Of a stretch of DNA of 64,000 nucleotides, positions 1 to 64,000 are shown piece by piece. The stretch comes from Klebsormidium nitens. Taxonomy: Eukaryota > Plantae > Klebsormidiophyceae. A program made the translations under genes and the position numbers. Position 1 is the first letter of the stretch; each line of letters starts with the position of its first letter. The notes under the pieces were generated by a model that was not told the origin of the DNA, searched no databases, and was given only the letters and a program-made list of their open reading frames with translations. The stretch lies in contig DF237199.1 in NCBI GenBank assembly GCA_000708835.1, forward strand, positions 1 through 64,000. Direction: 5' to 3'.

Positions 1-38
1 ATTTAGAAGTCTTCGCTTCCGGTTATAGCACTTCTCAG

Positions 39-3000
39 TTGACACCGTTGCGACTTAGCACGCTTTCGCCTCCCTCGTCCCTCTCGCCTGTGTCAAGCCC
101 CCCTTGGTAGGATCATGAGATGATGATGCGAGCCTATGATTGTACATATCTTTTTCATTTTGGCCATGATCGCATGTCAAGGACGTTATCTCGCAAGGAC
201 GTCATATCGCACGACAGTACGAGTTCGGCAAGGCCATTCTGTGGATGCAGACCCCGGACGGGCCGGCAGGGAGGCCGTTCTGGTGGGCGGCGTCCGTGTC
301 CGCATTCAGCGGCAACATCAAGCCTGCAGCGCTCGCCTCCTTGCGAGACCGAATGACGCTCAGGTTAGTAATTAGTGGGTTTTGAAGTCTGTTCTGTAGA
401 TTTGTCCAGTTTACCCTGGTATGAAGCTGGTGTTGAATCAATATCTGGCGATCGTACTTCAAATAATTCGTTGTGTATAGTTGTCAGAATGTTTGTTTGC
501 CGTCTGAGCGTATTTCCCAGAAGTATCGCATCTTGCCTGCGATGCTAACATCATTAAAACTGTTACGATGAATTTGAATTGTATCAACTCGCTTTCCTTA
601 CTAGTCAAATGATACCGTCTGTCTGCTCTGAAAGTGTCGCTTCAAAGTGTTTTCTTTTATGATCAAAAAAATATATTCAATCGTTCCTTTACTGGATAAA
701 AGGCATTGTCTGGCACTGTGTCGCCCCTTGCATGCGACACGTCAATTTCGGGCTTGACCAACCGACGTAGTCCCCCCTTTTACGTATTCTGGGGTCTGTC
801 AATCAGAAAGAAGTAAAGTATCACACCCTGCATGCGACACTCCTCCTTACCACTCAAATTTCCTTTGATGCAGCTACTTCAGGACCGTCCTGCCGTCGCG
901 CACCTTCGAGGTCACCCCTGTCCAACTCCAGACTCTCGTGGCGCAGTAAAACCTCCCCAAACTCGTCATCCAACAATTCGTCGTCATCCCAGTTCCGGAG
1001 CTGCGGCACGCGCTCATCACGCGCGCTGGCTTCGTGAAACCCGCCGGCACAATGTTCAAGAACGAAGACCGTGACTACGTGGCCGACGAGCAGGTCATGT
1101 ACTCGCAGTGGGACCTTGAAGAGCTGGACTACCTGGACACAACGCCCTTCAGGGAAGCGGTAATGGGGTGCCGGTGGGAGGTGGACTGTGACGAAGCCAC
1201 CCCCACGATCCGGGTCTGGGACAGGGGGGCTGAACCGCGGACTCTGCCCAAGAAGGAGAAGCTCCCGGCCGCCCCCTATCTGTCAGCCTCGGTCGTGGAG
1301 TCGATTGTAAACCCCCCCCGCTCCCTGGAACTATGGGACCGCAAGATCGTCCTCCAAATCCGCCCGGACTCCCGCCTGGCTGTCATGGCGGTCCGAACGG
1401 ACACCGCGCACCCGGGGGTACTTGGGGAGAAGTTCCCCCCCATTTCCGCCATCACAGACCGCCTGGGTTGGGTGACCTCCAGCAGCCAAGAATTCGACTT
1501 GACGGAGCGACCGGTCCATCTAGTCATGTATCTAGCTGCGTGCGCGAGGGAGGTGGTCGGAGACGCGCGCGCGCTCGAGTCGTCAGTCAGGGCGGCGACA
1601 CAACTGATGTCAGACCTTCTCAGGTTTGACGGAACAGTGGGGATCGCGGTTCTACCGGGCGATACCCCGCTCGACTGGATTGCATCCGGTCTACAGATAG
1701 TCGCCCGCAGGGTCATCTGCTTGGTCCCCAAGAAACTGGAGGTAGGTTAAGCGCAACCTTTTTACCAACTTTAGAGTCTGCTCTAACCTCTACGAGAATG
1801 TAACCAGCTCCTGTGTTTTGTAGCTTTCCTCTGTAATTAAAAAAGTGTTGGGCTTGCCGTATCTCGTCTTGCTTGTTTTCCGTCTTCACTATGATTGCTT
1901 TTGACTCAGGAGAGTTTGATCAGCTGCTGTGTTTTGTAGCTTTCCCCTCTAGGTAATAAAACGTGGGGGTCGCCGTGTGTCTTGTCTTGCTTGTTTTTCT
2001 TGTACACTGTGCAGGAAAGCTCCATAACAGGACCCGCCCTCATCACGATAGTCTTAACTCACTTAAGTCCTAACGAATTGTCTTTCTACTCTCAGAAGGG
2101 GTTCGGGAAGTTCGAGAAGTGGGGAGACAGTGGGACGATGTACCAGGTCGTCTACTTGACTCCAGTCGGGTCCGAGCTGGAGCTCCCCGACCAGTCCAAG
2201 CAGTACGGGTTCGGGCTGACCCACAAGAGGTTCAAGCACGCCGGCACGTTCACGGTAGGTCCTCTTACAAGCAGCTCGGCCCACTGCAAATTTTCGATGG
2301 TGGAAGTTGTAATAGCGTCGCATGCTGCGTGCGATGCTTTTGTAATAAAGGGGTTCGGCGAAACTGATGCCACTCTCCTTGTTTGTTGCAGACCAGTCCG
2401 TGCACAGCGGACCCAGAGAGCCGGCCCCTGGAGACCATCAACAACATTCTCGAGGTAGGTTGTATTTCCTCACGCTGGACAGTGTCGCACCCTGCATGTG
2501 ATGTTTTGAAAGCGGAGCTGCAGCGCTCCAATGACGATGATATGTGAGTTCTTTATGCACAGCAGTGTCTCAAACTGTTTGACGACTGTAGCAAAGTGTC
2601 GCAACCTGCCTGCGATGGTTGCTGTGTGGGAAATAAATATCTGTGTCGAGTTTGCCTCGACTTCAGGTGCTTATTCATCAGGTACTTGTTTCCGCCCTAG
2701 TGTCACAGCCTGCCTACGATGCCTTGTTCTGTTTCAGACTTTTGATGGATCTTGTGCATCTGCTATGTACAGGGCGCCGTCCCCTCTGCGACTGGGAGCA
2801 CGGTAGCTGTGGTTTTAGGGGAGGAGAACGGGTACACGACAGCTGCCCTGCTGAGAAGAAACATGCTGGTGGTGTCGGTACTTAGCCGCAGGCTGCACGT
2901 GTGGATGGGGTCTAAGGGGCGGAGGATCAGATCCACGCCCATCGACATGACGTTCGCCGAGCGGGCGATGGCGTACCGGGCGGGGCAAAAGCTTCCTGAC

Positions 3001-3654
3001 GAGTTCGACCCGCTGCCAGCAGCCCCCGCAGAGACTACCACAGCACCCTCCTCGAAGACAGCCGGGACGGCAACATCTCGAAAGGGGAAGGAAAAGGTAG
3101 CTTCGACGGGGGGAAAGCAAGGGACGGAGAAGAAGACAGGGCCCAGTGCGTCTGGGAAGGGGGGCAAGTCGGGGAAAGTCACCGGGGGCAAGAAGGGGCC
3201 AGCAGGCGCCGTGTCAGGCTCTGGAAAGAAAAACGCGGCGAGCGGTGCGGCGGCAGCCGCTAAGAAGGAGCCCGCGAAGAGGAAGGGTCCTGTTGCGGCG
3301 GAAAAAGAGGGTGAGAAGGCAGGAGGGAGCGAGCCCAAAGAGAAGAAACAACGGCAGAGGAAAGAGAAGGGGGGAACGGCGGAGGGAACGGCAGAGGGCG
3401 GCGGAGAGGGCCCTGCTAAGGACACGAAGGCCAAGGGGAGGAAGAGAAAGTCCGAGGGGGAAGGGGGGGAGAAAAGAAAGAACGGAAGAAGCGAAACAAG
3501 GGGGGGGAGAAGGGCGGAGAAAAACCGGCCGAAGGGGGTGGAGGTGGACCGTCGGCCGTCAGCGATGAGGCGACCGAGAGCAGCCAGAGAGCGCCACGTG
3601 AGGAGTCACCAGCCCCTAGCCATGCCGAGGCCTTGGCTTTTGTCGATTACCTGA
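39..3654 (+). pseudogene. Multi-exon, disrupted gene of unknown function; C-terminal half weakly resembles a degenerate beta-class amino-DNA-methyltransferase fold, followed by a Lys/Gly/Glu-rich tail; 5' end probably outside the window
   Basis: Phase-consistent exons 39-106 (least certain), 218-363, 874-1741, 2015-2254, 2392-2454 and 2773-~3600, all with AG/GT borders. In-frame stops at TAG ~56-58 and TAA 947-949, and a likely frameshift in the G-run ~3499-3507. Spliced segment PESRPLETINNILE-GAVPSATGSTVAVVLGEENGYTTAALLRRNMLVVSV. Confidence 0.6.
1805..2014 (+). repeat. Diverged ~116-bp tandem duplication of an intron 3' end
   Basis: Copy 1 starts at 1805 (cagctcctgtgttttgtagctttcc...gtcttgcttgttttcc) and copy 2 at 1921 (cagctgctgtgttttgtagctttcc...gtcttgcttgtttttc). 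Only copy 2 ends in TGCAG. Confidence 0.85.
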
Positions 3655-4012
3655 TAGAGGAGCCCGAGGATTGAAGATGCAGCACTTGAGGATTAGGAAT
3701 CTCGCAGTGTGATGGGAACAATGTCACTAGTAGACAAAAGAGAGTGAGCTGAAAGATAGAAGAGCTTCGTAGATAACTAATTGCAATCAACAATTCGGGA
3801 AAAAAACAACGACAAACTAAGAATACGACTGTAAATAAAAAAAAAAAACCACCAACCGACGAACTATTCTGGAATGGATCTGTTTGCTTCAAGCTCGTGA
3901 TCTCATACCGACCGGGCAGTCAATCTCTCGGACTACTCAATGCACGACCGCGGCATGAAGTGACCGTGATATTTGATCATAGTCAATTCGTGATTTCGAG
4001 ACGAGCCGCCAC

Positions 4013-4717
4013 ATGCTAACGAAGATCATCGCATCGGTTGCAGTCTCGAGTTCCATCATGTCCTCACCGGCAAGAACAATAGCTGAGCCGCCGGTGACTT
4101 TGTCCGAGTCATCGGACAGCGAAGATAGCGATGATATCGTCGTGCGAAGTTCGGAGGGGACGGTGGACTTGCGCAATTACAAGCGGTTCGCAATAAGCGG
4201 TGATAATATGAACTGCTTCTTCATGACTGCATTTGTGGTGGCAACATTGAACGGAGAGCCCCTAGGAGGGGGAGAGGAGCTTGCTGCCCAGCTGCGGGCT
4301 GGTCGTCGCCCAATCGACTTAGAGAAAGAGGGGTTGAAGGTGCGCGCAACGATAGTTGCCTACCTGCGTGACCACAAGAAGAGGCCTATCCCCCCGCATT
4401 TGATAACGTCCTCGAGGCCCCCGAGCAAACGGCGACCATTGCCAACGTGGGAAAAATTATACCAAGCGCTACGGGACGAGGACGATTTGACTGAATTCGA
4501 AACTTACGTAGACAGAATGTCGCAAAGCGGATGCTGGGGAGGGGACTTCGAGAAAAGGGTCGTATGGGCGATGGGCCACAAGGTAACGGTGGCTAAGGGG
4601 GAAAATAGGAGGAAGATAAGGATCTACCAACCCCAGATGGAGTTTGTACAGTTGAGAGAAAACGAGGCGGTCTGGTACCACGTCGCGGAGTGTCATTACG
4701 ATGTGTTAATGCCATAA
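4013..4717 (+). CDS. Intronless OTU-family cysteine protease / deubiquitinase-like protein (234 aa; alternative start at ATG 4058)
   Basis: Cys-loop ISGDNMNCFFMTA (cf. GDGNCLFRA), YVDRMSQSGCWGGDFE (cf. Y..M...G.WGG..E) and C-terminal His-loop HYDVL, in canonical OTU order. Confidence 0.8.
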   Translation: MLTKIIASVAVSSSIMSSPARTIAEPPVTLSESSDSEDSDDIVVRSSEGTVDLRNYKRFAISGDNMNCFFMTAFVVATLNGEPLGGGEELAAQLRAGRRPIDLEKEGLKVRATIVAYLRDHKKRPIPPHLITSSRPPSKRRPLPTWEKLYQALRDEDDLTEFETYVDRMSQSGCWGGDFEKRVVWAMGHKVTVAKGENRRKIRIYQPQMEFVQLRENEAVWYHVAECHYDVLMP

Positions 4718-6742
4718 AGACCGTAACATGTAGGATTAAAGGCAGTAAGGGAACTTCGCAGACAGAGAGTGTTTTGCTTGATAAAAAGTTGATGTTGGTT
4801 GAATTGCACTGTCAAAATATATGTTGTCGACTCGAGTCGAATGACAATAGTCTGTGAATAGCATCCATGATAAATGAACGTATATGCAATCCCTGAATCA
4901 TGAAGTGGCAGAATGGACAGCAATGATGTCATGCTAATAGGAGGAGACACTGACATGCAGAATCTTTCTTGCACAACTGCCTGCAATTATGTTGACTGAA
5001 TTACCACCCGTGTATAACCCCGGGTATAACCGAGAAAAACCGCAGCAGTCGTGCATAGAGCAAGCCCGTCGGTAAAGGATGTACAGAAAGCTAGCCTAGG
5101 TGTGCGTGCTCCCGCTCTCAGCTACCTAGTACAATCACGGTCCAGATCTTCGAAGTATAGCCAATTACCCGTGGATTTTGCAAGCCCTTCTGCTGACGTC
5201 AGCAAGGCGACCGCGAATACTGCGCGCGCCCCTAAAAAGCGGGCATACGACTACTTTGAGCGCTATGACGTCAGATTTGAGCCGATAACGCTCAAATTTC
5301 CAGCGGTACCGCTCAAATCTGAAGCGGGGCGCTCATACGCTCATGGCCTAAGGCTCATCCCGAGAAATGGCTCCGCTGGTACCCCAGCTCCGGCTATTAG
5401 ATCGCCAGTAGCTAGCTGTGTCAAGCTGTGGGAAGCCCCAGATGCCGAGGTAGGACTAGTTTGACGTTTAGTAAGTAAGTTCTACCTACTATGGGCGTGG
5501 TGTCTAAACTGTTTTCTAGTGTCAGCCAGATCACCGCAATTCGCGACAGGAGACAGCCCCGGCCCCCCCTGGGGGCCAAACATGGGTCTATAGGGTGCTG
5601 AAAACAGCTCAAAGGCTGGTGGCGACAGGGGACAGGGGCGGGGGTGGGGGGGGGAGCCTTGCGGTGATCTGGTTGGGGCTTGAAAGCCTTGCGGTGTATA
5701 CAGCTGTGTGTGGACCGTAACGGTGTACCTATCTACTATCCAACTAGTAAAAAGACCTTACTGCGCCACCTACATTAGCTTTCAGGACATGCACACACAA
5801 CCGGTACCGGTACAATCGTTAGCGCTAGCCAAACATATTGAATGTGTTTAAAAAGCCTCTTATTGGAACCACTTCTCCCCTCTATCATCGACAATATTCT
5901 TGTCATGTACAACTAAACATGCGAGCAATCAAACAGAATTGGAAGGTTGACTCTTAAACTCCTAGAGAATGAGAACATGATGACTCGTTTCATTCTCTCA
6001 ATTTCAAATTCACTCGGTGCAGAAACAGCTCCTTCTGCTCATTTTTGAATTCACCGAAACTCAATATAGTTCACTTGTATGTGCATTGAAATTCGAGAGC
6101 ATCTGGTAGGAGGGAATTTCCCCCTTTCTTGGGGGAATCATAATTCGAAGTAACCATCCCCTTTCTTGATCGTCAATCGATGCAACCTAGCACATCGGGC
6201 TTGCTACATCTGAAGACGTCAGTCAAAAGGCTCAACGTCGCCGAAGATCGTGCTCGGCCTTCCATTGTAAGCTTCAAAAGCGGAGCGCAGTGGCATAGGT
6301 CGCATGGTGAAGAAAGAATCACCACGTGATCCAGCCTGGGGAGGGGGTTCGTCCTTTGCAGCCAATCATGTGTAGGATCCTTTATTCTTATCTAAACTCT
6401 ACTTCGTAATATCATTGACTGAGTGATGCGCGCAGCTTCTGATAAGATGTCTCAGAGCATCAACAATTGACACTGAAGACACTGTCCAGTAAAAGCTTCA
6501 CATTAGACTAATGGGTTGGGCGGTATACTCCTAGTGCGCCCTATTGACCCTATACACACATTTGATGGCCATCCCTCCGGGCCCGAAGACATGCCCTGCA
6601 TTCGCAAACCAGAAACTCAACTTGCCGCAGAAACTACTGAAGCAAGCCCGTATATCCTGACAGTATGCTGAGTTTCTAGCTGTCATATGCTACCAGTTGG
6701 CGGGAGACGTTTGCGCTCCTTCGTGCAGTATTGCCCCACGGT

Positions 6743-8569
6743 CTACCGCTTGCCCTTCTTGGAGGAGCGCTTGTCAGCAGTGCCCTCCTCCTCATCCTGC
6801 ACACCCAACAGACTGGAGATGTCAAAGGCGAGGCACAGCGTTGTCCAACCAGAAATTTAACGAATGATCGAATAGAAAACCATCGCAGCAGCAAACACTT
6901 GAGTTGATATCATTACGGTCAAGGGAGGACCGTGCGATTAGACATGGGCTGGATTGAAGGTCGTTGGTGGCAACCCAACACCATCGCACAATCACCATAG
7001 CACGGGAACACAGCGGATTCATCTGACAGAACCTGCAGAACGTCCTGCCTTATTTTCTTTCATTGTGAAAGTTGTTTCAAGAATTCAGGGGTGGTGAGAG
7101 AACTACAGGGAATCTCTATGCGTCTTGCAAAGGAAGTGTGTTTTACAAGAGTGCACTCAAGCTAGGACAAGCAGAAGACCAGGGATAAGCTGATGAACGG
7201 AGAGGTTCGTCAGGGCAGTCGGGGGGGCAAAACGTATGTGTAAATCCGGAAACATCGAAGGGCTTTGAAAAGGCTCTCATAATTGACAAACCGACCAAAG
7301 ACTGGACGCCAATCAAAAGTTTCAACGTCGAAAAGAACAGGCCAGAGCCCCGGTAGAGTCAATTGGCTTTTAAAACCGTTACCACTGTACTGAAATCAAC
7401 AAAAGCTTGAAAGAGGAACAGATACAAGGCAGCCCACTGACCCGATGGTGGCCGGTGGCGCCGTTCTCGTGCGCGGGCCCGTTCTCGTCCTGGCGCTCCT
7501 TCTTGCGCTTCTTCTTGTCCTTCTTCTCCTTCTCCGCCCGCTCGCGCTCCTCAGCCTCCCTGTCCGCGGTCTCCTCTGCGCGCCCCGTGACCTCGGCCTC
7601 GCCCTCGTCGTCGCCCCCCTGGCCGCTCCCCTCCAGCAGGCCCTCAGCCTCCTCCTCAAAGTCCTCCAGGTGCATGTCCTCCGTCATCGCAGGGGCCTCG
7701 CTCCCGCCGGGCATGTTCTTCTTGTTCCTGCATCGCCAGGGTGGGGACGATCGTGAGCGACGGACAGACCAAGTGCCATACAAACCGTATGTCAAGTGGG
7801 CAGACAACAGTCTGCTGAGCAGGCTCGTTTGGTTGATGCACCCATAAATAAAGACCAACCTGAACCACAGCAATGCGGTGTTTGATTCCATTTGAAGAAC
7901 AAAACGTTGCTGGGCGGGTTTGAGGTGGTGACACACCGCCTGCCTTTAAGTAGCCACAAGCAAGCCTCCGCAATCTACAGCGGAATGGAGCGAGTCCTAT
8001 GGAGAGGCCACACTGCAAAGATAGAATTGTTTCGCTGGGAAAAACCCTTTGACACTCATGCAAGCAAAGTCATGATAACAAAAGGGGCACGAGCTGTCCC
8101 GCACTTCCTGGTTGAGAACTTTCTATTGTATCAGGACGGGAAAAAAGACGCCTGTAAGAGCGGGTCCCTGTAGTAGAGCTTAAATTCCAGTGATTTACCC
8201 CTTTGAGACCAGCTAAAACCAATCAGCGAAGGGGCAGAATTACAGACGCACTTGGTGGAGGTCTTCCAGTCGTGCGCGACCGCCTTGAAGTGCACGGTGT
8301 TGGGGATCTCCGGGTTCTGCGCCTTGCGCAGCTTCATCTGCTCCGACACAAACAGGTTGTACGCGCTGGGGGGCCGCTTCTCCTTCTTCTCTTTCTTCTC
8401 CTTCTTCTTCCGCCCGTTCGCACCACTCTTGCCGCTCTGCGACGGTTCCACATCGTGGTCCAAGCTGAAGCCTGCACAGAAGCGCAGAAAGGGACGAGGT
8501 CAGACCGGCGAAAGGTTCTTCTGCTCACAGTTGCAGAATAAGGTCACCCTCTTGATCCATTTGGCGTAC
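6743..8569 (-). CDS. HMG-box (YABBY-like HMG fold) protein with acidic/basic tail; 5' exons unresolved
   Basis: Exons 8569-8529, 8471-8252, 7727-7442 and 6796-6743 (DEEEGTADKRSSKKGKR*), phase-consistent. Domain KRPPSAYNLFVSEQMKLRKAQNPEIPNTVHFKAVAHDWK matches the HMG-box pattern. Candidate upstream exons lie near 9559-9336, and an alternative terminal exon 7032-6919 has a weaker acceptor. Confidence 0.75.
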
Positions 8570-10292
8570 CTGCCGAAAGGGGCAGCAAAGGGTCAGTGCT
8601 GTGACAAAACTATGCAGCATAAAAGGTTTCTTCACTTCAGTATGAAAGCTTATCTACAAGAAACAATCAGGCTTGTCCTACTTGTCAATATTGAGAAGCA
8701 GAAGATTGGCAAAAGAAGCCAGGTTCCTGAGTGCAGAAAGTGCTGTGCATGTCTGCGATCGTGGTGGCAATGTATTCTGGTAGGACAGGGCGTCTCTTCA
8801 TGCTCAATGTCCAGCCCACATTTGGTTTGGAGCCTTTTCCGAAATCTACGTCTGTCAGCCCACAATACAATCTTGTGCAACAAAGCTGCAGCCAACCTCT
8901 GAGATTCGAGCGTGCAGCATTAACCTGAAAGTCACACTAACAGTTAGATCATCAGAGCGATTTTTTAGCAGTATCCTTGCCCGCCCTTCCAAGCGCCCAT
9001 TACAAACAGAATGGTGATCGTGCTCATCATCAGAAAATTGTTGTACGCACGTCTCATCAAGCAATGTTAAGTCACAGCACCAAGGTGCGTTATAGAGCGA
9101 TGGTATTGGTTCACAGGTCTCTTCTGCAAGCTGACAGAAAGAGGATCAAAAACAGGAGCCATCCACACGTGCGAAACCCCAATTAGTGTCAGGCTATCCT
9201 TGCTGGTGGTTGTGGCGCACATTGTTCAAATAGGCAGCCAACATTATGTGTAGGCAGTCAGCATTATCCTCGTAGAGAATGATGCAATTTTAGGATCAGC
9301 AGTACTCTGCCCTTGGCGGTGTCACCCAAACTCACAGAGAAGGAACCCGCAGAACATGCCGACTTCTTGCTGTAGGGCCACGGGGCCTGCAGCCACAGGT
9401 GCCAACCTTGAGAAACTTGCACCTTGAGAAACTTTTACCTGAAGCCTCAACGGGCTGCTCTCCGGAAAGAGCCCTGGCTATGGCCCCAAAAGTGTACTCC
9501 AAGCCCCGAGCACCAGCGAGGAGAACATTCCTCCACATGTGGGTATCGACGTCCGACATAGCTCAATGCCACCAATGCCCAGCACAGCTCGCTAGGAGCG
9601 CCACATAGGAGGACTGCTAGTGGGACCCCAGGGGCCAAGGCTACTTCTTAGGAGGCCCCACCACGGCCCTTTTGAAGCCGCTTGAGGTTCAGAAGCGCTC
9701 TGCGCTCACCTACTCAATGCTGTCAGAGTTGAAGTGCCAGCATTGCCTTTGATACTGGTTGAGAACTTCTCGTAAAGGCACCTGTGACATGCATCGAGGT
9801 GGGTAAAGGCGGGAAAGGCGCCCGTTTGAATACTGTTCAATACCTACAACTGTTCGGCGAAGTTCGCACTTCCAGAGAGGAACCTTACCTACCGGTATAA
9901 TAAAGGTTCGTTCATACCTAGGCTATTGCGCCGGATCCCATCAGACCTCCGAAGCTAAACGCCTGTGGGCGAGAATAGTACTGGAATGGGTGACCTTCCG
10001 GGAAGTCCTCGTGACGAACCCACTCCTATTGCACCATTGGTATAATAAAGGTACGAGGTCCCTCAAGAGGCGCTCATACCGTACGTAGCTTCTGCGCAGA
10101 CGACCATCCAAGAAGACGCTTAAAAAACAGGCCATACCTATTCTGCAGCCTGAGGGTCAAAGGAGTGATGCTTCTAGTGCGAACCTTCCTCTAGGGTGCA
10201 GTAAAAGTTTCTGGCAGCGGTTTGAAGCGGCCCGGCATCTCGACAAGCAGCGACTGTGCTGACCTGAAAAAACTTTGTGGCGCCAGCTTGAA

Positions 10293-13200
10293 ATGGCAAG
10301 CAGAGCCTACTATCAATATTTACAAAGATTCACAGTGCAAGGTTTGGAAGAAAAAGTTGTGTCGCAAAAAGCTTTGCAGAGTGCTTTCAATCAGCTTCAT
10401 CTTGCACCAATTCTGCATTTAGGTTCTGAGACAAAGCGGTTCTCTGCAAAGGGTGGTGGCATAAGTGAAACGTCTAGATTACTGCCCCCAGCATTGTGCT
10501 TGCATCAACAAGAATGCATAGGGTGCAGACGAGTATCAACTAGGGCTGTAGCTGAAGGTCTGGAGTCAGTGGGTGGTGCACATTTGGACTTACAAGGTAG
10601 CAGCTTTCAAGAGGGAGACGAGCAGCGGTGGGTGCACTTTATAGGCATTGGGGGAAGCGGCCTGTCGGCGCTTGCCCTGGTTGCGTCTAGGCAGGTGGGT
10701 GTTCTTTTGCGAGGTCGCATCTACAAGATTATCTGAACTCTTCAATTCTACATTCATTTGCCAGTCTGTCTGAAAACCCTTCAATCGTGCCATTGAGAAG
10801 GTCGTTAGAGACTCGCTTGTGATTTGACCTTTTGCTTGCAGTTATTTCCCCACTTTAAGAAAAGCATCCCGGCCTCAATGCAAGCAACAAGTACAACACT
10901 CATTATACTTGGTTTGTTTCTGTGTCTGCCTTCCTTTCTTTCAACTTTGGAACATAGTTTAAAAAGGTTTTTTGCAACTGTAGCTAGTCTGCGAAAGAGG
11001 AATTTTCAAATAGAAAGAATTGACTCCCCTCGTTGTGCAGGGATGGAAAGTGACTGGCTCAGATCTGGCTGAGAGTCAGATGCTTATCAGCGTGAGGGAG
11101 GCTGGCATCACTGCGCATGTGGGTCATTCTGCAGACCACATTACAGATGCAGCACGTCCTGATGTGGTGGTCGTCTCTAGCGCCATCCCTGATGAAAACC
11201 CCGAAATCAAAAGGGCCAAAGAGCTGGGAGTCCAAGTGTAAGGGGCCACCAACATTTCTCCGGTTCGTCTGTCCATGATATTCCATTGACGGGACCATAA
11301 GGAACACATTGATTCTCTCTTCGTCTGGGTCGAGCTAGCGGTCAAATGATGATGACAATGGACTCGTTGCTTTCCTTTCAGGAGACAAGTGTCAACTGCT
11401 TTTGTATGGACGACCCTGTCTTTAGGGAGAACGCAAGACCCTGCAAGTTAAGCATTGCCCTGACGTTTTTTCATAGTTGATTCAAGAGTCAGAGTTGCAT
11501 AATTGGAACACATTCTTCCATGTATTTCTGGTGCAGATGCAAGCGCAGTGAGTGGCTGGGCCTTCTTACAGCGCCGTACAAGCTGCTGGCCGTTGCAGGG
11601 AGTCACGGTAAGCACAGAGCCGCTCGGGTTGAAGGTCATACAAGATTGCATGGCAGGGGCCTGCTGGCAGGAATGTGAAGCATCAATTATCTGCTCTCCA
11701 CAATCTCAAGACAAAGGTTCGGCAGTGCACCACTTCCCCAGCCTTTGTATCCAAATCGCTGGATCTTACGCAGGCAAGACGTCGACCAGTGCCATGCTGG
11801 CAGTTGCTTTGAGGAGCCTGGGCAAGGACGTGACAGCGGTCATTGGAGGAGAGGTGTTCCAGGTAAGGACATTTTGCCCCAAATGAATCCGGATGCACAA
11901 GAGCACCTGGAGCACGTGTGCTAGCACACCCAGGAAGGATGCCTTGGCCAATATGCTGCTGATGACTTCCGCTGATGAAGGCACTGAGGAGGCCCGCCGC
12001 TGTCTGCCTGTCTCGGAGCCTTCCGTAGCTCACTGTGTTCATTGCTTGTGCAGTTTCCAAATGAAGCGAATGCAGTGATTGGCAGCAGCGACGTCTTCGT
12101 TCTTGAGGTGGGTGCTTTCACGATCATCATCACTAAGCTACACGTCTTTATAGCTCTGGAGCTTCTCCCTTGATGCGGAGTCTCTGGGATTGGCTGTGAC
12201 CGCACCTTGGACTGGTCCTGAAATGCTTGTGAAGCGAGACTCTGTTACGCATCTGTTGACATGCGTACACCCGTTTTTCCTTTCACTGCAGTCCGACGAG
12301 TATGACGGTGCGTTTCTGGACCTGCGGCCTCGGATTGCGGTGGTCACAAACGTGGAGTGGGAGCACGTGGACATCTTCCCGGACGAGGTGAGGCGCAGCT
12401 TGGAAGAAACCTGCCTTTGCGCTCCAAAGAAGCGACTCTTTATTGTGCTTGTGAGCTGCAGATGGGCGGCTGATGGGGGCCTCGCAGAGAAGCAACCCGA
12501 AGCTCTGCAGAGCATCTGGTAGTGCATTGCACGATAGATTCGCGTCTCAAGGAACTGATGTGAACGAGAGTACATGTTGGATCGGTTCTTTGGTTGTTGA
12601 GGTGCGATGGTATGACGACCTACTTGAAGAGGTCCTTCTGACAGCCACCTCGCTTGCGTGTAGGAGTCTGTCCGCACAATCTTCAGGAGTTTCGTTCAAA
12701 CGCTGAGGCCTGGAGGCGTCCTTCTTCTGTGCAATGAAAAGTAAGTGCCGGAAGAATGTGCGATCGTGGATCAGAGGCGAAGCTCATCTGCATTTTAGGT
12801 TATATACCACACGTCAGCCGTTTGAAAGATGGAGCAGGTCCAAACTCAAAAGGAGAGTATAAACGAAGCAACCCCATAATGGTTTGCCCCTGAGCTGCGG
12901 GTTCCTTGCAAAGCTTTCCTTTGACTTCGTAGCTAAACAGTCTTTCGAAAGCCGGCTCTTTCTAGGTGTTCGAAACTTTTGTGCTTGTGTATCAGCTGCT
13001 ATCAGCCAAGGACTGGGGCTTAGGACGGCTCAATAGCGGCTTCTTCATGACGATGCATTGCCACCACGGTGGGCACATCACTCACCGCAAGCAAGCTCGC
13101 TCACTGACGTGCTTTCACTCCGCTTGACTCTTCTTAATCGGCGCTCCTTGGTTCCCGCAGCCCGGGCTCCCAAACTCTTCTCGACGCATACCTTGACGAC

Positions 13201-15617
13201 CGGCCCTCCCTGCGCCGTCAGATCTTCACCTACGGGCTGGGGCCTTCATCCGACTTCCGGGCTGAGGAGCTGCGGGCCAATGCGCGCGGCGGCACCAACT
13301 TCGCGGTGACCTACTGCGGACGGCCCCTCGCTGACGTCAGCCTCGGCTTCGCCGGCACACACATGGTGCTCAACGCTCTGGCGGTAAGCGCGTACTGCGA
13401 GCTGGTAGTACTGGTCTTGCGAGGAAACGGGAGCGGTCTGACCAGTTTGTTGTAGATTGTGCGTAACGAACCTGCAGATGGCTGTCCTGTTATGCAAGTC
13501 TTTTTTTGGTCTTCTGCAACGAGCATAATCATCTTTCGAGAGAAGAAAACAGGGGCAAGTTTTGACTTCGTTTACATGCCTGTCAGTTCCGCTCGAGAAA
13601 ATGTCGACAACTTCTCTCGAACACATTTTGAAGCTGCTCGCAGGGTGATAAAGCTTGCGTGGTTTGTCAATCAGATACCTTTGAAAGTTCTTGTTTTCCT
13701 GGCAAGAAGCCTGAGCGGAAGACCGACCACAGACTACTGCCATCACTAGAACCTCCTCTGCTTCTCTCACCGCACGCTCGATGGTATCTGCAGGTGCTGG
13801 CTTTGGTAGTTCTTCATATCAACGAGGCCCGGCCACGCTCCGCCCACGCGCGTCTGGACACCTCTGTGGTGCGGGCGGCTCGGCAGGCGGCCCAGGCGCT
13901 TGGCACCTTCCAAGGTGTGAAAAGGCGCTTCGAGCTGGTCGGGGAGGTCCCGGGTTTGAAGGTTTATGACGACTACGCGCACCACCCGACGGAGGTTCGG
14001 GCAACTTTGCAAGCGGCCAGGCAAAAGTTCCCCAACAAGAAAATATGGGTCGTCTTCCAACCGCATACTTACAGGTGCGAGCTTCCTACTCTGTCTGTGT
14101 TGTTCGTAGGATTCATTTGCGGACATGGTCCATAAAACAGGAGTGCTCGGCATCTGTCGTCGATCAAGATTGAGAGCGACCATTCCTTCGATACTGAGCT
14201 CGTTTTCCTTTTCGAGCTTTCTGATGACCATTGAGGAAGTGCGGGCTAGTCTGGCTCGGTTCCCTACTCCGCAGCTCAGCGATGGCTCGGCGCGGTCTCC
14301 GCTTGTCGCCTCTTCCGCGAATTCCCCTGCTAGTCTCATACTGACAGCTCATATATCGGCTGTGGCTCGTGCAGCCGCTTGGCCAAACTGCTCCCTGACT
14401 TCGCCCCCGCATTCACCCAAGCTGACCGGGTGATCGTTACTGAGGTTAGGGCCTCGGTACTCCTTCATTGCCGCTCACACGACGGCCTTTGACTTCCACT
14501 TAGTCCATATTCGCGGACGTTGTTCCTCACTATCTTCAGTTTTGCTTCTCACAATGTTGAAGAACCTCGGAAAATAGAGAGTGACATCTCCGAGTTTCCA
14601 TGATTCAAGCCAGTCCAAATGTGGCGTGCTCAAAGGCCGCGTGCAGAGACTCTTCACTGACTTCTTGACCGGCATGCTTCTTCCCTCCCATTGGGGGCTG
14701 GTCAGCTGGAAGGCTGTTGTGGCACCTGGGGATCATACTGTCTTCCCCGGATAAAGGGCTGATATTGGGTGCTCGACTTGCCCAGTTGCTCCTGGTAGGA
14801 CAGTGCAGGGGCGTTCTTAATGACTCGCTGTAGTATAGCGGGGTTACTCGTCGGCGGGCTTAACGCTACCCCGCTTTTCCCGCAGGTTTACTCTGCCCGA
14901 GAGAAGAACGTCTTTGGCGTGTCGGGCAAGGATCTGGCGACTTCCATCAAGGGTGTCAGGGCGACATTCATTGCAGAGCTGGTGAGAGTGCCTGGGAGCA
15001 AGCTTTGGTCTTGGTGGGGAACATTGCTTGTAAATGGCTTGGAGAACTTGTCGTTGGTAAGCAAAGCGGTCGTGCTTGCAGCTATGCATCTCGCTGGTGT
15101 CTCAATTTTTGCTCGCTGCACTTCATGGCAGTGGACCTTTGAAATCAGTCTGGTAGAGGTACGAGACTTGGTCAGGAGATTTGGTATAGCAAGATGCTTT
15201 ATTCACACGCTTTAATCCGGATGCAACATCGCATGTTGACTCGAAAACGTTTGCTGGCAAAAGTCTGTCGGCGCTGCCTGAGACACGTAGGCTCCTTACG
15301 GCGGTTTTTTATTTTCTTTGGACGACTCACACTCTGGCTCGAAAAGGAGTTACTTGGCGTCTTGAGTTAGCAGCCTCAAGAAGTGATTTTGCCAAGCAAC
15401 GTCTGGAATCGTTTGGACACACCTGTACCATGGAGCTTGCAGCTAAGCCCTCTCTCTTGAAACACAGGATGACGTCGTTCAACGACTTGCCAGCGATGTT
15501 CTCAATCGGGACCTTGACGAGGATAATATTATTCTGCTTAATCTAGGAGCCGGAGACATCACAAGGGTCGGTCCTCGTGTATTGAGTGACTTGACGCGGA
15601 GTCTACGATTAGGTTAA
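10293..15617 (+). CDS. murC: UDP-N-acetylmuramate--L-alanine ligase, with N-terminal organellar (probably plastid) targeting extension
   Basis: 12 exons: 10293-10694, 11041-11237, 11537-11607, 11774-11862, 12054-12107, 12292-12387, 12664-12740, 13161-13383, 13794-14074, 14375-14444, 14886-14981, 15468-15617. Motifs [73 protein letters not shown] and GAGDI. Confidence 0.97.
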
Positions 15618-17323
15618 GGCAGCCAAATTCGGGCGAAGCGCAATCTTGCAACATCAACGATCACCTGTGGTCAAAGATAATTGCGCTCACAGGAGTTCGC
15701 GTATACCACCCTGAAACAGAGAAACAAGACGATAGAGCATAGGCTATTGATCCCGAGAATGATGGGAGCACTAGCGATCAGAAGTTACGGATTGACCTTC
15801 GCAATCGGCTTTCGAATGTGAGCTGCACACGCCCCTCTACACTGCATGCAGCTAATGCTGATTCGTTTTGGCAATATGTTCAAGGATTTTAGCCGTTGGT
15901 CAGCAGCTTCAGTCATCGAATACATACAATGATCATGTTATGAAGCCCGTCACTACCACAGCATCTACGCTTTATTGAGTGCGTACTAAGACTGGCGGGT
16001 TTGGGGCCATCTTTTCACATAGGACCATCAAGCCATGAGTTCAATCGATATCTGCATGCGCAGGGTTTTAGGCCGGTACGTCACGCAAGGTCAAATTGAG
16101 CAAGGGCCTGAAGAGTGGCGATGACTCATGTTCTTTTTTCACGTTGACACCGTACTCGCAACATGAGCGCGGCCACTTGTGCGGCGGCGTCTTACACGGC
16201 ACCGCTACGGCGCGACGCGCGGCTATAGGTATTTCCCGGGCCGAGGTTTGACCTCGACCGGCGGCCGCTCGACGTGCGACCTACAAATTACGTAATTTAT
16301 CGACCTACATAGACCTCCGCAAAATCGGTATAACCTCGGCCAGATCGAGGTACCACGGTGCAATTATCGAGAGTACACTGCACTGTGAACTCGTACCCGA
16401 GTGCCGTACGGTGCCAACCGTAAATCAGGTACCGGCCGAGTTACACAATTGTCAGACTCCGAGTATCGCGTACCGTCGATTGAATTTCTGCGGGCATCAT
16501 CGACGGTTTGCGGTGGCTGCCTAATTTGGCAATGGGCTCCAAAAGGCCCCATTCCAGGCTGAGATGCATTGACTGCAAACTATGTAATGTTGCACCGTCC
16601 AAATAACGGGGCCTAGGAGTCATGAGGAAGACGATCCATGAATTTCCTTCCGCAACTTGGCGCTTCACACCAAGCAAGAGGCCACCATGGCCATGGCTTC
16701 CAATACCTCTCGTGATGGAAGGCGGGGAAAAGGGCGATAAATTAGAAAGTTGCAACTTGATATTTAGGCCTTGGACTAGCTCCAACCAAGCGGACACCCC
16801 TGCCTTCTCTCATATTTGCATGTTATTTAGCTCTCTACTTGGCTCCATTTTAGAGGCAAAAGTCGAGGTTTTGTGTCCAGTGAGTATAGGGTGAGGTGAA
16901 CAGTACAGTGATGTGAAAGCAACATCAGATTGCATTGCCATAGCTGAGGGAGCAGCTTTTGACGATTCACTGTACGCTGTGCATTGCTCTGCGAGAAAGC
17001 TACTATGTAGTGGTACAGAATGTGGTGCCCCTGTCCTTGAAGCACTGTTGCTCAGTTGATGGTGACGGGAAATCAACAACCTTCTGCGGCATTTCTTCTG
17101 CTGGGCTCAACGTCAGGGGAGCTCGTTGCGGTGAACTTGGTCGGCGTTGCCTGTTTTGACGCAAGCACTGTTGTGAGAGGAGGAGGAGGCACCCCTCTTG
17201 TAGATGTTGTGCATATGACCACCTTCTGAAGCAGTCTGCTTCTCATCGCTGCATGCCTGGTCACTGCTACTCTGACTGTCTAACTGCACCCTCCAGGGCG
17301 TTCCGCTCTCCTGTCTCTTTGTG

Positions 17324-20300
17324 ATGGCGGGGGAGCAAGGGCGTCCGCGTGTGTACTCTCTGGAGGAGAGCAGTCACAGTGACACAGTCGCAGAGAGGCC
17401 AGCGCAGCTGCGCAGGTCCCCGCGGTTGGCAGCGCCGGCGCTTCCGAGGCAGGGGGTGTCAGAGAGCCAGGGATCAGAGAGGAAAAGAGTCCCTAGCCCT
17501 AAAGCCTCGTCCAAGGTTTTCAAAAAGCCTGGTCCTCCCAGCCAGAAATCCTCTGGGCAGCATGGGGCCGTGAAGTCGCCACAGCAGAGAGATTCTCCAA
17601 AAAAGGGGTCACCCAGGCAAACACCCCCGCAGAAAGCATCCCCCAGAAGGAAAAACAAGGTGGAGAACAGTCTGATCAGCGCAGGCAAGCGGACAGGTGG
17701 TAGGAAGCGGCAGGGCAGAAGGGGTTCCGGAAATGAAAGCGAGGACTCAATCAAAAGTTCGGAAGTGGATAGATTTATTGGAAGGATGCCGGCGCAGCCG
17801 CTGGATGCCCCCAGCAGCGAGAGCGAACTAGAGGGGGCCCTGTCATGGCCAGTCCCTGTGGGTATCCCGATCCCAGGACCTGAGAGGGTGGTGGTGTCCG
17901 TCCCTGACTTCCCCAGTCTCCACAACATGTGCCTCAAGCCCGGTCCTGGTGTGGAGCCGATTGGATTGGGAAACGAAGAAGTTGCGTTTGTCCCCCGGAG
18001 GGGTGCGGTGGAAGGGGCTCCGCAGGGGGGGCAGGCCGGGGTGCCTGAAGTTGAGGCTGGGGCCCCTGCGCCAATGGTTGGGACTCCCAAGCGGCCAGTC
18101 ACGTACACGTTGGACAGGAAGTTCCCCAAAAACGCTTCTCCTAAGTGCGACAGTTGCCGGAAAAGCAAAGCGTCCTTCGACACCTGCAGCAGGCGGGGCC
18201 ACCCGCTGGCCTTCTTCGTCCTTGCCCCCTCCCATGAGAGAGCACGCTTCTTGGAGGTCTTTGGCAAGCACTTTGAGAATGGGTTCTTCCCATCACAGGA
18301 GCCCCTGACCGTGATGAGGGCGAACGCAGTGGGGGAGGCTCCGAGCGGACGAGACGCCTCGGATGAGGACCCCGACGCTGCCGATGTGTCTGGTTCAGAC
18401 AGGGGTTCAGAGTCGGATGCAGAGTCGAAAGATTGGGTGTCCAATTCAGACAGCGAGTGGGCCGCCCAACACCCCAGCCAGATTGAGAGGGATCGAGCCA
18501 GGCGTTATGCAGAGCGGCGGCGCAGGCGCACCTTGCGACACTCCCAGGCAGCGGATCCGCCAGTCCAACCCCACAACGCTGAGAGTAACCCTGCAGGCGA
18601 GTTTAGTGATGATGCCGGTGGTTTTCATCCTGAGGAAGAGGGGCCAGCGGCTAAGGAACAGGGGCAAGGGGGCCTCCACGAAAGCAATCATGCGGCCGGT
18701 GGGGAGGAGATTGTAGGACCAGATGTGCTGGTGCAAGCGCCAAGGTGGGCGCATGCGCACATCGTCGCCTCCTATGACGGCGAGCGTCCGGATATAGGCC
18801 GCAGGAGCCAGCTGCTGTTGCATCGGAAGGCTTCAGATGACAGCGAGTCGGCCAGTGACTGGGGCCCTGATGGCGACACGTCGTCCGATGAGGAGCGGGC
18901 TGGGGAGCAGGCAGGGGTCCAGGAAGGCGGGCGGGAAACAGAGGCGAGATCTCAGAACGTCCCCGAGGGACTGCAAAGCCAGGAGGCGGCGGTTACGGAC
19001 GGGGTGGACCTAGACGAGGTAGTCCCGGAGACGGAGGAGGAGGAGCCTCGACCTGCTGAAAGTGGCGGTGAAAGAGTTGCTGGGCCTCTGGGGGAGGCGC
19101 CTGCAGACTTGCCAGTTGCAAACGGGCAGCCACTGGAGGGCGCGGAAGCTGATTCAGAGGCCACTCAAGATGCCGTTCCAGGGGATCGGTAAGCAAAGCT
19201 TCTGTTTCTCAAGATGAGGAATGGAGCACACCACCAAGCTCAGAAGAGGCAACTTGGTGATGAAACTTAGCAGCGTTGTATCTTGCCATTCATGCCGAGT
19301 CCAGGAACACGCTTCCAGGTGCATTTTGTTTCCCTGCGTGGTTTTGACAGTCCACTCTTTGAGGTCCTTTTCACTTCTGACTTTCTCTTAAGATTCTCTT
19401 GAAGAATATTCTAGAACCTTTAAAGAGTTTGTTGCCATATTCCCTTCAATGCTACAAATTGCACAAAGGTTTCTTTCCAGGGGCCCCAGTCTGGTACACG
19501 TGTCTTCTGAATCTCTTCGAGCTGCTCGCCTGTGTTCTTTTTGTCTCGTGCTGTAGAAGATAGATCTTCTGTTTGCTTTGGGGTGTTGAGCTGAAGCGCC
19601 AAATTCGCTCTTCTGGCAGCCAAGGTTAGGACATGGCTGATGTCGTCAAAACATTTCTATGCACCAAAATAACTTGGGACCTCGGTTTGAAATTTACTCC
19701 GCATTATCGTTTATCGCAAACGAATAGGCTGTTACAAATTTGGTTAATCATGCAACGAAAGGAATGTCTATGCAAAGAAGTAGCAGCATACCATTCTGCT
19801 AACATAACCTGGATGATCCTGCAGGTATGGTCCGTTGAGGTCGCCGGTGCGCGCGCCACGAGCAGGCACTGTGCCTGCTGCCAATGGCAACGGCCACGGA
19901 GGAAGCTTACCAGCACAGTCCTCAGAAGGAACGGAGTCGGACGAGCGACCGCGGTGGAGGAATATCATGAGAGCACCGCGTGGGGACGATCTGGAGGAGG
20001 AGCCTTCAGCTGGGGAAAAGAGGTCCCAGCAGAGTGCAAAACCAGGCGGATCGAACGGCCCTGCTGAGGTGAGAGGTGCCCCCAGTTTATTTGCCCCTGA
20101 GCAGGTGGGAAACGAGAACCAGGGGCGGGGGATGGCGGCGCTAGTTGGGCCTGACAGCACAACAGTGGACGAAGGGGCGCAAGGACCTGCGCACTTGGAG
20201 GGGGAGCCAGCAGTTGACAGCCCTGGGGTGGCTGCAGGGAACAGGGGTGCTGGCTGGAGGGGTAGAAGGGTGGTTCATCAGTCAAGGCCTGTCAGCCCAG

Positions 20301-23300
20301 TTGCGGCCGCAAAGCCCTCAGTAGAGCAAGGCCGGGAGAATGATGAAGAGGGGGCGTCCTCTGGTGGGTCGGAAGAGATCCATGGAAGGAGAGGGAGCGA
20401 CCGCAGGCAATTTGGGAAAGTGGAAAGAGTTCGAGGGAAAGCGCGGGCTGGCGGAGGAAACCGGGTTGGGCAGGACGCCGTACTGGAAAAAGCTGCGGCG
20501 GCAGGCGAAAGGGAGGGCGGTGCTTTGAAAGAGGGAGCCTCAGACAGCGGCGAAGAGTTTGGGGAAAGGGTTTCAGACGGAGGAGGAGAAGGGCAGCCGA
20601 GAGAAGAGGACCAAGAGGTGACAGGGGCGGGACACCTTGAGGAGGGCAGGGAGAAGGAGAAGGAGCCACCTGGAGGAAACTCAGCCGAGCAGAGGTCAAG
20701 CGAAGAGAAGTCTGGGGACGAAGAGGAGTCGGCTGCAGAGGGTCAGCCGGGCCGCAGCGCGCGTGTTGAAGTCCCGGGTGCGGCTGCGGGGCAGCATGCG
20801 GAAGTGGGGGCAACACCGGGGGTACTTGCCAGACAGGAACCAAGTACTCCCTTTCACGCGGAAGAAGACTCGGAACGGGTGCCTGACAGTGAAATAGAGT
20901 CCGAAAGGAGGCGTGCGCAGGCTGCTGGTGGGTTCTCTGAGAGTGAGGGGGGGAGTGAGGAGGTGCACTGTGGAACTCAAATTCCGGTGGCCAAGCGGGA
21001 GGCAGGCAGCGGGTCGAGTGAGGCGTCGGAGAACGAGGAGTCGGAGAGTACAGTGCAGGAGCCACACGGAAAGGGGCTGACGCTTGCAAGATCAGGTAGG
21101 ACACTTCGAGCTTTTTGATTTATTGAACTTCCGCAATTTGCATTTGGCTGAGGGCTCAAGGCCCAAAAGCTTTGTAACCAAGAGTTGCTTTGCGGGCTAG
21201 CACAAAAAATCGAGAGGATTGAACTTGTCGAGTTTCTCTAGCTTTCAAGTGGCACACTGCTTTGAGGTCCAGATAAACAGAAGGAGTCCCTGCAAAGTCG
21301 TGATATGTAACACCTGCAGGTTGCATCTTCCATTGTGTACGTCGAGGTGCTTGCATCCTGTTTGACTGCTTTTAGCCAGCATCTCGAACGCTGACACCCT
21401 CTTCCCGGAGCCAAAAGTGCTCGCAAATAAGTTGACTAGAAAGCAAGGGAGTAGCCCTCGTTTTGTCCTCTCTTGGAGCCTGAAAGAGAGCCTTATGCTG
21501 CTTCAGAGCAGATGTCGGATCGCAGCCTTAAAGTCGAGGGGGATTATAGATTTTGCATTTGCAGACCATGCACACGAACTCTCAGCTCCGATCCACCAAA
21601 ATCTGTGATGAGAGTGACTGATTATCCTTAGCACAAAAGGAAGTGGCTTGGCGCTCAAGGGGAGTCTCAAACCTTCTGGCTTTTTGCAAGCCGGACAGAA
21701 GCTGCATTCAAGGGCCGTTTGGAGCAACAGCTGACCCTGCTTCTCTTCACTGCAGAGGCCAGAAACGATGCCGCTACTGAGGATTTAGCGAACGACTCGG
21801 AAGGATCATCGGAAGAGAGCAGCGAAGAGGAGTCTGAAGACGAAGATGAGCCAGCTGCCGGAACAAAGACAGAGAGGCGGAGGGACGGGCTGCCAGGGGC
21901 AGCGAAAGAGCGGGATGCGCAGCAAAAGACGGCTCACCAGACGGACTCTGAAGAGTCAGAGGAGGGATGCAATAGCGACTCAGAGTCGATTGGACGGGGA
22001 GAGGTCCCTGCTGAGGCACCTGTGAAGAGGAGCGAGGCAGCGGGTCGCGCTGGGGGGTTGGGGGCTGGGGCGGAAGCACGAGGGGAGATGCAGAAGGCTG
22101 CGGACCAGTCAACTTCGGATGAAGAATACTCGTCTGACGACTCGGAGGGTGACGCGCCCCCTGCGCCAAAGGCGGAGGCTCAGGAAGGGGTACCGCAGGC
22201 GGGGAGTCGGGGCCTTCCTGAGGAGTCCAGCTCGGATGAGGAGTCGGACGATGGGGAAGACTCTTCTGACGAGGAGCTTAACGACCGGCCTTTGAAGCGG
22301 CCACGGCTAGAATCGACGTTGAATAGCGCACCATCGGGGCCGCAGGCACCTGCTCCGGGGGGGCGGGGAAGCGGCGAGGTCCAAAGGGCCCCGCCAGCCA
22401 GCAGCAGCTCTGGTTCCGGGGAGTCGGGATCGTCAGAAGGGGCCGGCTCGGATCGCAGCCCGGAAGGAGAGTCGGTGTCTCAGCCGGCTGGCGCAAAAGA
22501 TGGACCAACTGAGGAGGACGGGGATGATTCGGAGAGCAGTTCAGAGGAGAGCAGTTCAGAGGAGTTGAGTGAGGGAAGTGGGCCTGCGGAGGGCCCCGAA
22601 ACGGGGCGGGCTGATGCGAACGCTGCCCAAGTACAGGAAAGCGAACATGCACCGGAAGAATATGAGAGTTCAGAGTCCGTGTCGGAGTCCTCGGGGGACA
22701 GCAGCGAGCAGAACGAACGGACGGCGCCTGCAGACGCCCCGCGTAGAGTAGAGCACGCAACGGAAGAGGGTTCGGGTTCGGAGTCAGAGTCAGAGTCAGA
22801 GTCAGAGTCAGAGTCAGAGTCAGAGTCAGAGTCAGAGTCGGGCAGTTCGGAGCAGACGGGCGAAATTGCGCGCGCACGCAGTGTGCCTAGGACGGATGCA
22901 AAGTTAGTGGATACGGCAGAGGGGCCTGCATCGAAGGGGGAAGCGGATTCAGATGTATCAAGCTCGGAGTCCGGATCCGAGTCGTCAGAAGGGGATAGTT
23001 CAATGCAAGGCGAGGGAGCTGCGGGTGAGCGCCGTCAGTCTGATGCGCGAAGCGCGCCCGCAGCCAGTCAGGCGGTTGCGGCTGCAGGGAAAATCTCGGA
23101 GTCGGAGTCAGAGTCAGATTCGTCGGAAGAAGAAATTTCGGAGCAAACCGGGGCGAAAGCGGTTGGGAGTCGGTCGGCAGCCGGGGATGCTGCGGGGAAG
23201 AGGCAGGTTGAGGCCAGCAGAATAGAGGGGTCAGACTCAGACTCGGAGTACGAGTCCTTTGATGAGGGAATTGGTTCGAAAGGAGAGGAGCGGGGTGCAG

Positions 23301-26300
23301 AGCGTGCCAGCAACACTCCTGAGGACAAAGAGAAGCCCTCAATTGATAGCTCAGACGAGTCAGAGTCCTCGGAGGATGACGAGCCTGTGCAGGGTGCGGT
23401 GGTTAAGGAAGCGGGGCAAGGGAACGAGAGCGAGGAGAATAGTCGGGGATCAGATTCAGTCTCGTCAGAGAGCGGTGAGTCTGCGGAGAGAGGCGGCAAG
23501 GTGGCTGCGAGTAGGCCCTCAACGAGAACCGAGCCGCCAGTGTCCTCTGAATCATCTGAGTCGTCAGAAGAGAGTTCAAAGTCTCCGGCAGCTGGCGACC
23601 TGATTGGCGCGCGTTCTGGTTCCGAAGCAGCGCCAGCGGATTCTTCGGCAAGCCAGCATTCTGAGGGCCGAGCAGATAGTTCGGGGCCAAGGCAAACGAC
23701 GGCAGTGGTAGAGAAAGCGGCTGAGAGCTCGAGCTCCAGCGATGGTTCTGAATTTTCTTCTGACGAGGATGCGGTGGAGAAGGTTGGAAGCGGGCAAGGG
23801 GCAGCCGCTGGGAAGGCAGAAACGCAGAGTTCGGGAGAGTCTTCGGAGGAGAGTTCGGGAAGCGAAGAGTCTGCGGGAGGTGGGGAGCAGCCAGCGGCTC
23901 CCAAAAGTGGTGCAACGAGCCAGGCGGCGTCGGGTGGAAGTTCAGACGAGGAGACTTCAGATTCGGAGAGTGAAGAGTCCGCACCGGCAGCAGCAGAAGC
24001 CAGGGAGACACGAGGAAGGGCCCCTGCGGCGACTGATGGGAGCTCGGACGAGGACGAGTCGGATTCGGACAGCGGGGGTTCTGCAGGAGTGAAGCCAGCA
24101 GCAGGAGCGAAGGAGACCAGCGCAAAGGGCGGTGCAGCTGCTGGAGAAAGCTCGGATGAGGAGTCTGAGTCGGACGAAGAGGTGTCGGACGACCAGCAGC
24201 AAGTCGCTGTTCGCGAGAAGGTGCCAGCAGGCGGGACAGCGGCGTCGGGCGGCGCATTGGAGGAGCGGGCGGATCCTGGTTCAGTGTCAAGGGAGCAGGT
24301 GCAGATCAAGCAGAGCAGCGACTCCGTGGATCGGGACGAGAGCTCGGCAGGGGGGTCCGGGGAGGAGTCGGAAGAGGAGTCGGATGAAGCATCGGAGGAA
24401 GAATTGCAGGAAAGGTCAGGGAAGTCGAAGGAAGGGCCAGAAGAAGCCTTGGAGAAAAAGTCAGTGGAGGACTCGGGAGAGGAGTTGGAGGAAGAATCAG
24501 AGGCGGTCAGCGAGAATAAGGTAGTTGCAGCAGCAGAAGGGGAGAGTGTGAGTTCCGATGGAGGGTCCGAAAGCGAGGAGTCTGATCAAGAACGGGAGGC
24601 TGACTCCACTCGAGCGGCGGAGACTGGACGGACGGGCCAAGGTGGGACGAGGGGCGTGGCGAAGGTGGCAGAAGGTGGTTCCAGCAGTGAAAGTTCTGAC
24701 GAGGAAAGTTCAGAGGAGGAGTCGGACAGCGAGCGTGTGCCGTCGAGCAAGGGAACCGATAGCGGGAAGGCAGATGCGGGCAAGAGTGCAGCTGCAAGGG
24801 ACGTCAAAGTTACCGAACAAACGGATTCTTCAGAAGACGAGTCGTCGGACCCTGAGGAGGACAGCGAACCATCAGACCGGGCTGCGGAGAACGACCCTGC
24901 GAATGTGAAGGAGACTCCGATAAGGCGTGCAGGCAGCAGCGAAGAGGGGGGGCCAAGGGAAGGGCCTGACAATAAGTCAACGACTGAGTCAAGCTCAGGG
25001 GAGGACGAGTCCGAAATCGAAAGCGGAAGCGACGGGGAGCAGGAAGCCGCTGCCACAAAAAAAGGAGAGCCGCAGGTTTCTGCAAACGGCGGCGTAACGG
25101 GCCACGTGGCTGGCAAGAAGAGGGCCAGAGAAGCGACCCCAGACAGCAGTTCGGAGGAGACTTCAGAGTCAGAGTCGGACGAGGGTGAGCGAACCGAAGG
25201 GAGGGGAACAGGGCCAGTTTGGGGGGCGGGCATTGCCAAAACGGACGGAGAGAAGGGGGTGGTGGGGAATCAGAGAGCCCCCGAAAAGGCTCCTGCTGCA
25301 CGCAAAGGATCTGAGGGCTCGGAAGAAGAGGCGTCAAGCTCGGACGAAAGCTCTTCAGACTCTGAAACGGAGGCGCCAGCTCTCAAGTCGATCGGCAAGC
25401 AGAACGGGGGGCCGAAGCCGTCCCCGAACGGGAGGCTTGCCAAAGGACTCAACGGAAGGGGCAAAGGCGGAGGCGACTCAGATGGCGACCAAAAGGGGCC
25501 TGTAGTGGAGCACTCAAGGCCCGCCAAGGCGAATGGGGATAACAACAAGGCCCCAAAAGCGGCCACCGCAGGGCCGGAAGAGTCTCCGCAAGTGCCCGGC
25601 GAGCCCCCCCTGCCGAGCTTCAACCTGCTAATGCTTACAAAGAGCCTTTCCCCTGACGCGAGCGCGGAGGACAGCTTCCACGCGCTGCTGGCCCAGCTGT
25701 GGGCGGCCAGCCTGGAGGACGGGCCGGCGCTCGCGCTGCGCATCCCCCCCGTCGACACGGCGGGGCTGGTCCGGCAGCCGATCCGGCGCTTTGCGGCCCT
25801 GACTCCGTACGTGAACAACTTCCGGGTGTGGGTGCTACTGGAGGCGTGGGAGACCATCCGGGTGGAGTACGCGCACGCCAAAAAGGGGACCGCCAGTGAG
25901 TTGGCCTGGCTCAGTGGTTGCTCTATTTTCTGCGTTCTGTGCGCCTGGTCGAGGGTTCGTTATGTCCAGGTTGAGCTTTTGCCATGCTTTGCTGGTGTGG
26001 GGAGTGCTGCATCCATCGGTTTCCCCTCACCGTCACTGTGGTCGTCGGTCTGTCATTTGGTTCGGTCTAGCTTCCCCTGCTCTACTCTTGGTTCCTGAGC
26101 ACCAAAGTAAGAGGACTTAGCAATCAACATAAGTGCCATATCGTTTGTCGAGGCTTTGAGCTCTTAAGCTTGTCGTTTCTGTAGTTTCTCGCTTGTTCCC
26201 CGTGCTTTTTATTACCTTCTTCGCTCTCGGATTCCCTGAAAGGCTCGGCTGTCCCTTGTCTTGAGATCATGGCGTCACATATAGCACCAGGAGAGACGGC

Positions 26301-29300
26301 TGCATTGGCTACTCAAAGGTCATTTACAATCCTCATCGCTCCTGTGCAGACCCGCTGAAGGCGCCCAGTTCCTCGTCCCTGCTGGACGTGTCCGGCGTGA
26401 GCCAGCCGGGCGACGGCTTCTCGTACCTGGAGCTCACTTCCCGCCTGCACGACAGCAGCAACCTGCCCGAGAAAGACGAGGTCGTGTTACTGGAGGAGGT
26501 CCGGTTCGTGGACGACTCCCAGCCCGGCTTTCAAGGCGCGGCGGGGCACTGGGAGCGGGGGGGCAAGACGGTGCTGGCGTTTGCCCACTATGGCTTGCGG
26601 AAGGGCACGCTCAAGGTGCGGGGCGCGTACAGGCCGGCAACCAAGGTGAGCGGTTCGGAGTTCTTTGTGTGCATTTTTGAACGCCGCTGCATGAGGCCCC
26701 ACTTAGCTCTGCGCTGGTTCTTGTCACAGCTGGAGCCCGTAGGTAGCGTTCAATGGGGGCTCGAAGTTGTTGGACTTCTTCGCACCAGACCTTACGAAAA
26801 GAATAGCACGGCTGGTCCCGGCAGTGAACGTAACAGATCGGTTTTGCTGCAGCCCGATGGAGCAACCAAGATCAATGAAAATCATTTGAAGTGCCGAAAA
26901 GTCCTACCTGGGTTGCTTCTGGACCTGTCTTAGAGGCCGTTTGAGGATTATCGTCCGCGTTCATGGTGGCAGCCATGTCATGACCAATGGCGCATCCTGG
27001 TTGAATGGACGGGCTCAAAGATCTCTCCCAGTTGGCGTTCAAGCTGGAAAGTACTTCTCTTGATCTGGACCAAGCTGTTTCTCGTTCTTAACACCAAGCT
27101 CTGACTTTTGGACGATCCTTTTCCCCTTTCTGTCTTTCCATGAAGTTTGCCGACTGTATCCTCTGCTTCCGCTCTTGGTCCCCGTCTAGCCGAGGCGTTC
27201 GTCATAAAGACCGAAACGAGCACCCAATCACCCTTGACCCTCACTGACTCGGCTCAAATCTTCCCCTACCCAGGCGGTGTGCGTGCTGCGCGTGTGTTCC
27301 CTGACCACCCTGGCCCGCTCCTGGACTGCGCTCTACGAGATGGGCGCCAAAGCCTACTACCCGCTCATTCTGGACCCCCAGCGATGGGCCCCTGGCGCGC
27401 ACGGCGCAAGCCTGGCCCCCGAGCAGAGAGCCCAGCACCAGCCGCGCGTGACGGACGACTTTTTCTGGTCGCGCCGGGACGGCCCCATCTGGCTGCACTT
27501 TTTGCGGACGTGGCACGAGAAGGGCCTCGTCAACGACGACCAGGTCGAGGCCATGGCCGTCGGGCTGCTGCCGCAGGAGCGGCTCACGCTCATACAGGGC
27601 CCCCCGGGCACTGGCAAGGTGAGCGTTGAAACACACTTTGAACGGCACATAACAAGGTGCAGGAATACTGCAACTGGGTCGGAGAAAGGGCTGATGGGCT
27701 GTTGTGGTATCAACTTAGGCTGCTACTTGAGATCATGCGGTTCAGAGTGCGCAGGGGAAACACCTTTCTCTTTTTCACTGCTTCCGCAAAAGTGCATTGG
27801 CGAATCGCTGCTGCACCTTGTCTGGCTGACCTGTTCGTGCCCTCCTCCTTACCGTAAAATATTTACTGACATGCTTTTTTTCTTGTCCTCCTTCCTCGCC
27901 GGTCTCCAGACGTCCACGATTGTCGGTGAGCATGCTACCCACTTTACTTTACATCCCTGTCCTTGCCACTCGCTTTGTCTCACTACAGGTTTGCTTACAG
28001 TAACCGCTGCCTGTTGTCTTCCTTCGGCACCAGAATGCCACCTCAATACACCAACTGAAGCTTCTGCCCACGTCAGAATTGTCCTCGTTGCTCTGCAGCT
28101 GAACACCACGTTTTGGTAACATAGGGTGGTGTGGTGCATCCTTCCTGCCTCCGTCCAGGCTGCCATTCATCCCAGTCTTTGCTGTTTGTGTCCAGCCCTG
28201 GTGTCGGCCATTCTGGTGGCCACCCCGACTGCGCGCATCCTGCTGTGCGCGCCCTCCAACGGCGCAGTCGACGAGTGCACGCGCCGGCTGCTGGGGGGCA
28301 ACATGATCGACAAGGAGGGCAAACGGTGAGACAGCCGTTCGAACTTGAAGCAGTGGCTTAGAAGCACCCTTCTGTCCTCTTGAACAGCCAAAAAATGCTT
28401 CCAAACACCGCCCCATATTATGGTCCTGGGGAAGAAATTATAACGGCTGGAATCCTGCACGAGGGTCACGTTATCAAACTTCTGCTTGATTCTGGATCCA
28501 GAGGGTTCCGTCGCGCTTGCTGCTCCATAATATTCTATCATTGTCAAAAGAGTCAGGTTTTGTTAGTTGCAGCTTGCGCCCCTGACTTTCTCCGGGGCTG
28601 ACAGGACTGCAGCGGATCCAGCCCAAAGCGTTTGACGGCTCCTTTTCGTGACTTGTACTGATGCTTCTCCTCGCAGGTACGCCCCCGAGCTGCACCACAT
28701 TCTGCGCGTGGGGCCCCCCGCCCAGGTGCACCCCGCGTGCCAGAAGGTGACCATGGACGCGCAGATGGACACGCGGCGCGGCAGCGCCAACTACCGCGAC
28801 ATGGGGCCCCGTGCGGCAGAGGAGCAGATGCACGCCGACATGCTGACGTGCGCCAAGGTGGTGTGCGCCACGCTCAGCGGCAGCGGCATGGACCTGCTCA
28901 CCGCCAAGATGCGCCCCTTCACAGTCGTCATCGTCGACGAGGCGGCGCAGGTACGTGCCTCGGATGCGGCCCCTCACTTTTGTCTTTTCTATCTGGCGCT
29001 CGTGAGGATTTCTGACGTTTGGTTTTCCAAATGTTTGCACTTGAGATACCGTCTGCTGGTGAACGGTACGAGCAGCTACATGCTGCAGGTGCGGGACATC
29101 GATGGCCTCACGACGAAGTGTCGCGATTCAAGCACAGGCTGTCAGTACCTATGCCAAGTCTTCAACCCGCCGGGTTCAGGCACACAGCTCTGTGTTGACG
29201 TCCTCATTTGACAAACATACAAGTAGCGGCAAGTAAGAGGGCTACTTTCAGAGATATTGGAGCCCAGTTTATCTAACAATCCATGCGCGCTCACTGCTCC

Positions 29301-32300
29301 AGGTTGTCTCGACACGCTGCTCTAGCCGTCCTGCGGAACGCTTCTTTGAGCAGATAATGCTGTCATTGTTGCACCGTTGCGATGTCAGGTCTTACAACGA
29401 CTCTCCTTCTCGTGTACAGGCGGTGGAGCCGGAGGCGCTGATTGCTTTGAACCGGCTGGCGGACGGCGGACGCATGATCCTGGTCGGGGATCCCTGCCAG
29501 CTGCCTGCTACCGTGATACAGCACCCCCGTGAGTCACGCTGTGTGTGGCCATACTTAAGATTGACTATTGAATGTTGTTATCAGGTCGGGGCTAGTGGAT
29601 AATGCTGACACCTCTCATATGCCTCGAATGTGCAAGGATATTGAAAGTACTGAAATTTCCCGGCTTTAGAGGACTCAAATCCTGTTGGCAGTTGGCTCTG
29701 ACATCTCAGAACGCACGCGGCTGAACACAGGGTCGCTTATCTCAAAGTAGTGTGTGGCGCAGCACATTCAAGCTTAATTCCGTGCATAAGCCGTCAAACT
29801 GCCTTCGTTCTTCAGCCAGGAGAGGACGGTGAAGGAACTTAGTCTCGTGAACCAAAACTTTCCTCGATAGGCGCGGCCAGTCTCCTGGTCGACAGGATCG
29901 TAGGAGCACTCCTCTTTTGACCAGAACGGCTTTCAGCGACCAAAAATCTGCATTCTTGTCCTCCATGACACCCCGCTCCTTTGCGCAGAGGCCCCGTACG
30001 AGGTCAGCCTCTTTGAGCGGCTGCAGGCGGCCGGCTCGCGGTGCACTCTGCTGACCACGCAGTACCGCATGCACCCCGCCATCCGCACCTTCCCCAACGA
30101 CCACTTCTATGCGGGAAGGCTCCAAGACGCTGACCCCGTAATCGCCCGGCCCCTCGTTGTTGGGGACAGCATGAGCCCGGATTGTACCCCCCGGGACCTG
30201 CTTCGAGTCTACTCGGGCGACGTCCAGTTCAACCTCAGTCCGTACCGCTTTCTGGACGTCCGGTGGAGCTCCGAGCAGAACGGCGGCGGGGGCTCGACCC
30301 AGAATAACCTCGAAGCGTCGGTGGTTGCCGCGGTGGTTAGCGGGCTGGTCAAGGGGCTAACCGCGGGCGTGCCCGTGCGTGGCGAAGGCGGGCTGATCGA
30401 GATGCGGCGCTTTAACCCGGGAGACGCGACCCGGGGCAGTGGGGCGCCATTTTCGGTGGGGGTGATCACGCCTTACTCTGCGCAGAAGCAGCTGATCTGC
30501 GCCCGGCTGTCCCGGAAGGGGGTGCCCCGAGAGGCGTACGAAGTGAACACGGTGGACGGGTTTCAGGGCCGCGAAATGGACGCGATTGTGCTGTCGACCG
30601 TGCGGGCGGCTCGTGGGGGTACGTCGGGCCCGGGGGGCACGATCGGGTTCGTGTCGGACCGGCGGCGTATGAACGTGGCGCTGACGCGCGCGCGGCACTG
30701 CCTGCTGATCGTGGGCGACTCGCAGACGCTGGCGGCGCGCAGCGACGACTGGCGGGCGTTGATCGAGGATGCCAAGGCGCGGAAGTGCTTTGAGGAGATT
30801 GAGAAGGACGGGAAGAGCCCGCGGAAAGGGGGGGTGCCGGGACAGGGCCTGGGGGGAGGGGATCGGTCCGGTGGTAAAGAGAAGGACGGCGGGGCTGGTG
30901 TGAAACGCAAGTTGGATCTGAGTGGTGGAGACCCGGATGCGGGCGCCCAAGGAGGAGGGAAGAGGAGGAGACTTGGGGGCAAAGGAAATGAAGGTGGTTC
31001 AGGGACTAATGCCGCAGACAGCGAGGAGGTGGGCAATAATTGGGGCGAGAAGACGCTGGGTAGGACGGGGCCAGAAGGCACCAGTGACTCCCCAGAAGCT
31101 CCAAGGAAGAAGGAGAAGAAAAAGTCAGTGAAGGAACAGAAAAGAGGCGTTACGGGTGGGGAAGACGGCAGTGTTGCAGCGAAACGAGGGGGCGAAGCGG
31201 AGACGCAGGCTAGGCAGGGGCGCAAAAAAGAGAGGGGGGGCGACGGGGCAGATAAGCTGACGGGCAAGCAGACCGCGGGTGAAGACGTTAAGCCGGGAGA
31301 AAGTAAGATGGCGACAGTGGGGATGAAGAAGACCAAGGAGAAGAAGCAGGCCGGGTTGGGTCACCCAGCCGAAGTCGAGGATGAAAAGCCGAAGGGAAAA
31401 GGTGCGAAGGAAGTGGCCTTAGAGGGGGGACGCTCCCCTGCGCCAGCTGCCGAGTCGAAGAAAGGCGAGGACGCAGAAACGGCGACCGCCAGAAGTGAGA
31501 AGAAGCGGACGAAGAAGGCGAGTGGGGAGACTGCCGGAAAAGCGGACGAGCCTATACCGTCTGGGGAACCGGTGAAGGCCGGCGTGGAAATAGCGCCTGC
31601 TGCTGCAAAGGAGGCAGTGCCGACGGCTTCGTCGCATGCTAACAGGCCCTTGACTCCGAAGTCAGACACTGCCGACAAAAGCGGCAAGAAAAGGAAACGC
31701 GACCGAGAAGGGGTGGGGTTGCTTAATGGGGACGGGTCGTTATGCGGCGGTGCTGAAGAGAACGGAAAGCAGGAAGGGGAGGCTGCAGACGTTGTGGCTG
31801 AAGAGCGTTCGAAGAAGCGTCCGAGAAAGAAGAAGGAGCGGCCTACTTCCGAACGCCCTGCGGAAGGCTTGCAGGAATGGCCCGCTGGCAAGGGAGGGGG
31901 CGGCGAGGACGGCCGGAAGAAACAAGAGGGAAAGGAACAGGCGAGTACGGGCACAACGCCGAACAGAAAAAAGGGGGAAACCGGACTGACGGAGGCTTCC
32001 GACTTGCTGACGGACCAGGGTGAGGATGCGGCCCATTCTGCCGCGGGGGGGAAGAACGACGGGGGCAGTAGACCCCCCGGAAGTGCGCTTGTTTCCGGAG
32101 GCCCAAGGGGCGGTGTCGCGCGGAAAAGAGGGCCTCAGCCGCGGCCGATTCTGAAACGTAAATCCTTGGTGAGCAAGAAGGGGTGGAAGGTCGGGAAGAA
32201 GGTGCGGCTCGCCAAGCACGTCCACTTCCAGGATCCGAAGCATCTGGTGCAGGTGCGGTACATACCGCGACTGACGAAGGAGGTGGAAAAAGGCGGAAAG

Positions 32301-32636
32301 GAGGGACCGGGGAAGCCGGCAGGACGGAAAAGGGAGCTGACGTTCCAGACATTTGTCGACTTGAAGAAGAAGGCACGGGAGCGGTGGGTCGGAAAGGCCG
32401 CGCCGGCCGATGGGCGCCTGTTGAAAGCCGGGCAGAACAGATCCGCGGCCAAAAAAGTAGAAGGGGACTTGCAGGCATATGCGGAGGGGTCAGCAGCGAA
32501 CGTGGCGGGCAGAGATCCGGAGCGAGACGTGTTGAAGAAAGGAGGCTTAGGATATGCAGTTAGGAACGGAGTAAATGCAAGAGGAACCCGCAAGGGAGCT
32601 TTGCCGTTGGTGGCAGTCTCACCCAAGAAGCACTAG
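17324..32636 (+). CDS. Senataxin/SEN1-UPF1-like superfamily 1B RNA/DNA helicase (~3,697 aa) with ~2,400-aa acidic low-complexity N-terminus and Lys-rich C-terminal tail
   Basis: 10 exons: 17324-19188, 19825-21095, 21756-25895, 26350-26645, 27274-27618, 27910-27925, 28196-28325, 28677-28950, 29420-29528, 29989-32636; total 11,094 nt, in frame. Motifs QGPPGTGKT, CAPSNGAVDE, DEAAQ, LVGDPCQLPAT, QYRMHP, TPYSAQ, VDGFQGRE and RRMNVALTRAR. An additional upstream exon is possible (open acceptor at 17297). Confidence 0.92.
22781..22840 (+). repeat. (GAGTCA)10 coding hexanucleotide microsatellite encoding (Glu-Ser)10
   Basis: Direct reading of the sequence; the last unit is GAGTCG. Confidence 0.97.
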
Positions 32637-33218
32637 GCTCGGAAGATGCAGGTAGGGATCAGCTAGGGATTAGAGCTTGCTGCGTAATCAGGGCACATGC
32701 AACTCCTCCATGCAGTAGTGATAGTCGATCCTTATTAGTGCAAAGCTTTAGTTGATTGTATTCTGCTCTGATCCGTCAGTTAAAACGTCGATTTATGCCG
32801 TTAATGTGCTGGTTGCAAGGATTGCAAGTGGTTGTAACAGCTTTCACTGAAAGCAGTCTGCAAAAATGTTGTCGGGCTTGACTAAACTCGCGCATGGGAG
32901 GGCAATACGTGCCATCTGCACTTCCTAGGTCCAGTCCGATCCACATGCTAAGTACGTGACGGGCGAAGCAGTTGTGTTACACCGTGAGCCTGCGCTGGAA
33001 TGGAGTTAAATATGCACATGGCCATGCATGGCGTTGCGGCAGCTGCGTCCCCGATATGTGCAGGAGGTCACGCCGTCGACTCGGCTTGCAGTATACATTG
33101 CTCACGTCGGCTATAATTGAACAAGGACTCAATCTACCCACTTTGAATCTTTGAGTGAGTAGAAGCCAGCTGCCGGACATAGGTTCGGCTGACTCGCAAA
33201 CATACATGCTGCAGCGCG

Positions 33219-33252
33219 GTCTGACTCTCTCATGCGTCTGACTCTCTCATGC
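33219..33252. repeat. Perfect 17-bp tandem duplication (GTCTGACTCTCTCATGC x2)
   Basis: Seen directly, in the intergenic region between convergent genes. Confidence 0.9.
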
Positions 33253-33718
33253 ACGATTTGTACAATAAGTAGCTCCCCGCCGGTACACGTTGCATACGTA
33301 CCAGCATATGCCAGCTAGTCCAGTCGCCGTCGTGGATCATGAGAATGGGGTTCGGGCCGCGCCCTATATACGTGCTTTGGCACCTGATCCAGGCCGGGCT
33401 AAGTTTAGCCGGTGGTCATGGCAGTAGATTGTAGAGTAACTCTTAGATGTCTCAGCTTAAATGATGGCCCTGGCCGCTCTCAGAGCATACTCACTGAGTC
33501 AACCTAGTGCTTCTAATGTAGCAAGCGGGAAGTGGATTGAAACACCATGCGCAGATGCATGTGCAATGCATGTGTAGCCCAGTTACATACAGCTGGAGTA
33601 AGCTTCAAGAGTAACCGTCTTGCAACGCGAACAACTTTGTATATGAATTTCACGTATGGAACGGAAACTTTGTACGTGAGTTTGGAGTATTAACACTTTC
33701 ACATAAAGACCCCACATT

Positions 33719-36617
33719 TCAAGGAAAATGCGGATCCCTCTTATCGGCCAATTCTCCGTTGTTGTGGGCTATGACGAGCTCGAACAGCTGCCTTGAGTAT
33801 CTAAAACACCAGGTTCTGCACTTCTCCACTCCCCCACGCTCATACTTCTCCAGCTGCTCGGCACTTCTCACGACAGGTCCAGACGGGTCATCGCCAGTCA
33901 GAAAGGCGGCCACAAGGGAAGCCCTGCAAACGAAGCCGCACAAACGTCACGACAGGTTTGACGGGAGCAGCTGAAACAGCATGAGAAATGGGAAGTGGCA
34001 TGGCACCGCTGCCATGACTGCTGATGTATTTCTAGGAAGCGTCGTAGGTCAACGGTCCAATTTTGGTTCTTAGCTTACAGTCGCCGCAATTACACAGGCT
34101 CGAAAAGCCTGAAGGCGTCCACAAAAAAGTCTCTACGACTTGCCGCCGGACATCAGCTATCTACAATCTTCATCTTCATGAACCGGAAGCATTGTTAAGA
34201 CCTTCAAGCAGCGACTGCGAATCATCCAAAGTTGGACAACACAACGTTGGCGAAGCTCTGCAACCGTCAACCGTCAACCGGGACGACAGGCGAGAGGCTC
34301 ACCGTTCAGCGTCGATCTGCGAGAAGCCCTCGTTGTTCTTGTGACGCGCTTGCCGCAGCGCCTGTTCGTCACGGGTTTGCCGCCGGTAGAGGGCACACAG
34401 CCCCTTCATGCACAGCACGTCATCCTTGCCCATTGCCGCTGTCATGTCCCCCTCGGTTACCCAGTCCCCTGGGTGCTCCCGCTGGGGCTTCAACCCCAGC
34501 GCCCGCATCAAGGAGAAACCTCCTCCGTCCTCCTCAGAGTCCTCCATCATAGGCCCAGGCCCGCCTTCCCCTCCTCCTTCATCTTCCCCCTCCTCTTCGT
34601 TTTCTGACTCGGATCCCCCAACGTCGCTTCCGTCCCCGTCTCTTACGACCCTGTCGTCTGAAATGCTGTCCCGACTTGGGAGGCCGCTCCCCTCACTGTC
34701 TTCAATCCCGTCTGACTCCGTTCCTGACTCCGCTCCCCGCTTCCTCTTACCCCGCAATCGTCGACTTCTCCTTGGTGCCGCTTCTTGATGCTCTTCTTCC
34801 GCAGCGTCCCCCCTCTGCAAAGCCGCTCGTTTCCTGAGCGCCCTCTGCAGCATTGACTCCCCCCCGTTCTGCTTCTGTGCATCCTCCACCCGCTTTGAAC
34901 CCCCAACTTTCCGCAAACGTCCGTGTTCGTGTTCATTTTGTCCCCCCTCCCCCTCACTGACCTGCTCTCTCAGTTTCCGCTGCTGCCTTTGCCCCAGCGT
35001 CTCGTCATCATCGCTCTCCTCTTCTGATGCAAACATCTCCTCTCTCACGGTGGTCCCCGCCGCCTCCTTCTCCTGTGCTAGCCGCTTTGCGGGGGCTCCC
35101 TCCAAATCCGAGTCATCCTCCACAACGTTTCTGCCCCTCTTCCTGCCCCTGGTGTGAATAACAGCCTCAGGCTCCTCATCATCAGTTCCTTCCATTTCAC
35201 CTTTTCCCCCATGCGCATCCGTCTGCCCTTGGTTGCCAGTATCTGCATTTCCAAATGACAGCGCCCGTCTCACAGACTGCACTCCTTCCCTCGCCCCAGC
35301 AGTGCCGCCCTCCTGTCCCCGGGCATGCTGACCGCATTCTTCGATCGGCCCCCAAGCAACAATCACTTCCTCCTCCCTTTCTGCCTCAGCCAGCAGCACC
35401 CCCACCCTCTGCCAAGCAGCTGCCGCCCCGCTCTCCTGTGTTTCAGACACTGGCTCCAGGTTAACGCTTACAGGAGAGGACGGTCTTGCCATGCCTGCTT
35501 CTTCTTCCTGACCAAGAATCATTTGTTCATGCCCATTCAGGAGACCCCCAACTGTGACTGTCCTGATGGCCTGCCCGTCCTTTTCGGCGTTTACAGCTGC
35601 TACATCAGGTCTGACGAAGTTGTGCTCCCTACCAGCTTCAGGAGCATCTGGGCTAGAGAAGACGGGGGCCTCCAGAACTTTCCTGGGAGAACGCGGTATG
35701 ACCTCCTCATTCTTCTCTGGTGTAACTGGCGCCAGATTCTTGTGCCCAGGGACCACCTTTGACACCAGATCCTGGTCTTGGCCAGAATTTAGCAGTGCAT
35801 CCCTCCCAACAGCGTCAACATTGCCACCATCGACCGTCCTGTGCTCTTCCACCTTCCGCTTGAAAGCCCGCAGCTCTGCTAGCTCCTGGTCTCTCTCCTC
35901 TACTTGCTGCTTCAGCACTTGAATCACTACAATCTTCGCCGCCAGCTCTGTCTTCGCTTGCATCAGTGAGGCCGCCAGCCCCGACGCCTCGCTGTCCCGC
36001 TCCAGCATCTGCGTCTGCCACTCGTCCCTCTCCCTCGCATGCGCGACCCTCTCCTCTTCCAATTGCGCCCCTGGCTCCGTTGCCCTGACGAAGACCTCCC
36101 TTTCAGACTCCCCTACCTGCGTCATGGCTCGATTGTCCTTGGAACCACCTCTGGCGTCTCCTGGAGGGGCTGGACCAGCGCCAGCATTGCCTTTTGCGTT
36201 TTCCTCTCCTTCCTCCCGGGTCATCACTTCCTCTTGGCCCTCTATTGACGCATTATGCAGCTTTGCGGTCTGACCTTCCCGTAACCGCCCACCAGCTTCT
36301 TCTGTAGAGAGCTCCTTTTCTGGACCATCCCCTCCCGTTTCTGCAGCTGCTGCAGCACCTTGATTTTCGGGAGAGACTCTCAAAGTTTCTCCGTTTTGGT
36401 GACCCTCAAAGCCTGCTGCAGCTAGACCCAGCTCCCGCTCTGCGTACTGTGAGCATTCTTGCTTGTGAAAGGGCAACCTTGCAGCATGCAGCGACTTCCC
36501 GCACCCTGGACAATCCAGGAAGGACGAGCCCCCGGGCCCGCGGACAGGCCGCGTAGCAGTCCACCCTAGCTGAGGCCGCTTCTTGCCAAGACCTGAAGGG
36601 CTCCGGGCTGCCGCCAT
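33719..36617 (-). CDS. Uncharacterised plant-type protein: N-terminal UBZ4-like zinc finger, coiled coil, disordered linker and conserved C-terminal helical domain
   Basis: Exons 36617-34303 and 33923-33719 (phase 2 junction DAER|ASLV). CPGC-x11-H-x3-C at 36512-36453. The C-terminus EGDMTAAMGKDDVLCMKGLCALYRRQT...GFSQIDAERASLVAAFLTGDDPSG...YSRQLF...DPHFP resembles a land-plant orphan family (recalled from At5g53220-type proteins; not verified by search). Confidence 0.8.
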
Positions 36618-37154
36618 GATGCTGCCAGGCTGCCAACAAAGGTTCCTGTACACTGTCAACAGTCCCTCAGTTTTATACCTATGGACCAGTAGTAGTAGGT
36701 ATGGTAGCTCTGCCTGGTGATCTGTGCAAGACATGACGCGTGAGCTGGTTATGCTCCGGGTTACGATATAACCCTCCAAAAGCGCCCAGCAGTACACTGC
36801 ACAGTTTCTGGTTTGGGTCCGGTTAGATATTCACATCAAGGGGTTCGGTTCAGAACACGATCGGACGGTCGAGACCGTGCATGAAGAAGTCCCCGAGTTG
36901 TGCCCATATGCTCGACAGAATGTTTGAAGAGGAAAGCTCCGTGCTTTGCATAAGCCACATTTCAGTTGTGAACAGCAGGCCCACTGGCTTTGAGAGAGGG
37001 GCGGCCAATTGCCGCCGTTGGCGGGGAGAGATGCATGGCGGCACTGTTTCTATGTTTCAACCCACTCCAGTTAGACAAAGTAAGACTTTGCAGACGTGCC
37101 TGCAATCTCTGGCTAGCAAAACAAGTTGAACCTGGAAAGCTGATAAGGTGCACA

Positions 37155-37969
37155 ATGGAGGCGCCCGCGTTGCTGTCAGCCCAGGCACCTCCGTTTCAAA
37201 GAAAACTCCGAGAGGGATTGGGAAGAAGCAGACGACCCGTCCGTCGGTCTGCCGAGGCTAGTAGACGGAGAAGCTCCAGTGACTCCAGAGTTAAGAAGAA
37301 AGAGGAGACGGGCCCACCTAGCGAGTCCCTTACTTTCCAACGAGAAGAAGGAGTCTGACGGCAGGTTGCGTGGGGGTACTCGAGAGTTAGATGGCTTTTA
37401 TGAGGCGATTGGCGGGGAAAGGGCAGATGGGGATGATCCATCGGCTGTCTCCACAAGCGGGAGGTTTGATGAGAGGATCAAGGAGGTCGTGAGGGCGGTT
37501 ATAGCTCCTTATGAAAGCAAAGTGGAAATTTTGTCAAGGGAGGTGCTTCGGCTTCGAGAGAGAGTTGATCACATCAGCATTAGGGCCCTATTAGATGATG
37601 CTCGAGCAAAGGTCCTTTGGCTCCTTAATCTCCGCCGTTAAGACGAAAAAGTTGTCCTCAGACACAAGAACGAACTGAACAATATGGGTTTAGCAGACGA
37701 GCACATAAGATTTCTGCTGAGCGCGAAGAAGGGGGACAACGTCCTAAGGAGCCGTGCAAACAGAGCTGCCCACGATTTCCCCTGGACAGACATTGCCTCT
37801 GTTGTCAACCGTTCCGATGAGGGGCGTGCGACCGCAGCTTGCACACATCTTCAAGTTTTGCTACGTCGGCCGTGCCTGGTACCACACCAACTCAGTCCGC
37901 CTTGACAAGGCGCCAGGCGAGTTGTGGTCGATGAGACTGGGCCGGTGGGTGCGGTGGGGGAGCGTCTGA
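37155..37969 (+). pseudogene. Intronless pseudogene: coiled coil plus HEPN-like R-x2-[GA]-N-x-A-A-H motif
   Basis: ATG 37155; +1 frameshift at ~37200; in-frame TAA 37639-37641, after which the frame continues through LRSRANRAAH; second likely frameshift at ~37830 into LAHIFKFCY. Confidence 0.5.
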
Positions 37970-38940
37970 GGCCAGGATAGGTGCGGTTCGTTCTGAGACC
38001 AGTGAATGCACAAGCTTTTCGAAGAGTGGGAAAGATAATCTCTCATTACTGTCTGCGAAGACTTGTAATTATGCTTTTAAAATGCTCGATATATTAAGGC
38101 TATCAATGTGGATCAGCCAGCACAAGTCGAAGCTGCTCAATCTTCCGTTACATCCTCCCTGTCAGCGAGCTGACTCTACTTGGTCCTGGCTTGCTCTCTT
38201 GCTCCGTCAACAGACTCTGGACGTTCCTATCCAGATTCATTTTGTCCCGCGGACGAGAACGGGGCACTCTTTTCTTTCTTACAGGCATCTTACGCATTCA
38301 AGTCGGCCATCTTCCTGAACGGCCGCTGCTGCTTCCTCTAATTCAACTTCCAATACAACCAGAACAGACGAGACCCACAAAGTTTTCAACCCAGAATATC
38401 AATCGGTATTTCCACTCTGCAGGAGACTGCAGCAACGGCAAGATTTTGCGGCCGCGCACATTTGAGGCCCTTCTCGCCGTTTGCTTCAGCGTGGGTGCTC
38501 CATCATCTTGCTTTCCGTCTCCTCGGGCGCGCAGCAACGGGGAAGCAACGGGGAGGTGGGTCACTTGCTGACAGAATCGGACGTACCCTCCCGTCTCAAC
38601 CGTGCGGCGACGGCTGAAGTTGTAAATCTCCTCGACCTGCAAGAGCGGTTGCTATTCACATATTCAAAGATCTCCGGCCCGACCGATGACATGCTCTAGT
38701 AACGGACAGATGGTTCTCGCAGTGGAAGTTCAGGCATATTGAAACCGGTTGTCAATGTCTTCGGCTGCCCTAAACTTCTGAACTTTGGGAGTTTCGAGTT
38801 TGAATTCTAGAAATTCTACATTAAAGCCATGATGATTTATGAAGAGGCACGACTTTCTGGTCCACGCTTGTTCGGAGATACCGTCTGGCCATGGCAGCCC
38901 GTATTGGGCGAAGTCTCCGCGTTGGAAGCTTTGATCGTTA

Positions 38941-39234
38941 GGCGGGTCGAATTTAATTTCCGGGTTCCGGTCCTACCCCCTTTTGGGTGGGTCGGTCGGT
39001 CGGGAAGAAATAATAGTTGGTTTTTTGCTAGTATGTTTGAAATATGAAATGATATGGAATATTTTTGGGGCAAGAACTTCATTCTTGGCCCAGATTTCAT
39101 TATTTTCAATCCAAAATGACCCAATATCGGGATATCTGGGCCAAAATACTGACTATATTTATTATTTTCCCCCAAAATCCTTCGGATTTTGGATCGGTCG
39201 GGGACCGGAAACCGGGATTTAACTTCGAGTCGCC
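38941..39234. mobile_element. Tourist-like (PIF/Harbinger) MITE, 294 bp
   Basis: Imperfect ~34-bp terminal inverted repeats (GGCGGGTCGAATTTAATTTCCGGGTTCCGGTCC vs reverse complement GGCGACTCGAAGTTAAATCCCGGTTTCCGGTCC), TTA target-site duplication on both flanks (38938-40, 39235-37) and an AT-rich noncoding interior. Confidence 0.88.
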
Positions 39235-39997
39235 TTATCCACAGTTTACTTTCCCTCGTGTGTGAGCATCTCTTAACCCTGTCAGGGGCCGTAGGAATCA
39301 TGCTGTACGCTGAAGTCGGGGCTCGCGAGATTCTTACGATTCACGCTGTTTCGCGTGTGAGCACCCATCAGATGGTGTCAGAATCATTCTGCAGGGATAT
39401 TCGGGCTGATTGGGCGTAATAGCTTTGTGCAGGTTGTGGCTCGGCGTGCTGCGCACCAGCTCGGCTTCTCCCGCAGAATCAGCCAAAGACTCTGTGGCAT
39501 ACGACCGGGAAAAGGACTGGGGGCGGTGTTTCGAAAAGCATCTGAAAGATTCAGTCGAATTCTGACTCGGACGATGAGTAGGCGTCAAGCTGCCTGATTT
39601 GCAGAGGACTATCCTCAAAGCACTGCTTGCAACCCAACACAGTGTCAACAGCGAGGATCCTTCTTCTACGTAAAGCACTCTGACGGGCTACTTCAGTGAA
39701 ATTTGTTCCGTACTTAGTACTGAATCCTGAGCTAAACTGTCCCGATTGCAACAGAATGATTCACAAGCTCCAACTCGATGCTCTGAAGGTCTCCGTATGA
39801 TAACCTGACTTCCCCAGGTCCGCTTTGTGACTCGAACACCCTCGTATCGACGCTGGGTCCGATTAGAGAATGTGAACCCGAACAAGCGTCACTGGGCGGC
39901 ATGATTGCAGAGCTCCAGAGCTTGAGACAAGGACGTTTTAACAATTCATGCAATTTGTTGCAGAAAAGGATATCTGTGGCTGCTTATAATTATTCGA

Positions 39998-40045
39998 TTG
40001 TCCAATTAGTACTGACGTTATTCAGTTGTCCGATTAGTACTGACG
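39998..40045. repeat. 20-bp direct repeat pair (TTGTCC[A/G]ATTAGTACTGACG), 28-bp period
   Basis: Copies at 39998-40017 and 40026-40045, one mismatch. Confidence 0.8.
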
Positions 40046-40963
40046 ATCTAAGAAGTAGCGGACGGTCTCAATTCTCGATCGTATTTTCAGGCTTTAATTC
40101 GACACGTACCCACCATCAGCATGTGCGATGTAAACAGAGATCATGCATGATCCACGGCCGGCGTGCGTGCCGCCGGCCACACGTACGCCCAGGTATAACC
40201 TGCCATGAGTATTAGGCAACTATTGATCAGGATCGTACTAGCTTATAACCAAGAATCTGAAAGCTGCGTGGCCACAGCCGCGCTCAGACATGTGAGCTTC
40301 AAGGGTAAATTCGTTGTCCATGCATACCTTCAGCTAGAGTATGGATTACTGCATGCGCCGGGTGCGTCGTACTAATTCTTCGTCAAATACAATCAAGTAT
40401 TGTCTCCACATGGAATTTGCACGATCCACATGTACTAACGTTGGAACACAATTCAGGGTTGAGACAGATAGAGCTCGTATGCAGAGATACCGACCCATTA
40501 AATATCAACCGCAACTCCTCACAAGGGGAGCTGCAAGCTGCAAATGTGACCCAAGTTCTACTCAAGTACTACAAACTAAATGCACACTGATGAAGCGGAC
40601 TCGATTACAAGAGAAGCCATACTACATAGACGGCGATTGAAGGCATGATTGCCAGTAAAGATAATACTTTCATGCAGAAAATGTCCCATCGCGCCAATGA
40701 AGTCAATGTCCCCAAACTACAATCACGACATGGCACCATCCTTGGTCTTATTGTTCGTGCAGGACTACCTTGCCCGTACTCAAGCCAGATCCTGATTATG
40801 TACTGTTGACATGTTCAAAGCGAACTGGGCTCAAAGAAGTTGGCAGATCGGGTAATATCCTCCGCCCCAAGGAGGTGCCCCGTTTCTTAACGACCTGAAA
40901 CGTTTCGAACTTATTTGCTAACTCCATAAGACAAGGCCGCTGGTGCTTCCCAAGTTCAATCGC

Positions 40964-43951
40964 CTAGTAAGGGACGTTTCGGGGCAGGTTGTTATTTACG
41001 TTCGCCTTCATCATCACCCGGGTCCGTTGCTGCTCCAGCCGCCGCGCCTGCTTGACACCCTGGTCTGTGGCCGATGTCCACTGGTGCTGCTTTGTGGCCA
41101 GCCCCAGAGCACGGTACCTGGAAAACAAATAAGAAGCCGTATTTGCAAAGCTCTCGTGAAAACACGGCAAAGCTTTCAATGCATAAGAAACTGAGGCCAG
41201 AGAAATTTGTGACACTGAGGCAAAGAAGCAGAAACTGTAGATCTCAATACTTACAGCTTTGCATAGCCCCAACAACAGGAACCATTATGAGCACAGTCTG
41301 ACCGCATACGCCTTAGAGCGTGCTTTGCGAGCTTCCTAGAGCCAGTTGAACAACTCCCAGCGCAGGGCTGGTTCCAGTCCTTTACGTCAGCTTGGTCGTG
41401 CCCTTCCAAGGAAAGGCAAAAAACAGTGCAGGCCTCACCTTCCGACGACCTGGTTTACAAGCGCCACCTCGCGCCGCTCATTAGGCCGGTGCCGCTGCTT
41501 GTAGTAGCGCGCAAACTCCCGCGATCCAATTACCTTGGACGACTCCCCCGAAGAATCCGTGATGATGAGCTCGGTTCCAGTCTCCGACAGCGCGAGACCC
41601 GGCTCAGCGCCGTTCGCAGAGACAAGCTGCATGTGGTCGGCATCCGCGTAACTGCAAAGAAAGAAAAGAAACGGCTCGGTTTGTCCAATTTCTTCTGAAG
41701 TGTTCTGCTTCCGAACAGACTCACCATGTATGTTAGCTCTGATCAAGAACTAGACAGAACACCGACCCGACTGCAAAATGGAATTCTATTTCAGCGTCTT
41801 ACAGAACCTCGATTCAATGAAAAGTGCATACGCAACAGAGGATCCGAACCCTGATTTTTAACGGAAAAACGGAGGATATTCGAGCGATAGCAGCTACTAG
41901 AATATCCTCCCCCTTGGAAGTTTTGCATGTAGGGTTTTGTATGGGGTTAAGGGTTTTCCGTTTTCGAAGCAGGGAACTTGCTGAGCTTAGTAGGGGAATA
42001 GTCTACCAATTTTGGAACATGTCACGTCGATAAGATAGGCAAACATCCAGGGCAAGAAGGTCCAAGAATGATTCAAAAAGCCGATCGCACATGACAGGGC
42101 TGCCCACCTGGAGGAGAAGTCATAGAAGGCTGCCAGCTCCTCGTCAGGCCCGTCTTCGTACGGCAACTTGCAGTGGCTCTTATCGGCCATGTGCTTCCGC
42201 GCGGCCTCCATGCTGCTGAAGTGACGCCCGCTCGTGTCACACAGCAGGCACATGTGAGCTACCGACACCTGCAGTGAAATGGGCTTGATCAGTGAAGGAT
42301 CGCCCGACTAAGGACCATGCAAATCAGATGATAATGAGAGTGTGTACTTTAGTAAACAGGGTTGGATTGCCCATGACTTTGAAAGGTGAAGGAAGCCAAC
42401 CTACCAATCTCAAGGAACTCAGGCACCAGGTAGAGAAGAAGACACGAACACACGCCAGCATCAGACAGCAATATAAAAGGTGGCCTATTTTAGAGCGACT
42501 CAATCTAAATCCAGGGAGGCAACCAGCCAAAAGAAAGACCTTTCTGTTGGACATAAGTTAGAAAGAGGTTGTCCCCTGCCGTAAGGGATCGCCATACAGA
42601 CTGCTGTACAACGATGCCAGCCCCCTCACCTTGAACCCCAGATACTGCAGCATGCCCGTGAGGTCCTTGACATACTCCACGTCCGGTATGAAGAACCCAT
42701 GGGCCGAGTGCATGTGCGCCACACATGCCTCCACGTCCCCCTTGTGATCCTTCCCGCAGAACAGGCACTGCGTTGGGTCCCACTCAGGCCCGTCCTCTTC
42801 CATAGACGTGCTCTCCTCGCCCCTCCGCTCATGCGCCGCCCCTGCAGCCTCCTCTTCTACTTCGTCCCCATCAACCTCCTCCCAGTCGCTATCCTCACTT
42901 TCCTCTTCCTTTTCTAATTCTTTGCCTCGCTGCGCCCCATTCTCTACCGGTGCGCGCACAGGCGCAGGCCGGATCTTTGCCTCAGGTGCTGCAGAACCCT
43001 CGGGCGCCGCAGCCGCTCTTTTGAGGTGTTGTTTTGTGAGCAGGTGCTGCTTGTACGCCTGCTCGCTCGAGTACTGCTTTCCACATAGCGTGCATGTGTA
43101 CAGAAGCCGCTCTGCAGTGGTCGCCTCTGCTGCGAGCGCCTCCCGCCGCTTCTCAAACCACGCATCAGTAACGCCGGGGAGACCGGCAACCTGGAGGAGA
43201 AGGGTGGTGGTGTAAGAGCCTAAAAACTTAGGGAGCCCCAAGACGCACTACTTTGAATTGCCAGGCAGCCAAAGATAGGGAGAAATTCCAGCGGGGAAAG
43301 AGACCAACAATGGCATGCAGACTCGGACACAGCCGAAGCAGAGGTCTTGAAGCCCTTCCGAAGCGCGTGAGAGGATTGACTCTTTGACGCGCTAGGTTTG
43401 ACCGCTTGACCACAACCCAAATTGAGCACAAGGTGTCAGAACCCTTGATCTCAGTGAAGCACTGGTGTCACGACGTCAAGCAGCTAAAGCTGGTGGTGAT
43501 TCGTTGTCATGCCTGGCAGTGCAACAGTAAACTCTTGCTTGCTTCAGTAAACTCTATGCTTGCTTGCTTCAGTAAACGTGTCACAAGTACAACTATGCAA
43601 CGCTCACTTTGCAGCCAGGCAAACATCGGCAGAAAGAAACTGCCATTTTGATACGATAACATGCTTGCACCATTACCATAAACAGGCTTAGTTTCGGAAT
43701 ATTGTCACTGTGTTCACAACCAAAACATTGGATGCAGCATGCAGGCTTGCAGATGGTGGCAATCTCCTCAAAAAGAAACCAGCAACTACCTAACCCTAAA
43801 AAACAGGGTGGTTGGCCAGCCAGAGTAGAAAAAGGAAACTTGCCTTGCGCTTCAGATTATACCGATGCCAGTCGCACCTGTAGTGGACCTTTTGAGCAGC
43901 TTCATCTGAAAAGGTCACGTTACAAGCGTTGCAGGTCATAGCGGTGGCCAT
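40964..43951 (-). CDS. REI1: Cytoplasmic 60S ribosomal subunit maturation factor REI1/ZNF622-like C2H2 zinc-finger protein (398 aa)
   Basis: Exons 43951-43844, 43190-42630, 42268-42108, 41651-41439, 41117-40964 (1,197 nt). Motifs TCNACNVTF...HYRCDWHRYNLKRKVAGLPGV, CTLCGKQYSS, CLFC...HMHSAHGFFIPDVEY, HMADKSHCK, GSREFARYYKQR and NLPRNVPY. Confidence 0.95.
43525..43577. repeat. Short intronic minisatellite (CAGTAAACTCT..TGCTTGCTT, ~2.4 copies)
   Basis: Seen directly in REI1 intron 1. Confidence 0.75.
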
Positions 43952-44659
43952 CGAAACCCTTGCCTGCAGCAGCCAAATCCAGAAGATGTCGAACCACCCC
44001 CGGATCGAAGCAAAAAGGGGGCGATCTCCCTCCAAACCACAGTGCTGAAAGGCGCTGCCAAGAAGGAAGGTGAAAGCAACGGAAGCTGGGAACTGGAGCT
44101 TGAAAAAGTCTGCAATAGGTACCAGGTCCATGATCGATGGAGACTCTGTTTCGAGGAAGTTCTGAAGATCTTGATAAAGGTGCCAAGTGGAAAAGTGCTG
44201 ACTCACACATGTGGAACTTGCTGTGTTTAGAAGCTCGTATAGGACACATGTTCTCTGGATTTCAGCAGCTCACCATTTTATGCATGATTCGATGCGTACT
44301 ACACAAGTAGAACACAAGTGAAATTGGAATAATGAAAAATGTGGGAGCGCCTATCGGATCCAACTTTCGTCGCTTTTTCGTGCGTCCCGAAATTTTGTAG
44401 ATTGTTGGAAAGGGGTGGAAATGGGCGTAAACAGACGGAAATTGGCATGTCTAGCTAGCAGAAGACGCGCTACTGCAACTCCATTGCAATGCAGGGCAGG
44501 CTGCCAGTGCAAGCTTCAGCTTCATGGCGAAAGGACTGACTGCATAAGAACAGCCTCATTGGATTTTGTCAGCATTGTCTACTTCGCTTCTTTGCGAAAT
44601 TCTCCATCATTCCACGCAGCTCATTTCCAGTGCTATAAAAACCTTCCTTCTGCTTTCAG

Positions 44660-47645
44660 ATGAGCACTCTCCTTCTTCCACGTTTGGCTCGCAGCCAGCT
44701 CGCAAACCTTTGCTCCTCCACGTCTTCAAGGAAAGCTAGCCCAACTCTAGAAAGCATTCCACGTCGCTTAGCTGCTGCGTCCCACCAAAGCCCCCTGCTC
44801 CAATCCAGATTGACACAGCTTTCAGAAAGCAAAGGGCCTTTGACAGCAAAGCCGGTTAGGAAGCTGAGTAGTCCCAGCCAAGCTCTGGTGACACGGGCAC
44901 TGAGGACACAAGTGGAGACTAGCCCATCAAAAAACATGTGAGACTCGCATTGTATTTGTACTTGGAATCCACAATGCTGTCAGACTTTGATGCCTGTTTG
45001 CTGCAAAATCCCCCGATGCCTAACATCTCAATCACTCCAGGATTATAACAGCCTCAAAGCTGGCCCCATTGGTTCAAAGTCCCTCGTCCTAGGCAGATCC
45101 TGTTCTGCTTTCTTTCTAATAGTCTCAAGTATAAGCTGACCTTCCTCTCAGGACAGCATGCTTTTCTAACTCTACAATTTTGTATCGGCAAATGACCTTG
45201 TTGATCGATTTCCCGATTTTGCAGGTCGCTGCGTCTCATCCCCAATAAGGGACTGTACGTGTCTACCCCAACCTGGTGGCTTGAAAGCAGGTTCCACTTC
45301 AGTTTTGCTGAGTAAGTATTATCCGGCGATCCTCATTGGTGGGCAACTCAATTCCAGACTTTTCTATGACATCTTTGGTTCACAAATGCAGGGGGGTTTA
45401 AAATAGTTGTGTCGGCCACATACAGAGCAATTTGTGAGGAAATTGGAAATGGGCAATGCCAGCCTCATCTTCATCTTATCTTGGCATTCTTTTTCCCCAT
45501 ATCCTAGAAAGCCTACTCTTCCTTGAAGTATTGCAATGATTGGGCAATGCCAGCCTCAACTTCACCTTATCGTGGCATTCTTTTTCCCCATATCCTAGAA
45601 AATATACTCTTCCTTGAAATATTCCAATGATCTGCCTTCCTGCAAACACGCTCAGAATGAGTCAGGCTCTGATCAGATTGCAAGAAGTGAAAGCACTTGA
45701 GGAGTTAATTTTGTGAGACTGGATCAAGTCCAAGTGAATGGGTCACCAAAGATTTATCTCTGTGCTCCTGGAGCAATTTCTCAAGGTTATCGTTGTTGCT
45801 TTTCCAAGTGTAACCGTTGGCCATATGTTTTCCTGCAGGCACTATGATCCCAAGCGGACCGACTTCGGAGTGCTGCGGGTGCTCAATGATGACCTGGTGC
45901 AGGTGAGGAGTTGCAGATGTCTCCCTCAAGAGCTTCGTGTCAGAGTTCAGATTGCTAAGGGTTTGCTAGACAAGAAAAGGTAGAAAGCATATTGGAAGAG
46001 CAACATGACCGAAACATAGTAAGCAAAGGAATGGACCATGAGTGCTTGTCACATTCTTGAAATTCATGCCAGTATCTGTCACGAGCATTGTGGATATTCT
46101 TGTTTTATTCCAGTGCCCAGACTGCTTCGCAAGTCCAACCGTTGATTCCACGTGAACGATGGTACAGATCCCTGTACTGTGATACTAGGAAAACATGACA
46201 CCTCAATTTTTCGTGTCTTGCAGCCTCACTCTGGTTTTGGGACGCATCCCCACCGCGACATGGAGATATTCACCTACGTCGTGAACGGGGAGCTGTGGCA
46301 CAAGGACAGCATGGGCATGGCGGAGTCCCTGCCACGCGGCTCCGCCCAGTACCTCAGCGCAGGGACTGGCATTACACACTCCGAGATGAATAATGGTGAC
46401 AAACTGTGAGTGCGCGCACACCCCCCCAACTCGGACACGAAGTTTTCTGCAGACAGCGGGGTTCAGTCTATGTGACGGTGTATGACTTCAGTGTTCTTGA
46501 TTCTCTGGACTACCTGACTGTGACACTAGAGTGGTTTACATTTACGCTGGTGCCTCGAAGGGGCTTTCTGTATGGGCCTCCTTTTCAGGGACCTTTGGCA
46601 AGCTGGCCATTACTGGAAAGCAGAAATAACCGTTAAGTAAACAAATTCAGCAAGAATGTCGAATCTACTCATATTGAATCCGGGGAGTGAGACCAGAGTG
46701 GATTGTTGTCCCAAACATACCCAACAAGCATCCGAGGGAAAATCTTTGAAAAAACCCCATCGAACTACCTATGGTTGGAATCAAGTCCTGCAATCGCAGC
46801 ACAGTTTTTTTCGACTCTCCTCGACTCAGTCGAACATACTGACCCCCGACGCCCCTGCTCCTTCCCCAGGCTGCGCTTCCTCCAGATCTGGATCAAGCCG
46901 GACGCGCGCGGCTACAAGCCCAACTACGGGTCGCGGCAGTTCCCGTCCAAGGAGGTGCGCCACAACCAGCTGCAGCAGCTGCTGACCAGCTACAAGCGGG
47001 CCGCATCGGAGGAGGACACGGGGAGCGGGGTCATCCCCATCCACCAGGACGCCAACATCTACGTATCTGAGGCGGACCCGGGAGTGAAGCAGGAGTTCAC
47101 GCTGGAGAAGGGCCGCCAGGCGTACCTTGTGTGCATTGAGGGGGCGCTCAGCGTGAACGGGACGGACATGGAGGAGCGGGACGCTTTGGAGGTGAGGATG
47201 CGGTGTGGGTGACTGCCAGCGAAAGTAAGGCGGAATTGTGGTGTTCTGCAAGGGGTTTCTGCTTGAGAGCCAATAGGGTATGGCGCGTGAGGACAGGACG
47301 CTGCCGGAGTTGCCAGGGTAGCATGCTGCGTGCTTCCAATTGCTTGAAGCCCTGAGATCGTGGACGCTTTGAGACCGTTGGTGTGGATGGACTGAGTTTC
47401 AGTATACGAGCGGACAGCCGTGACCTTCTGGAAGAACCAGGCCCAACATTTCAAAGCAGACGTTGATTGTTTTGACGTGATTTGGACCATCTTGGCTGAT
47501 AAGTCTTGTGCAAGTTCTGATTTTCGTCGTCCTTTCTCGTGGCTTGCAGGCCGTCGCCCCCAAGACCGATGCTCTTCCCTTGAACCTGGAGGCAGATGCG
47601 CAGAAAGGCGCGCACTTCCTGATGATCGAGATGGCCCAGCCGTAG
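44660..47645 (+). CDS. Pirin-family cupin (YhhW/quercetin 2,3-dioxygenase-like), paralogue A, with Ser/Arg-rich transit-peptide-like N-terminus
   Basis: Exons 44660-44937, 45225-45311, 45839-45902, 46224-46405, 46870-47191, 47550-47645. Motifs WLESRFHFSFAE, FGVLRVLNDD, GFGTHPHRDME, SAGTGITHSEMN and RFLQIWIKP; all four metal ligands (H, H, H, E) are present. Confidence 0.93.
45450..45631. repeat. 91-bp x2 tandem duplication in pirin A intron 2
   Basis: Units start at 45450 and 45541 (TGGGCAATGCCAGCCTCA...CCTAGAAA...CAATGAT), with few mismatches. Confidence 0.92.
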
Positions 47646-49907
47646 GCCATGGAGAACACAGCTTGCTGTATACAATAGAGTTATGACAGCCGCAAATGAG
47701 CTAGGCGGCTCTTGCGGGGTGCCAACAATAGGTCAAAGAAAAGTTGGCTTGGTGGTTGTGGAAACGTTTATAGGGGCTGGCTGAGTTGAGCTGTCGGGTT
47801 TAAGATCTAGTTCAACAGCCATATTGCTTAGCTTAAAGTTAGACGTAAGTTGCAAGAATAAATACTTGGGCATCCGCATTCAATTGCATGCTGCACCTAC
47901 GCACAGCATTAGAGAGGTCGTATATTCTGAACTGGGACATGTTGTGCAGACGGCCTAGAATGTAACATAATCTGACGCCAGCAATTGGTTGAGAACATTT
48001 TGCATTTTTAGGAAGTCTTGAGTCCCAACTGTTGCTACATTCCATCGAAGGGTCGGCTACTTGTTTGGGATCGAACACAACGAACGAATAAAAGTTTAAA
48101 CTAGACACCCACCGGGCGACCTGATTTTATGCTGATTGTATACACATGTTTCTTCGCTTGCTTCAAACCATGCTCATCGTTCAGGTTGATTGGCAGTCAT
48201 AGGCGCGGGGAGCGCGGAACTGGAACACGTGTACTAGCAGGATGCGCATTATGTACGTGAACACTGTCTCTATCTAGTGATGCAATATTGACGGTCGGCA
48301 CATAACGAATTGATGTACAAGAGATCATAGTGTGTTCAAACGTCATGTACGTGTTCAACCATCATGAGTCATGTGCCCTGGAGTCACTTGAGGGTTCTGA
48401 AAACCAACCGGCTACTTAGACGGACCTTTGCAAGCGATTGTATACAGGGGATATACAGCTGCAGGATCTGCATGGCCATTTGTTCACAGAATGTGTAACT
48501 CGGTGATGATTGTTTGCATTTGGCCTCGAACTCTACATGGCCTCAATGGATTTCAAGGGGAGTAAACAAACAACCAACAGCAAATTATCTATATCCGGCC
48601 ATGACAACCACCGTCGATATCCATTGCGACGTTTCAATCAGATCGTGATGCCATCTCATGCGGAACTTTAAGCTCTAGAGCTAGTCTAGGGTCCCTTAAG
48701 TTTCTGAAATCTTCTTGTGGCCTTTCTGCCTGACCATGCCCGAGTCCCCCCGGCCAGACGGCACGAACCAATGATGGCATCTGCATGACTCACGAGCCGG
48801 GCACGAGCCCCCCTCACGAGACTCGCCGCCTTGGCAGCTTCATGGCCACCGTGGATAGCTGCTGTTGCGACTTGCAAGAATTCGTTAAATAGGCTCGAAA
48901 TAACGACCAGTTAACGGGCTGTGCCATCATCCGACGACTAATTCATCATCTGTGGCCGAGTCGTAGGGATCCCTGGATCCCTTTGCACTAGCGTGTCCGG
49001 ATTGGCCCCGAGCGGAACCGGAACCAGTTGGCAGCTTTCCGTCCGTTCGGACTCGTCTCACCGGAAAGCCGTTGCACGAAGTTGGCGGGCAGCTCCACTT
49101 CAATGAGCAAGCGTCACGGTCGCCAGAATCGGCTCTTTTTGGACATTTCAGGCGAAACCCGGAAGGAGTTTGGGTAACGTGGTAGTGTTTTGTGACCCGC
49201 AGTTCTCGGGATTTCTGGGCACCGTCGATCCATGTCGAATTTGAAGGCTGAAAAGTGATGCATACATCCGTTCGACGACGTACTTTCGGTGGTCGTCCGA
49301 CCTTTCGCCGGCTCCTTTCGAGATGGTTCTCGACTTGCCAAAATGCAGCCAAAAAGATCTGAGCGGAGGGGAAGGCGACCGCGAGAACATTCCTCGTGCA
49401 TGCTGGAGATCTCAGGAGAGAGCTAGGGAAGCAAAGAGTTGCACTACTTGCACTGGCAGCCTGCATGGGCGCATGTACCTAGGTGTCTCCTAGCAATGAT
49501 AATCTCAAGTATGCAGAGCGCTCCAGCAATGGAGGGTCGCAGCAGATCTGAGGATGTCAGGGAGCTTGAAGCTCTGTCTTTATTATTGCTGCTGCAGAAA
49601 TCAGTTCATCATTGTTCTGACCGTAGACCTTCCGGGCATCCACTTCTGCAATCCAAGGCAACGGCTGCTCTGCCATGTTTGTCAGGCGGTGGCCACATTG
49701 CGGGCATATTCCAAGAGTTTACCGCGCAGTGCGCTGGAAAGAGTGTTGGAGATGGACATTGCACTGCTCTTGACCATTGTGAGCTAGAGCGCCGGAAGCC
49801 AGCATATCCTTACACAGAAAGCGGCTGGCAAACGCAAGACAGAAGTGCCAAGGTTGCGTCCTCAGGCAGGGGCAGAAGAAAAGCAGGGCGTTTGTGTAAA
49901 AAGCATC

Positions 49908-52312
49908 ATGTAAGCTGCTCAGCCGCTCTGAAGATTAGAAGTGAAGTTGTGCAGAGGTACCTGGCTTCGCTTGTAACTTATTCTGTGACACTGTCTGCTG
50001 CTGCTGGTGGTGCTGGCTAATGATTGGAGAGCCAGGTAAGGGTGGCCACCTAGTTGCAGGGGATCCACAAGACTTTGATTGGGGTCCTTGTTGGTCTGTG
50101 CAAGTTCAAATGCCCAGACCTGTCTCATCCGCTTGTGCATTCAGCAGGGGTAAATACACAGACAGTGCAAGAATTAAGTGCATGGCAATCAATGATGGAC
50201 TGGGTGTGTCAAAAGCACAATGCATATCCAACGAGCAGTGATGTCAGTGCTAGCTATCCAAAGAGTATTCCAGGATCAGAAGAAGTCTCATTGTACAAAA
50301 TGCGGGGCCTTTATGCTTTGCATTTCTTTGCTGGAAGACTCATGTGCATTACAGTTGTTTTCCATACTCCACTAGAATGTGGGTCCCTCACTGATCTCAA
50401 CTGCATTGCTTGATGTATATGAAGTACCTCAAGTGAGATTCCCTGCATTGTTTTCTGAAAGGCCACATTTAATCACAAAATGGTACTGAAGTTTCTTTCT
50501 TGAATGCAGGTCTTTACGCCACATTCCAAGCGACCGACTGCATGTCTCCACTCCCACTTGGTGGCTGCAGTCGCACGTGCATTTCAGCTACGCAGGACAT
50601 CAAGACCCAGTTCGAGACGAGTTTGGGGTCCTCCGTGTGCTTAACGATGACATTATCCAGGTAAGTGTTGTCAATATGGTTACTGAGGATTGTGTGGCCC
50701 TCCCAGTGTGAAGAAACTAGTTTGTCTTTGAAGCCAACAAATGGCAGCTTGTGAACTCTTGATGCTGCTGCCTACGTTGGCGAGTGGCTGGTGATTTATC
50801 TACTCAGCTTGTTAAGCTTGAAATCATGCCTCTACATTTCTTCCTTCACAATTCTAGCTCTAGGCGATGCTAGCTTAAGCAATCACGTCTTCCATAGCAC
50901 GCCTGCAATAAGAGTCCACATCGGTTGCTTCGAACATGCAAATAGTGAGGAGGTTCCTTGTCGTGCAGCCCCTTGCTGGATTCAACACGCACCCGCACCG
51001 GGACATGGAGCTGGTGATGTACATTGTGGAAGGGGAGATGCTGCACAGGGACAGCCTGGGGGGCACCGGCCTGCTGCCGCGGGGGACGGTGCAGTACCTG
51101 GGGTCCGGGACGGGGATGACGCACTCGGAGATGAATCAGAGCAACACAGCCCCGTGAGTAATGGTGCCTGGGAAGCTTCAAGAGGTCCTGGACAAAGTTA
51201 TCTGGATGCAGTCTTTTTCGTAGAAACTTCCTTTTCAGGCGCGGACTCAGGTATGAAATAAGAGATGTGAGGGAACGGAACGGCACATGAATATGTAAAG
51301 ACTGGGGTCTGATGGCCGCTGAGAGAACAGGGTAAAACAGGGATCGATCAGCTTTTTGTCTGGCCATGCTAGTACCTCCAACAGTACCCTTTGACTTGTG
51401 GTTTGGACCTACTCGGACTTATCTCGCCTTGCCTAATCTCTGATCGTGGAAACTTTCTACGGTTTTTTCCTGCATGAGAAGCGCCGTCCTTTTCCCTGAT
51501 CCTCACCTTGTGTCTTTTCTTTCCAGGTTGCGTTTCCTCCAGGTCTGGATTAAGCCCGACGCGCGAGGCTACCCCCCTGCTTACGCCTCCCGGCAGTGCA
51601 CGAGGGAGGAGCGCCACAACAAGCTAAAGCAGCTGGCGTGCGGTCACCAGGGTTTGATGGCCAGCTTCTCAGCAGGGGGTGGCAGCGGCAGCCTGGACAT
51701 GATCTCCCTGCGCCAGGACGCCAACATTTTCGTGTCCGAAGCGGACCCGGGCGTCCGGCAGACGTTTGCACTTGAGAGGGGCCGGCAAGCGTACCTGGTA
51801 TGCATGGAGGGCGCGCTCACTGTGAATGGCGTCGTGCTGGAGCAGAGGGATGCCCTGGAGGTGAGCCGACGCACCTCGCTTTTGTAGGTGCTCCTTAGAA
51901 GAAGGTGCGGTGGCGCGTTTGGAGGGCTCGCGGAACCGGGCTTGTTTTCAAGGGCAACTCTCGTTGGCAAGGTTTTAGGATTGTCGAACTTGGAAAGGAC
52001 ACTGTTTGTCAACCATTTAGAATGGGGTATTGAAGGTGGTTGAATCATTGACGTGAGCTTGATGTTGTTGGTTCTCCCAAATCATTTGATTTGGTCCGAG
52101 TTGATTTGGTTTCAGCCCATTACGAAGCACCTGACAATCTGGGCTCTCTTGGGACAGCTTGTGCACCTCTTGATACTCGTGCACTTCTTGATACTCGATT
52201 GTATAAACTGCAGGCTGTTGCCGGAAATGACCAACCGCTGCCGCTGCGGTTCGGGGCCAGCACCGAGACGGGGGCGCATTTTCTCGTCATTGAAATGTCC
52301 GGGGTGGACTGA
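49908..52312 (+). CDS. Pirin-family cupin, paralogue B; 5' end uncertain
   Basis: AT|G split codon at 49908-49909/50510, at the same position as in paralogue A. Exons 50510-50660, 50969-51153, 51527-51860, 52214-52312. Motifs WWLQSHVHFSYA, FGVLRVLNDD, GFNTHPHRDME, GSGTGMTHSEMN and RFLQVWIKP. Confidence 0.9.
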
Positions 52313-53555
52313 CAGCATGCGTGTGCGGAAAGTCCATACTTGATTGATGCCCTCCGTATGATTGGACATTTTAATGGAAAGTCTAAAATGACATTGTTCC
52401 GTAGCGATCACATTGATCGTCAAAAGGACAGTCATAGACGCAAGCTTGCATGCGTAGGTTTATGGCTGCTGGAGATCAGCACCAGTCTTGAATCCTTTCT
52501 CTTATGAAAGGTTTTTAGAGTAAGGGGACCTTTAATTACGTAGCTGTGATAATGACGTACTTGCAGCCAGCAGGTTCCGCACATCGCTCAAGAGTCACCC
52601 AAGTTAGCCAGACTGTAAGATAAAACAAGCTTGTGTAGGGAAGGCCAGTGGGAGATCCTGGCATCCGCCAGGAGCGAGCCAGGTCTGTTGCAGGCTAGTG
52701 TATTGTCCAGTACCTGTTGGCAAACATTGGTGGTGGGCTTAGAAGTAGACGCTGATTTGCATGTGTACATACATAGTGCGCGGCAGCGCCTAATTTATAT
52801 CATCTCGACTCTCAAGTATCCAATACTTGGTCAAGTCCGGCTATATATATATCGCTTGCCGTACATAGATGTGTCTTTAATCATTCAGTGATGCCACAAG
52901 CTTCAACCATGTACTGTTCCATGCATGCTCACTCGCAAAGCTTTGTTCCATGCTGAAAAAGTTGCTTTGTGTGGGGAAATGCTGCAGGCCAAATGCAGGG
53001 TCGAGCATGTCATGCAATGTATAGTAAATTGCCGCCGGCGCCATGTATAAACGAACGATAGTTTTAGCACAAGCATTGATTTACACAGCACATGCATGAT
53101 CGAACCCATATAACATCAAACGATCCAACCGTCGTAGTTCGACTAAGGTCTTGCCGGCTCGCTCAATGCATTATTCCATCATCGGCTTGTTAGCGTCCAA
53201 TTATTCCGAAAAGCTGCCATCGGATGGGCCACGGGCCCCGTTTTCTGATTGCAGATTGAGGCTGAATCGTTTAAAAGTTCTTCATCCGTCCCGTGTCCGG
53301 TTCACAAGCTACACTCAAGAAAGCCGTTTCAGATAACACGTGGGCTTACGATGCCTACTCAAGCCACTTGCCTGCTTAATCCTGTCAATTGCTCTTTCAA
53401 CTCCTTCTTCCGCTATATCCTAACGGGCCTCAGCCCCTCCCGTAGCCTTGCTCAAATTTAGGTCTGTGGACCCCAGTCTCCAAGTCCAGTTATTAGGTCG
53501 GCCGCTGCCTCAGTTCGTTGCTTTCGGGCTTCCGTCAGAAGTCCTCCGCCTCCGG

Positions 53556-56500
53556 CTACCCCGCCTCCGGCCGTGCATGCCCCAAGGTCATGCAGTACGT
53601 ACCCCCCTTTTTGTTCCGCTTGCACTGGGGGCAAGCCTGCGGCCTGTCTGGATCGCGGGGCCCCCTCTTCTGCGAACTCGGTGTTCTTGGCTCTAATTTT
53701 GGCTGCTCCCCGGCTGGCACTCCGTGCCCCAACGCCGAACAGAAGCGGCCACCTTTCTTTCGCCTCCTGCATTTCTCGCAAGCTTTCGTACCAGGTTCCT
53801 CGCTGCTCTTCCGCTTCCCGCTCAAACTGTCCTTCGGAAGCGCCTGCTTCGTTTTCCTCCTCCCATCGTCCACCCCTCCTCGCGCTTGGCCCACGCCTGC
53901 CCGTTGCGCAATCGGACAGTCCTCCGAGGATGTCTCGTCCGTTTCTGGCCGACCTTCCGCCTTTGCCGTAGTTTGTTCCCAGGGTTCCGAGCTCGGCACG
54001 GACTCGGAATCGAACGTCGGCGAAACACTTCGCCGTCCTGAAACCTCGACTCGGCTGGGGCCCCGCCTCCCTGTCGAACCGACCCCAGTCACCCTACCCC
54101 GTTCCGCTCCGTTCCGTTCCGTGCCTCCCACATGCTCATCTTCCTGGCGGAATCCTGTCCCCCGACTGCCCATTCCAGCTCTCACAGACCCGGGATCCAC
54201 GTAATCCGTTTCCGAATCATACCCAAACTGGCGCTTCGCGAGTCGAGGGCTCCGCCGCACGGGGCTCATACCATCTTCCGCCAGATCCGGGGACGGAGGT
54301 CCGCTGTCCCTGATCGCTGACCCCGGCAAGACTGCTAAAGCCGGCGGCCGCAGACCGTTACCAGACCGGGTCCCATTACCGGTGTTACGGCCCGCCGCCA
54401 GCCGATCCTGAGCGGCGCGGTTCGTTTGCCGCTGCCGCCGCGTCTGGCGCTGCGGGTTCTGGGACGCGAGGCGCGGCTCGTCCAGGCGCGCGCACGCGGC
54501 CAGGAAGGCGGCGTGGCACGGGGGGCAGTACCAGTCGCCCTGCAGACAGCAGGGGGACGGCTCAAAACGGAACAAGCGTATGGCCGCCGATCCTGAGGGT
54601 GTGAGACACCTACTCGCAATCTACTGAGAATCTTGTGGTCGGCTACAAGAAGTAGCGCATACGAGCTAGCAATGAAGAAGCTGGGCAGGCTCCTAAGCTT
54701 ATAGAACATACTTAACGTAAGCACCACATGAGATAAGCATCAACTTCTAGAAGCGCGCAGTTGAATGGATCCCTACAGTTTTGCTCGTACTTGACACCTG
54801 GCAGAAAGAAGATTCGCTCAAAGAGCAAGCTTCTGGATTCCCTTCTGAACCTGCCGATCGCTCTGCCACAAACGAACCAACAGAAGAATTGAAAAACTTA
54901 TGCACATCCGTCTTCATTCTCCAATATAAGCCGGTGTCGCTTTTCTCCACACTTAGCCGGCATCACTTCCCCTCAACTAACCAGAGACCCTGCAGTGTTT
55001 GGAACGGTGGCTTTACCTCGGGGACGGCTGCAAGGCCGATGCACCAGAGGTGGTAGCCCTTGTTGCAGTTGTCGCAGATGAGGATGTAGTTGCCCGCCTC
55101 GTCCTCCGTCTCGTCCAGGCTGCACACCTGCACCCGCCGCACCCACCGCCGCGTCAGAAAAGTTGATCGCCATGGACTCATCAATTGACGAACTGCGATG
55201 GGGATCAGTTCCTCCGAAGAGAAACGGCAAGTGGCCGGCCAGGCACATTATCGCCTCGGGCGGGTTGTCTACGCTGAAAACAACAGGCAGTCCATTGAAA
55301 ATTGGTGGACCAGAGCGCATTGAGATGGAGCCCATCGGTTGACGTAGCCGTTGCTTTGCTGCTTCTGCTGGCCAAACCAGGCGAATCTGCGAAGTCTACT
55401 TCGATCCGAAGCGGCTAGATGTAGTAAAACCGTCCCAGGGACTCTGCAAGATCAAGCAGAATGCGCCTATGCTATGAGATACGTCAGAATGCTGACCTCG
55501 CACATGACGTCAGCGAACTCGTTGGCCCCGTGGTCCTCGTCGTAGCTGGGCCTCAGGTTGCGGTGCGCAATGATCGCGCCCTCAAACACGGGGATGCGCG
55601 CGCGGCAAGTGGGGCACCTGCCGATAAAGATTGGCACACGATGACGTTTGATAACAAGCTTTCTCTTCCAAAACGAGATGCCATTTGAGAAGGCGAACAA
55701 CAATTAACAGAAAGCTCAAGGAAACCCCGGCCCCAGTGAGGGCTGCCAGGGTTGTTTGAGCCGTGGCTAAAGCCTGTTCACTGAAACGGCAAAATGTCCG
55801 ACTGGACCGTCAAGGATTTGAGGCATACTGGAGGCCTGTTACAACAAATCCGTGGGAGTCTTCTCAAAATCAGAAACCATAAGAAGCTAAAAGCCGGGAG
55901 CTCGCTTTGCCCACGAAGAGCGCTACGGTTGAGGTGAATGGCGAGAGAACCTGTGACATGCCCAAGCGTTCTCCTTGATCTGAATAAATGACACAGATCA
56001 GTTTCACTACGACAAGCAAGAGTAGGGGCGGGCGCTCACGAGTTGCTGGAGGTGAGCCAGTTGAGGAGGCAGGGCCGGTGGAAGATGTGGCCGCACTGCT
56101 CCGTCTGGCACAGCTCGCCCTCGGCCTCCACGTCGAACTGGCAGATGCTGCACCGAGCTGCACGCACGAGGGGACGTGTTTTGCGCTCTATTTGAAAGTT
56201 TCGTTTTACCAGCGTGTAAGCGTACACAGCCAGAAGGGCAAAACATCGGGGCTCAGACGTTGGAAACAATCTTGTACCAGACGGACGGAGTGTTACCGAA
56301 GTAAGAACGAAAAGTAACATCCTCAAGAAAGCAGCAGGACGGGGCATGGTACACTCAAATACCAAAGGCGCGCAAGCCAGGCCTTGTCTCTTTCCCTGTT
56401 GGATCGTCCCTCACTTGAATGTAGGCACAAGTACCTTGCTGCAGGACGCTTTGCCAACGACACATCCCCGCAAAGCCAAATCTCAACAAAGTTTCGTAAG

Positions 56501-59500
56501 CGACTTACGGTCGTGCAGCCACTTCTCCACCCGCGCTGCGAACGCAACCGCCTGCGCGAGCTCCCCCTTGGCAAACCGCTGCCGCCGGGGCCGCCGCCCC
56601 TCCGTCGGCACCTCGTAGAACACCTCCAGTTGGTCAGGGGGGCATAGCGTCCCCTTCTCCAGGCCCCCAAACTGGCTCTCCACATCCGGCTGGGACTCTT
56701 GTCCCTCCCCCTCCTCAGCCCCCTGCTTTTCTGTCGGCCTTTGTCTGCCCCCTGCAGGAGCCACTCCGGCAGCTGCAACCTCCCCTTCCTTTTCTACTTG
56801 CTCCAGCAGCGTGCACGCACTCCCCAGCGCCCCTTGTTCCGAGTCCGTCAGCTTTTTCCCGACGAGACGCCGAACCACATATCGCGCCCCCGCTTGCGAC
56901 GCCTTCCAGGCCTTTCTCCGCAGCACAGACTCTGTCAAAGTGCCAATGTCCGGCAGTCCGCTGACCGGCCGCGCCTGAAAGTCTAGAGCCGCCCGCACGT
57001 CCATAAGCTGCCGCCGCGACTCATGAGCTATGGGCCGGACGTCCAGTTCTCCCACCGGGGGAGTGCCCGCGAGCAGGTAAAACGCCCACCCCCCAATCTT
57101 GGTCACAAGCCCGACCACGTCGAACCGGAGCGCGGCTCTCTGCTCCTTGCTGGCGGCTTTGTACTGCACCCAGTTTTCATTTTCTGCTTCCTCCGGCTTC
57201 TCCGCGCCGTTCTTCTCGGCAACAACAGGGGCCACTCCTTTTTTCACCGGTTGCACGTTCATGCCGAAAGCATCCGTGCACACCCCGAGCGAAGGAGGCC
57301 CCGAACGAGCCCCGGCCTTTACTGCTTCCCGCAGATCCCCTTCGTGAACGGACGCCACGTCGACCCCTTCCGCATAAGGCCCAACAACCGACCTCCGCTT
57401 TTTCAGGTGGAGGCCCCTATCTGCCGTTGCTTGCTTCTCAGTCTCGGTCTCTGTTAGACAGTCCCTGAGCCCGTTTCTCTTGGCTTCCGTTTCCTTTGCG
57501 CCGGTCCTTTCCGTGCCCGTCCCTTGCTCCGTCTTTTCCCTTTGGCCCGATCTCCAGCGGTCTCCCTTGCTGACGCCTTCCGCAACCTTGTCCACTCCCG
57601 CCGCAGGAAGCTCTGCTCTCTCTGCCCTTCCTCGTTTCGCTGGCGCCCCGTCGTCCTCTTCCAGACACGCCGCGCGCCCCTTCCTGGGCCAGATGTAAAA
57701 GTCGTCGCTCCCAGGACAGGCATCCAGACCTGAGACATCAGCAGCAGCCCCCTGGTCCTTTCGGAGGGGATTTTGGAGCCGGCCCTGAGCTTCGAGGTGG
57801 TCCTTCTTTCCCCCCACCGACTCCGAGCGGGATCCCAACGAAGGCACATCCCTTGCAATGACCGCCCCCCCTTGCATCTCCCTGGGTCCGTCCTCTCGAT
57901 GGGCTAGCTTTCTGCTCACCGAAGGAACGGGATATTGCGCAGCCTCTAGGCTGCTTCGACTCTTGGACGGCAACAGGCCCGACTGGATTCCCCCGCCTAG
58001 CGGCAGCCCCCGCCCCCTTGTGCTCGGCCTCCGGAGGGCCTCCCACTCCTGGCCGCTCAGCTCGAACTCGTCCTCTGCTGACGTCAGATTGTGCCCCTGT
58101 TTTTCCCCACCTGCCCCCTCGGCCTTTGCGCAAGCACCCTCCTCGAAAACATCCAATTCGCCCTTTAGTCTGGCCTTTCCGGTTTTCCGGGGTGCAAATA
58201 GTGAGCCCTTTTGAGGAGCAGCAGTGTTAGCCTCAGTACTAGTCTTGTCCCCAACTCCTTCCCCAGAATCAGCCCGTTGCACTCCAAGTTCCAGTCCTGC
58301 GGCACACTCTGACTCCCCTCCAGAGAGCCCCCCCTCTTCCCAAGCCTCCCTTTCCTCTTCTGACGCAAACTGATGGTCGTTGTTGCTTTGCCTCTTTGAC
58401 TGGACGCTCGCGCAGGCGCCCACTCCCGTTGCGCCACCTGGCAGCTCCGCCTCGCTCGGCACCGTTAGCCGGACCTCGGAAGGGGTTTCCGGAACCACCT
58501 GATCGGACTCGCCCACCAGGTCAAACGCGTCCAGCAGAGACCGCTTCTGAATCCCTCGCCTCAGGTACTTCTTTCGCAGTCTTCCAAGAGGCACCGCCTC
58601 TTCGCTAACATCCTCGAGACCCTGTTTGGCGAGCCCGACCCCTCCTCCGGCTAGTGAATCCGGACCAGGTGGGCCCAGGACAAGGCCCCCGGGCTTGAAG
58701 CTGGGTGCAGGTTCGAACGCCGGCTGAGGCTTTGCAACAGCAGCCCGCCTCTCCGCAGCCTCAGCTACCGCCTTTTGGAGTGTGTTCCTCTTAGCCCCAG
58801 CAACAGCTGACGGCCCCCTCTGTCGTTTTGACCCCGCCGATTCTGATTTTTCAATTTTGTCCCCAGCATCTGCCTTGCCGTTTTTAGGCTTTCCCTTGGA
58901 GATTTCGGTATGGAAGTCGGAAGGTTCCCCTCCCGGAACTTTCCTTCGTAACACCTCCTGGGTCGCTTCTTCCTCGCGTGGCTCCTGCCCCTCCTCCAGC
59001 TGGCTGGCCAGCATTCCCCTCCCCAGCCGCCCCAAGGCTGCATAGAAGGCCGCCTTCTGGGGGGCCACTTCTCCCAGAATATCCTCCCCGGATGCACGGG
59101 CTTTCTCGTCTTCATCCAACCGTGTCCTGAGCTCCTCACCCTCCAGATCCTCATTCGTTATCCGTTTATGCTCGCCTAAAGCCCGCTTTCCCCGCTTTCG
59201 CCGTTCCCCGGGATGCTCTTTCTGACCGCGGTCCGTCCCTTGCACCGGCATCCGTGCCAGCAACTCTGGCCCTGCCTCAGGATCACTTCTAATTGCCTGC
59301 AAAAGGGATTGTTGGGGTCCAGATCAGACATTGTGCCAAAACGAAGCACTTCTGATGAAGCATCCCAGTACTGCCTGACGAAAGAAAAAGCAAAACATTG
59401 AAGGGCACTGAGGACCACCTGAGAGAAAAGCACTTCAAGACTGAGGCTACATGTTTGAGGACAAAAGTGGACAAGTTGAACACAAAAGCAATGCTCCAAT

Positions 59501-61100
59501 CTCGCGGTACCATGATGCTTGGCTGTTACAGGAAGCCCACCACATCCTGCATATTTTACTTTACTATTACTTTATTTATTTATTATACTTTAGCATATTT
59601 TCCTGGGCCTTACAACCGAAGCCAAGGTCCTAGGTCCCAACCTACAGAGCCAGCTTTAGGCAAAAGAACCCCTTCGTGCATTGCAGAGCCTCACCTTTGC
59701 AGGCAGCACTCGATCTTCTCCACCATTCAGACCTTCCCCAGCCTTTGGCACACCTCCGTCAGCCGCTGCCCTGCAAACCCGTCGCGCCAGCCCAGATCCG
59801 GCTCGCACACCATCTTCCGGGCCCGCTTTTGCAGCCAGCTCCCTGGCGCCCATGCTAATCAGCGGCCCCATTAGTGCAGGGTCCAGTCCAAGTCCACTTT
59901 TCCTCTCGCCCCCAGGCACCGGGGCCTTTCCCTCCACTTTTCTCCTTTTAGGACTTCTCCCCTCTTGCTCTCCTACCCCTTCGTGCGCCTTCCCCCCTCT
60001 TACCACCCCCGCCATGCCACCAGGCTCACCGACTACATCATTGACACCCTTTTCCTCACGCCCCATTTGCCTGCACCCTGCGCCTGCCCCAGCATCAGCA
60101 TTCCGTCCCCCCACTTCCGCTTTATTCCCCTGCTCGGCCCCCACCCCCGCGTGTCCCCCTGCCGCCGCAGCCGCTTTGGCAGCCACGCGGCGGGCCCTTC
60201 TAGCCCTCTTGGCAGCCCGCCTGATCTTCCGCTGCCTCCTCTCCGCTTCGTCCCCCAGCTCATCCACAAACTTTACCGCTCGCACGACGTCTACCCGAAC
60301 GCCCTTCCCGACTCTCACATACGGGAGCGCCGCACGGGACACCGTCAAGTACCGCAAGGGCTCCTGCTGCCCCCTCACAAGGCCCGCGTGGCCATCTCCT
60401 TCTTTGTTGGGGACAGCATTGTTCCCCCCTTCGTCCCTGAAGCACAGGCCAGCGTGCAGACCCCTGGCGCCTCCTCCCGGACCCGTACTGGTAGCATCTG
60501 GTGCCGGCTGCTCTCCCGCTGTTTGGGTAGGTGCTCTCCCCAGGACAGCTGGATTGTCAGCCGTTTTGCTTTGCCCCAACTCTGCACCGCTTGTCATTGC
60601 TGCTGTGCCGTCAGGGCTGTCTGAAAAGGCCCCGGACCCACAGCATTGTCCAAGTAACTGTTTTGACTGGCCCAGCTGCTCTGGCAAGACTGTCAGCAAG
60701 GTATCCACTCTCAGCCCGCTTTCAATGAGCCTTAGGCCTGCAATGAAAGTGAGCAGAACCAAAATCAGAAACTGAGATAAATGATTTGCAGCAGAAAGGA
60801 GGTTTGAGCTTGTCAACGCCCCCACTCACAGCCCATAAACCCATTGCGTTCTCAAAGGAAAGCATTCAAAGGCAATAACTGAACTGGAAGAAATGCTGGG
60901 AGAGTATGCATCTCACAGAACTTGTGAAATCATTCCAGGAAGGAACACCTCGGTCCTGATCGCGCTCAATGCAGTAAAGCATCATGCAATGTTCACCAGA
61001 TTGCCCATTGTGCACCCTCCATTTGTTCAGTGTTGAATACGTCACCCTTGGTTCTGGAGGTGCCGCACTCACCATGGTCATTGAAGCATGACTTCCAGTC
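53556..61100 (-). CDS. Large RING-H2 + PHD finger protein (PHRF1-like architecture) with long disordered N-terminus and two C-terminal C3H motifs; start exon unresolved (upstream of 61100)
   Basis: Exons 61100-61073, 60737-59695, 59296-56509, 56157-56040, 55617-55497, 55127-55017, 54539-53556, phase-consistent. RING-H2: CSIC...CGHIFHRPC...CPTC. PHD: CEVC...CDNC...HLWC...WYCPPC. Confidence 0.85.
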
Positions 61101-63104
61101 CTGCAGTTCCCCTACGATTATTCGCCAGAGCACCTCCAAAACACCGCCAATCGATTCTGTTGCCTTCCTCGCCGTTACAAATGCTGGTGGTTACGGGTGG
61201 AGAATGCAAGCCGGTCTTGTCTGGAAACTCTTGCAAAGCTTCTTCTTGGATCAGTTTGTAATGCTTCTAGATGATTAGCTGAATGCTGTAGTGCTCAAGT
61301 CCCAGAAGCACACGAAGAGCAGCAGATTGAGCTTGATAGGCCCTGACCTTCTTTGCCCTTGACCAATCCTACTGATAATGGTGTGCAATGGCAAATCGTC
61401 ACTCGGTCATCTACCAAGGTAATACCATATGAAGCTGCTGACCACCGAAGCCTTCAAGAAGCAAAAGGTTGCTTGAGAGACCATAGAAAGGCAACTCGAA
61501 CCCATGATCACTGCCACCTTGGCCGCCATTGCAAGATCATGTTGCCAGGCTGTCATGCACCGGATTTGAAGACGCCAATGTCGCACTGTGACTCTGAGCT
61601 CTAGCTTTGAGGCGTTGCACACGTGCGTGCATGCGACTTTTTCAAATTTTCAAAAGCAATTTGATTTGTTCGCGCCAAAAGCCCGGAAATGTACCCGCAG
61701 TTTGAGTTTCCATTTCGGAGAATAAAACCAGCCGAGCAAATCCTGCCTAATGTGGTTGGGTTCTTCCCGAACGCATCTCTTATGTAATTTAACGGCAGAT
61801 GGGTTTTGGCCCTGGGGTTCGCCAGTCAGCGACCTAGGTACCGTAGGCAGCCTGCAGGATTTGGCCCTGAGTGGGCCTTGCTTGCATGATGCAGGAATCA
61901 GCCATGCATGCTTCTGTGGCGCAAATTCTCATCTTGTCATTCAGGTTTCAGGTACCTAGGAGGTACAATGTGGTTAGGGAGGCATAATGTCAATGGTGTA
62001 TTCAGGCATTGTTCGTAAAGACGAGCCTCAAATGCGCACTATCATTACCCCACTTCAGTGGTAATTGGACACCGCTCGGCTGAGTGATTGAAGTCTGTGC
62101 GGTTGCTGATGTTTGGCTCTTGGTCGGCATGAATTCGGGGGAACGCGCTCAGCTTTAGATACCGCGGGTAGAGGTAAGAACTTTCAGTCGCCTTTTGCAA
62201 ATCTGTCTCTTTATGCTTAGACATGGTAGTCAGACCCCAGAACTAGGGGTGCACTTGATATGACAAGTCTGCCACTGTGCTTGATGTGGTTCGTTGCAGT
62301 TGCTGTACCTCTAATCGTGTCCCTCAATGTCGATTTGAGAATTGAGTGCATTCTTTACCACAGTAGACTTTCCGGACATTGTCGATTGCATGCAATGCTG
62401 GTGGAAGAGCTTTTTCAGAGTGTGCTGAAGCAATGGAACAGCAATGTTTGTTCTGTGCACAGGCACACCTTCATAAGTTGGTAATATAAAAGGCAATGAG
62501 CCACACACTTCATGCTCAGAAGGATCTGCCAATGTTTGAATTACAGCTGCGCGGTGCTGCGCACAAACAAGTTTTGGCAACACTCTAAAAGCATCTCTGC
62601 AGAAGATTCTCAACCTGGCTGAAGTTTTGACAGTTATTTGCCTCACAAACCTTGCTCTTGAAGGGCGAAATGATTGCACCCTGACGCTACCTACTGAAAA
62701 GACTGTTCTTTTGAAGCGGCACTAAATCATCTTAGAATTGGGTGGTCACGGCCAGATGCCGAGAAAGTATCCACTCTGATGGTTCTCATGCACTCATGAT
62801 GGTTCTAAGTAAGGCAGCTCCCTGCCTCAACCACTCTTCCTGCAATTGAGCATCCAATTTACCATGGCGCCCATTGCCCTGCAATCGATATTCTTCATTT
62901 GTCTGGGAGTCAAACCTCCTCACGACTTGCGGAATCTAACTGATATCCCCCATCTTTAGCCTCCTCCCGTGATTTGCTTCAACTGAAGCTTGAGTTATAG
63001 AGGGCCAAGGGCCCCTGTTTAAGTACTTTTTCTGCACATTCAGCTTTATCTTGTGGGACTGTGCATCAGCAGCTCACGTACACTCTTTGTTTTGTTGTTC
63101 TCAG

Positions 63105-64000
63105 ACAATCCTTGGCAAAGCTGAGGACCATTCGAGGGGCGGCCCTATACGAAGGAAGCGACACCAAGCCTGGGCCTTGTACCAGTTTTCCAGCCAACAA
63201 ATCCACACGACTGGCGGCGCTTCCAATGATGGATTCAAGTCCACAGGCCCCGGGGCCTCGGAGTCTGTCGCCCCTGTCACCCGAGAAGCGCTCCGCTTGT
63301 CTGTTGATGCGGCGCGCGCAAAACCGCAAGATCGGGCACTTTCTGGCCTGGACGGTGGGGAGGAAGAAGCTAACCAGGGAACAAAGCAGCGTCCTGAAAG
63401 GAGTGGTAGGACGGGGCCAGGAAGTAGGGAAGAGGCCTGCGAGGGAACTCGAAGAACCGCTAAGCGGCAGCAAGAAGGCACGCGGGAAGAGTTTGGGTGA
63501 GGGTTTTCACCAGGAGCCTCGAGTCCCAAAAAGGAGAAAGCGCGAGTACACCGAAGCGAGTATAGCGCCAGAGGCTGCCATGGAGACTCCAGCCAAAGAA
63601 CTGTTCAGAGCGGCTGGGTCCACTTTGAAACCAAACGGAAGTAGTGCAGGGGGTGCACGTCAAGAAGAAGTGAAACCTCAATCGCATGGGGCATCACACA
63701 GCATGGGGGAGAAGCGGGGCAAGCGCAGAATTACGCCGATCCCCAGCCCGCCAGTCAGCCGGCCTGTCTCCGCAGAGTCGAGTGTCATAAGAAACGAGGG
63801 GCCGGATGCTGAGGAGGCCTCCCAGCAGAGTGCGCTGGTGCGTGATCTGGCTGAGAGCTTTAGCACAGTTAGCACGGACGAAAAAGGCTCTGTTGCTGCA
63901 AACCAGGCCGTGCCTTGGAGGTTGTCCGAAGCTGAGGAAGGGGCTCCATCCGGGTCGGGACCGCCCCCAGCTTCCCAAACTCGACAAGCCAAACCCGTGA
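63105..64000 (+). CDS. Internal exon of an unknown low-complexity protein, truncated by the window end
   Basis: Pyrimidine-rich acceptor TTGTTCTCAG at 63104, then a stop-free frame to 64000 (QSLAKLRTIRGAALYEG...PKRRKREYTE...SQTRQAKPV). No recognisable domain. Confidence 0.6.

Follow-up and report, generated by a model that had tools for sequence, protein, structure and literature searches.

A split protein-coding gene and, downstream of it on the same strand, a small ORF resembling an OTU cysteine protease lie in the 64,000-nt stretch of Klebsormidium nitens contig DF237199.1 that we analyzed (the window; Table 1). ORF lists display the gene as mere fragments. An earlier note on this DNA had proposed that the fragments belong to a single multi-exon gene, and the canonical splice sites and the conservation of exon 2 bear this out. 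The junctions of all five exon blocks carry canonical GT-AG sites, and four strong consensus donors fall exactly on the frame breaks. GC3 is 0.77-0.92 in the exons, against an overall GC of 0.41-0.50 in the four introns. An assembly of chance ORF fragments linked by chance GT-AG pairs, with no underlying gene, has a negligible probability: this composition contrast is sharp, the frame breaks coincide with consensus donors, and exon 2 finds homologs down to an E value of 3.8e-76 (1e-101 with the family profile). The homologs and the composition contrast effectively refute the absence of a gene; the split gene is real.

Table 1. Features of the split gene and its downstream neighbor. A slash marks a splice junction; splice sites were read off the sequence.
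Feature	Position	Strand	Details
Putative first coding block	245..363	+	In-frame ATG at 245; donor CAG/GTTAGT, its GT at 364-365; open in frame 2; GC3 0.85
Intron 1	364..873	+	510 nt; GC 0.41; GT...AG ends; motif copies at 525, 720 and 820
Exon 2	874..1741	+	Conserved family core; acceptor ...TGCAG/C; donor GAG/GTAGGT; GC3 0.78; in-frame TAA
Premature stop (TAA)	947..949	+	Within the conserved coding sequence of exon 2
Intron 2	1742..2095	+	354 nt; no copy of the inverted-repeat motif
Exon 3	2096..2254	+	53 codons; canonical splice sites (acceptor CTCAG/; donor ACG/GTAGGT); GC3 0.92
Intron 3	2255..2391	+	137 nt; one motif copy, at 2317
Exon 4	2392..2454	+	21 codons; canonical splice sites (acceptor TTGCAG/; donor GAG/GTAGGT); GC3 0.81
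Intron 4	2455..2772	+	318 nt; three motif copies, at 2484, 2598 and 2702
Exon 5	2773..3654	+	Acceptor GTACAG/; frame 1 open to the stop at 3652-3654; ~85 ordinary residues, then a low-complexity tail from ~3031
Joined coding blocks	245-363 + 874-1741 + 2096-2254 + 2392-2454 + 2773-3651	+	2088 nt, 696 codons (arithmetic only)
Likely polyadenylation signals	3830..3839	+	TGTAA and AATAAA, then an A-run
OTU-like ORF	4013..4717	+	234 codons; cysteine-protease motifs

Six exons joined in frame had been described here. Five blocks stand, but a mini-exon at 39-107 does not: it has a GT at 107-108 and no ATG, and its junction to 182-363 breaks the frame leading into exon 2. The first coding block hands two bases on to exon 2; no homolog covers 245..363, and the start at 245 is putative. 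The gene sits at the left edge of the window, and the DNA upstream of it lies outside. The three peptides quoted in the earlier note are present, SDLLRFDGTVGIAV at 1610-1651, PESRPLETINNILE at 2413-2454 and GSTVAVVLGEENGY...VVSV at 2794-2880. Within intron 2 is a 72-nt direct repeat (1794-1865 and 1910-1981, 76% identical). The 3′ end of the gene is ambiguous between the frame 1 stop given in Table 1 and an alternative frame running to 3671-3673, which keeps the Lys/Gly/Glu composition past the G-runs at 3463-3469 and 3500-3507.

The frame assembled from the blocks contains the TAA in exon 2. Relative P0001 aligns, with sense codons, on both sides of this stop. Because the in-frame TAA sits in sequence that relatives read through, the window copy is probably decaying. 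An assembly error, or translation that begins at the Met at position 1052, would count against decay. We considered a short intron that would excise the TAA and rejected it: removal of the 47 nt spanned by the sole GT...AG pair there disrupts the frame.

The domain encoded by exon 2 is 50-56% identical in three relatives (P0001-P0003) and is also conserved, at greater distance, in about a dozen others. Among 1.84 billion representative proteins, the family numbers 15 at E<=0.001, one of them a leucine-rich-repeat false positive; no match exceeds one exon in length, and no ortholog from plants or other algae was found in that set. Pfam gave no match, even at E<=10, for all exons, 18 family members and sub-regions, and queries of PDB sequences, made with single pieces and family profiles, picked up noise only (adseverin; influenza PB2, E>0.05). 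The top ESM Atlas score for exon 2, 0.80, is uninformative, and the first 95 residues of exon 5 had no homolog, a blank weakened by the length window and word filter of the search. Nothing came from two metagenome scans, one using alignment A1 and the other P0020; a scan of viral contigs found no relatives of the family, and Rfam had no match to positions 1-4100. By these sequence comparisons, this is a very small protein family without named relatives, and no function is assigned to it. A giant-virus origin was discarded on the basis of the spliceosomal introns, the host-like GC3 and the viral searches.

The relatives also carry traces of the exon boundaries. The conserved YFR/YLR exon start is always preceded by Ser or Arg encoded by AGN codons, as expected where an acceptor AG is followed by one base of the exon, and the relatives' ORFs continue directly past the domain as 'VS', the reading of a GTnAGy donor. 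The introns flanking exon 2 thus have old positions common to several branches, so any spread of the family would have been as DNA rather than via RNA. In one branch, 90% clusters P0025 (24 members) and P0028 (12 members), with a dozen further clusters, fall on about 40 contigs of 1.4-156 kb (JGI data). This branch contains dozens of near-identical copies, many of them truncated or with deletions, and by its sequences is repeat-like. Against a transposon passenger, a tandem gene family would look the same. The Klebsormidium-like branch has only four known sequences, at 50-56% identity, and looks low-copy.

The predicted product, of about 696 codons, would be built of four parts. Its N-terminal region carries a conserved pair of Cys residues (CRW-x-DC), and in its alpha/beta sandwich domain the WVTS and VHLV segments are nearly invariant; the other two parts are a pair of short beta-rich exons and a ~200-residue tail rich in Lys, Gly, Ala and Glu. 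The ~85 residues at the start of exon 5 include a strand-loop-helix-strand segment, and the tail that follows is 21% Gly, 21% Lys, 15% Ala and 11% Glu, a composition that may confer non-specific binding to nucleic acid or chromatin.

The region running from the end of exon 2 to exon 5 had been read as a possible dead beta-class N6-adenine/N4-cytosine methyltransferase fold that, together with the OTU protease, could form a transposon-borne chromatin or anti-silencing module. The VIA-align neighbors of both exon-2 models are indeed mostly SAM methyltransferases, among them amino-methyltransferases, for example aTrm11, TrmN, RsmC and PrmC; exon 4 and the start of exon 5 have, by eye, a spacing like that of motif X and motif I; and the distant branches P0004-P0007 keep a strand followed by G-x-G, a feature that the window copy and its close relatives lack. 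A PF01555 methylase-SET accessory gene has been reported in algal giant transposons (bioRxiv 10.1101/2025.02.11.637652), the adjoining ORF is OTU-like, and Ginger1 and Helitron proteins are known to include OTU domains (PMC2836005). However, neither the exons nor the 18 family members matched PF01555, even at E<=10, and the PDB sequence search gave no methyltransferase match. When the family was compared with 11 genuine PF01555 enzymes, hhalign returned a probability of 0.25% (E 0.25) and aligned the wrong motifs together. When tested against the methyltransferase HMM, the C-terminal half of exon 2 and exons 3, 4 and 5 did not outscore 500 shuffles of themselves. Motif IV, (D/S/N)PP(Y/F) (DPPY), and motif I, FxGxG, are absent from all exon translations, as the earlier note had stated, and Foldseek gave no significant match in PDB and BFVD, the top folds being AAA+, arginase and B12-binding-like. 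With Pfam, PDB, hhalign and shuffle tests all negative, kinship to the beta-class enzymes is not supported, and we regard the degenerate methyltransferase as unlikely. A motif match made by eye failed in profile tests, which is a caution for such assignments.

Introns 1, 3 and 4 contain an inverted-repeat motif of ~24 nt, in seven copies on the same strand where 0.24 matches are expected. A position weight matrix scan of both strands of the 64 kb found no motif outside these seven intron copies, and a scan of viral contigs with the motif found nothing. Pairing is possible at 89% of the stem positions; that of the consensus 3′ arm relies on G.U wobbles and is limited to the sense RNA. Compensatory changes are absent from the motif, and on this ground a structured RNA under selection was rejected. 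The copies may be where a protein encoded by the element docks, or they may act as a signal in the pre-mRNA; against any special role, they could be ordinary intronic repeat DNA.

The downstream ORF has GDNMNCFF (NCFF) at residue 67, WGG at residue 175 and CHYD at residue 227 of 234, with the OTU catalytic Cys motif and the C-terminal His motif in the right order. Its best three named Atlas clusters carry PF02338, at scores of 0.87-0.88 that lie below the tool's 0.9 line and make the assignment a lead only. It had no Pfam match, PF02338 included, at E<=10 and no PDB sequence match at E<=1.

The proposal that this ORF and the split gene form a transposon-borne module has indirect support. The multi-copy branch and the OTU-like neighbor agree with it, whereas a transposase or Rep-helicase in the 17 kb downstream and terminal repeats do not appear. 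In the window as a whole, neither a transposase or Rep-helicase nor a terminal inverted repeat or LTR was found; the ORFs scanned in the 17 kb downstream gave no Pfam match, and beyond them lies a host-type SF1 helicase gene. A window without transposon hallmarks favors an ordinary, lineage-restricted host gene that is still functional. The TAA would then be put down to misassembly, to polymorphism between strains or to a start at the Met at position 1052 that bypasses it, and the motif to a splicing or expression signal specific to the gene. The host-like GC3 and splice sites, the old and conserved intron positions, the low copy number of the closest branch and the restriction of G.U pairing in the motif's 3′ arm to the sense RNA are all in keeping with such a gene. 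Yet the stop falls where relatives keep coding, dozens of near-identical and truncated copies in one branch are unusual for a host gene, and orthologs from plants or other algae are missing among the 1.84 billion representatives; we consider a functional host gene somewhat unlikely. The reading that we favor, at about even confidence, is that the window holds one copy, probably decaying, of an intron-bearing eukaryotic gene whose family behaves as an accessory (passenger) gene would on a DNA-level repeat or a transposon. We infer that the family is carried by transposons; it would spread at the DNA level, as an accessory gene of the repeat or transposon. As it stands, the result is mainly a point of annotation: a real but probably broken gene of an orphan family.

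Among known systems, the class-I SAM methyltransferase fold (aTrm11 5e72, FtsJ-like 3dou, TrmN 3tma) has no sequence similarity to the family. In the window copy no SAM-binding Gly loop is seen and only three strands are predicted; the Z score falls short of the values usual for unmatched models, and Foldseek disagrees with the likeness. To the beta-class N6/N4 DNA methyltransferases (PF01555, for example E. coli YhdJ), the likeness consists of a hydrophobic pattern and spacing seen by eye, whereas the defining motifs and every profile test fail. OTU cysteine proteases are carried by transposons, namely in Ginger1 transposases and some Helitrons (PMC2836005). The ORF here, 340 bp downstream of the gene and on the same strand, has the Cys/His motif pattern in common with them, but it is a separate small ORF rather than a transposase domain and has no Pfam match.

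A further parallel in description is provided by giant algal DNA transposons, which bear accessory genes beside inverted-repeat arrays; an accessory cassette, PAG1-3, occurs in giant algal Plavaka, Mutator and Zisupton elements (bioRxiv 10.1101/2025.02.11.637652). One could imagine an undescribed lineage of DNA transposons in streptophyte algae whose right-hand part is visible here as the gene, its private intronic repeats and the OTU ORF. In such an element, a Rossmann or methyltransferase-derived domain and the basic tail of the accessory protein would recognize or mark the element's own DNA via the repeats, as a green-lineage counterpart of the red-algal PAG cassette. We think this improbable. 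If the family were a true transposon passenger with docking motifs, it would extend the idea of giant algal transposons with genes that bind, and may also modify, the element's own DNA to streptophyte algae and would offer a compact, testable motif-protein pair. There are differences: no exon here has a PF01555, SET, ParB or 2OG-oxygenase signal, no transposase was found in the 17 kb downstream, the repeats are dispersed in introns rather than arranged in a tandem array, and the likeness to PAG1-3 is one of description. The likenesses are that both the PAG1-3 cassette (bioRxiv 10.1101/2025.02.11.637652) and the gene here represent non-transposase genes in algae, and that PAG1, like the present gene, has no recognizable domain. 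PAG2 carries a PF01555-type adenine methylase, the fold that had been proposed for the gene here. Most copies of PAG-bearing elements are degenerate, and the gene here has a premature stop. Finally, the inverted-repeat arrays beside the PAG accessory gene are proposed self-binding sites, and the gene here has seven copies of an inverted repeat in its introns.

The gene occupies the left end of the window, with its promoter side outside it, and reads directly from the sequence as coding blocks separated by four clean introns. The intron donors are near consensus (CAG/GTTAGT, GAG/GTAGGT, ACG/GTAGGT and GAG/GTAGGT), and each acceptor is a pyrimidine-rich stretch ending in CAG. Since the five block lengths total 2088 nt (696 codons), the blocks join in frame. 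Exons and introns are sharply set apart by composition: third-position GC is 0.77–0.92 in the exons, whereas overall GC is 0.41–0.50 in the introns; the 3′ flank has 0.43. The three peptides quoted in the earlier note occur where it had placed them. Its proposed first exon (39–107) fails: this segment has no ATG and cannot be joined to 182–363 in a frame running into exon 2. Exon 2 moreover contains an in-frame TAA (947–949). The alignment with P0001, one of the closest relatives of this exon, spans both sides of the TAA with sense codons, so the TAA breaks a conserved stretch of coding sequence. The 3′ end is uncertain between two candidate frames. Frame 1 stops at 3652–3654; after two G-runs (3463–3469 and 3500–3507), another frame keeps a Lys/Gly/Glu composition to 3671–3673. 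TGTAA and AATAAA (3830–3839) lie downstream of both stops.

Features of the gene and of the rest of the window
Feature	Position	Strand	Remarks
Coding block 1	245–363	+	starts at first in-frame ATG
Coding block, exon 2	874–1741	+	sequence reading
Coding block, exon 3	2096–2254	+	sequence reading
Coding block, exon 4	2392–2454	+	sequence reading
Coding block, exon 5	2773–3654	+	sequence reading
Inverted-repeat motif copies	525–542, 720–737, 820–837, 2317–2334, 2484–2501, 2598–2615, 2702–2719	+	introns 1, 3, 4
SF1 helicase gene region, very large	17321–32636	+	AAA_11 at 27277–28116, AAA_12 at 30069–32633
Two long ORFs, 832 and 939 codons	34299–36797, 56483–59302	-	strongly skewed DNA; no Pfam match
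ORF with C2H2 zinc fingers	42558–43241	-	zf-C2H2_2, E 2e-17

The spliced model was analysed exon by exon. A word-based search with exon 2 returned two proteins, P0001 and P0002, at 50–53% identity. When 1.84 billion representatives were searched with a profile, no more than 15 proteins reached E ≤ 0.001. A leucine-rich-repeat protein among them was a false positive; the others are exon-sized ORFs on eukaryote-like contigs (Logan, ENA, NCBI, and JGI), with no full-length relative among the matches. A second profile search added more exon-sized fragments. No family member contains a Pfam domain, and source names never go beyond "hypothetical protein." In the read-through ORFs of the relatives, a Ser or Arg residue stands in every case before the conserved YFR/YLR start. 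These are AGN codons, as arise when the AG of an acceptor is read together with one exon base, and the domain is directly followed in each by VS, the expected reading of a GTnAGy donor. These ORFs thus expose the introns on either side of exon 2. The intron positions are common to branches less than 30% identical; the family is therefore an old intron-bearing eukaryotic gene, and any movement of it would be as DNA.

Copy number differs between branches. The Klebsormidium-like branch comprises four known sequences (50–56% identity). The diverged branch in JGI data (P0025–P0064) comprises dozens of near-identical and truncated copies from a eukaryote, on approximately 40 contigs of 1.4 to 156 kb; the 90% cluster of P0025 has 24 sequences and that of P0028 has 12, alongside about a dozen further clusters, with truncations or internal deletions in many members. 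This is the signature of a proliferating repeat, which looks active or recently active, although the copies may instead form a large tandem gene family. The family is repeat-like in at least one lineage.

Seven same-strand copies of an inverted-repeat motif of approximately 24 nt occur in the window only within introns of the gene. The arms are GTGTCGCA and TGCGA(C/T)(A/G)C (8-nt), around a conserved 7-nt centre, nCCTGCn. A pattern search gave 7 sense matches versus 0.24 expected, and a weight-matrix scan of both strands of the 64-kb window found no further site. Although 89% of arm positions can pair, the arms show no compensatory change, and the motif has no Rfam match. Intron 2 lacks the motif and instead carries a 72-nt direct repeat (1794–1865 and 1910–1981; 76% identical, spacing 116 nt). 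The array is an unreported feature, private to this gene.

The earlier note had proposed an inactive beta-class N6/N4 DNA methyltransferase, and every sequence test of this claim was negative. No exon, sub-region, or family member matched PF01555 or another Pfam entry, and no methyltransferase appeared among PDB sequence matches. An hhalign comparison of the family with a profile of 11 real, aligned PF01555 enzymes (E. coli YhdJ and ten phage enzymes) gave a probability of 0.25% and E 0.25, with unrelated motifs superposed. The C-terminal half of exon 2 scored −3.0 bits against the methyltransferase HMM, equalled or beaten by 51 of 500 shuffles, and exon 3, exon 4, and the beginning of exon 5, taken singly, gave no alignment at all. 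A relationship to the beta class is not supported and seems very improbable. AlphaFold models were obtained for exon 2 (18 sequences; pLDDT 65, pTM 0.42) and its C-terminal half (24 sequences; pLDDT 69, pTM 0.62; three strands and four helices). The Foldseek check of the exon-2 models against PDB and BFVD returned nothing at E ≤ 0.1, the top rows below that standard being AAA+ clamp loaders, arginase, and a B12-binding-like domain. In distant branches G-x-G comes after a strand; this feature is absent from the window's branch. We read the structure as an alpha/beta sandwich, possibly methyltransferase-like, an assignment we consider doubtful; the structural evidence for such a fold, and with it the specific methyltransferase claim, amounts to a weak hint at most.

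The neighbouring ORF (4013–4717, +), called an OTU protease in that note, shows the OTU motif order (GDNxNC Cys motif, WGG, and C-terminal HYD), and its nearest Atlas neighbours are OTU-bearing clusters (score 0.88, a lead only). It has neither a Pfam nor a PDB sequence match. Ginger1 transposases and some Helitron proteins are known to contain OTU domains (PMC2836005). ORFs scanned from 4.7 to 17 kb gave no Pfam matches, and the gene region has no long direct or inverted repeats at its borders. The SF1 helicase region contains long purine-rich ORFs without a Pfam match (e.g., 1459 codons at 21719–26098). Elsewhere, a 91-nt unit is tandemly duplicated at 45450–45631 (91% identical), and a 164-nt direct repeat has two copies 4.7 kb apart (47033–47196 and 51702–51865; 75% identical).

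The split gene is real; it belongs to an orphan family and has a premature stop in this copy. A transposon passenger is the best fit, with about an even chance of being correct; the main rival, an ordinary host gene, is rather unlikely. According to a 2025 preprint, three accessory genes travel on giant red-algal transposons: PAG1, whose function is unknown; PAG2, a PF01555 methylase with SET; and PAG3, ParB-like with a 2OG oxygenase, beside which lie inverted-repeat arrays with proposed self-binding (10.1101/2025.02.11.637652). In concept, this PAG cassette is the closest known system to the gene.
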